Shown here piece by piece: positions 1 through 64,000 of a stretch of DNA of 64,000 nt (positions are counted from its first letter, which is position 1; each line of letters starts with the position of its first letter). The notes beneath the pieces are model-generated. The model worked only from the letters and a program-made list of their open reading frames with translations. It searched no databases and was not told where the DNA came from. Source of the DNA: Patescibacteria group bacterium (GTDB taxonomy: Bacteria; Patescibacteriota; Microgenomatia; Daviesbacterales; UBA10151); assembly GCA_023379125.1 (NCBI GenBank), contig JAMCSY010000004.1:58479-122478 (forward strand), read 5' to 3'. The translations under genes were made by a program, and so were the position numbers.

Positions 1-9
1 AAGAACAAT

Positions 10-36
10 CCCTCGGCCGGAGGATTTTTCTTTTTG
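10..36 (+). terminator. Weak hairpin plus T-tract, possible rho-independent terminator for a gene upstream of the window
   Basis: ccctcggccggagg is followed by atttttctttttg; the stem is imperfect. Confidence 0.3.
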
Positions 37-69
37 TTGCGGGGACTATCTGACATTAGAAACTTTTAT

Positions 70-885
70 TTAGCTTCCTAACGGTCCTTTGCTCTTATTC
101 CAACACTTCCATTGCTGAGAAACCTTCTGTAAATAGAGCTCATAATTGAATATTTTATTCTTTTGTATATCACAACCATTTTCGCAATCTCGCAAAGAGA
201 CTCCATAAGAGTATATATCGCCATTTTGACCCGTCGAGTTTTGAATAAACCATTTTAAGCCATATTTTGCTACTAGACCTCTATCCAAACCGCAATCTAT
301 ACCTAAATTATTGATCTGATCCCAATTTTCTTTCACATATGCTTTCATATAGCTTTCAAACAAATTAAAAGCTTGTGCCATATTTTTTTGATCTTCTTCA
401 TTTTCTAATGGTACAAACATATCTCCAATATCTACTGTTTGTCCTGGTTGACCTCCTACATATTGCGCTAAAGCTGTATTCTCGATTTTACCTGAAATGC
501 TTGTTGTAAACCCTACATAGACTCCACAGTGATCTCCTTCTTTAACCTCAGCTCTACAAAGAAAACTCCCACTAGCGGAACTTTCACAGGTTGTGTTTAA
601 CCCTGTCTCGCAACTAAAAGTGACCTTGGGATTAGAAATTATATTCTTTGTCTGAACATCCTTGGCGTAACCTTTAATAATCATCTCTTTGGACAGAGTC
701 TTACCCAATCGTTGATCTATTAGCTGAGAAGGTGTGGGGTAGGTTGGAGAAGAGTTTCTCGTTAGTGGTGGAGTTGGTAGAGTATTTGTTCTAGTAAAAT
801 AATAAACCCCTCCTGCCACCCCAAGTAATAATAAAATCCCAACAACCATAATGAGAGAAGTAAATCCTTGTTGAGATGTTCTCAT
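70..885 (-). CDS. Hypothetical secreted or membrane-anchored Cys-rich protein
   Basis: 271-aa ORF with an N-terminal hydrophobic helix (IMVVGILLLLGVAGGVYYF), a Pro/Thr linker and several Cys; no recognisable catalytic motif. Confidence 0.45.
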   Translation of the reverse strand: MRTSQQGFTSLIMVVGILLLLGVAGGVYYFTRTNTLPTPPLTRNSSPTYPTPSQLIDQRLGKTLSKEMIIKGYAKDVQTKNIISNPKVTFSCETGLNTTCESSASGSFLCRAEVKEGDHCGVYVGFTTSISGKIENTALAQYVGGQPGQTVDIGDMFVPLENEEDQKNMAQAFNLFESYMKAYVKENWDQINNLGIDCGLDRGLVAKYGLKWFIQNSTGQNGDIYSYGVSLRDCENGCDIQKNKIFNYELYLQKVSQQWKCWNKSKGPLGS

Positions 886-967
886 AAGTATATCTTATCG
901 CAAAAAGGGTTTCTCATTCCAGCCCTCGTTTTGATATAGTTGAGGCAATTTTTAAAGCTAAAATATT

Positions 968-1042
968 TGGTTGCGGGGGTTGGATTCGAACCAACGACCT
1001 CGAGATTATGAGCCTCGCGAGCTACCACTGCTCTACCCCGCG
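968..1042 (-). tRNA. Initiator tRNA-fMet (anticodon CAU)
   Basis: Reverse complement reads CGCGGGG-TA-GAGC-AGTGGTA-GCTC-G-CGAGG-CTCATAA-TCTCG-AGGTC-GTTGG-TTCGAAT-CCAAC-CCCCGCA-A-CCA. The C1:A72 mismatch and the CGCGGGG...CCCCGCAACCA ends are hallmarks of the bacterial initiator tRNA; CCA is encoded. Confidence 0.8.
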
Positions 1043-1090
1043 CTGTTACACCAAGCATTATAAGCTGACAAAGCTCTAATGTCCAACCTC

Positions 1091-1447
1091 TTAGTGGAAA
1101 AAGAGCTTGAACCAGCCTTGATAGTAAGGCACTGGCGTGGGGGTAGGTGTTGGTTGATTTTGCTTTAAGACTTGGTCTACCTCACTTGGTGGAATGATCA
1201 CTACTGTTTCTCCTGATCTGGCCAAATTAAGCTTGTCTCTAGCCTGCTGTTCAATAAATTGTGGACTATCAAGTTGCGATAGCTGCTCTTTTAGCTCCTC
1301 ATTTTTATCTTGTAATCTAGTTAATTCATCAACTGATTGGTCTAACCTTTGACCAGCCTGGAGTGAATCAAATACTTGCCTGCCGAGGTTGTAGAAGATA
1401 GCCCCAAAGATGAGCAAAAATAGGCATAAAATAACTTTTCTAATCAT
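1091..1447 (-). CDS. FtsB/DivIC-like septum formation initiator
   Basis: 118 aa with an N-terminal TM helix, a coiled coil (LTRLQDKNEELKEQLSQL) and the family-typical IEQQARDKLNLARSGETVV motif. Confidence 0.6.
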   Translation of the reverse strand: MIRKVILCLFLLIFGAIFYNLGRQVFDSLQAGQRLDQSVDELTRLQDKNEELKEQLSQLDSPQFIEQQARDKLNLARSGETVVIIPPSEVDQVLKQNQPTPTPTPVPYYQGWFKLFFH

Positions 1448-1634
1448 ATTCTCTGATCAGTAAATTCAGATTGACATTACCACCCTATATTAGTAAAATA
1501 TAAGCTGCAAAGTAAATTTTGCAACTTGCGAGAACTTCGCAACTATTAAAATCGTTGTTTTAATAGCATTTCGTTCTCTAGAGCCATAGAAACTATCTTT
1601 TACTAATATAATTATTTAATATAACACTAACTTT

Positions 1635-2504
1635 ATGACCAGTTTAACAGAAGCCAGACAACAATTTATTGATTATTTAAAAAGCCGCAGTAGGTCTTCT
1701 GCTACCATTCTTGCTTATGGTAAAGATGTGGAACAACTCGTAGTTTACCTCAAATCATTGGAAATTGACGATCCCCAAGCCGTTACTACTGAACAGTTAC
1801 GTAACTTTATGCAAAAGCTCGCACAAGAATCTTATACTCTCAAGTCCATCTCACGCAAAACCAATTCTACTAAAACTTTTTTTAAATTCTTAAAGACTCA
1901 AAATATTATCGAAATTGACCCAGCTACCTCTTTGGAACATCCTATTTTTGAAAATAAACCACCTAGAATTTTATCTAAATTAGAATACCGCGCTTTAAGG
2001 GACGCAGCCCGTGGTGATATTCGCATGTCAGCAGTGATTGAACTATTATTGCAAACAGGCGTTCGAATCGGCGAGCTGGCTAAATTGATCGTTAGCGATC
2101 TGACTTTAGAAGGAGAAAGTCCTAATATTCACATCCGCCCAGAAGAGGGTTCTGTGGAAAGGAATATCCCCTTAACCAAACCAGTCATTGATGCTTTAAC
2201 CAAATATTTAGAAATCAGACCTAAAACTCCTAATAAGGCTCTTTTTGTCACCAAAACAGGCAGGCCTTTATTGGTCAGAAATATCAGGACAGCTATTGAT
2301 CGCTACTTTAAACTAGCAGGAATCACTGGAGCCAAAGTTAACGATTTAAGACATACCTGGGTTGCTTCACAACTGGGCTCAGGCATTTCTTTAACTCTAG
2401 TTTCCAAACTAGCTGGACACCGAAGAATCTCTACCACAGAAAAGTATTTACAATACGTTCCAGGCAGAACTACTGAAGATAAAGTTAAACTAGAAGAATT
2501 ATAA
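1635..2504 (+). CDS. Tyrosine recombinase, XerC/XerD (phage integrase) family
   Basis: N-terminal SAM-like core-binding domain; C-terminal catalytic residues R...H..R...Y (LRHTWVASQL ... GHRRISTTEKYLQY). Confidence 0.8.
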   Translation: MTSLTEARQQFIDYLKSRSRSSATILAYGKDVEQLVVYLKSLEIDDPQAVTTEQLRNFMQKLAQESYTLKSISRKTNSTKTFFKFLKTQNIIEIDPATSLEHPIFENKPPRILSKLEYRALRDAARGDIRMSAVIELLLQTGVRIGELAKLIVSDLTLEGESPNIHIRPEEGSVERNIPLTKPVIDALTKYLEIRPKTPNKALFVTKTGRPLLVRNIRTAIDRYFKLAGITGAKVNDLRHTWVASQLGSGISLTLVSKLAGHRRISTTEKYLQYVPGRTTEDKVKLEEL

Positions 2505-3089
2505 ATGGCGGAGTTTGAACAGCAGTTACAAGGCACAGCAGTCTTGATCAATGAGCTTGCTCGGGTACATACTGTAGAAACTGCAAAATTCCTTCATCCT
2601 CGCAATTGGAGAGATTATTCTGATCTTAAACTTCCAAATGGCTTTCTCCCTCTGGAATCTGTGTCAAATGATGTAAAAGTAGCGACTGAGCTAACTGAAA
2701 GAATCCGGCGATTCGGATCGGTCCACAACCCATATCTAGATCAATATATACCCTTCATTTGGGAAAGATATGGAATTGAAACTGGAGAACCAAAGACACT
2801 CAAGCAAATAGCTCAAAGTCATAACATAAGCGTTCGAGCTGCGTGGGAGGCCACAGATAGAACAGTCTGGACTATATTCGTTGAAACCAAAGATAAGATT
2901 ATTGTTAGCTTGTTGCCGTTTTTATTACAAGACCAAGTTCAAGCGTTATTAGCTAGATCAATGATAGATACATCTAGAGTTGTCACAGCAACCTTATTAA
3001 CTGCCATAGACAAGGATTATATACGCGAGCTTTATTATCCAGGAGTTATATCTAGTATTAACATTATAAATAAATATCTGCTTGGCTAA
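2505..3089 (+). CDS. Hypothetical protein, translationally coupled to the recombinase gene
   Basis: 194-aa ORF whose ATG immediately follows the recombinase stop (TAAATGGCG); no recognisable domain. Confidence 0.4.
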   Translation: MAEFEQQLQGTAVLINELARVHTVETAKFLHPRNWRDYSDLKLPNGFLPLESVSNDVKVATELTERIRRFGSVHNPYLDQYIPFIWERYGIETGEPKTLKQIAQSHNISVRAAWEATDRTVWTIFVETKDKIIVSLLPFLLQDQVQALLARSMIDTSRVVTATLLTAIDKDYIRELYYPGVISSINIINKYLLG

Positions 3090-3130
3090 TAAATTGACGA
3101 CATTGATCAAAATCTCTACTCACTAACGCG

Positions 3131-3146
3131 CAGTAAGACATTTGTG
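3131..3146. repeat. Direct repeat copy 1 (cagtaagacaYttgtg); its reverse complement resembles the tRNA-Ile anticodon arm
   Basis: 15 of 16 nt identical to the copy at 3332-3347. The reverse complement aaatgtcttactg mimics aaatgtcttatac of the tRNA at 3251-3322. Confidence 0.5.
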
Positions 3147-3184
3147 GGCGGACTAAGTGAAGCTTTCCTTCTGCTTCGCAAAAC

Positions 3185-3233
3185 GTAGGATTTGAACCTA
3201 GAACCAAATGCGTATGACAAGTTGCATTTGTCC
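3185..3233 (-). pseudogene. Partial tRNA copy (anticodon arm and T arm only)
   Basis: Minus-strand ggacaaatgcaacttgtcatacgcatttggttctaggttcaaatcctac matches the 3' half of the neighbouring tRNA-Ile but lacks the D arm and acceptor stem. Confidence 0.55.
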
Positions 3234-3250
3234 TGAAAACTTTTTGATAG

Positions 3251-3322
3251 TGGAGCCGCTAGGATTTGAACCTAGAACCAAATGTGTATAAGACATTTGC
3301 TCTACCATTGAGCTACGGCTCC
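3251..3322 (-). tRNA. tRNA-Ile (anticodon UAU)
   Basis: Reverse complement reads GGAGCCG-TA-GCTC-AATGGTA-GAGC-A-AATGT-CTTATAC-ACATT-TGGTT-CTAGG-TTCAAAT-CCTAG-CGGCTCC-A; positions 34-36 are TAT; CCA is not encoded. Confidence 0.65.
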
Positions 3323-3331
3323 AAAAGTTTT

Positions 3332-3347
3332 CAGTAAGACACTTGTG
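3332..3347. repeat. Direct repeat copy 2 (cagtaagacacttgtg)
   Basis: Matches the copy at 3131-3146; flanks the tRNA-Ile and the tRNA fragment. Confidence 0.5.
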
Positions 3348-3399
3348 CTGACCAGTTGAGTTATCCGCCCAAGATCAGGCTAATTTTAACAAAAAAAGC

Positions 3400-3645
3400 T
3401 TAGAGGTGTAAGTAGTTACCCAACATCGTCAGTAGCGCAGCAATGATGATCGAGGAAGGTAGTGGAATATAGAACTGAGCATATTCTTTGTTAAAATGGA
3501 TATCCCCAGGCAGTCTGGGCAACTTTGGCATAATATTCCACAGCAATGTCATCAGCAAAAAAGTTAAGCTAAAAACATAAAATCCTCTACTCAACTCTTG
3601 CCAAATTTGCGTTAAAATTGTGGTTTGTGGTGAAGTTGAGATCAT
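3400..3645 (-). CDS. Small two-TM membrane protein; its start overlaps the stop of the upstream T4SS ATPase (possible VirB3-like partner, speculative)
   Basis: 81 aa with two hydrophobic helices; 4-bp overlap (ATGA) with the end of the ATPase gene. Confidence 0.4.
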   Translation of the reverse strand: MISTSPQTTILTQIWQELSRGFYVFSLTFLLMTLLWNIMPKLPRLPGDIHFNKEYAQFYIPLPSSIIIAALLTMLGNYLHL

Positions 3646-6044
3646 AATTGGGCCCTCCGGGTAATTTCTGCCTCAACCTCGACCATATCTCGTCCGTAAG
3701 TTAGCCTCGATAACTCCTTAATGGCGTTGGCAATATCTGGTCTTTTCATCGAATTCCAGGTGTTAAAATCAATATCTACCCTCATGGAAAATGGTGGTAC
3801 AGGTTCACCTTTGACCTGGGTTTTAACATAAACATGCCAAGCTTCAATATTGACTAAATCTGATTCTGTAAAAGTTGGAGTAAACTCATGCTGCAAGAAA
3901 TTGGCATCAGTCACTCCCACCCGGTAAGAAATTAAAGTCCCCACGTTACCAAAAATAGCATTTTTGATATCCTCAGGAATCTGCCCAATAAACTGATTGG
4001 CCACAATTAAGTTTAATCTATACTTCCTCGCTTCAGACAAAATTGTGGCAAAGGTATCAGTTGCAAAATTTTGAAACTCATCAACATAAAGATAAAATGG
4101 TTTCCGTTGCTCTTCTGGTAAATTAGCACGAGACATAGCAGCTGCCAAAATTTTGGGAACCAAGATTAAACCTAAAAAATTCGAGTTTTCCTCTCCCATT
4201 CTTCCCTTGGATAAATTAACGATTAAAATCTTCCCTTCATCCATAATTTGCCTTAAATCAAAAGAGGATTTACTCTGACCAATGATATTTCGCAGCATTT
4301 TATTTGTGACAAAACGGCCAAATTTGGAAACGGTATAATCCAAAACTTCTGATTTATGAAAATCCTGCGTGTGGGCAATCTGGTCTGTCCAATATCTTCT
4401 AACTATTGGATCATTAACCAGAGGCAGCAGTTCTTTGACAAACTCAGGATCCTGCATAATCCTCATCACTTCTACAAAAGTATTACCTGGTTTGGCCATT
4501 GCTGTGAGCATGGCATTTCTAACTCCATGCTCAAACCTGGGGCCAATAATTCCAGTTTTGTTGGGATCATAAAGTTTATACATCAGACCTAAAATTTCGG
4601 TGGTAATAAAGTGCTTTTCATCTTCTGAGTGAGCTTCAATCATGTTCATACCAAATGGGCGTTCAGTATCTCCGGGATCAAAATAGATAACATCCTTAGC
4701 TCGTTGTGGTGGAATCAAAGATAATAATTCTTCAGCCGCATCACCGTGAGGATCAATAAAAGCTAGGCCCTTACCAGCTAGAATATCTTGCAACATCAAA
4801 GTTTTGAGCAGAGTAGTCTTACCAGTACCAGTACGACCAATAATATACATATGTCGTTGCCGATCTTCTTCGCTAATATAGACAGGCCTTTCAATACCGC
4901 GAAAAACAGATTTTCCTAGATAAAGCCCACTGGTGGGAATTTTTTCTGAGGCTGGAGCAGCTCGAGCTGGCAAAAAGTCCAGGTAAGGTGTTTGAATTAT
5001 CTTGCTAGGAAAATGAAAAACTGAGGCAATCTCATCCGGAGTAAGAACTGGCGGTTTAGTAGTCAGCGGCATAAAGCGATAAATAAAGTCAGTCATAAAC
5101 CCTTCTTCAGCATTTTTTATTGGTAATTTAAAAAGTTGGGCAAAAGGTAAAATTAATTGCTTGAAAAAACCATCTTTCAAAGAAGCTGAGGAAAAATTAT
5201 TATACGGCCCAGCAAATTGCTCAAAAGCTGCCTTTAAATTGGTCAAATGAGCTTTAGCACTTTCTTTGGAAGTTGAGGAAGTAACAAGCCTGATCACTGT
5301 ATCAAAGCCAGGTTTACCGAGTTTATTTTCCACTGCCTCTAACTGTTTAGCATCAGGAGCAGGCTTAGGGCTATCTGGCTTGCCTGGATCTTTTTCCTTT
5401 TTTAGCCAAGCTTTACCTGCATCTTTCCACTTACCATCAGAGGGAGCAATTATGACTTGTACTGCTGCTCCTTCACCAGGTTGCATTTTAGCCAAAGCTG
5501 AGGTTAACGCCGAGAGTGGATCAGTTGGTAAATCACGGTAAGTCTTGATTGGATAATAGTCAGCTGATTTTAATTTGAGTTGTGCATAAGCTGTTTCGCC
5601 TTTTTCGGTAAAAATATTATATTCAGGTACTTTTTTAATCAAAGCATCAGGATAAGCACCGTGGATTTGTTTTTCGATCAGATCTTCCATTGATTTATGG
5701 ACACTGATATAAAACTTAATTGATTCATGTAGGGCCACAATTTCAAAAGACAAAAAAGCTTGTGGTTTAAGTCCTAAGAATCCAGTGTTTTTCTTAATAG
5801 AGTTCAGTGTCGAAATTAGTTGCTCAGTCGCATCAATCTTGACTTCATTATCTTTGGGGACAGACACTTGCAGTAAAATTGCTTCCAGTGAAGATTTTTC
5901 TCGACCACGCCCTTTCAGCAAAGCAGCAATATACTTCCATAAATACAGTAGCAGCAATACAATCACTGATACAGCCAAAAAGCCTAAAGTGACTGTGGTT
6001 AAAAAACCAGTTAGGTCAAATTGCGGAGCATTAGATACTTCCAT
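3642..6044 (-). CDS. VirB4/TraC-family type IV secretion ATPase (VirB4/VirD4 P-loop superfamily)
   Basis: 800 aa with an N-terminal TM helix, Walker A GRTGTGKTT, IDPHGD, Walker B-like LYVDEFQNF and RK...ANQ motifs typical of the T4SS/FtsK-HerA ATPase fold. Confidence 0.7.
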   Translation of the reverse strand: MEVSNAPQFDLTGFLTTVTLGFLAVSVIVLLLLYLWKYIAALLKGRGREKSSLEAILLQVSVPKDNEVKIDATEQLISTLNSIKKNTGFLGLKPQAFLSFEIVALHESIKFYISVHKSMEDLIEKQIHGAYPDALIKKVPEYNIFTEKGETAYAQLKLKSADYYPIKTYRDLPTDPLSALTSALAKMQPGEGAAVQVIIAPSDGKWKDAGKAWLKKEKDPGKPDSPKPAPDAKQLEAVENKLGKPGFDTVIRLVTSSTSKESAKAHLTNLKAAFEQFAGPYNNFSSASLKDGFFKQLILPFAQLFKLPIKNAEEGFMTDFIYRFMPLTTKPPVLTPDEIASVFHFPSKIIQTPYLDFLPARAAPASEKIPTSGLYLGKSVFRGIERPVYISEEDRQRHMYIIGRTGTGKTTLLKTLMLQDILAGKGLAFIDPHGDAAEELLSLIPPQRAKDVIYFDPGDTERPFGMNMIEAHSEDEKHFITTEILGLMYKLYDPNKTGIIGPRFEHGVRNAMLTAMAKPGNTFVEVMRIMQDPEFVKELLPLVNDPIVRRYWTDQIAHTQDFHKSEVLDYTVSKFGRFVTNKMLRNIIGQSKSSFDLRQIMDEGKILIVNLSKGRMGEENSNFLGLILVPKILAAAMSRANLPEEQRKPFYLYVDEFQNFATDTFATILSEARKYRLNLIVANQFIGQIPEDIKNAIFGNVGTLISYRVGVTDANFLQHEFTPTFTESDLVNIEAWHVYVKTQVKGEPVPPFSMRVDIDFNTWNSMKRPDIANAIKELSRLTYGRDMVEVEAEITRRAQL

Positions 6045-6050
6045 AATTAA

Positions 6051-6398
6051 TTATTTGTTAAGCTTGGCTCCTTTCATTTGGGCATATTTTGTTTTAAGTA
6101 AATCTAACCAACTCCTACTTTCAGAAATCCCCACATCTTTATCATTTGCTAAATCAGCAGTCACTTCGGCAAAATCGCCACCATCATCAGGATGATTATT
6201 GACCCAAGGCAAAGAAACGTCTACTGTTTTAGGGTCAACAGGCGTGCTTGCTGTCCCAGGTTGCAAGTTAGCAGCTGGTACCTGTTCTCCTACCAAACTA
6301 CTTACTGGCTCTTCCAGCGCTTTATGCAAAGTAGCCAGTTCGGCATTAGTCTCCGTTACTGACATAATTGGGACAGTTTCTTTTTGGGCAGCATCCAT
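6051..6398 (-). CDS. Hypothetical acidic protein immediately upstream of the T4SS ATPase
   Basis: 115-aa ORF; its stop lies 7 bp from the ATPase start. Confidence 0.4.
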   Translation of the reverse strand: MDAAQKETVPIMSVTETNAELATLHKALEEPVSSLVGEQVPAANLQPGTASTPVDPKTVDVSLPWVNNHPDDGGDFAEVTADLANDKDVGISESRSWLDLLKTKYAQMKGAKLNK

Positions 6399-6433
6399 AC
6401 TCTATAATTATATACCTAAAAGAAGATTGATTT

Positions 6434-7369
6434 TTAATGAGGTAGGTGATGGGCTAGATAATCCTCAACATCCAAAGTTGCCTGACAACCAGCTCCTGCA
6501 GCAGTTACTGCCTGACGATATTTAAAATCCGCCACATCTCCAGCCACAAAAACTCCTTCAATAGAAGTTTTTGTCATATCGTGCACTACTATGTAACCTT
6601 GTTCCCCTATCTCCAGTTGGCCTTTTAAAAAATCAGTGCTTGGTTTGTGACCAATGGCAACAAAAACTCCATTAATACTCAACTGAGAAATTTGATTAGT
6701 TTGGTTGTTTTTAATTTTGACACCACTGACACGATCTTCACCCAATACCTCAATTACTTCACTGTTAGTTAAAAATTTAACATTTGGTTTGGATTTAATA
6801 ATATCTTGAATGGCTAGCTGTGCTCGAAAAGTATCACGACGATGGACAATTGTCACACTCTTACAAATTTTAGACAAATACTGTGTTTCACGAAAAGCTG
6901 CATCTCCACCACCAACTACTATGACATCCTTATCCTTGAAAAATGGCCCATCACAAACAGCACAAGCAGAGACACCTTTACCAATTAATCTCTGCTCTGA
7001 AGGTAACCCTAACCATTTGGCATTAGCCCCAGTTGCCACAACCACACTTAAAGCGTGCAGGGTTTTAGTCTCAGTTTTGATTTCAAAAGGCTGCTGTTGA
7101 AAATTGACCGCAACGGCTGATTCATCAATAAAACGTGTCCCCAATTTTTCAGCTTGGGCCCGAAATTTCATCATCAGATCTGGTCCTTGCACACCATCAG
7201 GAAAACCGGGGTAGTCTTCAACATCAGAAGTGATCATCAACTGCCCACCTGGAGAATCACCAGAAATAACCATTGGTTGTAAGTTTCCCCGAGCAGCATA
7301 AATAGCAGCTGACAATCCAGCTGGGCCCGAGCCAATAATAACTAGTTTCTCAACTTGGTTGTCCATCAC
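6434..7369 (-). CDS. trxB: Thioredoxin reductase
   Basis: FAD-binding GSGPAGLSAAIYAAR, redox-active CAVCDG and the NADPH-binding GGGDAA motif. Confidence 0.9.
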   Translation of the reverse strand: MMDNQVEKLVIIGSGPAGLSAAIYAARGNLQPMVISGDSPGGQLMITSDVEDYPGFPDGVQGPDLMMKFRAQAEKLGTRFIDESAVAVNFQQQPFEIKTETKTLHALSVVVATGANAKWLGLPSEQRLIGKGVSACAVCDGPFFKDKDVIVVGGGDAAFRETQYLSKICKSVTIVHRRDTFRAQLAIQDIIKSKPNVKFLTNSEVIEVLGEDRVSGVKIKNNQTNQISQLSINGVFVAIGHKPSTDFLKGQLEIGEQGYIVVHDMTKTSIEGVFVAGDVADFKYRQAVTAAGAGCQATLDVEDYLAHHLPH

Positions 7370-7383
7370 ATCATTATACTATG

Positions 7384-7674
7384 CTATTTAGTTGTTTTAT
7401 CAGCAGCCGCAGAAGCGGTTTTATTCGGGGTAGGAGTTGCCGAAGGCGTAGCTGTAATTGTCACAGAAACCATTGGAGTTGGTTCACTAGTCTCTTGATA
7501 AGGAGTTGGTGTGATGCTAATTGCATTTTGTGGAGTTTGGAATTTTCCCTTCAGCCAAATCAAATAGCCTATCATCAAGATAATTAGTAAAATCACTACC
7601 AAAATAGTCAAGCTTTTATGCATATTGGTCAAGCAGGTTGGGGCAATTGTATTTATTTGAATCTGAAAAATCAA
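7384..7674 (-). CDS. Small membrane protein with a Thr/Pro-rich extracellular tail
   Basis: 96 aa with one TM helix and a TPTPYQETSEPTP low-complexity region. Confidence 0.4.
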   Translation of the reverse strand: MIFQIQINTIAPTCLTNMHKSLTILVVILLIILMIGYLIWLKGKFQTPQNAISITPTPYQETSEPTPMVSVTITATPSATPTPNKTASAAADKTTK

Positions 7675-7733
7675 GACTCCTTGATTTTCCTAGTGTTGCA
7701 AAATAATTTAAGCTAGGCTACCATTGACAAAGC

Positions 7734-8243
7734 ATGCTGAAAGCTAAGCTATCTGGTTTATTTACCCTACTTCTCTTAGTGCTTATCAGTCCACAGCCAA
7801 CCCTGGCTGTCTGTCCAGTTTGTACCGTTGCCGTCGGTGCTGGTTTGGGTTTATCTCGCTATCTAGGTATCGATGATTCTATCTCAGGTATCTGGGTTGG
7901 TGGCTTAGTACTTTCTATGTCTTTTTGGCTGATTAGTTGGCTTAAAGCAAGACGCTGGCAATTTAGATTTATGAGTCTGCTGATTATCATCTTGATGTAC
8001 GTTGTAACTTTGGCCCCACTTTGGATCAGTGGTATTATTGGGCACCCTTATAACAGGCTACTAGGTATTGATAAGCTGATTTTTGGAGCTGCTGTGGGCA
8101 CGCTGGCTTTTGCCATTGGTATGGTTGCTGATAAACAAATTAGAGAAATTATGGGACATCAACTATTTTATTATCAAAAAGTAGTTTTGCCCGTAGCCTT
8201 ACTCACAATCATGAGTGTAATACTATTTTTTGTTCCCAAATAA
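7734..8243 (+). CDS. Integral membrane protein, hypothetical
   Basis: 169 aa with a signal-like N-terminus and four or more hydrophobic helices. Confidence 0.45.
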   Translation: MLKAKLSGLFTLLLLVLISPQPTLAVCPVCTVAVGAGLGLSRYLGIDDSISGIWVGGLVLSMSFWLISWLKARRWQFRFMSLLIIILMYVVTLAPLWISGIIGHPYNRLLGIDKLIFGAAVGTLAFAIGMVADKQIREIMGHQLFYYQKVVLPVALLTIMSVILFFVPK

Positions 8244-8251
8244 GATCTAAA

Positions 8252-8794
8252 ATGGCCAAACAAAATCAAGATATCAACATATTACTTAGCAAAGTTCAGG
8301 CTGTTACTAAACAAAAAGAACTGGATTTATCTTCAGACGAAGACTTGTCTGTAGCTATTATGAATTTAATTTCTATTGAAGAACACCTTTTTTTCACTTC
8401 TCAAAAAACTGGTAAAAGTGAGTACATTAATTTGCTAGATGAGGTCAGAGAAATGCGCAAAAGTTTACTGAAGGAGATTATTAAAGATTATGAGGGTGAA
8501 GTTTGGTGTATTTCCAAACATTTACTAGCTGCCTCCATGAGACTGATGGAAGTTGGGACTAAAGAACTGACTAAGAAAAATAAAACAAAAGCTGAAGAAT
8601 TTTTTGCCAAAGCCTATCAGCTTTATTCTCTATTCTGGGGCATTAATTTAAAAATTGTTAAATTAACTGATAATCAAAGCAGTAATGAGCAGATTAATTT
8701 AATTAATGATCATAATAATAAAACTACTAAACTTTCAGTTTTGGACAAATTAGGAGCTGTTGTTCAAAAAGCAATTGATTGTTGTAAAGAATAG
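8252..8794 (+). CDS. Hypothetical protein
   Basis: 180-aa ORF placed 9 bp after the upstream gene. Confidence 0.4.
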   Translation: MAKQNQDINILLSKVQAVTKQKELDLSSDEDLSVAIMNLISIEEHLFFTSQKTGKSEYINLLDEVREMRKSLLKEIIKDYEGEVWCISKHLLAASMRLMEVGTKELTKKNKTKAEEFFAKAYQLYSLFWGINLKIVKLTDNQSSNEQINLINDHNNKTTKLSVLDKLGAVVQKAIDCCKE

Positions 8795-9495
8795 TTTCTC
8801 AAATTTGCTACTTCGGTAGCAGTTAATCTCCTAAACTTTCCTTCAGCCAGACTATCCAAAGACAATGAGCCAATCGCCACTCTTTTTAAATTCAGTAGAT
8901 TTAAACCCAAAGATCCTAACATTCTTCTCACTTGCCTATTTTTACCTTCATACAAAGTAATTTGCAAAAGGGTTGTGTGGCTTTCTTCTGTTAAAATTTC
9001 CACCTGCGCTGGAGCAGTTCTGCCATCTTTTAAATACACTCCCACTCTTAATTTATTCAGCTGGTCTGGCTCAATATTGCCCAAAATTAAAGCCTGATAT
9101 GTCTTGGGCACTTCAAATTTAGGATGGGTTAGTAAATTAGCTAAATCACCATCATTAGTCAGTAAAATCAGTCCCTGAGTATTTTGGTCAAGCCTACCTA
9201 CTGGATAAACTCGAATTGGCAGATTAACCAAATCGACTACTGTGAGTCTTTCATGCTCGTCAGCTACCGTAGAAACTACCCCTTTGGGTTTATTGAGCAT
9301 CAAATAAATCAGCTTAATATTTCTACCAACTCGCTGATTATCTACTAAAATTTCATCTTGGTCAGAAACCAACTGGCCCACAGAAGCTTTCTTCTGATTC
9401 ACCATCACCCTACCATCTTCCACTAGACTGGCTGCTTTTCTCCTGGAAGCCACTCCCAAAGAAGCCAGGTATTTATTAATATTTTCCTGTTTCAT
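8764..9495 (-). CDS. rRNA pseudouridine synthase, RsuA/RluB family
   Basis: N-terminal S4 domain (NKYLASLGVASRRKA) and the catalytic VGRLDQNTQGLILLTNDG motif. Confidence 0.8.
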   Translation of the reverse strand: MKQENINKYLASLGVASRRKAASLVEDGRVMVNQKKASVGQLVSDQDEILVDNQRVGRNIKLIYLMLNKPKGVVSTVADEHERLTVVDLVNLPIRVYPVGRLDQNTQGLILLTNDGDLANLLTHPKFEVPKTYQALILGNIEPDQLNKLRVGVYLKDGRTAPAQVEILTEESHTTLLQITLYEGKNRQVRRMLGSLGLNLLNLKRVAIGSLSLDSLAEGKFRRLTATEVANLRNYSLQQSIAF

Positions 9496-9576
9496 CTGAA
9501 TATGAGTATAACAAAGTGAACAGATTTTAGATTCAACAAGACTAGAGTAGTTTAGCCTTATTTGATAGAAAACAGC

Positions 9577-9933
9577 TTACCTCCTAATACAAACAAGCAT
9601 AGCCCTACCACCACTACTAACAGTCTCTTGCCAGATATCTGTTAAACCTGCACTTGTTCCACAATAGTAGCCAGTATCATTATAGTTCCAGCGAACAGAA
9701 CCTACCTGCTTAGTCAAGTCTGTAGCACGACAGGTATAAATATCTATCCCAGCTGGAGTAGTGACTTCTTGGGAAATAGTTGTAGCTATCGGGTTACCGC
9801 TAGCACCTAACATTCCACACTCCACACCACGGGTAACCATTGCCCCATCAGCTGAAGTAGGAGCTGCTGTTGCTAAAAAGAGAGCTGGAGCAAGTACTAG
9901 CCCTAATAATTTTTCTTTTGGCACTTCAATCAC
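9577..9933 (-). CDS. Small secreted Cys-containing protein, hypothetical
   Basis: 118 aa with a signal-peptide-like N-terminus and six Cys. Confidence 0.4.
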   Translation of the reverse strand: MIEVPKEKLLGLVLAPALFLATAAPTSADGAMVTRGVECGMLGASGNPIATTISQEVTTPAGIDIYTCRATDLTKQVGSVRWNYNDTGYYCGTSAGLTDIWQETVSSGGRAMLVCIRR

Positions 9934-9976
9934 CTCCTTTATTTACTAAGCATATTAAACAGGATCATTTTTATAC

Positions 9977-11164
9977 TTAGCCTACCCAATACCAATTTAT
10001 AAAAAATATAGATGTCAGAAAAATACCTATAAGAAAGATTCCCGCTAAAATCAAATATGGACCTTTTTTTAATAAATTAGCCAAGTAAATATAGAGGGGA
10101 AACGAAACAGTTTGTAATCGACTAAAGGACATGTTATTAACCAGTAATGGAGTAACAAAAATAGCTAAGCTAATCCACCAAAGAGAACTTGGTAAAAAGT
10201 TCTTACTCTTTATCAATAATATAGTCACCACAATCATCATCAAGCTGTCAATTTGAGAAGCATGAAAACTATGGAAAGGTAGCGATGGAAAAAGAGCGAG
10301 TTTTAATAAATTGTCAAGCAAGGGAATTGGGCTTAACATACTATTTAGCCAAATATGTCTGACAGTTAAAAAATAAAAAGGATTTTGTGTTTTGATAAAA
10401 CAAAAAATCAGCCAAAGCACGAGTGGTAATATCACAATTCCACATAGTAACAAGCCAGAGAAAAACTTTAGTTTATTAGCACGCAGTCTTTGGAAAAGTA
10501 CCACCAAATACCAGATATTGAGTAGCCAGCCGTTACCTTTGGTTATATTCATAAAAGCCAAGAGTGTTGCTGATATTAATAATTTTTGTTTAATCATGAA
10601 ATAGCCAAACCAAATTAAAGTTAATAGTTGCAAATTTTCTACATAATAACTTCTAAAAAAAATAGATAAGGGAAACACAAAAAGTAAGAAAACTGTTTTT
10701 AAGGCTAGGCTTGGAGAAAAGAGTTTACCAACAACCCAGTATAAGCTAATAAAGTTTATAACTATTAGTAAATTAGTAGTTATGAAAGCAGCAGTCTCAA
10801 TATTTGGAAAAAATAAATTAGCCAACCTAAGAAGTAGTGGCCATAATGGAAAGAATCCATAGCTCATTCCTCCCATCACATTGGGATCTTGATAATTCTG
10901 CAGAGTCGGATTCTGTGGGTAACCATCAACAGCTATTTTTAAGTACCATTGTGCATCCCAAACAGCCAAACTATTAATCAAATCAAAACCCTCTGATTTT
11001 ATTCTGTTATCTTGGATGTAGTGCTGAGAGTTATACCGGTAATTAAATAAATTAATTGGTAACCATTTGTGACTGACAAGAATAAATGAATAAAGCAGTA
11101 GATTCAGGATAATAAAAATTACTAGCGCCAGAATAAACTTATAGTCAATGCTAGTACTTCCCAA
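9977..11164 (-). CDS. Polytopic membrane protein, possibly a GT-C-fold glycosyltransferase
   Basis: 395 aa with ten or more hydrophobic helices and the aromatic-rich loops typical of lipid-linked sugar transferases; no firm motif. Confidence 0.4.
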   Translation of the reverse strand: MGSTSIDYKFILALVIFIILNLLLYSFILVSHKWLPINLFNYRYNSQHYIQDNRIKSEGFDLINSLAVWDAQWYLKIAVDGYPQNPTLQNYQDPNVMGGMSYGFFPLWPLLLRLANLFFPNIETAAFITTNLLIVINFISLYWVVGKLFSPSLALKTVFLLFVFPLSIFFRSYYVENLQLLTLIWFGYFMIKQKLLISATLLAFMNITKGNGWLLNIWYLVVLFQRLRANKLKFFSGLLLCGIVILPLVLWLIFCFIKTQNPFYFLTVRHIWLNSMLSPIPLLDNLLKLALFPSLPFHSFHASQIDSLMMIVVTILLIKSKNFLPSSLWWISLAIFVTPLLVNNMSFSRLQTVSFPLYIYLANLLKKGPYLILAGIFLIGIFLTSIFFINWYWVG

Positions 11165-11352
11165 AAAAAGTATGCCAGGTTGTTTAGTGTGTTTTGGTAT
11201 CGATTTCAGACTAGTCCTTTCTTTGTAAGATTAGTTTAAAAAAACAAGTGATGCAATGGCTACAAGTCATACAGTACGTCTTGCTTGTTGACAATCAGTT
11301 AGACCCTTTCTACTATTGACTAAGAATCCCATTTTGAGATTTAGGTTGGTTA

Positions 11353-13164
11353 ATGATAAATAATCTTCTTAATAAGGTTTTACTGCAACCCTCCCCTCTT
11401 CCAATTCGAAGTTATGGATCAATTGAAGTGATTGGTGATCAGCTTCACATTCATCACACTAACAGAGGCAAAGTTAAATCTTACACCATTAATTTAGATG
11501 GCAAAGATATCGAAGATAAGATTAAAAATGAGATCGCTAAAATCTCTACTCAAAATCACAAATTGGTTGCAGTATCTTTCCACGAGCATGAATTGCATAA
11601 AAAAGTAGCTTCTAAACTCTGGGTTGAGGAAGATATTGTGTCTTTTCTCATTAATGACAAATCCCACCATAGCACCACTACATTAGAAAGAGATCTAAAA
11701 TATATCGCTACTAGTTTTGATAAAGATAACGTGGCCCAAATTAGAATCAGTCCGGAAAACGAAGTAGAGATAACTGACTTAGTCTCTTTGGCTGATTACC
11801 AAAAAATTACCAGCAGAGCTGAGTATTCAAAATTATTATCCCTGGCTAAAAGTTTTTATCATCGCCGTTTAATTTATATTAATGCAACACCTCAAGGCGG
11901 TGGAGTAGCTTTAATGCGTCATGCTTTAATTAGACTTTTTAGATTACTTGGAGTGGATGCTCATTGGTTTGTTCTCAAGCCTAATGCTGCAGTATTTAAT
12001 GTGACCAAGAGAAAATTTCATAACATTCTACAAGGAGTGGCTGCTGCGGATTTGGTCTTAAATGATCAAGATAAGCACTTATATAACCAGTGGATTAAAG
12101 AAAATGCTTTAATTTTTCAAGCAGAATTTAAAAAAGCTGATGTGGTGGTAATTGACGATCCGCAGCCTGCGGGACTAATTCCCTATATCAAGGAAGCAAA
12201 CCCTCAAGCCAAAATAATTTATCGCTCGCATATTCAAATTGAAACTAAACTAGTTGACCAAGCAAATAGTCCTCAAGCTAAAACTTGGCAATTTATTTGG
12301 GAAAATGCCCATTTAGCAGATATTTTTGTTAGCCATCCAGTACCTGATTTTGTCCCAAAAGATGTGCCTTCTCAAAAAGTTGTTTATATGCCTGCTACCA
12401 CTGATCCCTTAGATGGTCTGAACAAACCACTCACCGATCATCAGATTACTTACTATCTCCAGCTTTTTAACAAACTTTTAAAAGAAGAAAGTCAAACACC
12501 ACTGAATCCCAAAAAAGATTATTTGATTCAAATTGCTCGTTTTGATCCATCTAAAGGGATCCCAGATTTATTGGAAAGCTATTTATTACTTACACAGAGA
12601 TTAGCAAAAGGGCACATCGAGAGACCACAACTGGTAATTACTGGCAATGGTTCAGTTGACGATCCAGACCGCGCTCCTGTTTTCGAGCAAACTCTGGCAA
12701 TTATTAATAGCCCCAAATATAAACATCTCAAAAACGACATTAAAGTAGTCAGGCTTCCACATATTGACCAGCTGCTCAACACCTTATTGAGAAAAAGTAA
12801 AATTGCCCTACAACTTTCTATTAAAGAAGGATTTGAAATAAAGATTACTGAAGCGCTCATGAAGAGCAAACCAGTGATTGCTTATCGCAGCGGGGGGATG
12901 CCCCTGCAGGTTGAAAATAAAGTAACAGGTTTTCTGGCTCAACCTGGTAATACTAAACAAGTGAGTGATTATCTTTTTGATCTGCTAACCAACACCAGTC
13001 TTTATCAACATATGAGCTGGGCTGCCGAGAATTATTATGACCACTCATTGCTAACTATTCCGAATGCTATTCGTTGGCTAGAATTAAGCCTGCAACTATT
13101 GGGGAAAAATCTTAAAGACCTTGATACATCCAAGAGGTTAGATTCCCCTGTGCAATCCATTTAA
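11353..13164 (+). CDS. GT4-family glycosyltransferase, TreT-like (trehalose-synthase-like), with an N-terminal extension
   Basis: NATPQGGGVALM glycine loop plus the C-terminal Glycos_transf_1 signature (FDPSKGIPDLL ... EGFEIKITEALMKSKPVIA). Confidence 0.55.
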   Translation: MINNLLNKVLLQPSPLPIRSYGSIEVIGDQLHIHHTNRGKVKSYTINLDGKDIEDKIKNEIAKISTQNHKLVAVSFHEHELHKKVASKLWVEEDIVSFLINDKSHHSTTTLERDLKYIATSFDKDNVAQIRISPENEVEITDLVSLADYQKITSRAEYSKLLSLAKSFYHRRLIYINATPQGGGVALMRHALIRLFRLLGVDAHWFVLKPNAAVFNVTKRKFHNILQGVAAADLVLNDQDKHLYNQWIKENALIFQAEFKKADVVVIDDPQPAGLIPYIKEANPQAKIIYRSHIQIETKLVDQANSPQAKTWQFIWENAHLADIFVSHPVPDFVPKDVPSQKVVYMPATTDPLDGLNKPLTDHQITYYLQLFNKLLKEESQTPLNPKKDYLIQIARFDPSKGIPDLLESYLLLTQRLAKGHIERPQLVITGNGSVDDPDRAPVFEQTLAIINSPKYKHLKNDIKVVRLPHIDQLLNTLLRKSKIALQLSIKEGFEIKITEALMKSKPVIAYRSGGMPLQVENKVTGFLAQPGNTKQVSDYLFDLLTNTSLYQHMSWAAENYYDHSLLTIPNAIRWLELSLQLLGKNLKDLDTSKRLDSPVQSI

Positions 13165-13504
13165 TTGCTTTTTCTACCTCAAATTTACACAAACCCTCAT
13201 CATAACTACAAGTTGTCTGAGCAGCTAAAGTTTCATCCAAAATAGTCAAAGTCGGTAGAGCACGCGGATTGGCTATTTGACCTAAGGCCCAAATAGCGTT
13301 ATTTCTTTCGCGGAAAGTGTTTTGTTCCGAAGAGACTAAACTCAACAACGCTTCAACACAGTCTCCGGGGTATAAACTTTTTGCCCGTTGGCAACTAGAC
13401 TCAACTTGACGATGGATTGTATAAAGACCCAAACCAAGAAAAAGCACTGACAGAAGTAAGACTGAGGTGGATAAAACCAACACCAACTTCCTAGTGATGG
13501 CCAT
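13112..13504 (-). CDS. HEAT-repeat (PBS-lyase-like) protein with an N-terminal TM helix
   Basis: NNAIWALGQIANPRALPTL HEAT-like repeat; hydrophobic N-terminus. Confidence 0.45.
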   Translation of the reverse strand: MAITRKLVLVLSTSVLLLSVLFLGLGLYTIHRQVESSCQRAKSLYPGDCVEALLSLVSSEQNTFRERNNAIWALGQIANPRALPTLTILDETLAAQTTCSYDEGLCKFEVEKAIKWIAQGNLTSWMYQGL

Positions 13505-13528
13505 CTTTAATAAATTATAGCATGCAGT

Positions 13529-13957
13529 TTAGGAATTTTTAATCTGTTTTGCCCAAGTAGCCACTTTTTCTAACTCCCCTTCTCTAAGAGGGCCTTCTTT
13601 ACCCTCAACAACAAAACCAATGGGTTTGACTACTGCTTTACCACCAAGACTGACTAATTTTTCTTCAATCTTATCAGCTGCACTACCAGCAAAAAAGATT
13701 TTTACTCTAGTATCAAATGCCGCTATTTTAATATTTTGCAAGCAGTTAGACTGCCAAGAATCTAGTAGTTCAGACATTGGTTCAGCTGGACGCCAACCAT
13801 GGATGGGACAGCCTACTACTAATACCCCTATTCCCTTTAGAAAATCTGGTTCAAAATCTGCTACTTCAACAGCTTGACCCTTAAGTACTTGAGCAATTTT
13901 CTCTGCCACTTTTTGAGTGTTGCCAAACAAAGAGTTATAGATAACCAGCGTTTTCAT
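13529..13957 (-). CDS. Flavodoxin-like protein
   Basis: MKTLVIYNSLFGNTQKVAE matches the flavodoxin FMN-binding N-terminal signature. Confidence 0.65.
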   Translation of the reverse strand: MKTLVIYNSLFGNTQKVAEKIAQVLKGQAVEVADFEPDFLKGIGVLVVGCPIHGWRPAEPMSELLDSWQSNCLQNIKIAAFDTRVKIFFAGSAADKIEEKLVSLGGKAVVKPIGFVVEGKEGPLREGELEKVATWAKQIKNS

Positions 13958-14004
13958 GGTGGTATTGTACCTTTGCTATCTAAAAAAGGCAAAAATGAAC
14001 CCCT

Positions 14005-14083
14005 CCCCACTGCAAGCAGTGGGGTATCCCGCAAGCGGGACAAGTTCTTCTGTGAACCATTCATTCTCGAATCAAGATTCGAG
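14005..14083 (-). other. Three consecutive CUUG-tetraloop hairpins in the intergenic 3'UTR/5'UTR; structured RNA or compound terminator
   Basis: On the minus strand: ctcgaat-CUUG-attcgag, tcccg-CUUG-cggga, ccccactg-CUUG-cagtgggg, followed by the U-rich ttcatttttgcctttttt. Confidence 0.45.
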
Positions 14084-14093
14084 GTATTCTGGT

Positions 14094-14360
14094 TCAAGAA
14101 TAAGTCTTTTTACCCTTGGAGACTTGTTTGGCTACCCAAGCAATAATATAAATCCCCACATAAAGGTCTAAGAAACCATAGACAAAGCCAATCAGACTAC
14201 CCCACAAAGAGATATTAAAGCCAGGATAAATACTCACCCAAATATCCAAGAAGGCCCGACCATAGCCGGTATAGGCACATGCCAAGGTGGTTAAGAACAT
14301 TATTGCTCCCCAGATAAGTCCTCCAGTAAGCGCCCACCTATGTAATCTTTTATTCATCAC
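14094..14360 (-). CDS. Small membrane protein
   Basis: 88 aa with two or three TM helices. Confidence 0.4.
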   Translation of the reverse strand: MMNKRLHRWALTGGLIWGAIMFLTTLACAYTGYGRAFLDIWVSIYPGFNISLWGSLIGFVYGFLDLYVGIYIIAWVAKQVSKGKKTYS

Positions 14361-14550
14361 TCCTCACCCCCCTCTTTTTTAAGCATACACTCAGCCAAAA
14401 AGATGATGCAAATTAAAAAAGGTAATTTTTAATCTTTTTCTTAGCGCACCCACCACATCCCATTACTTAATCGGTTCTGTCTTAGTTAAGTTAATAAACA
14501 ATCCTCAAGTTAGTGAGGATGTTAAGGTCATAATAGAATCAAGAAGTAGC

Positions 14551-14868
14551 TCAGATCGAGGATAAACCGGAAAAAAGCAGAGTTAGTGCCAGGATTGTTA
14601 CTCCAGCAAAAATTACCACTGTTTTTAAGAACAAATCCACTGCTTCTTTTTTCTTTCCCTCTATAAACAACATACCTGGTTGGTATAAAAATAGATAACC
14701 CATCACCGCTGCTGATAAAGTAAACAGGGAAACCACAGCAATCGGGGCGAGGATGGAATGGTCGGGTCCAGCTGATCGTCCACCCCAGGTCATTACTGAA
14801 GCAATTATCACAATGTATAAAGTGGCAGCAAAGGCATTAATTAAGGGATTTTTTGTCATCTGATACAT
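14551..14868 (-). CDS. Small membrane protein
   Basis: 105 aa with three TM helices. Confidence 0.4.
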   Translation of the reverse strand: MYQMTKNPLINAFAATLYIVIIASVMTWGGRSAGPDHSILAPIAVVSLFTLSAAVMGYLFLYQPGMLFIEGKKKEAVDLFLKTVVIFAGVTILALTLLFSGLSSI

Positions 14869-14933
14869 ATTATACCTTATTTATCAAATGAAGTATCAGC
14901 TTTGGCTGAAAAGGTACTATGACCACAATATTT

Positions 14934-15311
14934 TTAGATTTTATAGGTACTTTTACCCCAACTTACAAGCAGGGGCAGTAAAAAAACTAAAATATAATAT
15001 ACATAAACATCCAATTTATAGTATCCATCCGCTGGTTTGAGGAATTGTACTAAAAAGAGATAGTCAAACAAAATTGCGATTAAAACCCAGATCAAGCTTA
15101 TTTTGCAGAAATAGGAGAATGCCTCACTTTTAATCTGCCTGAGCAAAACCCACAAGGTCACAGCAGTACCAATGGGTAAAATGATCCACCCAATCAAAAC
15201 ATTTGGCATCAACATAAACAAAATACTACCCAAAATGATTGCGCTGCTACCTGAATAAGGCACCCATTCACCAAAATATTTTTCCATTACACAGTCATGG
15301 TACTCTTTCAA
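14934..15311 (-). CDS. Small membrane protein
   Basis: 125 aa with four TM helices. Confidence 0.4.
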   Translation of the reverse strand: MKEYHDCVMEKYFGEWVPYSGSSAIILGSILFMLMPNVLIGWIILPIGTAVTLWVLLRQIKSEAFSYFCKISLIWVLIAILFDYLFLVQFLKPADGYYKLDVYVYYILVFLLPLLVSWGKSTYKI

Positions 15312-15445
15312 ATAATCTTCATCAAACCTTCCCAGTATAAATCAACTGTGTCTTGGCTGGAGCAAAAGCGACTCTTTCGAGTGAGCACGCTTAGTACTAA
15401 TTATCAGCACAAAAGAGATAAAGATTCTTATTGCCTAGCCTTTTA

Positions 15446-15474
15446 TTGACAAGAATATCGAGCATGGCTATACT
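15446..15474 (+). promoter_or_regulatory. Sigma-70-type promoter
   Basis: TTGACA, a 17-bp spacer, then TATACT, about 30 bp upstream of the 15506 ORF. Confidence 0.5.
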
Positions 15475-15505
15475 CCACTTATCTTAATTATTGAATTAAC
15501 TAAGG

Positions 15506-16360
15506 ATGGAAACTTTTACCACAACTCCCGAAGAAGCTACAGAAATTCGTGACATTTCGCAAGGAAGCATAGAGATTGCTGTAGATCAAGTATCCAAATC
15601 AGCCAACAAAAGATTCACCGAGGGTGCAACCAAAACTCTTTTTAGAGTAAATAGGCAGCAAGCAATCGCCTTAGCTTTGGTATCAGGCCTATCTTATCCA
15701 ATCGGTAGAACAGAATTAGCAAAAGTGGCTGGCCAGGCCTATGATTTATATGCTGCCATACCAGCAGGTGCTTACTATCTGGAAGAGGGGAAGTTCCCCT
15801 CCTTAGATCCTCAAGAAATTAAGTCTAGACACCAGCACGGCTACAATGACTGTTTTTTTGTAGCCCAGAAATATTATGATGGTGTGGTAATCAGCAACTT
15901 CCCACGCGGATCAATGATCAGCACCGTTGATAGGTCAGTCCAAATTTCCTGGGATCTTTTAAAACAAGGATGGGGTCCATGGGGGAGTAGTTTTACCACC
16001 TTCTACTCTGAAGCAAAGGTTGTTGCCAAGAAGCCATTAGAAGAATATCTGAAAGAGGGGTTTAAAATTTTTGCCGGAAAAAGGTTCTGTGCCACTTTAT
16101 CCCGCTATCAGATGTGGCAACTGGGCGGTTATCCACTAAGTGGTTTAAGAAAGTTAACCACAGCAGAAGATTTCATAGGCTATACTGAAAGGTTTTTAGG
16201 AAGATCTGAGGTTTTATTACCACCTATTGAGGAAGTGTACTCTTTAGGAATCCATAAAGCAGAGCAGATGACACTGGAAGAAATTTTAGCAGAAGTATCT
16301 AGGAGGGTTGCGGCCAATCAGATATCTACAAAAAGATTACTTGCTTCAGGAACCTACTAA
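15506..16360 (+). CDS. Hypothetical protein
   Basis: 284-aa ORF with its own promoter; no recognisable domain. Confidence 0.5.
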   Translation: METFTTTPEEATEIRDISQGSIEIAVDQVSKSANKRFTEGATKTLFRVNRQQAIALALVSGLSYPIGRTELAKVAGQAYDLYAAIPAGAYYLEEGKFPSLDPQEIKSRHQHGYNDCFFVAQKYYDGVVISNFPRGSMISTVDRSVQISWDLLKQGWGPWGSSFTTFYSEAKVVAKKPLEEYLKEGFKIFAGKRFCATLSRYQMWQLGGYPLSGLRKLTTAEDFIGYTERFLGRSEVLLPPIEEVYSLGIHKAEQMTLEEILAEVSRRVAANQISTKRLLASGTY

Positions 16361-16484
16361 CTTAATTAGATTCTCTCATCTTCTTATCCCTTGACAGTGT
16401 ATGTTCCAAATTACTGATTCCTGTTTATTGTGCATGACTTTATTATAGTTTGCTTTTGACACTAATAGGAGTAGGATCGATTTT

Positions 16485-16778
16485 TTATCTTTTTGAAGAG
16501 GTAACTTTACCAAAAATAAATACTATCAAACTTAGAAGAAAGCATATCGCAACAGTAAACAAAATAAAATTCACTGCATAATCAAGCAATTGACGGCCTA
16601 ATGTTCTTGAGCCAATAACGGTGATATCCCGAGGCACGAAGTTAAAGGCATAAAGTTCCAATAAAATGGCCGCTACGACAGAAATTATTAATTTTAACCT
16701 AAGACTCAGCATATTTAAGGATAGCACAGTAGCCTTAGTCTTTGCTATCAAAAATAGAAGAAAGAGCGTACATCGCAA
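16485..16778 (-). CDS. Small membrane protein
   Basis: 97 aa with three TM helices. Confidence 0.35.
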   Translation of the reverse strand: MRCTLFLLFLIAKTKATVLSLNMLSLRLKLIISVVAAILLELYAFNFVPRDITVIGSRTLGRQLLDYAVNFILFTVAICFLLSLIVFIFGKVTSSKR

Positions 16779-16950
16779 TATAGTCTAAGCGTATCACATA
16801 GATTTTAATCTAGTGATTAGATTTTTCAGCTAAAATATATGCTCCACCTAATTGACAGACTTAGAAAATATTTTTCCATTACAAATTATGATAATCTAAA
16901 TCAGTATCGCAGAAGGTTTCTCTTTCTGTGGTAAATTTTAAAATGGAAAT

Positions 16951-17139
16951 ATGTTAAAGATTATCCGGATTATCTTAACTGTTATTTTGCTACTTCCCAC
17001 TATTTTTTTCCTTATTTTTATGCTTGGAGAAGTTTTTAGTGGAGACTGGAGTGGATTTTCTCATTTAATCCAAGCAGCACCTTTTATTGTGCTTATTTAC
17101 CTGATCTGGAAATTCCCTATTCTCAAGAAGAAACATTAG
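16951..17139 (+). CDS. Small membrane protein
   Basis: 62 aa with two TM helices. Confidence 0.3.
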   Translation: MLKIIRIILTVILLLPTIFFLIFMLGEVFSGDWSGFSHLIQAAPFIVLIYLIWKFPILKKKH

Positions 17140-17182
17140 CCAGTTACCACTTTCACCAAAATTATGGGAGGTTGAAAATTGC
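17138..17182. repeat. 45-bp direct repeat copy 1; encodes only the last 14 codons of a paralog of the 18822 gene
   Basis: accactttcaccaaaattatgggaggttgaaaattg is shared with 18822-18867. On the minus strand it reads stop-KSNFQPPIILVKVVTG-stop. Confidence 0.6.
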
Positions 17183-17222
17183 TTTTTTAAGAATCTGCAG
17201 AAAATTTCGAGGCGGTATTTAA

Positions 17223-18122
17223 TTATTTAATTGCGCTAACAATTCGTTTTATCCAGTCCAAGCCGTTTTGATATGGTGTAATAGAACTACTCACTTGATA
17301 ACCTGTAACTTTTTCTACAAATCTAACTCTTTCCTTAAGGATATCCTGTAAATCATTTTCAGAGTTAAGATATGTCAAATGGTCATTAATATTAAAATTG
17401 GGGACCAAATTACTCAGCGAGCCTACTAAAGCACCATCTGTGGTTATCAAAGGTAAACAAAGATTCTGGTTCAGAGTTCTCGCTACAACATCAACCTGAG
17501 GATGGTAAATCATCTCCCCATTTTGTCCTACTTTTCCCTTGACTAGCCAATTTCCTGTGTATCCAAAAAATGGGTACCATTCTCCTTGATTTTTACCACT
17601 CGTACCGTTTTTAGACTTATAAAAAGGTAGGTGAATATTGCCAACCCTAGCGAGCACAAAGAGACGATGGTGCATACCATAAAATAATTGAGCACCCGAT
17701 GTTTCCAATAAGACAGTAGCTAAGGCATCTTTATTTATATAAATTGCCTGATATTCAGAACCTCTGCTTGTTTGACAGCGTACAACCACTTCTCCACTTC
17801 CGATTTTTGCTGGCTGTGTATCAGCTGGAAGAGATACTGAGCCCAACTCATGTCTGAGCTTTAAGCCAGAAAACTCTTTATCCAACTCCTCATATCTTGA
17901 GGTAGACGTAATATAGAATTTTCTGCCTTTTCCATCCTGTACAATTGCTTGAACAGGTGTGGTATGACCACCTTCGGAAAATCTAATGGAACTTCCGATT
18001 TTAATAGGATCAACCAATTTACCAGCAACCACTTTCCCCTCGGGAATACCAGATGATAGTCCGTTAGCAATTGATCTTTTCACAAAAACCTTTATCTCTC
18101 CGCTTTCAATGCAACTGGACAT
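17223..18122 (-). CDS. Hypothetical protein
   Basis: 299-aa ORF; no recognisable domain. Confidence 0.5.
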   Translation of the reverse strand: MSSCIESGEIKVFVKRSIANGLSSGIPEGKVVAGKLVDPIKIGSSIRFSEGGHTTPVQAIVQDGKGRKFYITSTSRYEELDKEFSGLKLRHELGSVSLPADTQPAKIGSGEVVVRCQTSRGSEYQAIYINKDALATVLLETSGAQLFYGMHHRLFVLARVGNIHLPFYKSKNGTSGKNQGEWYPFFGYTGNWLVKGKVGQNGEMIYHPQVDVVARTLNQNLCLPLITTDGALVGSLSNLVPNFNINDHLTYLNSENDLQDILKERVRFVEKVTGYQVSSSITPYQNGLDWIKRIVSAIK

Positions 18123-18309
18123 AGACGCATTATAATAATTCTGAGCTTAAATATCAAACTATAGGACTTATCTCCAGCAAACCTTAACTTATCGAACCTA
18201 GATTTAAGTCATCAAGATTCCGTCGCTGAATTAAGGTAAAGGTGGTTAGAGAGAAGGCAGCTAAAATTCTATTCCGCCCTGTAATAATGTTTATGAAACC
18301 TCTTTGTGT

Positions 18310-18744
18310 TTACAATACTTTGGTTTGCCAACGATAATAATAGGAAGTTTTCTCGTAGCCTAATCGAGCGTAGTAATCTTGTAACTCTTCATTATTTTGA
18401 TCTACTAAAATATGTACCTCGTTATGACCTCGATCTTTTAATCTCCTCTCTGCTTCCTGGAGTAGTTTAGGACCAATACCCTGTTTTCGTTCTCGTTCTA
18501 TTACCGCTAAACGGAAAATCATAGACATTCTTCCATCCTCAACAATCATAACCGTACCCACAACTTGATTAGATTTCACTGCTACCATAATTGATTCAGG
18601 GTCTCTATGGATTTTAGCCACAAACTTATCTTCTGTATCGAAAGGTTCATAAAACATGTCTGCCTCGTCATAAATACTTCTAACCTGAGGGTAGTCTTCT
18701 AGCAGATAATTGCGTACTCTGACTTCAGCTTCTTGGTCCGTCAT
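18310..18744 (-). CDS. GNAT-family N-acetyltransferase
   Basis: Acetyl-CoA-binding motif RLAVIERERKQGIGPKLL. Confidence 0.8.
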   Translation of the reverse strand: MTDQEAEVRVRNYLLEDYPQVRSIYDEADMFYEPFDTEDKFVAKIHRDPESIMVAVKSNQVVGTVMIVEDGRMSMIFRLAVIERERKQGIGPKLLQEAERRLKDRGHNEVHILVDQNNEELQDYYARLGYEKTSYYYRWQTKVL

Positions 18745-18821
18745 AAAATGTATTATAATCCAAAGATGGCGAATTTTTGACGTTTTTCCTTTCAGTTTTT
18801 ATTAAAATAACAAAACTGAAA

Positions 18822-19232
18822 TTAGCCAACGACCACTTTCACCAAAATTATGGGAGGTTGAAAATTGTGCAAAGCATCTAAAAGTTGGTGAATTGGCTCT
18901 AACTGCTGATTACTGTCCCATTCACGACTTGTCATAAAATCACCATAAACCTCAACTTTGTGTGCCAGCGGAGCAGTCTGTGGTAATGCCTTTGGCCTAG
19001 TACGTGTTCGCCATTTAAACTCATTATCAAGATCATGGATGATGTTTTTATCAATTAGCTCATCTGCCCGATCAAGTACAGTTTTTTCAAACGAACGTCT
19101 TTGCTCCCCAATGACTGGGACTCTCCAAAAAAATCTCAGTAGCACATCATCCAGACTACCCTCAATAGACCATTCTATGGTAAATGGATGGCGTTTAGGT
19201 TGTGTGAGTTGAGGATCTAATTCTGTAGACAC
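18822..19232 (-). CDS. Hypothetical protein; its 3' end lies in 45-bp repeat copy 2
   Basis: 136-aa ORF ending ...NFQPPIILVKVVVG. Confidence 0.45.
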   Translation of the reverse strand: MSTELDPQLTQPKRHPFTIEWSIEGSLDDVLLRFFWRVPVIGEQRRSFEKTVLDRADELIDKNIIHDLDNEFKWRTRTRPKALPQTAPLAHKVEVYGDFMTSREWDSNQQLEPIHQLLDALHNFQPPIILVKVVVG

Positions 19233-19357
19233 AGTAGGGCTAAATATAGCACCACTATAAGATTATTTCAATTTGAACACTGGATTTTTAGACCTGGCTA
19301 TAATTATCAAACTAACTTTTACCCCATCGTAATATTGACATTGAGAATAGCTGACAT

Positions 19358-19525
19358 ATGATAAAAGTAATGGTCAGAGGTAACTTTATTGGCGCCGCAA
19401 TTGTGGCCATAATATATACAATTTATATTTTAATGAGGCCTCTACCCACCAGAGCGGAAACCATTATTGCCTTGATTGTCCTGAATGCTTTAACCATTGT
19501 GCTAATATCTTTTGCTTTCAAGTAA
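19358..19525 (+). CDS. Possible small membrane protein (55 aa), absent from the ORF track
   Basis: ATG at 19358; two hydrophobic helices (MIKVMVRGNFIGAAIVAIIYTIYILMRP...IVLISFAFK). Confidence 0.25.
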   Translation: MIKVMVRGNFIGAAIVAIIYTIYILMRPLPTRAETIIALIVLNALTIVLISFAFK

Positions 19526-19578
19526 GCCTCGGTAAGTTGCCAGTTTGCAATTTTTCTTTTAGTCAAATCTGTTTGTGC

Positions 19579-19896
19579 TTAATTACTGCCAGAGTTTTTT
19601 TGGCGTTTACTGAGCACATATTGTACTGAGGGACTGATTGGCTTATCTGTCCGGTGAATACAACCAATCCAGCAACAAGGTCTGCGCATGCCTTCTTTGA
19701 GCTCCGCAATAACCCTTTTGACATGCTCATCTCTGGTTTTTTGCTGTTGAACGGAGATTGTCCAGCAAATCCATTCATTGCGCGCAAGCGGGGTCAAGCT
19801 TTCCCAAATTGCTAATGCTTTTGCATCAGCAACCAAAGCTTTGCTTAAATCCTCTGGAATTTCATGCACTACTCCCCCTGAAACACTTTTAGTCAT
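19579..19896 (-). CDS. YdeI/OmdA-like (bacteriocin-protection) domain protein
   Basis: DLSKALVADAKALAIWESLTPLARNEWICWTISVQQQKTRDEHVKRV resembles PF13376. Confidence 0.5.
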   Translation of the reverse strand: MTKSVSGGVVHEIPEDLSKALVADAKALAIWESLTPLARNEWICWTISVQQQKTRDEHVKRVIAELKEGMRRPCCWIGCIHRTDKPISPSVQYVLSKRQKNSGSN

Positions 19897-19980
19897 GGAG
19901 ATATTTTACCACTGTCCTAACTCTCAGCACAGAATACAAAAATCTGAAGCTAAATTAGCTTAACTCCTTAAATAGGTTAG

Positions 19981-20304
19981 TCATTCAATTTTTCTCTTTT
20001 CATTGTCTAGTTTAATTGCCATTGCCAGTACCAAAAGTGCATTCCTCACTCTTGGACTATTTCCACCACCAAAGCTAGAACGAAATCTTAATAAATCTCC
20101 GGGCATTTCAGTAATAGTATTGACCCAAACATCACCTGCTACAGAATCAATCAGGACACTGAGCTGACCCACAGAAGATCCATCATGATCATCATGCAAA
20201 CGCGAATAAGTAGTATCAGTTTCTAATTCTTGAGGCCAAAATGGAGTTTCCAAAATTCTGTGGATGGCCTGAATCATTTCCTCTCTATCTAGCTCCCTGG
20301 ACAT
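19981..20304 (-). CDS. Hypothetical protein
   Basis: 107-aa ORF. Confidence 0.4.
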   Translation of the reverse strand: MSRELDREEMIQAIHRILETPFWPQELETDTTYSRLHDDHDGSSVGQLSVLIDSVAGDVWVNTITEMPGDLLRFRSSFGGGNSPRVRNALLVLAMAIKLDNEKRKIE

Positions 20305-20341
20305 AGCGCAATTCTATCATAACCGAACAGGCAGGAAGAGT

Positions 20342-20785
20342 TTATTTGTGTGAATTAACAGCTTTCCAGGTTCTAAAATCAATTCCAGGATGCTGTTCGG
20401 CTGTTTCTTGCCACTGCCTCCACTCTACTTGGGTAGCTGTTACTACTGCATTTAGTCTTGTTCCTAACACTGTAGATTCTCCATAAAATCCACCTTCCCC
20501 CCTCCAACCTCCTGTTCTGCCTGGGGTAAAGGGAACTGAATATTCATTGTCAAATAGATTAAAACATTTAATCTCTAATACTTCACCTTGCTCATCAAAC
20601 TCTACTCGTAAAGCAACCTCACCATTAAAGACAGTACCGTCATACTGCTCTCTTAATAATTGGGGAGTAATACTTAAATCTTTAGGGATTGGGTCATATA
20701 ATCGAGGTCTCGAGGGAATCTGCTCCCCATTAGGTCTTTCTGCTGACATAAAGGTAATTTTAGCAGACTTGAAGTTAAAAAACAA
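20342..20785 (-). CDS. Hypothetical protein
   Basis: 147-aa ORF. Confidence 0.45.
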   Translation of the reverse strand: MFFNFKSAKITFMSAERPNGEQIPSRPRLYDPIPKDLSITPQLLREQYDGTVFNGEVALRVEFDEQGEVLEIKCFNLFDNEYSVPFTPGRTGGWRGEGGFYGESTVLGTRLNAVVTATQVEWRQWQETAEQHPGIDFRTWKAVNSHK

Positions 20786-20976
20786 ACTATAAGCCTTAGC
20801 TCGAAGATTGTAACGTTAATATAACCAGTCAATTTTTGCGCATATTCAAAGTTTTCGAAGATTTTAGGTTTAGTAGTCAACTACGAGGAGAAATGGAAAA
20901 AGTACGGCCAACAATAGTTATCGCACACCGAAAAGTGTCTTTACTCATTGCACCGCTTTAAGTAGTATTAAATAGG

Positions 20977-21636
20977 ATGATAAAAAGCAGCGATAAACAA
21001 ATTTCAATTGCGGGATTTTTAGGAGTATTCATTTTTATAATCTCAATATTTGTTGCGACAAAATACTCCCACTCATTTCAAAACTGGTATACCACAAATG
21101 AATTTTTTGATTGGCACAATATGGCGATCAGCCACATTGGGGTAAGCAATCTTGCTATTCCTTTTACGATAATCGTCTGCCTTGTTAGCTTGCTGATAAT
21201 CTATTTCATAACTGGTGTCAAAAAACATTATAAAAACAAAGGATTGTTAAAACATGGAACATCTTGGATCATTACTGGATTTATTGCCTTAATGTTAGCT
21301 TTTATATTCCTGCTATATAAGCCAAATTCCACCATGTCAATTGCGATTCATTTCTTGTTTGCAATAGTTTACTTTACTAGTATTCCAGTCGGAATAGTAA
21401 TGATAGGGATCCATTTTGTTAAAAAAAGGCAAGCATATCTTGGATATTCCTCTTTGATATTGGGGATTTTGGCATTTATATTTGGCCCAATAATTTGTAT
21501 GGGCTCAAGCATTTTGTTCGGAGATAAAGGTGTGGCAATACCAGAATTTATACAGATTGTTTGTGAGGATCTTTGGATAACGCTTCTTGGAATTGATATT
21601 CTTAAAAACAAGAAAGTGCCTCTAGAAATCTCATAA
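20977..21636 (+). CDS. Integral membrane protein
   Basis: 219 aa with six TM helices. Confidence 0.45.
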   Translation: MIKSSDKQISIAGFLGVFIFIISIFVATKYSHSFQNWYTTNEFFDWHNMAISHIGVSNLAIPFTIIVCLVSLLIIYFITGVKKHYKNKGLLKHGTSWIITGFIALMLAFIFLLYKPNSTMSIAIHFLFAIVYFTSIPVGIVMIGIHFVKKRQAYLGYSSLILGILAFIFGPIICMGSSILFGDKGVAIPEFIQIVCEDLWITLLGIDILKNKKVPLEIS

Positions 21637-21874
21637 ACATCAGTTCAAGTAAAGCAACAAATCCCAACCCAAATGCAGGTTATATTAAGTATTTAATAGG
21701 TTTACAATTCAAGTCTAATTTATCTTTGCTCCGCGAGTCTAGAATTAGTATAAGCGATAAAGTTATTGATGCTCTAGAGAACTTAAAGTATATTGGAGAA
21801 TTAAGACAGAGGTGGCTGGAAATTAAAAGATTGCAAAGCGTAAGTTCTTTAACAATTTAGTTTTTACCAAGCCA

Positions 21875-22102
21875 CTATCTGTTGAGTTTATTTAATCCAG
21901 CATAATATCCTGCAAAAAAGAGAAGAATACCCATCAGTACAAGTGGCAGAACAATAAAAAGTGGTCTAACTTGCGGGGTTGCTGCAAGGGGCGCAGTAGA
22001 AGCTGCTGAAACAGAAGCGAGAACAGTTAGAATAATTGATTTGCGCTTATTATCCATACAGTTATTTTTATCTGTTTTTCTAATTATAGAACTTCTTTGC
22101 AA
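21875..22102 (-). CDS. Small membrane protein
   Basis: 75 aa with two TM helices. Confidence 0.3.
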   Translation of the reverse strand: MQRSSIIRKTDKNNCMDNKRKSIILTVLASVSAASTAPLAATPQVRPLFIVLPLVLMGILLFFAGYYAGLNKLNR

Positions 22103-22143
22103 GAAGCGAAAGTTGTAATAAAAGGAGTTAATGGGGTATTAGA

Positions 22144-22515
22144 CTATTTAAAATTTTTCCAAACTGGCTTTATTGCTAAATATAAAATTCCAAACATAAT
22201 AACGTTTACCAATAGAACCATTGACATACTTATAATTATTTGGCTTATATTGGATACAATGTAAAATTCATTAATTCCCGTTATGAGAAAAATTACAATT
22301 GCTGAGGATAGTAAGAATGGAACTCCTCTCTTTCTCCATCTAAGTAGCTGGACTACCGCAAATATTTGCAAAAAGCCAGCAGCAATCCCAATAAGACTAA
22401 TGTAGTTTTTAGTAAGACGTATCATAGGAAGATATGTGAGAGAATCGACCGTAAGTGCGACAGATAATAGAAGCATTACGATGAGCCATATTGTTAGAAA
22501 TTTTGGTCTTTTCAT
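22144..22515 (-). CDS. Small membrane protein
   Basis: 123 aa with four TM helices. Confidence 0.4.
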   Translation of the reverse strand: MKRPKFLTIWLIVMLLLSVALTVDSLTYLPMIRLTKNYISLIGIAAGFLQIFAVVQLLRWRKRGVPFLLSSAIVIFLITGINEFYIVSNISQIIISMSMVLLVNVIMFGILYLAIKPVWKNFK

Positions 22516-22516
22516 T

Positions 22517-22960
22517 TTATTTTTCTACAATTTCCCTCACAATTTTACCAATAAGCTCAAACGGAAATGGTTTGTCTAGTGGGAAATGAAAAGATGCCCT
22601 GGTAACTTGGTAGTCTTTTAACAGTTCCAATGATTTTCCTGCACGAGTTGGGGGTAAGTAAACGGCAATATAATTTTTAGATAAGCCAAAGTATATTAAT
22701 CGACTTTTAAAACCAGAACCGCCATATTCATAAAATGGCATACCATAGCTAATTTTTTCATGGGCTTTTGGCGCTGCTTTTATTATTTCTTGGCGAAGTT
22801 TAGTTAATGTTGCTTGAATTTCCTTAGGCGCCTGGGTAATATAAGAATCCACATCTTTTGGTATTTGCTTATTTTTCATTATAGTAAAAGTATAACAAAA
22901 AGTTATAATAAACTGCTGGAAGGGTGTCTGAAATAGCCTAATTATAATGCTCCACCTCAT
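22517..22960 (-). CDS. DUF1801/YdhG-like protein
   Basis: VDSYITQAPKEIQATLTKLRQEIIKAAPKAHEKISYGMPFYEYGG matches the YdhG-like family. Confidence 0.55.
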   Translation of the reverse strand: MRWSIIIRLFQTPFQQFIITFCYTFTIMKNKQIPKDVDSYITQAPKEIQATLTKLRQEIIKAAPKAHEKISYGMPFYEYGGSGFKSRLIYFGLSKNYIAVYLPPTRAGKSLELLKDYQVTRASFHFPLDKPFPFELIGKIVREIVEK

Positions 22961-22983
22961 GGATAACGTGCGAACCTATTATC

Positions 22984-23730
22984 TCACTGCTTAATAAAAT
23001 TATTACTTTTTCCCAAGTTACACTCTTCGCATAGTGTTTGTAAATTCTCTATTGTGCTTTTACCTCCTTTTGAAAAAGGAATCATATGGTCAATGTGAAG
23101 TTTGGTACCTATATCTGTAGCTGGGCTTTTTCCACAAAATACACATCTAAATTGATCTCGCGACAACACTTTTAATCTTAGACTTAAAGATATTGTTCTT
23201 GAATCAGAGGAGCTCCGTACGTATTCTCTTTCCATACCCCCAACCTGTTTAACTTCTTTAGTAAGTTCACTTTTATTATTGTCATCTGAAACAGTTACGT
23301 TCCCTGATTTTGATTCGATAAATTTGAGACAAGCATTTTGCCAACTACCGAAATGTCGAGGATAAGTATCGTAGCTTATTTTATAATCACTCCCAAGCCA
23401 CTCATCTTTAGATGGTTGATGACCGATTTTTATCCATATGCGTTCCATCTCGCCGAAAAGTTCTTTATCTGAATAGCTAGTTCTTCTCGACGTAAGTTTA
23501 AAATCTATTCCTTTACTATGTAAATGTTTCACTAGGAAATTCATGGCATTTTGCCAAGAGCCAAATTCTCGATAAACGGTATAACTACTAATAGACGCTA
23601 CCTTATCAAAGTCGTCTTGCCTGAAGTCGGTATAATTATTATTCCTTGCAACAGTTTCGAGTTCGGAAATAATACGATCCCTTTTTATTTTGCTTCCCTG
23701 ATATTTCCTTAATTCAAATTTGAAACTCAT
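22984..23730 (-). CDS. HNH endonuclease with two N-terminal homing-endonuclease-associated repeats
   Basis: C-terminal CVFCGK...HIDHMIPFSKGG...NLQTLCEECN HNH motif; a duplicated ...FGSWQNA... repeat in the N-terminal half. Confidence 0.7.
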   Translation of the reverse strand: MSFKFELRKYQGSKIKRDRIISELETVARNNNYTDFRQDDFDKVASISSYTVYREFGSWQNAMNFLVKHLHSKGIDFKLTSRRTSYSDKELFGEMERIWIKIGHQPSKDEWLGSDYKISYDTYPRHFGSWQNACLKFIESKSGNVTVSDDNNKSELTKEVKQVGGMEREYVRSSSDSRTISLSLRLKVLSRDQFRCVFCGKSPATDIGTKLHIDHMIPFSKGGKSTIENLQTLCEECNLGKSNNFIKQ

Positions 23731-23747
23731 AATAAAATTATTCGATT

Positions 23748-24638
23748 TTAATAGTTTTGAGGCGACTCTACGTAACCATCAAAAATAGCGGCCTCGATCT
23801 CATGCTTCTTTGGGTTATCGTCATCGAACGCATCCTCAACCATCTTTAGATCTAATAACGATTCGTCTTTAACTTTTTCAAAAGCTCCGGCGCTTAAAAA
23901 ATTACCATAAAAGTTTCTCTGGGGATTTACTACATTTTGTTCAAGTTGAATATCGAAATTATTCTTTAAATATTCCGTGATTTTGATATACACTGCTTCC
24001 GCTAGGCCATTATAAAGCTGTTGATTCTGAATATTACCGTGAATTAGTTTATGGCGTAAGCCAGTGCCATAGAGATAGAGTTTATCGTATAGCTCATTGC
24101 CTAAAATTGCTTTTAAAGCATTTTGATCTGTTCTCACTCTACCGTTTGCTCTAATCTCTCCTGCAAATCCTTCAGCAGCTCCAAGAAGCATCGTTAATCG
24201 AGTGATCGCCGTCATAGAATTTGCAGCTTCCATAATATAAAAGAGACCGTTTTTGTTAGGAATAGATTGAAATTTGGGCAACTGTTCGATCTCTTGTGTG
24301 TCAAAATGAAGCCCTGTGTGGCTAACTCCCTTGACGTAGTATATATAAATAATATTTTCAGGATTATGAGTTTTTTTAAATATGAAATAACTATTTGCAG
24401 CTAAACGGAACGCGCATTGAGATACCACTGAAAACTTTTCTACCTCAGGAATTAGCTCTGTAATAAACTTATACCTTGCTTCACCGGCATTATTGGCGCT
24501 TATGATTTTCGACGCAACCCACGCATCACAATTCCACCATTCGTTAGTGTAGGAACTGAAGTTATATCCTCCTGAGTTAAATCCCTGAATAAGTTCGGCT
24601 ACAGTTGCAATTTTATAGCTGATAAGATAATCGTTCAT
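23748..24638 (-). CDS. Hypothetical protein, middle gene of a four-gene operon
   Basis: 296 aa; start/stop overlap with the upstream gene (ATGA at 24638). Confidence 0.5.
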   Translation of the reverse strand: MNDYLISYKIATVAELIQGFNSGGYNFSSYTNEWWNCDAWVASKIISANNAGEARYKFITELIPEVEKFSVVSQCAFRLAANSYFIFKKTHNPENIIYIYYVKGVSHTGLHFDTQEIEQLPKFQSIPNKNGLFYIMEAANSMTAITRLTMLLGAAEGFAGEIRANGRVRTDQNALKAILGNELYDKLYLYGTGLRHKLIHGNIQNQQLYNGLAEAVYIKITEYLKNNFDIQLEQNVVNPQRNFYGNFLSAGAFEKVKDESLLDLKMVEDAFDDDNPKKHEIEAAIFDGYVESPQNY

Positions 24639-26089
24639 TATTTTTGTTTTCGATACAACTCTTCGTTTACAATTACTCCGTCATCTGTTTTTTGAATGTA
24701 CGGTTCGTGATGAGAGTCAGGGACGAAACCAAATCCTGAAGCATAAATGTCTTGGATAATAGATCCAGCAATCTTTTCTGATTTAATTAAATCCTCGGTA
24801 TCATAAGGTCCAAACTGCCAATTATCCTTTTTCTGAGTACCGACATTTGAACGAATAAAATTATTTACGGTCAATACAAGCGAGTATTTGCCTCCATTTT
24901 TCGTTATAAATCCAATTTCCACATCATAAGATAATCGTTCTTTATCAATGATCCCAGCATTAATTAATGCCTTGATAAATAAAAAGAAACTATTCACATA
25001 TTCAACAAAAGCAAAGGCGTTTAATAATTTTTTACCCTCATTCTTCTCGTCGTCTTGAAGACCCCAATCAAGAAACTCTTGTATATTAGCTCCTGCAGCA
25101 ACAATCCCATTTTTCGTAACTTTAAGTATCTTCCTATTACCGTTCATAACCTCCCAACTGTTTCCCTCGGGTTGAGGATATTCACTGTAGGCAACACTTA
25201 AATCCCAACCCATATTCCTTAATATGGGCGGATTCTTCATATGGTGATATATCGATCCATCTGACTTATCCCAGAAGTTATTGAGAGTTACCCCTCTTGT
25301 GGGAGTAGCAACCATATAAAAGACATCTGCCTCGGCATCAAGTTTATTGATAAATTCCTCGACTATTCTTTTTTTTTGTTCTACGTCTGGAGGTTGAATC
25401 GCGGATTTAGTCTGAGATTCCTCTATCCGATCCGCTATTGCAGATAGTCGACTTATTTGATTTTCAACACTTACGTTAGTCATGGAACCCGATAAAACAC
25501 CGGCCACATATTCTTGAAACTTGTGGGCGTCGACTAGTTGAATGTTTTTTGCGCCATCTCGAGTATATATTCCATAAACCTGCCCTTTAAGTACAATCTC
25601 TTCTTTTGGATTCCATTGGTCTTGAGGAATGATGAAGGGGTATAAGCCCATATCTTTGGCGTTGGGTATCTTAATCCACAACACTTCTTTATCTTTACTC
25701 ACAAACCCCGATGCAATCTTTTCTCTGGGAAAACGAGGTACTAAACCATCAGACAGTATATCCAGCCACCGTTCAATATCTAAAGCTTTTGCTTCTATTC
25801 CACAAACAGATTTTACATACTCAACCTGTCTGCCTTTAACGGTATCGGGAACCAAACCAATTAGCAAATATCCACCCCCGCTATTGGAGATTGAGGAAAT
25901 ATCCTTTAATAGCTCTGTTCTGGATTTATATTTAGCCCAGTCTTTTCCTGATTTTTCTTCTTCGAAGTAGGGTTTTTCTCGAAACTCGAAATAAGAAGTT
26001 TCTAACGCACCAATAAAAAGGCTCGGGTCATTATTCTTAATTATTTCCTCTATCTCTTGGATAGATAGAAGCTTCGTTGTAACTTCCAT
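24638..26089 (-). CDS. Protein with an N-terminal AlbA_2/Schlafen-like (divergent-AAA) DNA-binding domain and no P-loop
   Basis: The N-terminal ~100 aa (IQEIEEII...ELLKDISSISNSGGGYLLIGLVPDT) match the PF04326 pattern; there is no Walker A anywhere in the 483 aa. Confidence 0.5.
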   Translation of the reverse strand: MEVTTKLLSIQEIEEIIKNNDPSLFIGALETSYFEFREKPYFEEEKSGKDWAKYKSRTELLKDISSISNSGGGYLLIGLVPDTVKGRQVEYVKSVCGIEAKALDIERWLDILSDGLVPRFPREKIASGFVSKDKEVLWIKIPNAKDMGLYPFIIPQDQWNPKEEIVLKGQVYGIYTRDGAKNIQLVDAHKFQEYVAGVLSGSMTNVSVENQISRLSAIADRIEESQTKSAIQPPDVEQKKRIVEEFINKLDAEADVFYMVATPTRGVTLNNFWDKSDGSIYHHMKNPPILRNMGWDLSVAYSEYPQPEGNSWEVMNGNRKILKVTKNGIVAAGANIQEFLDWGLQDDEKNEGKKLLNAFAFVEYVNSFFLFIKALINAGIIDKERLSYDVEIGFITKNGGKYSLVLTVNNFIRSNVGTQKKDNWQFGPYDTEDLIKSEKIAGSIIQDIYASGFGFVPDSHHEPYIQKTDDGVIVNEELYRKQK

Positions 26090-26097
26090 AGTTCATA

Positions 26098-26361
26098 TCA
26101 AAAGGGCAGAAGCTTCCCCGCACTCACGTTGAGAGCTTTAGCAAGCTTATAGAGATTAATAAGAGATGGGTTCCTTACTCCTCTCTCAATTTGCCCAATA
26201 TAGGTAAAGTGCATACCGGCTTTATCGGCTAGCTCTTCCTGGGTCCACTCCTTTTCTTGCCTAAGTTTCCTTAGGTTTTGGCCAAAGGCCTTACGTATAT
26301 CTATCATACCCAATAAAACTACAAAAATGAAGACGATGTATCCAGAGACGATAAGTCTCAA
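26098..26361 (-). CDS. XRE-family HTH transcriptional regulator (true start probably at the internal Met near 26307)
   Basis: LRKLRQEKEWTQEELADKAGMHFTYIGQIERGVRNPSLINLYKLAKALNVSAGKL; its stop is 8 bp from the downstream gene. Confidence 0.75.
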   Translation of the reverse strand: MRLIVSGYIVFIFVVLLGMIDIRKAFGQNLRKLRQEKEWTQEELADKAGMHFTYIGQIERGVRNPSLINLYKLAKALNVSAGKLLPF

Positions 26362-26396
26362 TTTTGTTATAATGGGTTATTGGAAGGAGGTGTTAT

Positions 26397-26681
26397 ATGA
26401 ACACACTATTAAAAACAAGATGCACTAAAGGTCATTTAGTTATATATGAGGATCGCGTAGCCATAGAGCTAAACGGTCTTGGTTTTAGCAATACGAACTC
26501 TCTTACTTATAAGCAAATAACCGGCGTTGAAGTTAAGACCACGATGGCTAAAATCCCAATTCTCTCTAAAGGAGCTGCTACCATAAAAGTGTATGCTACC
26601 GGCGATCAAAAATTGGAAGCCTCTTTTGTAACGTTAGATGATGCTAAAAGGGCTGAAGAACTTATAAGGCAGCGCATATAA
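26397..26681 (+). CDS. Hypothetical small protein, divergent from the XRE regulator
   Basis: 94-aa ORF with a GGAGGT RBS 8 bp upstream. Confidence 0.45.
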   Translation: MNTLLKTRCTKGHLVIYEDRVAIELNGLGFSNTNSLTYKQITGVEVKTTMAKIPILSKGAATIKVYATGDQKLEASFVTLDDAKRAEELIRQRI

Positions 26682-26695
26682 AGTGATACAACATG

Positions 26696-26711
26696 TGCGA
26701 CACGTGTCGCA
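26696..26711. promoter_or_regulatory. Perfect 16-bp palindrome (TGCGACACGTGTCGCA), likely an operator
   Basis: Perfect inverted repeat. The 8-bp palindrome ATCGCGAT at 26714-26721 follows, placed just before a sigma-70-like promoter. Confidence 0.5.
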
Positions 26712-26736
26712 TTTATCGCGATAATACGGTCTATTC

Positions 26737-26765
26737 TTGACATTACTTACTTTAATTGTTAATCT
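26737..26765 (+). promoter_or_regulatory. Sigma-70-type promoter
   Basis: TTGACA, a 17-bp spacer, then TAATCT. Confidence 0.45.
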
Positions 26766-26897
26766 GAATATATATTAGCCCAGTCGCCCAGTGATATAGG
26801 CGCATACGAGGCACAAACCGAATCTCATTAGTCTTTTGACTGTTTGAGAACGGATATCACATAAGTTGATATTCGTTTCTTGGCAGTCTTTTTTTAT

Positions 26898-26923
26898 GGC
26901 ACCCAAGAAGCGGGTGCCTTTTT
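26898..26923 (+). terminator. Rho-independent terminator-like hairpin
   Basis: GGCACCC-aagaagc-GGGTGCC followed by TTTTT; the next ATG is 3 bp after it. Confidence 0.5.
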
Positions 26924-26926
26924 AGT

Positions 26927-27139
26927 ATGGAAATGAAGACTAATACACAACTACCGATATCTAATAGCCGACTTAGGTTATCTCCTAAAGCTATATCCGA
27001 TTTTCAACAAGCTTTTTTTGAAGAATACGGCATAAGAATCTCCGAACAAGAAGCTAATACTTGCGGTTTAAGGCTCCTTAGATTAGTCAAACCTGTTTAT
27101 AAACCCATTCCAGTCAAAAGTTATGGAAAATCCAAGTAG
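26927..27139 (+). CDS. Hypothetical small protein
   Basis: 70-aa ORF. Confidence 0.35.
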   Translation: MEMKTNTQLPISNSRLRLSPKAISDFQQAFFEEYGIRISEQEANTCGLRLLRLVKPVYKPIPVKSYGKSK

Positions 27140-27365
27140 CACTTATCGAACAAAAGATCTGTATCTTGCTTCCTATCTATTTTCGGAAGGAATCGAGTTA
27201 TCGGGATCAGACAGAGTCGGATCAGTATATTGGTTCGTCTTTGCAAATAAAGTTGAATGCGAACGCCTAGCAAATCTCTACTGGACAGATCGAGCCAACT
27301 CGAAAATTAAGTCGTTTGTAGAAGCCATACGGTCTTTGAAGGACATTATTTTCGCTAAACCTTAA
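27123..27365 (+). CDS. Small phage/mobile-element-type protein; paralog of the 40823 ORF
   Basis: KDLYLASYLFSEGIELSGSDR...VYWFVF...LKDIIF aligns with DSYLLACYLLSESCQLVSIDR...MVFIFQ...LKAMIY at 40823-41068. Confidence 0.5.
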   Translation: MENPSSTYRTKDLYLASYLFSEGIELSGSDRVGSVYWFVFANKVECERLANLYWTDRANSKIKSFVEAIRSLKDIIFAKP

Positions 27366-27378
27366 TCAGACTAATGAG

Positions 27379-27825
27379 ATGAATATGGACAACATGGATA
27401 GAAACAAGCTAATTGAACGTTATAGACAGCGTTCAGAAGCAAATAAAGGAATTGAAAATCATTTTTTATGGACAAGGGTCAATTTTTCGACCGCAAGAGA
27501 TGGTCATATCCGAAAGCTTGGAGCAAACGCGTTTGCAGTCTTTATGGTAATTCGTACTTATATGGATAAAGAAAAAATCGCTTATCCGTCGCTTGCACGA
27601 ATAGCTTATCAGTCAAACTTAAGTGTTCGAACGGTAGAAAAAGCATTAAATAAGCTCGTCGACGAGGGTTGGATTAAAAAGGTAGGCAGAATGATCGATA
27701 AAGGTAAGTTCGGAAATACAAGATATCTAATACTCCAACATGATCTTATAAGAGGGACTGATGACCCGAGTTTTATGAGTAAGCCAATAGCAAATATTGC
27801 CAATGGTAATCAAGGCAACCAATAG
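27379..27825 (+). CDS. Winged-helix DNA-binding protein (replication-initiator/DnaD-like HTH)
   Basis: SLARIAYQSNLSVRTVEKALNKLVDEGWIKKV looks like a winged-helix motif. Confidence 0.4.
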   Translation: MNMDNMDRNKLIERYRQRSEANKGIENHFLWTRVNFSTARDGHIRKLGANAFAVFMVIRTYMDKEKIAYPSLARIAYQSNLSVRTVEKALNKLVDEGWIKKVGRMIDKGKFGNTRYLILQHDLIRGTDDPSFMSKPIANIANGNQGNQ

Positions 27826-27952
27826 CAAAAAACCAACTATGGATAAATACCAAGTAAGTATTATCTATGTTTTAAGAACTATTAATAAGAATAATTGTTT
27901 TATATATAAAAAGAAGAAAAGTTTACAAAATTGACACTATAAAAAAAGAGAT

Positions 27953-28453
27953 ATGGCAAACGAACTAGTCAGAGAAAAAACGAAGCAAAAGTTTCTAGAT
28001 ATCCTCTCCGAAGAGGCAGGAGGTAATATCAGCGAGGCTTGTAAAGCAGTTGGTTTTAGCAGGCAAGCCATTAATGAATGGCGGTTAAACGACCATAGCT
28101 TTGATAATCGAGTACAACAGGCAATCTTAAACGGAAAAGAGGATCTAGCTGATTTAGCAGAAACACATCTACAAAAAAGAATTCGTAATGGGGACACAAC
28201 AGCAATTATTTTTACACTTAAATCTTTAAGACGAACATTTTTTGGGGAAAGAATTGAAGTCGAAACGGCAAAAAAGAGCAACAATGGTCGAGCTATTAGT
28301 TTAACTCCTGGCTTTTCAAAAACTCTGTTAGCAATCGGTTTAAAGCAAGCCCCGACTAACGTTCTTACCGAAGAGCAAAGAAAACAACTTAATGGATTAG
28401 TTGGAATTTTTGAAGATTATTATGATAATCTTAATGAAGACGATAAGTCTTAA
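27953..28453 (+). CDS. Terminase-small-subunit-like HTH protein
   Basis: GGNISEACKAVGFSRQAINEWRLNDHSFDNRVQQAI resembles terminase small subunit / Psq-type HTH proteins. Confidence 0.45.
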   Translation: MANELVREKTKQKFLDILSEEAGGNISEACKAVGFSRQAINEWRLNDHSFDNRVQQAILNGKEDLADLAETHLQKRIRNGDTTAIIFTLKSLRRTFFGERIEVETAKKSNNGRAISLTPGFSKTLLAIGLKQAPTNVLTEEQRKQLNGLVGIFEDYYDNLNEDDKS

Positions 28454-28459
28454 TTCAAT

Positions 28460-30289
28460 ATGAATAAATTCTTTATATATTGCCGAAAATCTTCAGAACA
28501 GGAAGATAGACAAGTTTTATCTTTACCTGGGCAAGCTCGAGAACTGCAAGAATACGCCAAAAGGGAAGGTTTGACGATTGTCGATACTTATCAAGAATCA
28601 AAAAGCGCACATTGGGCTGGCAGAATTGACTTTAATAACATGCTTATGAGGATTAGAAGCGGTGAAGGTAACGGAATAATAGTCTGGGACGAATCTAGAA
28701 TAGCTAGAAACGCTTTAGATAGCGGTACCGTAATCTATATGATCGATCTTCAGGAAATTGTAGAGATTAGGAAGCCTGGAAAAGTATATAAAAACACCCC
28801 TGACGATAAAAGTTGGTTAGCTATGTGTTTTATGATGTCTAAAAAGGAATCAGACGATAAAGGTGTGAGTGTAAAGAGAGGGCTAAAAACTAAAGCAGAA
28901 AAGGGTTATTTGCCTAGTGGAGCTAAAGCAGGTTATATGAACGATAAATATGCGGAAAAAGGTAATAAAACACTCTTAGTAGATCCCGTCAGATTCCCAC
29001 TTATAAAAAAGACGTGGGAAATGTTCTTAACTGGAATTTACAGCCCTCCACAAGTATTAAATAAGCTAAATGACGAATGGGGGTACAGAACTCCCCAACA
29101 TAAACGCATAGGTGGTAAACCAATGACAAGAAGTCAGATATATAAAACTTTAGCCGACCCTTTTTATTATGGAGTATTTGAATATCCCGAAGGTAGTGGA
29201 AATTGGTATCAGGGCAAACATGAACCCATGATAACCAAAGATGAGTTCGATAGAGCGCAAATGCTTCTTGGCAAAAAAGGTAGGCCAAGACCTAAAACCC
29301 ATGATTTTACCTATACAGGCTTACTTACTTGTGGCGAATGCGGAGCGATGATTACTGCTGAAGAAAAATATCAAGTCATATGTCCTGTTTGTAAATTAAA
29401 GTTTGCCTCTCTCAATAAAGATAGCTGTCCGGAGTGCAAAACAAGAATTGAAGATATGATTAAACCAACACTTCTTCACTACACTTATTACCACTGCACC
29501 AAACGTAAGAAAAAAACATGCTCACAGCTAGGCATTCGTCTCGAAAAAATGGAGGCTCAAATTGAGGGATTATTATCCCGAATCCAAATATCAGAGCGCT
29601 TCAAAAATTGGGCGATTAAGTATTTAAATGAACTGAACGTTATTGAAACTGAAGATAGAGACGTGATCTTAAAATCACAACAAGAAGCTTATGATGATGT
29701 GGTTAAACGAATTGATAACTTAATAAAGCTTAAGATCTCACCTCAAAACACCGATGGTTCATTACTCTCCGATGATGATTTTAAGAGACAAAAAGAGGAT
29801 TTAATGAAAGAAAAGTCTACGTTACAAGAAAAACTCGGAGACACAGACAATCGTATAAATAAGTGGGTAGAGTTATCAGAAAAAACGTTCAACTTTGCAT
29901 GCCATGCTCGCTATTGGTTTGCTAATGGCGACACAGAAACGAAAAAGCAGATATTAATGGGGATAGGTTCGAACCTAACGCTAAAAGATAAAACTGTGCT
30001 TGTAGACCTAGAAAAACCATTACAGTTTATAGAAGAAGCTAAAAACGAAGTACCGGAAATATCACCAATGTTCGAACCTACAAAAAAGGGCCTCACTGAG
30101 ACCCAATTAGGGGTTTTATATTCTCAAAATCCAACTCTGCTCCCTAGCCCTAAGGATATTATACTGCCCCAATTTGAGGCTATTTTAAAGGCATTTACTA
30201 ACCCTATTTGGATGGGAGAAATGCGCGTTCGATGGAATGAAATTAAGAAATTAAGCCGAGAACCTAATCCGGCACTTGTAGTAGCATGA
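28460..30289 (+). CDS. Large serine recombinase (integrase)
   Basis: N-terminal resolvase catalytic domain (IYCRKSSEQEDRQVLSLPGQ), recombinase domain, Cys4 zinc ribbon (CGECGAM...CPVCK...CPECK) and a C-terminal coiled coil. Confidence 0.85.
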   Translation: MNKFFIYCRKSSEQEDRQVLSLPGQARELQEYAKREGLTIVDTYQESKSAHWAGRIDFNNMLMRIRSGEGNGIIVWDESRIARNALDSGTVIYMIDLQEIVEIRKPGKVYKNTPDDKSWLAMCFMMSKKESDDKGVSVKRGLKTKAEKGYLPSGAKAGYMNDKYAEKGNKTLLVDPVRFPLIKKTWEMFLTGIYSPPQVLNKLNDEWGYRTPQHKRIGGKPMTRSQIYKTLADPFYYGVFEYPEGSGNWYQGKHEPMITKDEFDRAQMLLGKKGRPRPKTHDFTYTGLLTCGECGAMITAEEKYQVICPVCKLKFASLNKDSCPECKTRIEDMIKPTLLHYTYYHCTKRKKKTCSQLGIRLEKMEAQIEGLLSRIQISERFKNWAIKYLNELNVIETEDRDVILKSQQEAYDDVVKRIDNLIKLKISPQNTDGSLLSDDDFKRQKEDLMKEKSTLQEKLGDTDNRINKWVELSEKTFNFACHARYWFANGDTETKKQILMGIGSNLTLKDKTVLVDLEKPLQFIEEAKNEVPEISPMFEPTKKGLTETQLGVLYSQNPTLLPSPKDIILPQFEAILKAFTNPIWMGEMRVRWNEIKKLSREPNPALVVA

Positions 30290-30855
30290 TTAACTTAAAA
30301 GACCCTAATGTTAAATTGGATAAAAACGGCTTACCAAAAATAAAGCCTCTAACTGACGCGCAAAAGAAAAAGTTTGAAGAATGGGATAAAGAAGCGGCTA
30401 AACCGGTACGACCTGACGGAATAGCTAAAGACCCCGCACTAAGGGAAGCAAGAGGCTTATACGTCGATAACGGCTTATATGTTCAATCCTCCGTCCACTA
30501 TAACGATGCCGATTATGTTCCAAAAGTTAGAAATGAACTTATTCAAGAGTTTAACGCAACAAATAAGGCAGAATTATTGTTGGTTGATATGGTTACAAAC
30601 GCTTATTTTGGCTATATGCGATCATCAAAAGCGCTTATGCTATTTATCGAGGACAATGATGGTCGAAGGGATTTCGATAGTCAAACCTGGATAAACATGA
30701 TGAAGGAGCTAGGAAAAATAGTTGATATGGCTAATAGGCACTTTACAACGTCTTTAACTTGCCTTAAAGAGTTCCGCCAGCAACCAGTTAAAGTTAAAGT
30801 ACATGCTAAAGAAGCTTTCATAGCTAATAATCAGCAGTTTAATAAAAATGCTTAA
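30286..30855 (+). CDS. Hypothetical protein
   Basis: 189-aa ORF overlapping the recombinase stop. Confidence 0.4.
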   Translation: MINLKDPNVKLDKNGLPKIKPLTDAQKKKFEEWDKEAAKPVRPDGIAKDPALREARGLYVDNGLYVQSSVHYNDADYVPKVRNELIQEFNATNKAELLLVDMVTNAYFGYMRSSKALMLFIEDNDGRRDFDSQTWINMMKELGKIVDMANRHFTTSLTCLKEFRQQPVKVKVHAKEAFIANNQQFNKNA

Positions 30856-30875
30856 TGATTTAGGAAAATATTTTT

Positions 30876-31214
30876 ATGAGCCGCCTCTCTGTTGAAGAAT
30901 GTCAAAAGTTGTATATCACTAGCCTTAAAAACTCCTTAACTAGCGGAATAATTCTTGATATAAACGGCGTACCGGTTAGTTTAGTAACTACAAAATGCCA
31001 TTATGGCGGTGTACGGTTTTGGTTCTCTTGCCCTGGTTGCCATAAGAGAGTTGGGGCTTTATACCGTAAACCTCTTGCTCAATATTTTTTATGCAGGCAT
31101 TGTTTAGGATTAGTTTATCAGCTTACTATTAAGCGCCGTTCAAAGGATGAGGGTTGGATAAAATTACTTCATTCTTTCCGAAATTTACCTGTTTATCATA
31201 AAACTAGTGCATAA
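30876..31214 (+). CDS. Small zinc-ribbon protein
   Basis: CPGCHKR...CRHC forms a CxxC...CxxC motif. Confidence 0.4.
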   Translation: MSRLSVEECQKLYITSLKNSLTSGIILDINGVPVSLVTTKCHYGGVRFWFSCPGCHKRVGALYRKPLAQYFLCRHCLGLVYQLTIKRRSKDEGWIKLLHSFRNLPVYHKTSA

Positions 31215-31268
31215 TAAAAGTAGTAGGATTGTCTTTTAAAAGTCTGTATACTAAATATAGGTGCCATT

Positions 31269-31958
31269 ATGGATGAATTTACTTTTGTAAAACTTCTAAA
31301 ACAAATTTTCACCCAGGAAGGCTTCTTAGCAAAAAGAGAAATAGGAGTAGGTTATGGAGTTGCTGATTTAGTTTTAATCAAAAACACGGCCATAAACAGC
31401 AATAACTGCTCAATCAGAAAAAACCATAAACAATACACTCCACTCCTAAATGAAAAGTATTTCCAAACGTTAAAGGTGTTACCTGACGAAAATGACCAAG
31501 ACAAATCCCTCCCATTTAGTCTTATAGCTAAACAAACAAACTTCTCCGAAAGCTACTTGCGTTACACCATCCTTAAAAAATTGGAAAGGCACGGTTACGT
31601 TAAAAAGGACGGCAATAAAAAGTATTTTAAAGTTAACGGTTGGTTGCCAATAGCCAATGAGGTAATAGCTATTGAGGCTAAACTGAAGGATTGGAAAAGA
31701 GGCGCGATACAAGCAAATAGGTATAGGGCATTTGCTAATAAGGTTTATTTAGCTATTCCTAAAGAAACGGAACGATTAGTTGACAAAAAATTCCTAAAGA
31801 AAATTAACGTCGGCTTAATTATTTTAGACGTAGAGAAAAATGCTAAAAGAACGGTTATCGCTAGTAAGAAGTTTAAACCCTTAGACGAATATAAACACCA
31901 TTTAGCGGCAGAATATTTCTGGAATAAAAGAGAGTTAATAAATTTTACCCAAATTTAG
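31269..31958 (+). CDS. Hypothetical protein
   Basis: 229-aa ORF. Confidence 0.4.
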   Translation: MDEFTFVKLLKQIFTQEGFLAKREIGVGYGVADLVLIKNTAINSNNCSIRKNHKQYTPLLNEKYFQTLKVLPDENDQDKSLPFSLIAKQTNFSESYLRYTILKKLERHGYVKKDGNKKYFKVNGWLPIANEVIAIEAKLKDWKRGAIQANRYRAFANKVYLAIPKETERLVDKKFLKKINVGLIILDVEKNAKRTVIASKKFKPLDEYKHHLAAEYFWNKRELINFTQI

Positions 31959-32384
31959 CTTCTCTAGGCTGTCTATAAACCTTTTCCCCGTTACCGCTCT
32001 GATACCATCATAGTTTTTAATATCCAAAACGTCCTTATCCCCAGAAATTATTATTTGAGCGCCGCATGCTTTAGCAACTCGAAACCAAATATCATCGTCT
32101 TTATCACGGGTAATACTCACTCCTTCCAGCACTTCGTATGGTTCAACGATTTTTATAAGCGATCGGTAATCAAGAACTAACTTTTCAGGAGTATATATTT
32201 GTTTTTTCCAATATTTTTGGACCCTTTTAACTAGGATTTTTTCCTTAAATTCAGCAAAGGTTTCCTCACTGCCATACAGCACTATTTTCTTTGCTAAGGA
32301 CAAGTTAAGTATTTTCCGAGGATATCCGGGAAACCCTAACATACCGGAGAGCATTATGTTTGTGTCTGGAACTACTTTTATCAT
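31935..32384 (-). CDS. PIN-domain nuclease (PIN_3 family toxin-like), last gene of the R-M operon
   Basis: MIKVVPDTNIMLS ... DKDDDIWFRVAKACGAQIIISGDKDVLDI matches the PIN_3 acidic-residue pattern. Confidence 0.65.
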   Translation of the reverse strand: MIKVVPDTNIMLSGMLGFPGYPRKILNLSLAKKIVLYGSEETFAEFKEKILVKRVQKYWKKQIYTPEKLVLDYRSLIKIVEPYEVLEGVSITRDKDDDIWFRVAKACGAQIIISGDKDVLDIKNYDGIRAVTGKRFIDSLEKLNLGKIY

Positions 32385-33574
32385 TGTTCATTATCAAGTT
32401 CATTTAGTAATTGATTTAGGGAAGCTTCATCACTTTCAGTCATATATTCCCAATCACTAGCAGTATCAAGAACAGCAATCCATCGTTGTAAGTGATCGGT
32501 TTTAAACGGCGAGGCGTAATCCCTAACATATTGGCCAACAAGCGATACCGCACTTTGAAGACTACTTTTCATTAACTTAATACGCTCTTCACGACTAAGA
32601 GGCGCTAAACTATCCATCACCGCCATTCGTCTTTCAAGGAAATGCAACTTCTTATTTTTCGCGTCATTTGGTATACCACCATTACAGTAAGAGCAACTAC
32701 ACTGATAACCGATTTTCTTAAGCTCGACATCGTTAGCGTAATCAAATATTTCCGGTACATATGTCCAGCCACCATTTCTTCCAAATCCCTTTTTACGAGC
32801 CTCAAGGTTTTTAACGGAAAATGTTTCACCGGCACCTAAACCGCTTGAAAAACCACTTCCCCCTATTGCGCTAAGTACCTCGCCGAAACCACCAAGGTGT
32901 TTGGTAAATACATATTTGTCTTTGGATAATTGGAATACTAAATCAGCTAAACCGATGAGGTGGTCTAAGTCTGCCTTACGGGCATCAAGGTCGTTAATAG
33001 TAACAAAATATCCAGCAATTTTGTCTTTAAAGTCGCCGCTGTACATGTCAACCACATAGTTCCTGACCTGTGGCCTCAACAAAACTCCGCCGCCGAGGTT
33101 AATACTGGCAAAAACCGGTTTCTGAATATGCTGCTCTTCTAAATACCTTAAAGTTTCGGAAAGTAGAGTTAAATTAAGGGTAAATTTAATATCATCGGTG
33201 TCCTCGCTATAAAAAGCAGGTGCAACAATAACACAGGCATTGGCGTTAACTTGAGAGGTAACCGCCGGAATTATTACCTTATTTAACCTTTCAGTAGCGT
33301 TACTATAAAGAGTTTCGGGGACAATATTGTCGCCGTAAGACAGCTTTTTATAATTCTTTTTGTTCCGTGCGCCGGGATAAAGTAATTGAACCGTTGCAGG
33401 ATCAACGATAATAGGTTCTCCCAATTCAACGGCTTTTTGCGCTACCACAGGCCGCCACACAGTGTGATGTAAGTCCATCAATACCACTGGAACTTCAATT
33501 CCAGCTTCAAATATGCTTAAATCCGCAATTTTCGGTATAAAAATCGGCAATTTGCTAAATAATTGGTCGCTCAT
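32381..33574 (-). CDS. Hypothetical 397-aa protein between hsdS and the PIN gene
   Basis: Overlaps both neighbours by 4 bp; Gly-rich segment GGFGEVLSAIGGSGFSSGLGAGE; CSCSYCNGG. Confidence 0.5.
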   Translation of the reverse strand: MSDQLFSKLPIFIPKIADLSIFEAGIEVPVVLMDLHHTVWRPVVAQKAVELGEPIIVDPATVQLLYPGARNKKNYKKLSYGDNIVPETLYSNATERLNKVIIPAVTSQVNANACVIVAPAFYSEDTDDIKFTLNLTLLSETLRYLEEQHIQKPVFASINLGGGVLLRPQVRNYVVDMYSGDFKDKIAGYFVTINDLDARKADLDHLIGLADLVFQLSKDKYVFTKHLGGFGEVLSAIGGSGFSSGLGAGETFSVKNLEARKKGFGRNGGWTYVPEIFDYANDVELKKIGYQCSCSYCNGGIPNDAKNKKLHFLERRMAVMDSLAPLSREERIKLMKSSLQSAVSLVGQYVRDYASPFKTDHLQRWIAVLDTASDWEYMTESDEASLNQLLNELDNEQ

Positions 33575-34926
33575 AATTGTTCACTACTAAATGTCTTTGA
33601 TAACACAGCTTGTGTTAACTTTGCAACTTTTAACTCAGCTCTTTCAATTTGTTTCTCAACTTGGTTAGCAATATCAAAGTAAAATTTTACTTGGCGTACT
33701 ATTTCTTCCTGTTCTGCTAGAGAACAAAATGGTACTTCAAACTTTCCGAGTTTTTGAGCATTGATGTTTGATTGACTGACACCGTCCGTCTTTACTTGAT
33801 AGCAGAAATCGCGGGCATACTGTGAATTAAGGCAATAATTTAAATATTCGGAATTAAGCTCAGGAAAATTGTTTATTTTTATAAGGTATCCGGCAAATAT
33901 TGCCTCATGTTCACCTCTGTAAATACTTGTTTTGCCAACTAACTCGGGACTATTCGTACGATTAAACAGTACGTTGCCGGTTTTCAGTTTATATTTTTCA
34001 ATTTCGTCTGGGTCTGATGTGTAGACCAAACTTTCCCAATCAATTTCACCATTTTGTAAATTACCCATACGTAACACGGGTATTTTTCCTTCGGGGTTTG
34101 ACTTCGCCGAGGTTCCATACTGAAACCCTTCGCAAAGTTTATCCAATGCTACAAGTTCCCACTCATCGGGCAAATCAGCGATATTATTTTCTTCCTCGTA
34201 AGAATATATCGTTTCAATTTTCTTTTTCTCTGTACTCGTGGCCTTGCTTAGCCGTCGAGCTTTAAGGTCGTCAACTACCTTTTTGGTTGATTCTTGTTGG
34301 TTTTTTTCTCTCCACTCCTCAGTAAGCCTGCCTGTTATCGCGGCGGATATAATGGCTTGTCGAAATTTCTGTACCAATTTTTTGGCCTTTTTAATCCCTT
34401 TAAGCGAAAGACTAATTTTATTAATATCATTTTCTAACTTTTCTGCTACGATGTGCTGAAGTGCGATGTCCTCTGGATATGAAATTTCTAGTTCTTCGAA
34501 TGCCCGTTTTGAAATACCCGTAAAGGTTGAACCCTGTCCTTTTTCTTCAAGGAGAGGTTTTACAACTTGAGCAAAATAAAAAAGAAATATACTATCGATT
34601 CGATTGTTTGGCCTTAAGGAAGCTAAACCTCTACCAATACAGCACTTTTCCGCAGCCATGTTTACATCACCTATGGGAGCTCTTACCGATACTAATACAT
34701 CCCCTTTTTCTGCTATTTTTTTAGGTTCGTTGGTATAAACCGTTACTTTTGGGTATTTAATTCCAAAATCCTTATTTCCTTGGAAAAAAGGTAGACCATT
34801 GCCTTTTTTGTTATACGAAGACGATGGGGGCGATTGTCCCATTATAATTTGAGCAACGTCTGGTAGTGGATTAGTTACCCAAACATCATTAGGTCTATTT
34901 TGTTGTTCCGTTTTCGAGTTCTGCAT
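33571..34926 (-). CDS. hsdS: Type I restriction-modification specificity subunit
   Basis: 451 aa with two target-recognition-domain-like halves separated by conserved helical spacers; sits directly after hsdM. Confidence 0.75.
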   Translation of the reverse strand: MQNSKTEQQNRPNDVWVTNPLPDVAQIIMGQSPPSSSYNKKGNGLPFFQGNKDFGIKYPKVTVYTNEPKKIAEKGDVLVSVRAPIGDVNMAAEKCCIGRGLASLRPNNRIDSIFLFYFAQVVKPLLEEKGQGSTFTGISKRAFEELEISYPEDIALQHIVAEKLENDINKISLSLKGIKKAKKLVQKFRQAIISAAITGRLTEEWREKNQQESTKKVVDDLKARRLSKATSTEKKKIETIYSYEEENNIADLPDEWELVALDKLCEGFQYGTSAKSNPEGKIPVLRMGNLQNGEIDWESLVYTSDPDEIEKYKLKTGNVLFNRTNSPELVGKTSIYRGEHEAIFAGYLIKINNFPELNSEYLNYCLNSQYARDFCYQVKTDGVSQSNINAQKLGKFEVPFCSLAEQEEIVRQVKFYFDIANQVEKQIERAELKVAKLTQAVLSKTFSSEQL

Positions 34927-36325
34927 ATATTTGCTCTAAACTATTGGTTGCTTCCTTTAGCTCTGATAAAGCATCGGTTATAAGCTCTTCCGGCTCACCA
35001 ATTTCTTCACTATCCTCAATGTCCTCCTCCTTGAGCCACTTAAAACTATCAAGTTTGTAATTTTTGTCCTTTACCTGTTGCATCGTAAATTTCTTCCAAC
35101 GATTTTCATTTGAGTCGTTTTCATTTCGCGATGATTGCCCATTCGCATTTTCGCCATAACATTTTTCAAACTCGGTAAAGTGTGCCGGAGTTAATGGTCT
35201 GTCTTTTTTAGTAATTCCCGGCACATTTGTACGCGCGTCATATATCCAGACATTTTCAGTCGGCATACCCTTAACAAAAAACACAACATTAGCTTTTACA
35301 CCCTGGCTGTATGGGGTGAATGTTCCTCGGGGTAAACGTAAAATTGTATGCAAATTACAGTCCTGCATTAGAAGTTTAAATACTTCCGCTGCTTGGTCGC
35401 CGAAAAGTACGTTGTCCGGTAGCACAACGGCCGCACGGCCACCTGGTTTAAGGATTGTTAGTATGTGCTGGACAAAATTTAGTTGCTTATTACTTGTACC
35501 TACAGTAAAGTCCTGGCGTTCGGGTATTTGGTTAGCGCCTTTAGTACCGAATGGAGGATTAGTTAGGACTACATCGTAACGATCGCCCTTATCAGGTTCA
35601 TAAATAGAGTCGCCTAAGCGGATATGTGATTCAATACCGTGTAAGTATAGGTTCATTAACGCTAGTCTTCGCGGTCTTGCTACTAATTCAGTTCCAAAAT
35701 AAGTCTTTTTCCTTATCCGTTCTAAGTCTTCACGGTTAATCGCGCTTCCTGTTTGTTGTAAAAACCATTCGTAAGCGCTTAATAAAAAGCCGCCTGTTCC
35801 AGCTGCCGGATCACATATAGTAAAGTCTTTGGCTGTCCGAGGATCAGGCTTCATTACACTAACTATGGATTGAATTAAAACACGCGGGGTAAAGTATTGG
35901 CCTGCGCCTTTTTTACCTTCGGCGGCTGACTTTTCCAGCAACCCTTCGTAAGCTTGGGCTTTAACATCAATGTTTAATCCTGTCCATTCAATTTCATCAA
36001 TCAAGTCTATTAACCTTTTCAGGTTTACCGGCTTAGTAAATTTTGATAATGCCTCGGCAAATATTGCGCCTAATAATCCTTCCTGTTTGGCTAATCCGCG
36101 TAAAAGCTCACTATAAAAATCGGTTAACTCTGTACCGGCTTTTGATTTCAATACTGACCATGAATACTCTTTAGGAATTACTGCTCCTCTTTCCTCAGCC
36201 ATTTTAAGAAACAGTAAATAAGTTAGCTGTTCAACGTAATCGCCGTAATCCATCCCGTCATGGCGGAGAACATGGCAGTATCCCCATAATTTGTTAACAA
36301 TGTTTGTGTTAGTTTGCATAGGCAT
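34895..36325 (-). CDS. hsdM: Type I R-M N6-adenine DNA methyltransferase subunit
   Basis: LTNPPFG catalytic motif, AdoMet-binding DPAAGTGGFL and an HsdM N-terminal domain. Confidence 0.9.
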   Translation of the reverse strand: MPMQTNTNIVNKLWGYCHVLRHDGMDYGDYVEQLTYLLFLKMAEERGAVIPKEYSWSVLKSKAGTELTDFYSELLRGLAKQEGLLGAIFAEALSKFTKPVNLKRLIDLIDEIEWTGLNIDVKAQAYEGLLEKSAAEGKKGAGQYFTPRVLIQSIVSVMKPDPRTAKDFTICDPAAGTGGFLLSAYEWFLQQTGSAINREDLERIRKKTYFGTELVARPRRLALMNLYLHGIESHIRLGDSIYEPDKGDRYDVVLTNPPFGTKGANQIPERQDFTVGTSNKQLNFVQHILTILKPGGRAAVVLPDNVLFGDQAAEVFKLLMQDCNLHTILRLPRGTFTPYSQGVKANVVFFVKGMPTENVWIYDARTNVPGITKKDRPLTPAHFTEFEKCYGENANGQSSRNENDSNENRWKKFTMQQVKDKNYKLDSFKWLKEEDIEDSEEIGEPEELITDALSELKEATNSLEQIYAELENGTTK

Positions 36326-39011
36326 ATACCTGTGGCATACTTGCGTTTAGCTCGCTTATAAACGGTAATAACTTATTGTCAAAATCATCGTTAATGCGCT
36401 TAAAATTGCCGCCTAAGTTAATAAATATCGGCATATCGTCAAAGTCTTCCGGCTCAATGGTTAGGTTTTCAACTAAATGTAGTTTTATTAGCTCCAACCA
36501 TTTTCGTTGCTTATCGGTTAGGTTTTTACCACCGATTACTTTTTCCATTGCCAGGTCTACACGTTCTTTAGCCGATAACAACGGCTCGTCTTTAGCGGCG
36601 TGTTTGACCATAGAAATAATATCAGCTAAGGGGTATTTATAAGCGCGGCGTAGGTTACTTTCGGTAAAGCGCTCCGGTTGTTCGGCTAATGATTGTCTAA
36701 GTTCTTTCAGCGCTTCGGTATTCCATGCCTGCGGCTTTTGTAAAACTATACTTATAGCTTCAATATGCTCTGGGTTGTCCTTTACAAACTGCTCAAATTG
36801 TTGGATATAATCCTCAGGTTTTAACTCGCGCCCGTCAGTTGTCCTAAACACATACTGCGATCCAACGGTGTCTTCCTGTTCAATCGCCCTTATAAACCGT
36901 TTTGGCGGCCTTGGGTAGTTTTTCAGTAGGTCAATAAACTTAGGATCGGTTAATACTTTCAACGTACCCACTCTATCCTCCGCCAGTTTATCAGGTAAAT
37001 TTTTTGCAAAAGCGCTTATATCACCATCAGTAATATACTTCGCAAACATTTCCCGGCCTTCGGCGGTAATGTTTTTGGCTATTCGTTGTAGTCTTTTAAC
37101 TAAACATCGGGTGTTGTATTCAACATCAACGTTGTTATTAATCGCGTTTATTATTTCCTCAATCGTACGGGTAGGGTTAACCGGCGTTACTTGGGTAATA
37201 CCGGTACTATTTTTAAAGGCTTCTAGTAGGGTTCCGTCAAAACAGTCAAATACGGTAAAGTGAGTTTTGGGTGGTGTGCCTAACCCATTAGGGAAATTAC
37301 TGCATAAACGCGTACCGCGTCCAAGCATTTGTTCAAACAAAATGCGGGACTTTACCGGCCTTAAAAATATAATGTTTTCTATTGCCGGTATATCAACTCC
37401 GGTTGAAAGCATATCAACGGTTACTACTATGTGCGGCTCTGGGCGATTTCTAAACTCTTTGATACGGGTTAACGGCCTATCAACTGTTGGTGAACCGGTT
37501 ATTTTCTGAACAAAAGCATCGCCTCTGCCAAATACATCACGGCAAATATCAACGAGTTGATCGGCATGGGAAGTGTGGGATAAATCGTTATCAGCAAATA
37601 TTAAAGTCTTTGGAAAACGGCCGGTTTCTTCCTCTTGTTGTAAAGCGTACTTTGCAAACTCTTGGATTATTTTGCGGTTACTATCAGGTGCGGTAATATC
37701 CCGCTCAACTTCAGTAACTTCAAAATGGCGTTCATCCTCAAGTAAATCAAGCTGTTGCGCGCCGGTATTCGGATCAACTTGTTCAACTTCTTCCCCCTCT
37801 TTTAAGGTAATCCCCTCAAGGCGGACACCGGAGGAAATTTTGACAGCATCATAATCAACTAAGTAACCGTCTTGTACTGCTTGTTCATAGGTATAACGGT
37901 AAGCAATTTCTTTAAAATAACTTGTGGTATGGGCGGCAGGAGTAGCGGTTAATCCGATTTTAACAGCGTCAAAATGGTCTAAGACACCGCGCCATTTGCT
38001 TATTTCTTGTGAAGTATAACCGCGGTGGCATTCATCAGCGATAATCGTATCAAAAGCGTTAATCGGCATATCAATTTTATCGGCATCATCATCGGGATCG
38101 TAATCACCGCTATAACTAAACATACCCTCTCGGCCGTAAAGGTTTATTTGCATCCGTTGGATCGTTGAAACATAAACAAAAACTTGGTTTCCGTCAGGAT
38201 CAGTTAAGTAAGCGGTTGGGATTACATTAAAATCAACCTTTTCATTACTGTCAAAATCATCAATTTTAAAACGTTGGCTATACACCTGATAAATTTGGTT
38301 AAACTTCAAACCGTTTTCTGCCTCATAAGCGGCAAACTCCATGACGGCTTGGGCGGCTAAGGCTTTTCTATCAACTAAAAATAGTATTCGTTTACTTGTA
38401 CCGGACTTTAATAAACGATAAATAAGCGAAGCTACGGTAAAGGTTTTGCCTGTACCGGTTGCCATAGCGACAAGCATTGAACGCTTATTATCGGTAATCG
38501 TTTTTTCGATCGCGGTTATAGCATCACGTTGATAATAGCGTAGCTTTCCCTCTGCGGGTGGGTTTTGGGCAAACCATTTTGTATTTTCGTAAGCGTCATT
38601 ATTAAGGTATTCAATTAAGGCTTTAGGTGTATGGAACTCCTGTATTTGCCGAGAACGGCTAGGGTTATGTCTTAAGTCTTGGAACCATATAACCTCACCG
38701 TTAGTTGAGTATATAAACGGAACCTCAATTCCGCTTTGCCCAGCTCCTTTAACGTAGCGCTGAGCTTGTTGGAGAACATTTTGGGGACCTAAGGATATTT
38801 TCTTAGCTTCAACGAAAGCGACTAGCTTCCCATTAGCAAAAAGTGCGTAATCAACCGGTCCGGTTGCCGTCATGTATTCTTCAACGGCGGTTTTGTGTAA
38901 GTTTGTGGTGTCTAAACCTTCCTCATAACGGATTATTTTATCCCAACCCGACTTTTTAAGTTTTTCGTCGATCCACTTCTTACGAGTGGTCTGCTCGTCG
39001 ATAATTTCCAT
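36309..39011 (-). CDS. hsdR: Type I restriction enzyme R subunit (helicase-nuclease)
   Basis: Walker A MATGTGKTFT, DEAH-box IIADECHRG and the helicase C-terminal QMLGRGTR motif. Confidence 0.9.
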   Translation of the reverse strand: MEIIDEQTTRKKWIDEKLKKSGWDKIIRYEEGLDTTNLHKTAVEEYMTATGPVDYALFANGKLVAFVEAKKISLGPQNVLQQAQRYVKGAGQSGIEVPFIYSTNGEVIWFQDLRHNPSRSRQIQEFHTPKALIEYLNNDAYENTKWFAQNPPAEGKLRYYQRDAITAIEKTITDNKRSMLVAMATGTGKTFTVASLIYRLLKSGTSKRILFLVDRKALAAQAVMEFAAYEAENGLKFNQIYQVYSQRFKIDDFDSNEKVDFNVIPTAYLTDPDGNQVFVYVSTIQRMQINLYGREGMFSYSGDYDPDDDADKIDMPINAFDTIIADECHRGYTSQEISKWRGVLDHFDAVKIGLTATPAAHTTSYFKEIAYRYTYEQAVQDGYLVDYDAVKISSGVRLEGITLKEGEEVEQVDPNTGAQQLDLLEDERHFEVTEVERDITAPDSNRKIIQEFAKYALQQEEETGRFPKTLIFADNDLSHTSHADQLVDICRDVFGRGDAFVQKITGSPTVDRPLTRIKEFRNRPEPHIVVTVDMLSTGVDIPAIENIIFLRPVKSRILFEQMLGRGTRLCSNFPNGLGTPPKTHFTVFDCFDGTLLEAFKNSTGITQVTPVNPTRTIEEIINAINNNVDVEYNTRCLVKRLQRIAKNITAEGREMFAKYITDGDISAFAKNLPDKLAEDRVGTLKVLTDPKFIDLLKNYPRPPKRFIRAIEQEDTVGSQYVFRTTDGRELKPEDYIQQFEQFVKDNPEHIEAISIVLQKPQAWNTEALKELRQSLAEQPERFTESNLRRAYKYPLADIISMVKHAAKDEPLLSAKERVDLAMEKVIGGKNLTDKQRKWLELIKLHLVENLTIEPEDFDDMPIFINLGGNFKRINDDFDNKLLPFISELNASMPQVYAYAN

Positions 39012-39026
39012 AAATTTTTATGCTTA

Positions 39027-39218
39027 TTATTTATTTTTATTTTTTTCTATAAACCGTTCTATATCCTCAGGCTTATAACGCCTATCACCACGTACACTTA
39101 CCTTGACGGCGGGAAGTTTACCTTCCTTATCCCATCGGCGCAGGGTTTCAGGGTTAACCCCTAATATTTCTGCTGCCTCGCGAATTTTCAGTAACCTCAA
39201 CTTTTTACCGGTAGTCAT
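39027..39218 (-). CDS. Xis/AlpA (MerR-superfamily) excisionase-type HTH protein
   Basis: LLKIREAAEILGVNPETLRRWDKEGKLPAVKV; its stop lies 16 bp before the hsdR start. Confidence 0.65.
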   Translation of the reverse strand: MTTGKKLRLLKIREAAEILGVNPETLRRWDKEGKLPAVKVSVRGDRRYKPEDIERFIEKNKNK

Positions 39219-39338
39219 AATTACAATTAACTACAAATACTTATACATCATTTTATCGCATTAAGCTGGAGTTTTCTATGGGTTTTGAGGAACGACAAAA
39301 CTCCTCCTTTAAGAGGGATTGTCTTTACATAAGTTTGA

Positions 39339-39641
39339 TTATTTCCGGATTTCGTTAAGGACGAAGTCTTGTACCTTTTCCGCCCAGTTTTTTGGGATTT
39401 CTACCTCGGCTAATAATGTCCCTCTACCGTTTAACTTAACAACATTTTTTCCCATTCCGCCTTTATCCAAACTAACCGATTCGATGTCTGCCTTCACTAC
39501 TCGGAATGATTTACCGTAAATACTTTGGTAAGAAATATAGTTATCATTGGCTTTAAAAGTGTAGCCACCCATCCCAAAAGACAATTTTCGTTCGTTTTTA
39601 TTGTTATTTCCAAAACCAAATAAGCCCATTATTTTTTTCAC
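39339..39641 (-). CDS. Hypothetical small protein
   Basis: 100-aa ORF. Confidence 0.4.
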   Translation of the reverse strand: MKKIMGLFGFGNNNKNERKLSFGMGGYTFKANDNYISYQSIYGKSFRVVKADIESVSLDKGGMGKNVVKLNGRGTLLAEVEIPKNWAEKVQDFVLNEIRK

Positions 39642-39745
39642 CTCCCTTCGTCAAACATTAACTACGTCTTTTTATAAGGAGGCGGGCAACAAAAAGCTCC
39701 CCGCCAGCGATGGCTTTCGCCACCCACGCAGGTTTCCCCACGCGA

Positions 39746-39794
39746 CCGTGCAAGGTGCTCTGACGAGGAGCTTCCTACCTTGCACGGTATTTTT
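39746..39794 (+). terminator. Long GC-rich hairpin plus U-tract inside a locally GC-rich 150-bp non-coding patch
   Basis: CCGTGCAAGGT...ACCTTGCACGG is an 11-bp stem enclosing the GCTC-tgacgag-GAGC hairpin, followed by TATTTTT. Confidence 0.45.
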
Positions 39795-39912
39795 AGCCAT
39801 GCCTCTTGCGAGGTTTAGGCGTAAGTAAATTTGGAAACTTACCTCACGTTAATTATACATAATTCTACAGGCTCCGGTATAATCGGATAAGGTAATAAGG
39901 ATAAAAATAAGA

Positions 39913-40629
39913 ATGAAAAATACACGGATAATTCTGAATAAATATCACTATATTCTTAGGGCAATTAGTTTGTCTGATAAATACAAAAGAGCACTAAACG
40001 AAATTACCGCTGATGCTAAATCAATAGGATGCCCACTTCCGGTTAAGGGCTTTATTAAAGCGAGTGATTATACAAACTGGCAGGAGCAAATAGAAAAGCA
40101 CGGGCGAACAGCTCATGATTACGCTCAAAACGTATTGAAATTATTTAACCTGAAAACTAACGATGAGCTATTAACAGGCCGGTTATGCATGATGATGTTC
40201 TTAAATGTTAAAGCTCCTCCGACCATTGGAACAATTGGTTATTCTGCTGACTTAGACAACGAAAAAAACGAGGTCAACATTAAGTTAACTTTTTATCCTT
40301 GGACAACTAAAGAAGACTTTGACGGATTGGAAATTTGGAAAGACGTTGAATCATTTAGGAAAATGTTGCTCACCCCACGGCATGTAACAAAAAATAAGGA
40401 ATGGAAAACTTTTGAACGCGATTTAAAAGTTTATCACCGATATCAGCAACTTCAGAAACAATATCCAAAAGAAAAATCAGTCGTTCATATACTCCTAAAT
40501 GACAAAAAATTTGAAAAGTTTTACGAAAGCGATGATCAAGCAAATGATTTAGCAATAGTATCGGAACAAATATATAAAATAATAAAACGTTGCAGAACAA
40601 CATTAGGAAATAACTTTTCTACCGTTTAA
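39913..40629 (+). CDS. Hypothetical protein
   Basis: 238-aa ORF. Confidence 0.45.
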   Translation: MKNTRIILNKYHYILRAISLSDKYKRALNEITADAKSIGCPLPVKGFIKASDYTNWQEQIEKHGRTAHDYAQNVLKLFNLKTNDELLTGRLCMMMFLNVKAPPTIGTIGYSADLDNEKNEVNIKLTFYPWTTKEDFDGLEIWKDVESFRKMLLTPRHVTKNKEWKTFERDLKVYHRYQQLQKQYPKEKSVVHILLNDKKFEKFYESDDQANDLAIVSEQIYKIIKRCRTTLGNNFSTV

Positions 40630-40822
40630 TCACCCCTCATTAGACTTCCGTGAGTTTTGGTCATCCGTACATCAGAATTAAGGTGTTATGGATACCGATA
40701 AGGATAAAGAAATTCAAGTAGCTATTCAAAAAGCGGCTGAACAATGGGTAAACCTCATGATGATGTTTTTACGAAGTAAACGCACCAAAAGAGGTTCAGC
40801 GAATAAAAAATAAATAATTAAT

Positions 40823-41068
40823 ATGGATAAAAATACATTTTCTACCGACTCTTACCTCCTTGCTTGTTACCTCCTTAGTGAATCCTGCCAACTTGTTTCC
40901 ATTGATCGTACTAATCCACGAAGAATGGTTTTTATTTTCCAAGAGTCTAAACGCCGAAAAGAACTTACTGATAATTTTTTAGCATATCAAGCAAGTATCG
41001 AGCCTCACCGGTTTCATAGTGCTCAAAGGGATTTAAAAGCGATGATTTATCAACGAACGACTGGGTAG
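40823..41068 (+). CDS. Small phage/mobile-element-type protein; paralog of the 27123 ORF
   Basis: Shares the motif order of 27123-27365 (see that entry). Confidence 0.5.
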   Translation: MDKNTFSTDSYLLACYLLSESCQLVSIDRTNPRRMVFIFQESKRRKELTDNFLAYQASIEPHRFHSAQRDLKAMIYQRTTG

Positions 41069-41106
41069 TTAATATACCCACGAAAAATAAGAATAAGCAT
41101 AAAAGT

Positions 41107-41514
41107 ATGGGCAAATTATTAGAGCTAGTAACAATAAAAATAAATTTCAAAATGCAGGGCAATTTTTTAGCTACCGTCACTTTAAATTGGCAAGACGAAT
41201 TCGAAGTTCGTTATTGTCGAATATACCGGTCAGGAGCAGGAAAAATATTCTTACAACCGCCGGCTTTAGGAAATGCAAATTGGGTAAAGTGTTTCGGAGT
41301 ACTTAATTATGATGACTGGAAATGGCTAGAAAAAAAGGTAATTGATCAGTTTAAAGAAGAATTAAAAGAAAAAATCGGCGAAGGAACATTTTCGCCCGCC
41401 GTTTTAAAAAGGATTGAGGAATCGGAGGAGGAAATCGTTAATCCTAATGACATACCGGACAATTTAGGAGAAACCGATATTAACTCTATTCCTACTTATA
41501 AGAACAAACAGTAA
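41107..41514 (+). CDS. Hypothetical protein
   Basis: 135-aa ORF with an acidic C-terminus. Confidence 0.4.
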   Translation: MGKLLELVTIKINFKMQGNFLATVTLNWQDEFEVRYCRIYRSGAGKIFLQPPALGNANWVKCFGVLNYDDWKWLEKKVIDQFKEELKEKIGEGTFSPAVLKRIEESEEEIVNPNDIPDNLGETDINSIPTYKNKQ

Positions 41515-41570
41515 CTATATAGTAACTAAGTAACTATATGTATATATGAGTAAAAAGGGAGTTTACATTA
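41510..41570. repeat. Iteron-like short direct repeats (AGTAACTA three times, plus AGTAAAAAG twice)
   Basis: cagtaactatatagtaactaagtaactatatg...gagtaaaaagg...agtaaaaagag. Confidence 0.4.
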
Positions 41571-41621
41571 GTAAAAAGAGTATATAGAATTAAGTAATAG
41601 TATGTATAAGTAATTAAGGCT

Positions 41622-41828
41622 ATGAATAAAATGAATTATAGAGAAATATTAGGAGAAGCAAGAGCAGTACACTTTGCTATGCATAGAGGCGCTATTACTT
41701 ATGAAAAAGCGGTCGAGTTAACGAAACCTTTACTGGGAATTCTTAATGTTAAGGCTACGGAAATAGCCAAGCGGTATAAAATTCGGCCGCGATTATTAAA
41801 ATTTCAGGATTTAGGAAGAACTATATGA
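41622..41828 (+). CDS. Hypothetical small protein
   Basis: 68-aa ORF. Confidence 0.35.
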   Translation: MNKMNYREILGEARAVHFAMHRGAITYEKAVELTKPLLGILNVKATEIAKRYKIRPRLLKFQDLGRTI

Positions 41829-41876
41829 TACATAAAGCGCGTCAGGTGTCGCACTCATTATCAGTTAATTAAAAAT

Positions 41877-43401
41877 ATGAAAAATTGTTTTATTTACCTA
41901 CGAGTTTCAACCGAAGAACAAGCTAAGGAAGGCTTTTCAATCGAAAACCAGAAAAGAGCCTGTATTGAATTTGCAAAATCAAAAGGATATCACGTTAAGC
42001 GTGTTTTTATTGATGACGGAAAGAGCGCTCGAACTACCGACAGAGCCGCTTTACAAGAAATGCTTAAGTTAGCTAAGGGACAGGAGGTTCAAAATGGATA
42101 ACCAATTACTAATAGACGCAATAATCATTTATAAAATCGACCGATTTGCTCGAAATGTTGGCGATTTTTCCGACATGTATAAAGAACTTAAAAATAAGGG
42201 AATTAAGTTAATATCCGTTAATGAGGGTGATTTGATGGAGGGAACAAGCCTTATACCCAACATTTTCGCTAGTGTGGCTCAATGGGAAAGTGAAGTTAAC
42301 AGCATGAGAACGCGAGACGCGTTAACACAAAAGTTCCGAGAGGGTTGGCAACCTACTCCTCCTCCTATCGGTTATCGAAGTGTTGGAGCTGATCGCGAAC
42401 GCAAGACTTGCGAACCGGATCCTTATACTGCCCCAATCATACGAGAGCTTTTTGAAATATATTCAACTGGAAACTATTCGATTTACGATTTACAAAATTG
42501 GCTAGCCGAGCGAAACATATCCTCTAAAAGCGGTACAAACTTAGGACATAGCGTTATCGATACGATTCTAACCAATCCTTTTTATTACGGATGGATCAGG
42601 TGGCATGGTGAAGGGAAAATGGGTAAGCAAGCGCCGCTTATAAGCAAGGACTTATTCGATACGTGCCAATATGTTTTAGCTAAACATCGTAATTTTTTAA
42701 TGCGAAAACGGCTCCACCAATTTTTACTTAGAGGCTTTGCTTATTGTAGTGAGTGTGGACAGAGGTATACCGCTGAATGGCATTTTAAACCCAGGTTTAC
42801 TAGAAGAAACGGCAAAATAGCTTATTACCATTGTCCCAAAATGAACCGTAACGGATGTCCCGCTCCTTATGTTGAAGTATCGGAACTTGAGGAACTTGTT
42901 AGAAATACCGTTAAATCAATTCAATTTAGCCAAGAATTTGTTGATGCGGTAGTAGCAAAAGCTAAGGAGTTTGTAGACGATAGCCGTAAACGGGCAACTT
43001 CTGAAACTCAAGGCTGTATTAATCAGCGAATAGCTCTTGAAAACCGGCGTAATAAGCTAGAAGACGCTTTATTAGACGGAACTATTGATCGGGTGGTATT
43101 TAAGAGAAAACACGATGAAATACAGGAACAGCTGGGTTTTATTGATAGCCGAATTAGGGAAATAGAAACAAACTCACGGGTGGATATAAAACTAATTGAG
43201 GACGTTCTTAACTTTACAAGGGATATTGGCAGGACCTATGACGAAGCGGAAGAATTTCTACAACGACACTTCTTAAGGTTTTTCTTTGAAAAAATTATTG
43301 TAAAAGAGAGGAAAATTGAGAGGGTTATTTATACGCCGGTTATAGCTACTTTAGTAGAAAACCGTCAGGTTATAATAAAAAACCTTATGCTCCTCCGGTA
43401 G
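41877..43401 (+). pseudogene. Large serine recombinase interrupted by a +1 frameshift near 42094-42101
   Basis: The 74-aa ORF (YLRVSTEEQ catalytic Ser) continues in the 435-aa ORF (KIDRFARN ..., recombinase domain, zinc ribbon CSECGQ...CPKMNRNGC) in the +1 frame. Confidence 0.65.
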
Positions 43402-43461
43402 GATTCGAACCTACAACCTTGTCGTTAACAGCGACCTGCTCTACCGTTGAGCTACAGAGGA
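43390..43461 (-). tRNA. tRNA-Asn (anticodon GUU)
   Basis: Reverse complement reads TCCTCTG-TA-GCTC-AACGGTA-GAGC-A-GGTCG-CTGTTAA-CGACA-AGGTT-GTAGG-TTCGAAT-CCTAC-CGGAGGA-G. The UCCUCUG start resembles canonical bacterial tRNA-Asn. It overlaps the recombinase stop by 12 nt. Confidence 0.8.
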
Positions 43462-43672
43462 ATATCCTTGCTACGTTTGGAATTTTATCATCTTACTTAT
43501 TTGAAATCTAGCCTATCTGTTAGACTTTTGCCTTGACTTGAGGGGCTGAAAAAAGGTATAATAACACGTTTGTGCTAGAACTTTCCTAGTTTTCTTCATA
43601 GGAAAAGCGCTCTGTCTTCCTAGAGCAAGGTAAATTTTACCAATAAGCACACTTGGTCTTAAAGATTTAGCT

Positions 43673-44539
43673 TTGAGAAAGAAAAAGGAAGGAAATGCTT
43701 CGTTAGTTGGCTTTTTAGCCTTAGTGTTTCCTTATTTTGTAATTGAGTCAAGGAGTGTTTTTTATATGGAAAGAACAGAATTAAATCGCCGCAATTTTAT
43801 TATTAAAACAAGCCTCGCCGTAACTGGGGCTGCTATTACTGGGCCTTTAGCTGCCCATGCCGAAAGCTTGCATTCCCCTCTTCCAGATGCAGCGCCACCT
43901 CCAGAGCCTTTACCAAATCTAGCAGAGTATTTAAAAGAAATTGAACCAATTAGACTCTCTTATCAATCAACCATAGCCAATGATGAGCTTTTTAGTGTGA
44001 TTAAAAATTTACCCACTCAGAAAAGGATTGACCTGTTTAATCAATATTTTCCCATGTATGAGGCAGCCCACCGTGCGTACAATGTCCCAGTTATCCGTTT
44101 ATTTGTTATCCATTTACGGGAAACTGCTGCTTCTACTCATCCCCGACCTGATAATTTATCAGCCAGAGGAGGTATGCAAAGAAATCCTGAGTTCTATCCG
44201 GACGAGAAGGCAGTTAAAGCAGCCGAAGGCTGGCATCGTCTGAGCCAGTTAAAGCAAAATTACGACCATAACGGCCGTTCCGAAACTCGGGATTATCAGG
44301 AAATCATGTTTGCTGCTTGGAAATTGAGAAAAGATGCTAATAACGCAATCATCAAGCAATCCTACCTAACTGACACCCAAGCTTTAGACGAAGCTCAAAC
44401 CACTTATTGTGATGCAACAGAAGCCAGATTTCGTAATAATCATATTGGGCAAATTCAAGATTATTATGATCAGCACAAAAATGATCTTAATTATGATTAC
44501 CACCAAGCGAAAATTCAACAAATCTTGGAGATGAAGTAG
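43673..44539 (+). CDS. Secreted protein with a twin-arginine-like signal (likely start at the Met near 43766)
   Basis: MERTELNRRNFIIKTSLAVTGAAITGPLAAHA resembles a Tat signal peptide. Confidence 0.45.
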   Translation: MRKKKEGNASLVGFLALVFPYFVIESRSVFYMERTELNRRNFIIKTSLAVTGAAITGPLAAHAESLHSPLPDAAPPPEPLPNLAEYLKEIEPIRLSYQSTIANDELFSVIKNLPTQKRIDLFNQYFPMYEAAHRAYNVPVIRLFVIHLRETAASTHPRPDNLSARGGMQRNPEFYPDEKAVKAAEGWHRLSQLKQNYDHNGRSETRDYQEIMFAAWKLRKDANNAIIKQSYLTDTQALDEAQTTYCDATEARFRNNHIGQIQDYYDQHKNDLNYDYHQAKIQQILEMK

Positions 44540-44540
44540 G

Positions 44541-45632
44541 CTATTCTAGATAATCACGGAGTTTTTTTGCTCTGGTAGGATGCCTTAATTTTCTGATCGC
44601 TTTGGCCTCAATCTGTCTAATTCTTTCCCTGGTAACCCCAAACTCTTTTCCAACTTCTTCTAAGGTCCTTTGCTTACCATCTTCTAGACCAAACCTTAAT
44701 TGTAAAACCCTTTTTTCTCTGGGAGAGAGTGAATCTAAAACCTCCTCAAGGTGACTTCTTAAAAGTGCTCTCGTGGCTTGCTCATCTGGTTTTAAGCCCG
44801 GTGCTTCAATAAAATCACCTAGCTCTGAATCTTCCTCATCCCCTACCTTGGTAGCCAAAGATGCTGGTTCTTGAGAAACTTTAATGATTTCTCTGGCTTT
44901 GGCAGCATCTATTCCCAACTCTTTGGCTACTTCTTCTGGAGTTGGTTCTCTACCCAAATCCTGCATCAGCTTTCTTTGGGCTCGATTAAAGCGATTAATT
45001 GTTTCCACCATATGGACTGGAATTCTGATAGTGCGAGCCTGATCTGCTAAAGCTCTGGTGATTGCCTGCCTAATCCACCAAGTAGCATAAGTGGAGAATT
45101 TAAAACCTCTTTTCCAATCATATTTATCCACTGCCCTCATTAGTCCCATATTGCCCTCCTCAATTAAATCCAAAAGACTCATTCCCCGACCAACATATTT
45201 TTTAGCAATGGAAACCACCAATCTTAAATTAGCAGAGATTAGTTTATCTTTAGCCCTTTGATCACCTTTTTCCACTCTTTGGGCCAGATCAATTTCTTCA
45301 GCAGCAGAAAGCAGTTGAACTCTGCCAATCTCTCTTAAATATTGCCTAACTGGATCAGTGACCGAACCTTCTTCCAAAGAAGCTAGCATTTCTAACTCTT
45401 TTTCTAAATCAGTGGAAGCCTTTTCACTTTCGGCTAACTCTTCAGCAGTGGTTTCAAAAACATCAATATTGCCATCAATTAACTTCAGATAAAAGTCATC
45501 TAACGCCTCCAGAGCATCTTCTGGCTGAGGAAAAACCTGCAAAATCTCATCTTGAGTCACAAAACCACGCTCGTGACCAAGCTTCAGTAGTTTTTTATCA
45601 TCAAGTTGTTGTGCTTTCCCGTTTTTAGCCAT
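44541..45632 (-). CDS. rpoD: Primary sigma-70 factor
   Basis: Region 2 ([37 protein letters not shown]), region 3 and region 4 ([16 protein letters not shown]). Confidence 0.9.
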
Positions 45633-45736
45633 TTATGTGAAGACAAATTTGGACATATCCTTTACCAACCTCAATAGACTTACTGTCAAATTGTCCTTAA
45701 CAATCTCCTTTTGTTTTATTAGTTAACGACTATGAC

Positions 45737-47515
45737 TTAAAGATTTTTCAATTTAACTGATAAATCCCTAAATCTTCTGTTTAATGTTTCCAATTGTTCT
45801 ATTCTACCAAAAAGCTGAGCATTTTTAATTTCCCGAGACAGCTTCTCCAGCGAAGCCTTCACGAGGGCCTTTTTTAAAGCAGCCACTACAATTTCTATCT
45901 CTTTTTTCCAATTATCAGCAGACTCTAACTTTTCATCAATCTCCACCAAATACAATCTATCAGCAACTGGGACCAACTCTTTTGGTAAACCTTTGACAAA
46001 TTCACTGATATTAAAAGCTTTCGCTTTAAAAGAAATCGCGTCTAAATATAACACCAACAGGACATAAATGGAACGGTTTACTTCTGACAAAAAGAGTGTT
46101 TCCGGAAACTGCGGCACATAAGTTAAGTTGGATGGAATCTTTAGCAGTAGGGCCAGTAGGTATTCTTCCAACAAATCACGACGATTAGGTAAACCTAAAG
46201 TTTGTTCAGCCGTAGTCTTTAGTAGACTACTATCAAAGCTAGGTGAGGCAACTTTTAGACTTGACTTCCTAATTTCCCGTCGCAACAGATCTTCTGGCAT
46301 ATTGAGTAGTGCGGCCAGTTTTTGAGTGTAGTACTCACGAGTCATCGTCTCATTAATTTTACCCCAGATGGGCAAGAGTTCAGCGGCAATTTTTTTCTTA
46401 CCTTCGGCATTACTGGGATTAAACCGTAGACTGATTGAGTTTAAATAATAATCATAGACAGGCTCTGCTTTGGCTACAGCTTGGATAAAATCTTGCGGAT
46501 TGCCCACCACCATATCGGCTGGATCTTTGCCACCTTTTATCTCAATTACTTTGGTATTCAAACCTGCCCCATCAAGCAACTCAATACTTCTTCTAGCTGC
46601 TGAGTCTCCTGCCACATCTTTATCAAAAGACAAACAGACATCTTCTGCATATTTAGCAATTAATTTTATCTGTTCATCAGTTAAAGCAGTACCTTGAACT
46701 GCCACTGTATTTTCTACACCAGCTTGATAAGGCATAATCATATCTAGCAAACCTTCCACTAAAATAACTTGTTTTTTGCTTCTAATTGTCGCTTTGGCAA
46801 AGTTTAATCCAAATAAAAAGTGACTCTTATCAAAAATTGGTGTGACAGGAGTATTTAAATATTTCGGCTCACCTTGAGCTAAAATCCTGCCTGAGAAGCC
46901 CACGACCTCATCCTTAAGATTAATTAAAGGAAAGATTACTCGACCACGAAAGCGATCGTAAACAGAGTTACGCGACGGCACAACCAAACCAGCTTCGACC
47001 ATTTCTGCATTTTTAAAACCTCTTTTTTTCAAAAAATTAGTCAGACTATCCCAGGAATTAGGAGCATAGCCTAATTTGAATTTTTTGATAGTTTCATCCG
47101 TCACCCCTCTTTGGTGCAGATAAGACAGTGCTTTTTGGCCCAACTTATGCTCAGTCAGAATATAATGATAAAATTGAGCAGCTTTTTGGTTAGCTGCTAT
47201 TAATCTCTCTTTTTGGTCAGTTTGAGCATGAGCCTGACGCTTAAGAGTTACCCCTGCTTTTTTGGCTAAAGTTTCTAAGGCTTCAGAAAAATCTACTCCT
47301 TCTTTCTCCATCAAAAAACGAAAGATATCTCCACCTTTTTGACAGCCAAAACAATGCCAAATACCACGTTCCGGTGAAACTACAAACGAAGGGGTTTTTT
47401 CTTGGTGAAAGGGACAATTAGCTTTAAAATTGACACCAGTTTTTTTCAGGGGCAAATACTCTGCAATCAAATCAACAACATTAATCCGTTCCTTAATTAA
47501 TTCAAGATCATCCAT
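45737..47515 (-). CDS. dnaG: DNA primase
   Basis: Zinc finger CPFHQEKTPSF...HCFGC and TOPRIM (ILVEGLLD, DKDVAGD). Confidence 0.9.
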   Translation of the reverse strand: MDDLELIKERINVVDLIAEYLPLKKTGVNFKANCPFHQEKTPSFVVSPERGIWHCFGCQKGGDIFRFLMEKEGVDFSEALETLAKKAGVTLKRQAHAQTDQKERLIAANQKAAQFYHYILTEHKLGQKALSYLHQRGVTDETIKKFKLGYAPNSWDSLTNFLKKRGFKNAEMVEAGLVVPSRNSVYDRFRGRVIFPLINLKDEVVGFSGRILAQGEPKYLNTPVTPIFDKSHFLFGLNFAKATIRSKKQVILVEGLLDMIMPYQAGVENTVAVQGTALTDEQIKLIAKYAEDVCLSFDKDVAGDSAARRSIELLDGAGLNTKVIEIKGGKDPADMVVGNPQDFIQAVAKAEPVYDYYLNSISLRFNPSNAEGKKKIAAELLPIWGKINETMTREYYTQKLAALLNMPEDLLRREIRKSSLKVASPSFDSSLLKTTAEQTLGLPNRRDLLEEYLLALLLKIPSNLTYVPQFPETLFLSEVNRSIYVLLVLYLDAISFKAKAFNISEFVKGLPKELVPVADRLYLVEIDEKLESADNWKKEIEIVVAALKKALVKASLEKLSREIKNAQLFGRIEQLETLNRRFRDLSVKLKNL

Positions 47516-47621
47516 AGGTTAAAACAATTACCCAATCGCCCGAAATTAGATCGCGGCCACAAGGAATTGTTGGGCGCATTTTACACCAAACCATACCCGA
47601 AATCAATAGTATTTATATTGA

Positions 47622-48080
47622 TTGAAAAATCATTCGGGTATTGTTAGTATATCAAATAACATGCATTTAACTAATCGAGAATTAGCAATTTTAGGAGCAT
47701 GTTTATATTCTTGTGAAGGAACTAAAGCTAGGTTAGTAAAAGGTAGAAAACAAAAACATTTCGCCGTTGAATTTACTAACAAAGACCCACAGCTCATTAA
47801 GGCATTCTTATTATTTCTAAGAAACAGTATCAAGGCTGAAGAGGATCGTATTAAGGCTCAGTTATTCATTTATTCAGACTTAAGCGAGTCAGATCTTATT
47901 AGTTACTGGTCACACCTTTGCAACATTCCAATTTGTAGGTTTAATAAATCAATCGTACTAATACAGAGGAACCATAAATACAAACCTAACCCTTTAGGAA
48001 CAATGAAAATTAGATATACCCACAAACAACATTATCTAGAAATTCAAGGTATAATAGATGAACTTTTCAAACAGTTCTAG
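47622..48080 (+). CDS. Hypothetical protein, possibly a degenerate LAGLIDADG-like homing endonuclease
   Basis: 152 aa; ELAILGACLYSCEGTK weakly resembles a LAGLIDADG core. Confidence 0.3.
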   Translation: MKNHSGIVSISNNMHLTNRELAILGACLYSCEGTKARLVKGRKQKHFAVEFTNKDPQLIKAFLLFLRNSIKAEEDRIKAQLFIYSDLSESDLISYWSHLCNIPICRFNKSIVLIQRNHKYKPNPLGTMKIRYTHKQHYLEIQGIIDELFKQF

Positions 48081-48166
48081 GAGAGGTGTCTGAGTGGTCT
48101 ATAGAGCAGACCTGGAAAGTCTGTATATCCGTAAGGGTATCGAGGGTTCGAATCCCTCCCTCTCCG
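48080..48166 (+). tRNA. tRNA-Ser (anticodon GGA)
   Basis: GGAGAGG-TG-TCTGAGTGGTCTATAGAGC-AGAC-CTGGAAA-GTCT... with a long variable arm, GAGGG-TTCGAAT-CCCTC, CCTCTCC-G. Confidence 0.8.
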
Positions 48167-48278
48167 CAGGTTTCAGGTTCCCCGATTTATCAGGGGTTCT
48201 GAAAGCTACGAGAGGTTGAGGTGTTTAGAATGCTTTAGCGGTTCGGCAATCCTGCGCAAATCCGCAGGATTGAGATTC

Positions 48279-48296
48279 ATCCCTCCCTCTCCGCAG
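48279..48296. repeat. 18-bp direct repeat of the tRNA-Ser 3' end (att-like scar)
   Basis: atccctccctctccgcag is identical to tRNA positions 48152-48169 and lies 110 bp downstream. Confidence 0.55.
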
Positions 48297-48344
48297 ATTT
48301 TGCCAGGATTATTTATCTTCCCCATTCCCTGGTAGAATTAATTA

Positions 48345-49856
48345 ATGAGATCAAATTTACTCCCCTGGGTTTGGGTTTTAGCAATTATTTTTGTTTTTGC
48401 TGTCTTTTGGACAGAAAGCTTTTATTATTTAGATCCAGACTTTGGCTGGCATCTAAAAATGGGACAGCTGATTATCAACTCTGGAGTTCCACAAACTGAT
48501 CCTTTTTCTTACACCATGCCTAGTTTTCCCTTTATTGATCACGAGTGGTTTTCTGATGTGGTAATTTACAAAATTTACCAGCTAGCTGGAAGGAGTGGTT
48601 TGGCAACTATTTATAGCTTAATTGCTCTTACCTCATTATTAATACTTATCCCGGAGAAAAAAAAGTTGTTATCTTTGGGGGTTTTTTTATTAGGGGCTGC
48701 CGTATTGCTTTCTTTTGTGGGCATCAGACCCCAGGTGCAATCCTGGTTATTATGGTCACTTGAGTTGCTAATCTTATTTAAACAAGTAAGGTTTGCAAAG
48801 ATTAAGTTTGCCTTGCCATTTCTCTTTTTAATCTGGGTTAATCTACATGGAAGTTTTGCAATTGGATTGATCCTATTGGGGGTTGCTTTACTAGTCAGAC
48901 TGATCCAACACAAACTAGTCATCAGTGATTTAATTGTCTTTATTCTGTCAACTCTGGCCACATCTTTTAATCCCTATGGATTAAGAATCTGGGTGGAAAT
49001 TTGGCGCAGTTTTTCCGATGCCTCACTACATTGGTCAATTGCTGAATGGACACCAACATTAATCCATTTTTATCCTGCAATTATCTTTTTTATAGCTAGT
49101 TCTACAGCTTTGCTAGTTTATAATTTAAAGAAAATACCGTTACTTAATCTGTGTTTATACTCTGTTCTGCTGGTAGCCGGACTTTCCTCAATTAGGCATA
49201 TTCCTTTGTGGCTAGTTATTGCTATACCTAATTTACTACTCTCTATACAATTGCTGTTTGATCAGATTGGCAAGGACTCAACCTCCTTATCCAGGCTAAA
49301 TTATGTCATCAACCTATTTGTTTTTATCTGCTTAATTATTTTTTTGACCCAATCAAAGATTATGGTTAATCAAATTCCCAATTTTAGCGAGCAAGCCTAT
49401 CCGCAACAAGCAGTAATTTATTTAACCAATCATCCTACCTCTAACCAACTTTTTGCTCCCTATCAATGGGGTGGATATTTAATTTGGCAGTTACCTCAAC
49501 AAAAAGATTTCATCGATGGGAGGATGCCTAGTTGGCGCTGGAATGCTCCTGTGGGAGAAAGTAACTATGCCTTCAAAGACTACCAGGAAATGACTACTAA
49601 TAAACAAGCATTGTTGGACAATATTAAAAAATATCATATTCAGACAGTTCTTTGGCCTGTTCCTCAAAAAACTCAAACCAACTTGATTGATCAATTAACT
49701 AAACCAATCACCACATCCCTGAGATTATTACTACATCTGCAGAATAATTCTCAATTAGTACAACCAAGCTACTCTATCCCAGATATTCTCAAAGAGAGTG
49801 GCTGGCAAATCACCTATCAAGACTCTGTGGCTGTTATCTTGATTAAACAACCTTAA
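48345..49856 (+). CDS. Polytopic membrane protein, possibly a GT-C/YfhO-like glycosyltransferase
   Basis: 503 aa with twelve or more TM helices and a C-terminal soluble domain. Confidence 0.4.
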   Translation: MRSNLLPWVWVLAIIFVFAVFWTESFYYLDPDFGWHLKMGQLIINSGVPQTDPFSYTMPSFPFIDHEWFSDVVIYKIYQLAGRSGLATIYSLIALTSLLILIPEKKKLLSLGVFLLGAAVLLSFVGIRPQVQSWLLWSLELLILFKQVRFAKIKFALPFLFLIWVNLHGSFAIGLILLGVALLVRLIQHKLVISDLIVFILSTLATSFNPYGLRIWVEIWRSFSDASLHWSIAEWTPTLIHFYPAIIFFIASSTALLVYNLKKIPLLNLCLYSVLLVAGLSSIRHIPLWLVIAIPNLLLSIQLLFDQIGKDSTSLSRLNYVINLFVFICLIIFLTQSKIMVNQIPNFSEQAYPQQAVIYLTNHPTSNQLFAPYQWGGYLIWQLPQQKDFIDGRMPSWRWNAPVGESNYAFKDYQEMTTNKQALLDNIKKYHIQTVLWPVPQKTQTNLIDQLTKPITTSLRLLLHLQNNSQLVQPSYSIPDILKESGWQITYQDSVAVILIKQP

Positions 49857-50400
49857 GTAAAACTAAAAATTCCTGATTCCCTGCTCCCCCTAAAATTGGT
49901 GAATCAATTACTTGGAGAATTTTAAAATTCAAGGCTTCTAGATTATTTAAAACTTGTTGTTTAATTTCCCCCACTTGATCTGCTGGAACTAATCCCTTTT
50001 TAGTGGCTTGAGGTAACTCATAATGGGGTTTGAGCAAAGCAATGATCTGTCCATCTGGTTGTAAAAATTTTTTAACCACTGGTAAAACCAATTCTAATTT
50101 TGTCCAACCAGCATCAATAGTTACCAAATCAACTTTTTCTGGCAAACTTGCCAGGTGCAAAATATTAGTTCTCTCCATGACCACTACTTGAGGGTTTTGT
50201 CTTAACTTCCAAGCCAGTTCTCCATAAGCAGTATCTAAGGCATAAACTTTTTGAGCTCCGTTTTGTAACAAGCAGTCTACAAAGCCTCCTGTTGAAGAAC
50301 CGACATCTAAAACAGTCTTTTTAGCTGGACTAAGTTGGAATTTATCCAAAGCTGCTTGTAACTTCAGCCCACCTCGAGAAACAAATCTATTTTGCTCCAC
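49843..50400 (-). CDS. TlyA-family rRNA 2'-O-methyltransferase (FtsJ-like), lacking the S4 domain
   Basis: VSRGGLKLQAALDKF...VLDVGSSTGGFVDCLLQNGAQKVYALD. Confidence 0.65.
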   Translation of the reverse strand: MEQNRFVSRGGLKLQAALDKFQLSPAKKTVLDVGSSTGGFVDCLLQNGAQKVYALDTAYGELAWKLRQNPQVVVMERTNILHLASLPEKVDLVTIDAGWTKLELVLPVVKKFLQPDGQIIALLKPHYELPQATKKGLVPADQVGEIKQQVLNNLEALNFKILQVIDSPILGGAGNQEFLVLLKVV

Positions 50401-50803
50401 TTTTTATCTCCAGAGCTTTTTTTAGTAGAGTTTTATCTTGAGAAAAACTTAACTGCTTCAGGGCTTGCTCAGGCTCAAGCCAAACCACTTCTTCTACTTC
50501 CCAATCATGATCCACAATATCACCTGAGATATAATCCATTAGGAATAGTGCGACTATTTTAAAAACCTTTTCTTTACTTTCCGGATGCGTGTAAACATAT
50601 TTTGAATCACCAATTTTTTGAACAATTTCCGCCACCACTCCTGCTTCTTCTCTCACCTCACGTAAGGCTGCGTCTGCACCCTTTTCTCCTTTTTCAATAT
50701 TACCCTTAGGAAATCCCCAAGTTAGCTTGGAAGAGCTTTGTGTTAACAAAACCTTTCCTGCTTGATTAAAAACAATACCACCTGCTGAAAATTCTCTATT
50801 CAT
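50387..50803 (-). CDS. NUDIX hydrolase
   Basis: Nudix box GFPKGNIEKGEKGADAALREVREEAGV. Confidence 0.8.
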   Translation of the reverse strand: MNREFSAGGIVFNQAGKVLLTQSSSKLTWGFPKGNIEKGEKGADAALREVREEAGVVAEIVQKIGDSKYVYTHPESKEKVFKIVALFLMDYISGDIVDHDWEVEEVVWLEPEQALKQLSFSQDKTLLKKALEIKSGAK

Positions 50804-50814
50804 CTTAGAGCTAG

Positions 50815-50886
50815 TGCCCCCGGAGGGAATCGAACCCTCATATCAAGATCCGGAATCTCGTGGTCTATCCATTAGCCTACGAGGAC
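50815..50886 (-). tRNA. tRNA-Arg (anticodon CCG), imperfect D stem
   Basis: Reverse complement reads GTCCTCG-TA-GGCT-AATGGATA-GACC-A-CGAGA-TTCCGGA-TCTTG-ATAT-GAGGG-TTCGATT-CCCTC-CGGGGGC-A. Confidence 0.55.
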
Positions 50887-50892
50887 AAAAGG

Positions 50893-50980
50893 CGGTGGGG
50901 GTGAGATTCGAACTCACGGTCCATCAAAGATAGACAGCGGTTTTCGAAACCGCCGCACTAGGCCACTATGCGACCCCACC
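50893..50980 (-). tRNA. tRNA-Ser (anticodon CGA)
   Basis: Reverse complement reads GGTGGGG-TC-GCA-TAGTGGCCTAG-TGC-G-GCGGT-TTCGAAA-ACCGC, a long variable arm, GTGAG-TTCGAAT-CTCAC-CCCCACC-G. Confidence 0.7.
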
Positions 50981-50988
50981 ACAACTTG

Positions 50989-51061
50989 CGCGCCCGGCGG
51001 GACTCGAACCCACAACCGCCAGATCCGCAATCTGGAGCTCTATCCATTGAGCCACGGGCGC
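50989..51061 (-). tRNA. tRNA-Arg (anticodon GCG)
   Basis: Reverse complement reads GCGCCCG-TG-GCTC-AATGGATA-GAGC-T-CCAGA-TTGCGGA-TCTGG-CGGTT-GTGGG-TTCGAGT-CCCGC-CGGGCGC-G. Confidence 0.7.
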
Positions 51062-51142
51062 AATTATTAGTGTGACTAAGTTTGACTTGGCACACGCGTA
51101 AATTATACCTAAGTAAGATGGTGAAAACAATTTGAAGACGAA

Positions 51143-52588
51143 CTATTGATTAGCAAACTTATCAGCCAAGAGCTGCTCTAAATCAGTATTCTTACCATCA
51201 TAGCCTAACGCCCAAATCCCTACTCCTCTTAAATGCTTTTGATTAACAAAGTCATATTTGATACCCAAGGATCGAGCATTTTCATAATGCACCACTCTAA
51301 TTTGCCCAGTTTTTGGATCAACATAAGAATACCAGGGAGATTGAGCATTTTCATCCCAATTGATTTTCATTCCCTGAGAAGCATCAGCAATTTCTGCATA
51401 AGAATAAACTCCCACATCACTGGAGTTTTTATTAACCTGGCTATTCTGACTGGCATCGGAAACAGGCCAATCATAACCGTAATAGCCAAAAGCTAGAATC
51501 AACTTTTCTGCTGGTACTTTTTCTAAATAGCTACTCATCAAACCTACCACTGAGTTATTATAGCCTTCCATGGGAGCCAAGGGTCCAGCTTGGGAAGAAG
51601 CAGGTGTATGTACGTCATAACCCATTACAACTAAAGCGTCGCTATTTTGAGCCAACATTTCTACATCTTCTAGGGTAGTTACTGAGGCTGAGTTTAAATA
51701 TGTATTTATTGTGAGCATTGATTTAGGATACTGTCTTTTCATCTCTTTATTTAAATTAGACATGAGTATCGAAAAGCCATCAATGATTTTTTGATCAGGG
51801 GTACCTACATATTCAAAATCAATATTGAGTCCATCTAGGGATTTCGAGTTCATTAGATAAAGAGCGGTATGAATAAAGTTTGCTGCTGCATCTGGAGACT
51901 GAGCAAGCTTGGTAATATTGTCATTATTAAAACATTTTAAAGTCAGAAAAACCTTAATCCGGTTCTTCTTAGCCTTCAAGATAAACTGGTCTAGATTCTG
52001 ATCATCTTGCCAAGTCTGCCAAGCCTGGGTATCTTTATCGCTCTGGCTACTTTTTACCACATTACCATTTCCATCAACTTCTAAACCAAAAAAACTGATC
52101 ATCGTTAGCATTCTAATATCAATTTGGTCTGATTGATCTACCATCCAGTAAGGTAAGTAACCAAAAATGTCTTTTTTAATTTGCCCATTTAAAGTCAGCT
52201 TGCCAGTATAGTATGGCGTACTCTGAAAAATTCGGCCTGGCTCAATTACCTGATCAGAGATAACTACTTGATCACCACTACCTGGAGCAGCCAATCTGGG
52301 TTGGGAATTATCTACTAAAGTTTGGGCAGAAGGAGCCGAGGGGCTGTTTTGCTGAAAATGGCCAAGTAAATTAGCCCGCCAAGCAACCACAAAAATAACC
52401 ACGAACAACACTACTCCCCCCAAAACCATGCTCAATCCCAAATTAAACTCCATCAATCTTTTCATCTGTCCTAATTCTTGTTCTTGCGGTGTCGGAGTTG
52501 GGTAATTTTGGCCAGAATAAGAAACCACAGGAACTGTCGGCGAACTTTTGCGGAAACGATCTAAAAAAGGAATTTTAGGTATTATCAC
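51143..52588 (-). CDS. Glycoside hydrolase family 18 (chitinase/peptidoglycan-hydrolase-like) with an N-terminal TM anchor
   Basis: GH18 catalytic motif DGLNIDFEYV (DxxDxDxE); a TM helix near residue 50. Confidence 0.6.
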   Translation of the reverse strand: MIIPKIPFLDRFRKSSPTVPVVSYSGQNYPTPTPQEQELGQMKRLMEFNLGLSMVLGGVVLFVVIFVVAWRANLLGHFQQNSPSAPSAQTLVDNSQPRLAAPGSGDQVVISDQVIEPGRIFQSTPYYTGKLTLNGQIKKDIFGYLPYWMVDQSDQIDIRMLTMISFFGLEVDGNGNVVKSSQSDKDTQAWQTWQDDQNLDQFILKAKKNRIKVFLTLKCFNNDNITKLAQSPDAAANFIHTALYLMNSKSLDGLNIDFEYVGTPDQKIIDGFSILMSNLNKEMKRQYPKSMLTINTYLNSASVTTLEDVEMLAQNSDALVVMGYDVHTPASSQAGPLAPMEGYNNSVVGLMSSYLEKVPAEKLILAFGYYGYDWPVSDASQNSQVNKNSSDVGVYSYAEIADASQGMKINWDENAQSPWYSYVDPKTGQIRVVHYENARSLGIKYDFVNQKHLRGVGIWALGYDGKNTDLEQLLADKFANQ

Positions 52589-52627
52589 TTATAAATTATT
52601 GTAGGGTGTTTATACTCTAAACACAAA

Positions 52628-53188
52628 CTATTTTTTGCTAACTGAGGTTTTCTCCAGAGGGAAATGTCTTTGTAATGATTCTGCCCAAGTATCAACTAAA
52701 CTTTTTGGGGCAATTTCTTGGTATGGAAGATACCGCGCCACTATATTTCTCACTTCATCTTTAGTTAATTGCCCAATTAAAATCATTAACTGAGCAGGGA
52801 ATCGCAGTCTAGTCAAAACATTTAAAATAGCTTTACCCTCCTTCTCGGAAAACCAAAAACTATCTAGATCATCCCAGAAGTAAAAAGTATCTCCAATTGT
52901 CACTCCTTGCGTGGAGATTTTAAATTCTATATCCTCAGGAGGCACAAATCCTAAAACATAGGTAACAAAGCTAAAAGCTAAAAGTGCGCCTATAAGCAAA
53001 AACTCTTTGGCAATTATTGAGATAAAGATTAGCAAAACTACAATAATCGCGATCGTTCGGTAGTATGAAAAATCTTTTTTACGGTAAGGGCGCGAGGGGG
53101 CTTTCCATTCAAGCAAAGTTCTAACTGGATCATTGTCAGATTCGTCCTTTGTTAACTCAGGCTTTGTCTTTTTGAAAACTTTTGGCAT
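52628..53188 (-). CDS. Membrane protein, hypothetical
   Basis: 186 aa with two TM helices. Confidence 0.4.
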   Translation of the reverse strand: MPKVFKKTKPELTKDESDNDPVRTLLEWKAPSRPYRKKDFSYYRTIAIIVVLLIFISIIAKEFLLIGALLAFSFVTYVLGFVPPEDIEFKISTQGVTIGDTFYFWDDLDSFWFSEKEGKAILNVLTRLRFPAQLMILIGQLTKDEVRNIVARYLPYQEIAPKSLVDTWAESLQRHFPLEKTSVSKK

Positions 53189-53254
53189 CTACAGTGATTA
53201 TATACTATTTTTGCTAGATTACCTTACTAGATTTTGTTACAATTAGCCTGCTTT

Positions 53255-53341
53255 GGAGAGGTCGCATAGTGGCCTAGTGCGGCGCAGTGCTAATGCGCTG
53301 TCCTCGTAAGGGGACCGTGGGTTCGAATCCCACCCTCTCCG
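53255..53341 (+). tRNA. tRNA-Ser (anticodon GCU)
   Basis: GGAGAGG-TC-GCA-TAGTGGCCTAG-TGC-G-GCGCA-GTGCTAA-TGCGC, a long variable arm, TTCGAAT, CCTCTCC-G. Its D arm is identical to that of the tRNA-Ser(CGA). Confidence 0.7.
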
Positions 53342-53355
53342 CTGACCAACCCCAT

Positions 53356-53442
53356 GGAGGGGTCGCCTAGTGGTTTATGGCGGAAGTCTTGAAAACTTCT
53401 AAGGGTGAAAGCCCTTCGTGGGTTCGAATCCCACCCCCTCCG
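53356..53442 (+). tRNA. tRNA-Ser (anticodon UGA)
   Basis: GGAGGGG-TC-GCC-TAGTGGTTTATG-GCG-G-AAGTC-TTGAAAA-CTTCT, a long variable arm, GGG-TTCGAAT-CCCAC-CCCCTCC-G. Confidence 0.75.
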
Positions 53443-54135
53443 CTATCTGGCTAAAGTCACTGCCCAAACTCGGTTGACTCCGGCCCTCTTGAGAACATAA
53501 CAGCACTCTTTTAGGGTAGAACCAGTAGTCCAAACATCATCTAGTAATAAAACATTCTTATTCTTGATATCTTCCTGTCCTATAAGAGTAAAGGCATTTT
53601 TGATATTCTGCTTTCTTTGCCAAGCAGATAAACCCACTTGCTGTTTAGTTGATCTTGATCTTAATAGCAGCTCTTGAGATTTAATACCTAATTTACTGGA
53701 TAAGATTTGGCAAAGTTTCTCAGACTGATTAAAACCACGCCAATTTTGCCTAGCTTTATATAATGGAACTGGCATAAGTAACCAACTTTCCACTCCAGTT
53801 TTTTTAATCTCTTCGATAAAAAATGGGCTATTTTTTGACCAGTATTCGATTAGTAAACTAGCTAAGGTTTGAGCCAAGGAATAGGCAAAATGATACTTGA
53901 AAGTCTGAATTAGTTTTTTTAGAGACCCTTGATAGACTCCTAAACTCCATAATCCGTCCAGACCATATTTTCTATGACAGAGGGGATGAGTTGCTCCACC
54001 AACAGCTACTCTTTCACAGTTAGGACAAACAAGGTCTGCTTGGTAGATTGCCTGCTGACATTTTAGGCACAAATCAGTCCCAAACTGACCGCAACAGGCA
54101 CAAGTTTTAGGTAAAATTAACTCTAAAAGACTCAT
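53443..54135 (-). CDS. comF: ComF-family competence protein (phosphoribosyltransferase domain)
   Basis: N-terminal double zinc ribbon (CACCGQ...CLKC...CPNC...HPLC) and a C-terminal PRTase loop VLLLDDVWTTGSTL. Confidence 0.75.
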   Translation of the reverse strand: MSLLELILPKTCACCGQFGTDLCLKCQQAIYQADLVCPNCERVAVGGATHPLCHRKYGLDGLWSLGVYQGSLKKLIQTFKYHFAYSLAQTLASLLIEYWSKNSPFFIEEIKKTGVESWLLMPVPLYKARQNWRGFNQSEKLCQILSSKLGIKSQELLLRSRSTKQQVGLSAWQRKQNIKNAFTLIGQEDIKNKNVLLLDDVWTTGSTLKECCYVLKRAGVNRVWAVTLAR

Positions 54136-54176
54136 TATTTTGATTTTATGCCTATTATCTGCTAAAATACACAGTT

Positions 54177-54567
54177 GGGGACGTACAGATTCGACGTAAT
54201 TTGCACCTTAACAATCGCAAGCCGCTCAAGCAAACTTAAGCGCAAAATATGTTTGCAGAAATTATGCTAAGGATAAATTAGCATCCCGAGTGCAAGGCCT
54301 GATGGCCTTAATGGGTCAAGGGCAATTTGCCCCAGCCCTCGCATAAGGTATCTTAGGACAATCTCTACTTGGTGGAAGTTCTAGGGTATGTACAAAGCCA
54401 AGTTGCAAATTTCTTGAGTCAGATTCAACTTAAGATTTTCTAAGATAATTGAATCAAGTATTGACTTCCTGCTGATAGGTTACATTCAGTACTTATAAAT
54501 ATATCAGCTAAGCTTGTAGAAATTGTTTTGAAGTAAGTTCGCACAGGGGTCACTCCCCTCGTCTCCA
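54177..54567 (+). ncRNA. ssrA: tmRNA (ssrA)
   Basis: 5' GGGGACGUACAGAUUCGACG matches the Bacillus-type tmRNA 5' end; 3' ...AGGGGUCACUCCCCU-CGUCUCC-A pairs with the 5' GGGGACG; an internal tag ORF ends ...GQGQFAPALA-UAA near 54344; smpB is adjacent. Confidence 0.7.
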
Positions 54568-54704
54568 CACTACGTTGTTCATGGGTATTCACAACTACGC
54601 GTGGCAAGCCACTTTAATTACAACTCATACTCAGAAATTAATGAAGTAGTGTGTCCCGCGAAGCCTTGGCGAAGTGTGACAGTAAAACCTGTTAAAATAT
54701 TTAC

Positions 54705-54941
54705 GTGTACTATACCTATATTCTTCGACTATGCGACGGTTCCTTCTATCATGGTTTCTCCAATAATCTAAAATCACGTATAGAAGAACATAAGCGAGGT
54801 ACTGTTATTTCTACTAAGAATTTAAGACCACTAAGGCTAACTTTCTATGCTGCTTTTGATACTAAAAACAAAGCATTGGAGTTCGAAAAATATCTTAAAA
54901 ATAGCTCTGGGTTTGCTTTTCGTAATAAGCATTTTATCTAA
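54705..54941 (+). CDS. GIY-YIG nuclease-domain protein (YhbQ/UPF0213-like)
   Basis: YYTYILRLCDGSFYHGFSNNLKSRIEEHKRG...LRLTFYAAFDTKNKALEFEKYLK. Confidence 0.65.
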   Translation: MYYTYILRLCDGSFYHGFSNNLKSRIEEHKRGTVISTKNLRPLRLTFYAAFDTKNKALEFEKYLKNSSGFAFRNKHFI

Positions 54942-54952
54942 ACGCTACCCTT

Positions 54953-55393
54953 CTATTCCTTCCCTCTCAGTTCCTGCTCTATTCTCCTTTGGTGATCTTT
55001 TTCTTTGAGTGCTTTTCTTTTATCAAATTCTTTTTTGGACTTACCCAAGCCGAGTTGAATCTTAATCAAGTTATTTTTATCATACATAGCTACTGGCAAA
55101 AGCATCATGTTTTTAGCAGATAATTTTCCAATTAAACTTTGAATTTGGGTCTTATGCAAAAGCAATCGGCGTGACCGCGTTGGCTCATAACCTTGTCCTG
55201 AATAGTTTTGATATCTGGGAATGTTGGCATTGATTAAATAAACTTGGTTGTTTAGAATCCGCACCGAGGCCTGAGATAAATCTATTCGTCCCGCTCTAAT
55301 CGATTTTACTTCAAAACCATAAAGTTGAATCCCTGCTTCCAGAGATTCTAAAATATGATAATTATGCCAAGCTTGCCGGTTAACAATTCGCAT
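54953..55393 (-). CDS. smpB: SsrA-binding protein
   Basis: IVNRQAWHNYHILESLEAGIQLYGFEVKSIR...LLLHKTQIQSL...KKEFDKRKALKEKD. Confidence 0.9.
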   Translation of the reverse strand: MRIVNRQAWHNYHILESLEAGIQLYGFEVKSIRAGRIDLSQASVRILNNQVYLINANIPRYQNYSGQGYEPTRSRRLLLHKTQIQSLIGKLSAKNMMLLPVAMYDKNNLIKIQLGLGKSKKEFDKRKALKEKDHQRRIEQELRGKE

Positions 55394-55442
55394 CTTCCAG
55401 CCTAGCTTAACTTTTTAGGCTCAAATTAGCAAGAAAGAGATC

Positions 55443-57284
55443 TTAGGTTTTTAGCTCAATTTGATAAATTTTACTCCCCGAAAGTAGGTAAATCTTTTTA
55501 TTCTCTTCATCCACTACCAAGTCTGTAAAAACTCCTAAACGGTCTGATTGGTACTGAGCTACATAGTTACCATTTTTATCCACTACCACAATGCGATTGT
55601 TGCCATTATCTAAAATATAAACATTGTTAGTTTTGTCAGAAACAAAGAAACTTTGTGGGTTACTAAGCGGTTTGTCTAAACCATTGAGGGTAAATTGGTC
55701 CTGATTACCCTGGGTAAACTTGAGAATAGTCCCACTACTGTTTAAAACCCAGATTGAGGCATCAATTTGCATTCTAATGCTTTGCGAAAAATCAGCACTC
55801 ACTCCTTCATTCAAGTAATTTCGTTTGTCTGAATAGCCATCAGTAATAGCAATATACTTCCAGATCTGATTTTTATTTTTATCCAGCAGATAAATGTTCC
55901 CGCCAAAACCATAAATATCAGCAATTTGTCCCCAGTCTGTGTCAGGAGCAATTACCGTAGATAAGTCTCCACTTTGCAAATCAACCCTAATAACCCCTTT
56001 ATTTTGTGAGTAGACAAAGCCATTTTGCCCATTAATGGTTACAAGTTTTGCCTGACCTAATTTATCCGAGCCCGCTAAGATTTGATGTGACTTAGAGTCC
56101 AGATTGATTGAAGCCAAGGTGCCTTCTTTTTGATCAAGTATTAATAAATCTCCTAAAGATAGCGACATATTTACGGCTTGCATATCTTGCTTAACTAAAG
56201 ACAAGTCCAGCCATACTGGCAGATCGCTAATTTGCCAAATTTTTAAAATTTCGGCGGAACTACCGTCTATTTGTTTTTGTAAATTGGTTGCTGCACTATC
56301 TTGAGGCTTAATTTTAAGAGCCCCAGCAACAGATTGTTTAGCTAAACTCAAATTTTTGATTGCTCCCCTTTGGTCACTATCTTTTTGATTCAGAGCTTGT
56401 TGATATTCAAGATTGGCTTGATTTAGATAATCATTAAACTTGCTTGATTGTTGATTGGGAAATTTGTGGGTATAAAGATAATACCCGCCTACTCCAATCA
56501 GCACAATGGCTATCGCTATGAGATATCTATACAACTTACCAGATCTTAGTAATGGCTTGATTGATAAGTTTAGCTTGGGAACCGCGGGGCGAAAAAAGAT
56601 ATTGCCCAAGCTCGATTGTTTACGTAAATCTTGTCCTGATATACCTACGATTGGTAATTCCGGTTCTTGAGTGGGTACTTCTTCCTCTATGATAATAGCC
56701 GCCAGGGGGTTAACTGTTCCAGGAGGCAAAAAATCAGTAATACTGCTTTCCCAAATGTCTACTGGCATGTTCTTCAGGGACCTTAATTCATCACCCAGCA
56801 CTTCTTTGAAACTGGCTGTAGATAAGGTTACTCTATCCCCTTGTTCTAAAAAACCTGAAATTAATTGCTCACCACTCCCAACATCATTGAGCCTAATTAA
56901 ATCCTCGCCTCGATATAAATCAGCATTCATCCGATCACCCACTACCATTAAATAAAGGACATTTTTACCCGCACTATCACTCTCAGTCGCAGCAACTAAT
57001 ATTTGGGTATTCTCTGAGTCAACCAAAGATTTTTTGATCGTTTGGACAGTCTCGTTAATCCGTTCACTGATTCCTAGCTCAGAAGAATAAAAGACGTCTT
57101 CAGCTTCTGATAAAGCTAGCCTAGTGCGTGTAAAAGCATCATCAAGACTGGCTAAGACAAGTAGATATAAGCCAGGTTCGACTCGGCTTTGTTCTGTAGC
57201 GGGTATACTTAAGGGTTTATTTACTAAAGCTAAGGCTACTTCTTGATCAGAATTTAAGCCTACAACTTTCGCCGTCTTTAACAT
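55443..57284 (-). CDS. Membrane-anchored protein with C-terminal beta-propeller-like (NHL/YVTN-type) repeats
   Basis: 613 aa with a TM helix near residue 255 and repeated ...NNRIVVVDKNGNYV / ...KKIYLLSGSKIYQI blades. Confidence 0.4.
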   Translation of the reverse strand: MLKTAKVVGLNSDQEVALALVNKPLSIPATEQSRVEPGLYLLVLASLDDAFTRTRLALSEAEDVFYSSELGISERINETVQTIKKSLVDSENTQILVAATESDSAGKNVLYLMVVGDRMNADLYRGEDLIRLNDVGSGEQLISGFLEQGDRVTLSTASFKEVLGDELRSLKNMPVDIWESSITDFLPPGTVNPLAAIIIEEEVPTQEPELPIVGISGQDLRKQSSLGNIFFRPAVPKLNLSIKPLLRSGKLYRYLIAIAIVLIGVGGYYLYTHKFPNQQSSKFNDYLNQANLEYQQALNQKDSDQRGAIKNLSLAKQSVAGALKIKPQDSAATNLQKQIDGSSAEILKIWQISDLPVWLDLSLVKQDMQAVNMSLSLGDLLILDQKEGTLASINLDSKSHQILAGSDKLGQAKLVTINGQNGFVYSQNKGVIRVDLQSGDLSTVIAPDTDWGQIADIYGFGGNIYLLDKNKNQIWKYIAITDGYSDKRNYLNEGVSADFSQSIRMQIDASIWVLNSSGTILKFTQGNQDQFTLNGLDKPLSNPQSFFVSDKTNNVYILDNGNNRIVVVDKNGNYVAQYQSDRLGVFTDLVVDEENKKIYLLSGSKIYQIELKT

Positions 57285-57321
57285 AGTATGTCTTTAGATT
57301 TTGATCTTTGGTTTTCAAAAT

Positions 57322-57597
57322 CTATTGGAAGAGCAGGCCAAATAATAAAATCACAATACCTAAGGCAACACCAGCATGCAAAATGGAAAAAGCCCGCAAG
57401 AATGGTGAAACTTCCGTAATCAAAGTTTCAGTCATCAAGGAAACTTGTCTGACCACAATTAAACTAAAGATAAAATAAAGTCCAGATAATATTAGTAAGG
57501 CAACTTTCACTACCCACCAAAAGCTACTTAATGCCAGCAGGGTAGTCGATGAAGAAGTAGTATCAACTAACATCGCTGTGGTGTCCTCCTTGTGCAT
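57322..57597 (-). CDS. Small membrane protein
   Basis: 91 aa with three TM helices. Confidence 0.35.
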   Translation of the reverse strand: MHKEDTTAMLVDTTSSSTTLLALSSFWWVVKVALLILSGLYFIFSLIVVRQVSLMTETLITEVSPFLRAFSILHAGVALGIVILLFGLLFQ

Positions 57598-58168
57598 TTT
57601 CTTGCAACTCCTGAATTCGATTTGCTACTAAATCAGGGTGCGGAATCGCAGCAAAATAGATTTGTTGCCTTTCCGCTGCAGTTTCCACTCTCACATCACC
57701 AAAATTAAACAACGAACGCAAAAACCCCTTCATGCTAGTATTAGCACTTTGTACATCTTCTAACAGCACCTCGGTTGTGTTGCGGTTGAGCAAATTTACA
57801 AAACTGATATCAGAAAGGTGCTCGTTAGTTACAATATAGATGTTAAAGTACCAAAAAAGGTATGCTTCTAGAACATAAGCTAGAATTAATAAATACCATA
57901 AAATTAACAAGGTTGCTTGGACATTATTAGGAACTACCATTGCCAGATTAAAACTAAGAGCCAGTAAAGGGATAACCTTTGGAATAAACAGGGGAATTAA
58001 AAGTCCAATTATCGCTGTAACCACCCAAGGAACATTGACCACCCAATGTTGTCTGACCAAAATTTCAATATGTTCATCTGGATCCTGATCCAGAAAACGC
58101 ATTCTGGCTGGATGGTCAAAAAAAGCTGGAAATAATGATAAACTCATCTTGTCAGGATAATAGCACAA
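57563..58168 (-). CDS. Membrane protein with a bacterial PH (bPH_2, YdbS/YdbT-like) domain
   Basis: Two TM helices followed by NEHLSDISFVNLLNRNTTEVLLEDVQSANTSMKGFLRSLFNFGDVRVETAAE. Confidence 0.5.
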   Translation of the reverse strand: MCYYPDKMSLSLFPAFFDHPARMRFLDQDPDEHIEILVRQHWVVNVPWVVTAIIGLLIPLFIPKVIPLLALSFNLAMVVPNNVQATLLILWYLLILAYVLEAYLFWYFNIYIVTNEHLSDISFVNLLNRNTTEVLLEDVQSANTSMKGFLRSLFNFGDVRVETAAERQQIYFAAIPHPDLVANRIQELQENAQGGHHSDVS

Positions 58169-58206
58169 AGCTTAGTGCTCGCAAAGCTTTTTTAGCTAAA
58201 ACTAGC

Positions 58207-59967
58207 TTATCTTTTTTCAATCGTAAATAAAGGTCCTACAATATTAATATTAGATGGTGCGCGTAAATTAAAGTAGTTTTTAAAATCAGTACCTGAAAAG
58301 TCTCTAGAACCCGCATCACCAGAGATATGTACAGTAGTAGTTGCTCCACTACTAAAATCTGCATCAACTGAGCCACTATCTATACTATTAAAGGGAGTAG
58401 TCCCGCGACTACGTAGTTCCTGTTTAACACGACCGGCATCCCAAGTATCTACTCCATCCGGGTTTGGTTTATCAACTTGAGATAAATGCTGCTGAGTTGA
58501 AGAGTCCGCTTTGGCCAAAATTAACACATTAACAATATCCGCTAGCTCATCAGGTTTGAGCCAAGCAGTACCTGAATAAGCAGATCTACTGCCCCAGTCA
58601 CAATAAAACCAGGGAGAGGAATGATCATAAGCCTTACTTTGTAAATCTGCAAAGCTACTCACTGAACCATTAGCATCAACACCTGTCTTGGTATAAGCAG
58701 TACTATTCCAACCTACATCAGAGGAACTATGATAATAACCACCAGCTGTTGAGGAAAACCATGCTTTGATTGGTTGACCACCAGAAGTGAGTACTTGACC
58801 TGCTGTAGCATTGACAGCATCAATCCAACGACTACTATTTAACTCTTGTTTAACAACTTGGCAAGATTGAGAGGGACAAATACTTGAAGATCCATTGTTA
58901 GTATAAGCTAAGGCATAACTGCGGGCAGCAATTGCTTGAGCCTTCAAAGCTTCCATCGGCCAATCAGCAGGCACTTCATAAACATGCTTCACATATTCTT
59001 CAATATTCCAATTAGTATCAAAAGACTGGCCATACTCATTAGTCCCTGCAACATGAATAGTAATTCCCTGATTATATCCAGAAGCAAGATCAGCATTAAA
59101 ATAGGTATGTAGAATATCGCTATAGTTTTGTCCTGCCTGTGCTCTACCTAATGCCCCATATTGATTAAGACCAACCCGATGCGGCACTCCATATGTAAAT
59201 AAGGCAAATTTAGGACTAAATCCTGGATCTTTACCATTAGTCAAATCAGACGAGCAACCACCTTTAGTGGTATAAGCCGAGGTTGGAAGTCCTAGGCTAG
59301 CTAATTTTTGGGCAATGAGTTGTTGCTGACGAGCCGATAGTTGAGCAATTTGGGTACTTAAATCAGCTTGATAAGCTTTCGCCTTAGTAATTTCCCCATT
59401 AAGAAAAGTAGCATTTTCATCAACTTGCTTTTGCAAGACAGCTAGACTAGCCTTGTCTTTTTCCAACTTATCTTTTTGATTAGAGAGATCAATCATCTCT
59501 GCTGTGACATCCATAATAATTTTTTGATCTTCTTGGGTGGTCGCTTGACGATAACTCAACTCTCTAAAGATATCCCCGGAATTAGACTGAGAAAAAATCA
59601 CCGTCAGAGGATCTGTCAAAAAAGATCGGATATAGTAAGATCTTACGCGCGAATTTAATAAAACCTGTTGAACAACTAATTTATCTTCACGGACTTGTAA
59701 ATCTTGTTCCTTAGCTGCAATTGAAGCTGATAAACTCTGCAACCTAACTTGAATTGAAGCCAGTTGAGTCCTCAGAGTATCTAATTGTCCTTCAAGAGGT
59801 TTTGTGGCATTCACAGACATCTCTCTGGCCTTATTTAAAGCATCAATTTGTTTTTGCAAATCATCAATTTCATCAGCCTTGGTTGGGCTGGTAACAAAAG
59901 GGGCAAATAAGACTAGACAGGTCAAGAAACCTAAGATGGCACTTGCAAACAGGTGACGCTTTTTCAT
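58207..59967 (-). CDS. SpoIID/LytB-domain protein with an N-terminal signal and long coiled coil (EnvC-like architecture)
   Basis: Signal peptide, about 250 aa of coiled coil, then the SpoIID/LytB signature EEYVKHVYEVPADWPMEALKAQAIAARSYA. Confidence 0.6.
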   Translation of the reverse strand: MKKRHLFASAILGFLTCLVLFAPFVTSPTKADEIDDLQKQIDALNKAREMSVNATKPLEGQLDTLRTQLASIQVRLQSLSASIAAKEQDLQVREDKLVVQQVLLNSRVRSYYIRSFLTDPLTVIFSQSNSGDIFRELSYRQATTQEDQKIIMDVTAEMIDLSNQKDKLEKDKASLAVLQKQVDENATFLNGEITKAKAYQADLSTQIAQLSARQQQLIAQKLASLGLPTSAYTTKGGCSSDLTNGKDPGFSPKFALFTYGVPHRVGLNQYGALGRAQAGQNYSDILHTYFNADLASGYNQGITIHVAGTNEYGQSFDTNWNIEEYVKHVYEVPADWPMEALKAQAIAARSYALAYTNNGSSSICPSQSCQVVKQELNSSRWIDAVNATAGQVLTSGGQPIKAWFSSTAGGYYHSSSDVGWNSTAYTKTGVDANGSVSSFADLQSKAYDHSSPWFYCDWGSRSAYSGTAWLKPDELADIVNVLILAKADSSTQQHLSQVDKPNPDGVDTWDAGRVKQELRSRGTTPFNSIDSGSVDADFSSGATTTVHISGDAGSRDFSGTDFKNYFNLRAPSNINIVGPLFTIEKR

Positions 59968-60199
59968 ATAATTTTTAGCTTTCTACAACTTAGTTTATTC
60001 TGAGTAAATAATATAAATATATAAGTATAGTAACTTGAAGATTACACAAATTCTATCACATGTTAGTTTCAATGAACTACTACAGACTTATACTCCCTCT
60101 GTTGGTAGTTGTTCTACTTGCTTACCTTCACCTATTAAGAACAGCAGTCAGAGGGAGGCTAGTTGCAAAAAACCCCTAATTCAGGCTAAGCTTAAGGTA

Positions 60200-60562
60200 A
60201 TGCCTAGACTGTCCAAAGTAGTTGCTTTTTTAATATTGTGCTGTGTTTCGTTTACCAATCCCTTCCCTGTATTGGCTGCCGGAGATGTTGATACAGCTTT
60301 TGGACCTATCCCCACGGATCCAACCGGTTTTGTACAAACTATCCTGAAGTTTGCTATCGCTGTAGGAGGTGGTGTTGCTCTAATCTTGATGGCATTAGGA
60401 GCAATCCAAATGATTACTTCTACAGGTAATCCGGAAGCTGTCAAAAAAGGTCAAGAACAATTTACTTCAGCCATCATTGGTCTCTTATTCATCATATTTT
60501 CTGTAATGCTTTTACAAATCATTGGTGTTAGCATATTAAATATACCGGGATTTACACCATGA
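60200..60562 (+). CDS. T4SS-type (TrbC/VirB2-like, PF18895-like) pilin paralog 1; the ORF-track start at 60035 is probably an upstream extension
   Basis: Signal peptide MPRLSKVVAFLILCCV...AAGD, a hydrophobic helix, the conserved TSTGNPEAVKKGQEQFTSAIIGLLFIIFSV core and a second helix. Confidence 0.55.
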   Translation: MPRLSKVVAFLILCCVSFTNPFPVLAAGDVDTAFGPIPTDPTGFVQTILKFAIAVGGGVALILMALGAIQMITSTGNPEAVKKGQEQFTSAIIGLLFIIFSVMLLQIIGVSILNIPGFTP

Positions 60563-60942
60563 GAGAATTAGCCTTAACATTACCTGGAGGAAGTAGTCCA
60601 ATTGAGCCACCTGCTAATTTTGATACTGCAACTTTTAGTAGTCTAGCTTCCTCAGTTTCTGCATTCCTGAATCTAATCTTTACAGTTGTTGCCTTTTTAA
60701 TGTTTTTTTGGCTCATCTGGGGAGCTTTTCAGTATATTTTTGCCGGAGGAGATAAGGACAAACTGGCTGCTGCACGTAAGAGACTAACATATGCAATCGT
60801 TGGGTTTTTAATCGCCGCAATCGCTTTTCTTGTTGCTCCGTGGGTTGAAAATATTTTTCAACCAGCTAATGTCAATGTGCAGGATGTCAGCTCTCCACCA
60901 ACTTTAGATTTTTCTAATCCTGGTGGCGGAGGAAGCTGGTAA
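60559..60942 (+). CDS. T4SS-type pilin paralog 2
   Basis: A hydrophobic helix, AGGDKDKLAAARKRLTYAIVGFLIAAIAFLV and a Gly-rich tail. Confidence 0.55.
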   Translation: MRELALTLPGGSSPIEPPANFDTATFSSLASSVSAFLNLIFTVVAFLMFFWLIWGAFQYIFAGGDKDKLAAARKRLTYAIVGFLIAAIAFLVAPWVENIFQPANVNVQDVSSPPTLDFSNPGGGGSW

Positions 60943-61225
60943 AATGGACTTGAGCACACAATATGGTTTTGGCAATATTACATCGCTTGGCCAAGGCGTT
61001 AGTTTGCTTACTATGCCAGCTTTTTCCATTGCCTCAGTTGCCGTCATCCTCTATTTCCTTTTTGGTATTTTTAAACTAATTTCCTCCGGTGGAGACAAGA
61101 ACGCTGTGGCCAGTGCTAGAAATATGATTACTCACGCTATTATTGGATTTTTAATCTTAATGTTGGTATTCTTAATTATAAAGTTTATCCCGGAAGCTTT
61201 TGGTATAAACTTAGGAATCTTTTAA
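60923..61225 (+). CDS. T4SS-type pilin paralog 3
   Basis: SSGGDKNAVASARNMITHAIIGFLILMLVFLI. Confidence 0.55.
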   Translation: MAEEAGKMDLSTQYGFGNITSLGQGVSLLTMPAFSIASVAVILYFLFGIFKLISSGGDKNAVASARNMITHAIIGFLILMLVFLIIKFIPEAFGINLGIF

Positions 61226-61229
61226 AACA

Positions 61230-61628
61230 GTGTCTAAGTTAATTGCGGCAAATTTTGATAGTGTGATTGGTGGAGTTACCCCTCCTCCTGCTTTACAAAA
61301 TCTTACTTCACAAGGTGGAGCAGGTGGTATCAGCTCATTTCTAAGTAATCTAATTCAACTAATTTATGTCGCAGCTATTCTTATTTTTGTCTTCATGGTC
61401 ATCTTTAGCGCTGTGCAATGGGTGATGTCTGGTGGAGACAAAGACAAGGTAGCTGCCGCGAGGAGTAGGTTAACTACTGCAGTTATCGGTATTATTCTCT
61501 TAGCAATCGCTTTTGTAATTATTAATGCCCTGGGGAATATTACCGGATTTGTTTTCTTTAATGGTCAGACTATTTTTGGTGATTTGCAATCAGGGAGTAA
61601 TGTTCCAGGGTACCCAGGACGTCCTTAG
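61230..61628 (+). CDS. T4SS-type pilin paralog 4
   Basis: MSGGDKDKVAAARSRLTTAVIGIILLAIAFVI. Confidence 0.55.
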   Translation: MSKLIAANFDSVIGGVTPPPALQNLTSQGGAGGISSFLSNLIQLIYVAAILIFVFMVIFSAVQWVMSGGDKDKVAAARSRLTTAVIGIILLAIAFVIINALGNITGFVFFNGQTIFGDLQSGSNVPGYPGRP

Positions 61629-61681
61629 TAAGTGAAGAATCATAACAATCAGGCTATTGACAAGATGTTAGAATACACTTT

Positions 61682-62089
61682 ATGATTAATTTAATGAAAA
61701 AAGCTATCGTTGCAACAAGTGCAATTATTTCACTCGTTAGCACAACAGTTACTTATGCTGCAGGAGAAATTGTTAACGTCCAGCCTCCAACCGGCAAAGG
61801 AATTGCCGCTAATACCGGAGTTGGTACGGTAATTACAAATATTATTAACCTGGTTTTTATTGTAGCGATTTTGTTAGTGTTATTCATGTTAATTTCTGGC
61901 GCAATTACCTGGATTACCTCTTCTGGAGATAAAGAAAAGGTTGGTCAGGCAAGAGGGCGAATTATTAATGCTTTAATCGGACTTGCTATTTTGGCTTTGG
62001 CTTTCTTAATTCTTAACGTCGCTGGGAATTTGATCAACTTTAATCTTAGTAATCTACAGCTAAATCCATTAAATACCCCAAATCCCTAA
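61682..62089 (+). CDS. T4SS-type pilin paralog 5
   Basis: Signal peptide ...TVTYAAGE; TSSGDKEKVGQARGRIINALIGLAILALAFLI. Confidence 0.55.
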   Translation: MINLMKKAIVATSAIISLVSTTVTYAAGEIVNVQPPTGKGIAANTGVGTVITNIINLVFIVAILLVLFMLISGAITWITSSGDKEKVGQARGRIINALIGLAILALAFLILNVAGNLINFNLSNLQLNPLNTPNP

Positions 62090-62164
62090 TTAGAAAATAA
62101 AGATCAGGAAGGAAGAGACTTTCCAATTATTGAACTATTATTTTTTTAATGCTAAGCTGTAGCT

Positions 62165-62455
62165 ATGCTTGGTCCTGCTGGTCCACAACAGCTACAAGAA
62201 ATGATCCAGCGACTTATTAACCTCTCAGTGGGGTTAGCTTTTATAGTTTTGACAGTCGTTCTATTAATTGCTGGTTTAAAATATTTAACTTCAGGTGGTG
62301 ATCCCAAAGCACTAGCTTCAGCTGGAAACACAATTACCTGGGCACTTTTAGGAATCGTATTTATGATCCTCGCTTGGTTAATCTTACTGTTAATCGAAAA
62401 ATTTACTGGGGTCAACGTTACCCATTTTTGCATTCCTGGAACCAGTGGCTGTTAA
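62165..62455 (+). CDS. T4SS-type pilin paralog 6
   Basis: TSGGDPKALASAGNTITWALLGIVFMILAWLI. Confidence 0.55.
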   Translation: MLGPAGPQQLQEMIQRLINLSVGLAFIVLTVVLLIAGLKYLTSGGDPKALASAGNTITWALLGIVFMILAWLILLLIEKFTGVNVTHFCIPGTSGC

Positions 62456-62467
62456 TTCTTAGTACTC

Positions 62468-63880
62468 ATGAGAATAAAACTTATTCTAAATATATTTATT
62501 TTGCTAGTCTCTTTTATCATTTTAGTTGGTTCAATAATGTTCTCTAAGGGAACAGTTTTCGCTCAAGGTACAGAACCTACCCCAGTGCCCTGTGATCACA
62601 CCTTCCATCACGACAACTATAGTTGTGATAACAACCAGATTATTGATAACCAATCAAATGGTTGTGGTGAGCATACTTCCTCAGTTAAGGAAGATTGTAG
62701 TACCAAAAATGGTGATGTTGATTTTATTTGTGTTTCTGGACAAGGAGAGTGCTATAAATACTATCATGCAGTTTTAGAAATTCAGCCCAACAACCCCGAA
62801 CTTGGTGATAACAATGTCCAGGTTAGTCTGCATAGTACTTACTCTTGTTATAACGGGGACAATAATTTTATTTTAGACTTAGGTTCAGGAATGAGATCAA
62901 TTAACAATTTTGACCAATCATGTAATCTAGTTTTTCAAAACTGCCGCCAAACAGCTTATGGTGACTTGCGCTGTTTATGGACCGGAACTTGCGTAGCCAA
63001 GGGTTTACAGTCTAACTATAATGCGACTTTCTCTTCAGAAAAAAGCACTTTTAACCCTTATGGAGTTGAATACTATCCCCTGCAAGTAGGTGATTGTAAT
63101 GCAAGTTTTAATTATTCAATCGTCAACGCACAAACTTGCCAGGCAGACCCAGCTGATGCGATGAATGTAACAGATCCAGTCGCCACCCAAGATGCTTTCT
63201 TGTTTAATAGTCAAAAAATTGTTGCCCCAAGCCTTCGCGGAGATCGATTAAATGCCAAAGCTATGATGCAAGGGTTAATGCCAGATTCAATTAATAATGA
63301 AATCAACAATAACCTTGTTTCACAAGACAACTCTGGTGATATATGGCCTCAGGTTGGAACTCAGGTTGGTTTTTTCAATACCTTAATAGGAAGAATTTTA
63401 TGTAACGTTCCAATATTAAGAACACTCTTATATTGCCCAATTTATGAAAACCTTGCAACAGATCACTACTTATTTAACAACACAGACCAAACTACTTTAT
63501 TTGCGAGTCAATCAGCCGCACTAGCTGCAACTTCCAATCCTCCAAATCTAGACTTGGAGCCTGTTAAACCTAGCTGCTATCTGAAGGATATTGAATTACA
63601 AAGTGGTGAATTCACTCAGGGAAACATAAAACTGGACACAATCGATACTGACATGGCTCAAACCGTATACGGTGAAGGAATGCCCACTTTTTCAAACTAC
63701 ACTACCTATGCCCCAAGCATTGGTTCTTTAGGAATAGATGCAACAAAAAACAATATCAGTTTAGAGGGAAAGGTTTTTTACGGTGACCAGCGCATGTTGC
63801 AAGTTAACCTAAATCAAAAACTCTTTAATCAGACAAATTATCCAGATGGTGTCGTTCCATTCAACGATGCTAGTTATTAA
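62468..63880 (+). CDS. Secreted Cys-rich protein downstream of the pilin array (candidate pilus-associated adhesin, speculative)
   Basis: Signal/TM N-terminus; about 24 Cys spread across 470 aa; no catalytic motif. Confidence 0.45.
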   Translation: MRIKLILNIFILLVSFIILVGSIMFSKGTVFAQGTEPTPVPCDHTFHHDNYSCDNNQIIDNQSNGCGEHTSSVKEDCSTKNGDVDFICVSGQGECYKYYHAVLEIQPNNPELGDNNVQVSLHSTYSCYNGDNNFILDLGSGMRSINNFDQSCNLVFQNCRQTAYGDLRCLWTGTCVAKGLQSNYNATFSSEKSTFNPYGVEYYPLQVGDCNASFNYSIVNAQTCQADPADAMNVTDPVATQDAFLFNSQKIVAPSLRGDRLNAKAMMQGLMPDSINNEINNNLVSQDNSGDIWPQVGTQVGFFNTLIGRILCNVPILRTLLYCPIYENLATDHYLFNNTDQTTLFASQSAALAATSNPPNLDLEPVKPSCYLKDIELQSGEFTQGNIKLDTIDTDMAQTVYGEGMPTFSNYTTYAPSIGSLGIDATKNNISLEGKVFYGDQRMLQVNLNQKLFNQTNYPDGVVPFNDASY

Positions 63881-64000
63881 TTGGATAGTTGCATAAAATC
63901 TAAATATTCAGTACGCTTGTACTTAGAAAATCTATGTTTAAATTTAAAATACTAAGTAGTATCTTACTAACCCTAATTACTATACTGTTTTTTTCTCATA

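Follow-up and report, generated by a model that had tools for sequence, protein, structure and literature searches.

A six-gene pilin-like array and a Cys-rich secreted protein in the published type IV secretion layout of a Microgenomatia bacterium

Background

Arrays of 2-11 VirB2-like pilin genes have been published for Patescibacteria, notably in Microgenomatia (PMC12102498, PMC10633639, PMC12857230). Quinonero-Coronel et al. (2025) described 441 such arrays, detected no adhesins, and found VirB6 to be scarce in Microgenomatia (PMC12102498). Wang et al. (2023) reported an essential six-pilin series in Southlakia epibionticum ML1 (PMC10633639).

We analysed a 64,000-nt window of the chromosome of an ultrasmall Microgenomatia bacterium (Patescibacteria/CPR) related to Daviesbacteria. 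The locus at its 3' end has the standard published layout of the Patescibacteria type IV secretion system (T4SS), with six pilin-like genes and a Cys-rich secreted protein, here called the slot protein. Its paralogues match PF18895 and are tandem, co-oriented and divergent (~25% identical), as in the published arrays. They likewise belong to a chromosomal, monoderm-type T4SS locus with PrgI/VirB3, TrsD and VirB4, and no relaxase is seen nearby. The Southlakia array, likened here by its published description, also has six genes, but it belongs to a Saccharibacterium. Unlike the published arrays, that of the window is set apart from PrgI-TrsD-VirB4 by the slot gene, a polytopic membrane protein gene and two opposite-strand genes. 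The positional orthogroups, the slot protein and its strain-level variation are not described in the published accounts of the arrays (PMC12102498, PMC10633639, PMC12857230).

Results

Six tandem small ORFs followed by the gene for a 470-aa protein had been proposed in a first-pass annotation of the window, and all seven lie on the plus strand where it placed them. The first ORF does run from TTG 60035, but pil1 (60200..60562; 120 aa; PF18895 E = 7.9e-8) most likely starts at ATG 60200, the NCBI start in the sister strain; by hydropathy its N-terminus is signal-peptide-like. It is followed by pil2 (60559..60942; 127 aa, without a signal peptide; E = 3.4e-7), which has the loop AGGDKDKLAAARKR and is named 'pilin' by NCBI (MCL5410179.1), and by pil3 (60944..61225; 93 aa from ATG 60944; E = 4.2e-5), which has an ORF from GTG 60923 and aligns with the other paralogues. 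The remaining genes are pil4 (61230..61628; 132 aa, GTG start; E = 5.4e-7), pil5 (61682..62089; 135 aa, signal peptide ...TYA|AGE; E = 1.5e-9) and pil6 (62165..62455; 96 aa; E = 1.4e-11). Spacing from pil1 to the slot gene is operon-like at -4, -20, +4, +53, +75 and +12 nt, the -20 nt between pil2 and pil3 applying to the GTG ORF and being +1 nt with the ATG start of pil3.

The assignment of these proteins to T4SS pilins was upheld by a Pfam search, in which all six matched PF18895 (T4SS_pilin); pil3, at 24.0 bits, fell just short of the gathering score (26.6 bits), which the other five exceeded. The VirB2/TrbC likeness proposed with it held in part: PF18895 is a VirB2-like family, whereas none of the six paralogues reached the gathering score of TrbC/VirB2 (PF04956; pil6 E = 0.007) in the same search, which counts against a pilus. 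All 88 aligned relatives match PF18895, and 20 of them also match TrbC/VirB2 (best E = 1e-8). In each small protein a short, polar, net-basic loop links two strongly hydrophobic segments. The shared motif claimed for this core is approximate: SGGDK..V..AR-like loops occur in four of the six, pil1 (STGNPEAVKKGQ) and pil6 (SGGDPKALASAG) deviate, and the alignment has just three columns invariant across the paralogues. Signal-peptide prediction recognised a cleavable peptide in pil1 and pil5 only, the other four having a hydrophilic N-tail of 12-33 residues ahead of helix 1. AlphaFold2 modelled pil5 as a two-helix hairpin (pLDDT > 90), in keeping with the fold that the first-pass annotation had named. 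A profile built from the six pilins gave no sequence match to solved pilins, and Foldseek found nothing significant in the PDB, which counts against a pilus; the best structural match was an assembled conjugation pilin.

Among solved structures, the archaeal Ced/conjugation pilin of Aeropyrum pernix (PDB 8dfu; PMC9905601) shares with the window pilins, and with TrbC/VirB2 proteins, two long hydrophobic helices and a short, polar, basic loop. The Gram-negative TrbC/VirB2 systems differ in having one major pilin rather than six to nine paralogues, in host type (the host here being monoderm), and in the long cleaved leader that is typical there and lacking in most window-type paralogues. In Mycoplasma integrative conjugative elements (ICEs), the 80-residue hairpin model NF045849 (Mbov_0395 / MMCAP2_0565) aligns near full length with pil6 (E = 7e-8), pil2 (4e-7) and pil5 (2.4e-4), all below its curated cut-off of 40 bits. 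NF045975, which models the VirB4 of these ICEs, matches the VirB4 (3.4e-77) and the TrsD-like protein of the locus. Unlike the window locus, those elements are mobile and conjugative and reside in wall-less cells, and no six-gene array has been described for them.

Identity of the paralogues to the first sequence is 18-25%, and orthologues are 34-67% identical against about 18-40% among the window paralogues. When the array genes of relatives are assigned to their best-matching window paralogue, the order 1-2-3-4-5-6 is recovered in at least 10 species, with clear margins (e.g. 105 vs 32 bits). In relatives the array opens with a gene that is 49-64% identical to pil1 and matches the other window paralogues at 33 bits or less; in most relatives this pil1 orthologue carries a large N-terminal ectodomain (proteins of 323-574 aa). 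Positional orthologues are 37-46% identical for pil2, 43-61% for pil3 and 34-56% for pil4; in one locus (L005) the pil4 orthologue is an ORF left uncalled, at 8628-9035. Of the six orthogroups, that of pil6 is recognisable most widely and has the motif FTGV-VT-F; a pil6-type gene is the last small pilin gene in 36 of 38 arrays (the exceptions being L038 and L039), and 12 of these 36 have the C-terminal Cys pair seen in the window's clade (FCIPGTSGC). These comparisons, made at the level of sequence, show six position-conserved orthogroups with conserved order, and on that basis the paralogues seem to be non-redundant subunits and not variation cassettes. The view that they are diverged and not recent duplicates thus holds: they are anciently diverged and individually conserved, and neither a DNA repeat nor a silent cassette was found in the window.

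The slot protein (62468..63880, plus strand; 470 aa; M1563_01100, MCL4366745) opens with a hydrophobic signal segment (residues 1-32, ...VFA|QG) and contains 16 Cys, 13 of them in a Cys-rich, beta-rich N-domain (~50-216). A mostly helical C-terminal module (~250-466) defines a small family, with 19 relatives among 1.84e9 representative proteins. Searches of Pfam and NCBIfam gave no match and no detectable catalytic domain, no similarity to VirB5 was detected, and the AF2 model has a pLDDT of 63.6. Family members have the C-terminal ~220 residues in common and differ in their N-termini, all of which bear classical signal peptides; C312, C323, G385, P406, R442 and P459 are invariant in the family alignment. 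Two relatives have weak matches under cut-offs, P0019 to a glycosyl-hydrolase core (E = 0.0013) and P0012 to an SdrD_B-like domain (E = 6.5e-5).

Linkage of the Cys-rich protein to the array, as first suggested, recurs in relatives, which lie directly 3' of a pilin gene in all four informative contexts, as also in 8 other species loci. The slot position always held a large secreted protein with 10-37 Cys in the loci examined. Unrelated Cys-rich proteins occupy it in other lineages, some with a terminal pilin domain, and in 8 species the C-terminus of the slot protein is a pil1-type T4SS_pilin domain (E = 3e-10 to 8e-13). In six of the seven species pairs compared, the slot gene ranked lowest in conservation (25-31% identity vs 73-78% for VirB4).

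Between the window and a sister strain (L001), DNA identity over the array is about 99.8-100%; the DNA is 100% identical over 52468-62564 and 63900-64000, and so are all six pilins, next to a gene that differs sharply. The colinear part has 25 mismatches, every one of them within 62565-63268, and the slot gene has a small mosaic patch at 62565-62629. Its C-terminal ~210 codons (63241..63880, plus strand) are the strain-variable segment, with an ungapped identity of 48-71% per 100 nt over 63300-63799; pS is 0.885 and dN 0.226. Both alleles were found again in independent assemblies (L003, L004). Judged from these alignments, the C-terminal half of the gene is a recombined, highly divergent allele between otherwise identical strains. 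The part that varies between strains is the family-conserved C-terminal module and not the N-terminal domain, the reverse of what a simple "variable receptor-binding head" picture would predict.

The window ends with the first 22 codons (63934..64000, plus strand) of a polytopic membrane protein gene (517 aa; M1563_01105, MCL4366746.1), where the sequence MFKFKILSS... matches 11467-13023 of L001. The protein combines a signal peptide and a ~125-aa ectodomain with at least 5 TM segments, its family occurs at the equivalent position in 48 species, and it is a candidate divergent VirB6-like channel subunit. Downstream of the array, L001 encodes PrgI (5.6e-7), a TrsD/VirB4-N-like protein and VirB4 (NF045971, 9.3e-109, 364.7 bits; cut-off 325). 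On the window's own 186,849-bp contig, PrgI, TrsD-like and VirB4 are MCL4366749 to MCL4366751, after MCL4366745, the true VirB4 being six genes beyond the window's 3' end. These cognate genes lie just past the window; the apparent isolation is a window-edge effect. Pilins, Cys-rich slot protein, polytopic protein, then PrgI, TrsD and VirB4 are kept in this layout in 48 species-representative Microgenomatia loci. The number of pilin genes per locus ranges from 6 to 9, six being both mode and minimum, and with such arrays already published the first-pass description of the locus as unusual does not stand.

The gene at 3642..6044 (minus strand; 800 aa), 55 kb from the array, had been taken for a VirB4-like protein and the only T4SS ATPase. 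It encodes instead a VirD4-type coupling-protein (T4CP) homologue, with Pfam matches to TrwB_AAD_bind, TraG-D_C and T4SS-DNA_transf, PDB matches to TrwB and DotL, and NCBIfam matches to TraD and VirD4-like CD1115. The VirB4-like identity was rejected, as the P-loop alone aligns with true VirB4. The link first drawn between comF and the array found no support: comF belongs to a block of housekeeping genes, and the sister strain is syntenic there.

Discussion

We lean modestly towards the six genes being the pilin module of a chromosomal, Patescibacteria-type (monoderm, MPF-FATA-derived) T4SS that builds a pilus fibre. Each pilin would sit in the cell membrane as a helical hairpin with both ends outward and the basic GGDK..A.AR loop in the cytoplasm. 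The VirB4 ATPase would extract the subunits and polymerise them to form a single heteromeric, pilus-like fibre or conduit across the wall. Roles would be non-redundant: pil2-pil5 would supply the core types, pil1 the type bearing an ectodomain in most relatives, and pil6 the conserved subunit encoded beside the slot gene. The slot protein would be exported by Sec and stabilised by disulfides, and may act on the fibre exterior as a host-contact or specificity element; changing host surfaces could then select for its fast divergence and allele replacement between strains. The tip-adhesin role first suggested for it is a hypothesis. Several points count against a fibre: four of the six pilins have no signal peptide, the literature reports no pilus made of PF18895 proteins in any Patescibacterium, and Gram-positive-type T4SSs normally lack pili.

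Type II secretion pseudopili and type IV pili have minor-pilin/tip-adhesin sets (GspH-K and PilVWX-PilY1), and VirB5 is found at the T-pilus tip. The locus resembles these by analogy, with conserved, non-interchangeable small subunits in fixed order beside a large, fast-evolving extracellular protein. The likeness is one of logic without homology: the class III (prepilin) signal sequence of type IV pili, G|F-T-L-I-E, is absent from all six window pilins, and no VirB5 similarity was detected for the slot protein.

It is possible, with distinctly lower probability, that the hairpins are membrane-embedded parts of the translocation channel (VirB3-like or "pilin-like") with no extracellular pilus, the slot protein then being a wall-associated accessory or a secreted substrate. 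Ancestry in monoderm MPF-FATA machines without pili (PMC12102498) points this way, as do the sub-cut-off matches of three window pilins to NF045849 from Mycoplasma ICEs, named "pilin-like conjugal transfer protein"; small hairpin proteins of these ICEs, CDS13 and CDS15, were read as VirB3-like in a review. TrbC-like matches in 3 of 41 polytopic neighbours indicate that such hairpins exist within integral membrane proteins, and Gram-negative systems need pilin subunits for transfer even without a pilus (review). However, the locus already has a separate PrgI/VirB3-like gene, six to nine conserved paralogues would be a large number to line a channel, the fusion of large Cys-rich ectodomains to pilin modules fits best with display outside the cell, and the best structural match speaks for an assembled pilin.

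For the slot protein, a role as an effector delivered by the T4SS or by Sec, or as a cell-envelope enzyme scaffold, with a C-terminal docking or secretion module and variable N-terminal cargo, appears doubtful. The family's common C-terminus and differing N-termini would suit it, as would the weak enzyme-core and SdrD_B-like matches and the SpoIID-like enzyme that holds the slot in one locus (L035). The classical signal peptides of all family members argue for export by Sec, not for translocation out of the cytoplasm by the T4SS, the window protein has no catalytic domain detectable in Pfam or NCBIfam, and the pilin-fused slot proteins of other lineages favour attachment.

That the paralogues serve as interchangeable major pilins and provide antigenic or host-range variation, as proposed for the VirB2 copies of Bartonella and Anaplasma and put forward for Patescibacteria arrays (PMC12102498), would suit their divergence within the array but is very improbable, with each position its own orthogroup, order conserved across species whose slot proteins are only ~30% identical, the pilins unchanged beside a sharply differing slot gene, and neither recent duplicates, DNA repeats nor silent cassettes found in the window.

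Upstream of the array lies a gene for a SpoIID/LytB-domain protein (58207..59967, minus strand; 586 aa; PF08486 6.2e-17; TIGR02669 2.7e-37) with an N-terminal anchor and a coiled coil. Pfam and TIGR02669 confirm the identity given to it at first, with the qualification that it is on the opposite strand and divergently transcribed. Such a gene directly precedes the array in 15 loci and lies within the slot in L035, and its product may be a cell-wall-opening partner or simply a conserved neighbour.

The pilin array

Seven co-oriented plus-strand ORFs lie within 60035-63880: six small genes (pil1 to pil6, 60200-62455) followed by the gene for a Cys-rich secreted protein. All six small proteins match the Pfam family T4SS_pilin (PF18895), with E-values between 4.2e-5 and 1.4e-11 and scores, from pil1 to pil6, of 32.7, 30.7, 24.0, 30.0, 38.2 and 44.7 bits. 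Five of the six pass the gathering score of 26.6 bits. The exception, pil3, is 2.6 bits under it and still aligns with the other paralogues; its positional orthologues are clear and match PF18895 themselves. Alignment and hydropathy profiles revealed a common core of two hydrophobic helices joined by a short loop that is polar and net-basic (consensus SGGDK..V..AR). Identity of the paralogues to pil1 is just 18-25%, and the alignment of the six contains three invariant columns. Pil2 already carries the NCBI name "pilin", and the AlphaFold2 model of pil5, for which 88 family sequences were used, has two long helices at residues 47-79 and 84-118 (pLDDT 85-94). The first-pass annotation had described six tandem genes with a T4SS-pilin fold, and this is borne out. 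Its ORFs were correctly drawn, while the core motif that it quoted and the start of pil1 need small corrections. The latter is likely ATG 60200, which gives a protein of 120 aa with a signal-peptide-like N-terminus, and not TTG 60035; the sister strain is annotated with this start.

Intergenic distances from pil1 to the Cys-rich gene are, in order, -4, -20, +4, +53, +75 and +12 nt, an operon-like arrangement. Upstream of the array is a gene with a SpoIID/LytB domain (58207-59967), matched by both Pfam and NCBIfam models; it was rightly recognized at first reading and is encoded on the opposite (minus) strand.

A recognisable signal peptide is present only in pil1 and pil5. None of the six pilins has a lipobox (L-[ASTVI]-[GAS]-C) at the end of a signal peptide; pil1 alone has an N-terminal Cys (LILCC, with Leu at -1). 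The absence of a lipobox from all six speaks against the possibility, raised in the first-pass annotation, that they are lipoproteins. Nor do they fit type IV pilins or pseudopilins, as the class III signal peptide motif of prepilins, G|(F/M)(T/S)L(I/L/V)E, occurs in none of the six N-termini and each protein has two hydrophobic helices, not one.

Matches to TrbC/VirB2 (PF04956, gathering score 27.9 bits) were confined to pil6 (17.0 bits, E = 0.007) and pil4 (E = 0.6), with none in pil1, pil2, pil3 or pil5. Among 88 relatives of the pilins, 20 match PF04956 at E < 0.1, the best at 1e-8. These results suggest distant kinship to TrbC/VirB2 rather than membership, and we have filed the six proteins as PF18895 members that are distant relatives of VirB2/TrbC. 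A profile of the six searched against PDB sequences returned designed helical proteins only, and no pilin; a Foldseek search of the pilin model against the PDB gave no significant match. Among NCBIfam models, NF045849, a "pilin-like conjugal transfer protein" of Mycoplasma ICEs, is matched below its cut-off by pil6, pil2 and pil5. The nearest NCBIfam models of these pilins, and of the TrsD-like protein and VirB4 encoded at 17712-20457 in the sister-strain contig, all represent Mycoplasma ICE proteins (NF045849, NF045975). A hint follows from this that the Patescibacteria T4SS may have inherited a pilin-like hairpin from its monoderm ancestor instead of co-opting one from diderm systems. In the pilin-profile search, the best relatives (P0021-P0027) are 207-239 aa long and, at 161-194 bits, score about twice as high as a single pilin; tandem fusion of two pilin domains may be the reason.

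T4SS core genes beyond the window edge

The only T4SS ATPase in the window had been read as VirB4-like, some 55 kb from the array. This reading did not hold. The 800-aa protein at 3642-6044 is, by its sequence matches, a coupling-protein homologue of the VirD4/TraD/TrwB type. Its Pfam matches are TrwB_AAD_bind, TraG-D_C and T4SS-DNA_transf, its PDB matches are TrwB and DotL, and its best NCBIfam matches are TraD (5.2e-16) and VirD4-like CD1115 (residues 392-705). The match to VirB4_CagE is restricted to the P-loop (residues 398-419), and BLASTP against the VirB4 of the locus aligns 38 residues, with the P-loop alone in common. With no full-length match to a VirB4, TraC or CD1110 model, identification as VirB4 was ruled out. 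The distance of this gene from the array agrees with the published distribution of T4CP homologues, which occur in nearly all Patescibacteria genomes and are mostly distant from virB4.

The actual VirB4 lies past the end of the window. In the sister-strain contig L001 (GCA_023485375.1), which is 99.8% identical to window positions 52468-63273, the Cys-rich gene is followed by the gene for a 518-aa polytopic protein, two genes on the opposite strand, and genes for a PrgI-family (VirB3-like) protein, a TrsD-like protein resembling the N-terminal part of VirB4, and VirB4 itself, which scores above the NF045971 cut-off (9.3e-109, 364.7 bits). The NCBI MAG from which the window derives (locus tags M1563_*) carries these downstream genes too, likewise ordered and on the window's own 186,849-bp contig; accessions MCL4366746 to MCL4366751 come directly after MCL4366745, the Cys-rich protein. 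Between this MAG and L001, the TrsD-like proteins are identical, as are the VirB4 proteins. The T4SS core genes lie six genes downstream on the contig, outside the window, which stops 67 nt into the gene for the polytopic protein and so covers its N-terminus. The array looks isolated because of where the window ends, and the case illustrates how such an edge can lend a standard locus the look of an orphan.

The polytopic protein, which starts at 63934, has a topology (at least five TM segments) and a position next to T4SS genes that fit a channel subunit of the VirB6/TrbL/PrgH type. It has no Pfam or NCBIfam match and no PDB sequence match; one of 41 relatives matches TrbL (E = 0.004). VirB6, for which the polytopic protein makes a reasonable candidate, is reported to be scarce in Microgenomatia (PMC12102498).

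A standard layout in Microgenomatia

As the alignment of Cys-rich proteins was too divergent to seed a locus search, the polytopic protein was used as the anchor to retrieve 48 related loci from species-representative genomes; named genomes among them are Daviesbacteria, Woesebacteria, Shapirobacteria, Beckwithbacteria and "Microgenomates". HMM labelling of ORFs showed a uniform plan in the 48 loci: six to nine tandem pilin genes, a large gene in the position after the array (hereafter the slot), and the polytopic protein, followed by a variable insert and then PrgI, TrsD and VirB4. Six is both the minimum and the mode of pilin number per locus, and the T4SS core genes (VirB4, VirB3/PrgI, TrsD) were found in about 30 of the 48. 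A minus-strand block of SmpB, NHL protein, DUF5657, bPH and SpoIID genes often precedes the pilins. SpoIID adjoins the array in 15 loci, and a SpoIID-like gene occupies the slot in one (L035); the adjacency could equally well be explained by shared ancestry of the gene block. A conserved family of small single-TM proteins is often encoded between the slot and polytopic genes, with members in L006 (1893-2435) and L008 (2027-2542), which are 38% identical, and ORFs of about 170-186 aa immediately before the polytopic gene in L013, L031, L037, L040, L046, L047, L052, L053 and L055; it is absent from the close relatives of the window.

Such arrays have also been published. A survey described 441 VirB2 arrays, each with 2-11 genes and at a mean identity of about 25%, that occur especially in Microgenomatia and Saccharimonadia (PMC12102498), a series of pilins is required for epibiotic growth of Southlakia (PMC10633639), and a 2025 review summarised six "structurally conserved but sequence-divergent" pilins (PMC12857230). 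The locus, initially singled out as unusual, is a typical one for its clade, and loci of its kind have been described before.

Pilins as positional orthogroups

In at least 10 species, the best window matches of the array genes run 1-2-3-4-5-6 with wide margins (e.g. 105 vs 32 bits); in L005 this series includes an uncalled pil4 ORF. Orthologues are 37-67% identical between species, as compared with 19-40% among the window paralogues, and all six pilin proteins are identical between the window and the sister strain. The fixed order, the higher identity of orthologues and the strain identity count against interchangeable variation cassettes and argue that the six paralogues, which form positional orthogroups, are non-redundant subunits. 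Family membership, the operon-like set-up, linkage to VirB4, PrgI and TrsD, and the conserved order and orthogroups are established for the array.

Genes of the pil6 type, with the motif FTGV-VT-F, are recognisable in nearly all loci, and their C-terminal Cys pair is confined to this clade. Large ectodomains attach to domains of the pil1 type. At the array head in close relatives, pil1-type proteins are 323-574 aa long, and in eight other species a pil1-type domain is found at the C-terminus of slot proteins of 913-984 aa with 22-27 Cys. In the slot fusions of Woesebacteria-like genomes, a T4SS_pilin domain of the pil1 type makes up the final ~70 residues (e.g. in the protein encoded at 6386-9193 of L037), and those fusion proteins examined in detail have a signal peptide and 22-27 Cys. 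Giant ectodomain-pilin fusions of this kind occupy the slots of L031, L037, L038, L040, L045, L046, L047, L052 and L055.

The Cys-rich slot protein and its divergent alleles

The slot protein of the window (62468-63880, plus strand, 470 aa) carries a hydrophobic signal segment at its N-terminus, contains 16 Cys and matches no Pfam or NCBIfam model. In nearly all related loci the slot is filled by a secreted protein that has a signal peptide and 10-37 Cys, and these proteins form several families that are mutually unrelated by BLAST. Across slot proteins of ten other lineages, the only Pfam domains found were the C-terminal pilin domain and a single weak match to CarboxypepD_reg. The family of the window protein is small, with 19 representatives among 1.84 billion proteins, and is defined by a mostly helical C-terminal module of ~220 residues in which C312 and C323 are invariant. 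N-terminal parts differ within the family, and two relatives weakly match SdrD_B-like and glycosyl-hydrolase-like domains. An SLT-like motif seen by eye in the relative P0004 was not confirmed by Pfam. The structural model of the slot protein is of low confidence and its structural matches are generic (Ig-like or cohesin-like), so identification as an adhesin from the predicted fold was set aside.

Linkage of the Cys-rich gene to the array, as the first-pass annotation had it, was upheld, with family members directly 3' of a pilin gene in every informative context. The slot gene is the least conserved of the locus in six of seven species pairs (slot 25-31% identity, pilins 38-67%, polytopic protein 38-45%, VirB4 73-78%). 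An export signal, a disulfide-rich character and rapid evolution are established for this protein.

Variation at the slot extends to otherwise identical strains. The window and L001 are 100% identical over 52468-62564 and again over 63900-64000, and all 25 mismatches of the colinear alignment fall in 62565-63268, some of them clustered in a small mosaic patch. Of these substitutions, 19 are at third codon positions, and all substitution types are present. Beyond 63240, synonymous sites are saturated (pS = 0.885, dN = 0.226, with two indels). The divergent part of the gene spans ~640 nt and contains indels; the module that it encodes is full-length in both strains, at about 66-86% identity per 50-residue block. 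The exchanged part is the family-conserved C-terminal module, rather than the N-domain. Both alleles were seen again in independent assemblies, the window allele in L004 and the L001 allele in L003. Proteins downstream are 98-100% identical between the strains, apart from a second small patch ~1.4 kb past the 3' end of the window (about 12900-13200 in L001). It covers the C-terminal ~60 residues of the polytopic protein and the C-terminal ~23 of a 573-aa protein encoded convergently, at 65-90% identity; the rest of both proteins is essentially identical.

The simplest reading of this pattern is that homologous recombination imported a divergent slot allele. The 64-kb window contains no second copy or template repeat of the variable region. 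A diversity-generating retroelement (DGR) is excluded because both a template repeat and an adenine bias are absent, and silent-cassette gene conversion within the window is ruled out by the absence of an extra copy.

A possible heteromeric fibre

On the reading that we favour, as slightly more likely than not, the product of the array would be a heteromeric fibre, with the Cys-rich protein as its external partner and likely the host-contact element; the ectodomain fusions and the gene linkage suggest both. By analogy with VirB2 and TraA pilins, the hairpins would be inserted with both ends on the outer face of the membrane and the basic loop in the cytoplasm, and VirB4 would extract and then polymerise them. 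A bolder reading, which we consider possible and on balance rather unlikely, is that the array encodes a heteromeric VirB2-type pilus on a plan undescribed for any T4SS. It would have six non-interchangeable subunits in a fixed order, with pil1-type subunits carrying large Cys-rich ectodomains in many lineages, and a separate, rapidly recombining Cys-rich partner, encoded directly after the conserved pil6, that sets host-cell specificity.

The main rival is that the six hairpin proteins are membrane-embedded channel parts. It is prompted by the T4SS class from which the system derives, which is without pili, and by the fact that no Patescibacterium has yet shown a pilus; the literature likewise holds no report of a lipid-containing extracellular pilus for Patescibacteria. 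As a second rival, the slot protein could be an effector or an enzyme scaffold, not an adhesin.

At stake is how ultrasmall CPR/Patescibacteria recognise and exploit host cells; the T4SS and a pilin series are essential in the one tractable species. The locus is not a new kind of system. What it does show for the large, uncultured class Microgenomatia is a fixed ensemble of at least six distinct pilins, not a variant pool, beside a conserved position that holds fast-evolving, disulfide-rich secreted proteins, some of them pilin-fused, and that is represented here by divergent alleles in otherwise identical strains. This position is a candidate host-specificity determinant, and the locus remains of interest for its six subunits with their fixed organisation and for a slot protein that is hypervariable and recombines. 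Were the bolder reading correct, Microgenomatia would attach to or tap their hosts via a T4SS fibre whose organisation resembles that of minor pilins and tip adhesins in type IV pili, and the slot gene would be a readable host-range marker in uncultured CPR bacteria.

Other features of the window

The segment 28460-43461 looks like an integrated mobile element. It is bounded by plus-strand large serine recombinases (28460-30289 and 42094-43401), the second abutting a tRNA-Asn gene (43389-43461), and a type I restriction-modification system, with HsdR on the minus strand (36309-39011) and HsdM adjoining, lies between them. For HsdR, the sole exact protein match was in a Logan contig, and the sister MAG gave none; since its gene is in a probable mobile element, it is uninformative on strain relatedness. 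Between the restriction-modification cluster and a serine recombinase sits a LOOT RNA (RF03000; 39709-39821, minus strand), a full-length match at 86 bits against a gathering score of 46.4.

The tmRNA gene (54177-54570, plus strand) adjoins that for SmpB (54953-55393, minus strand), with a small GIY-YIG-domain ORF between them (54705-54941, plus strand), an arrangement that the sister strain shares. At 3250-3322 on the minus strand is a gene for tRNA-Ile whose anticodon is TAT (UAU); in most bacteria, AUA is read by a lysidine-modified CAU tRNA instead.
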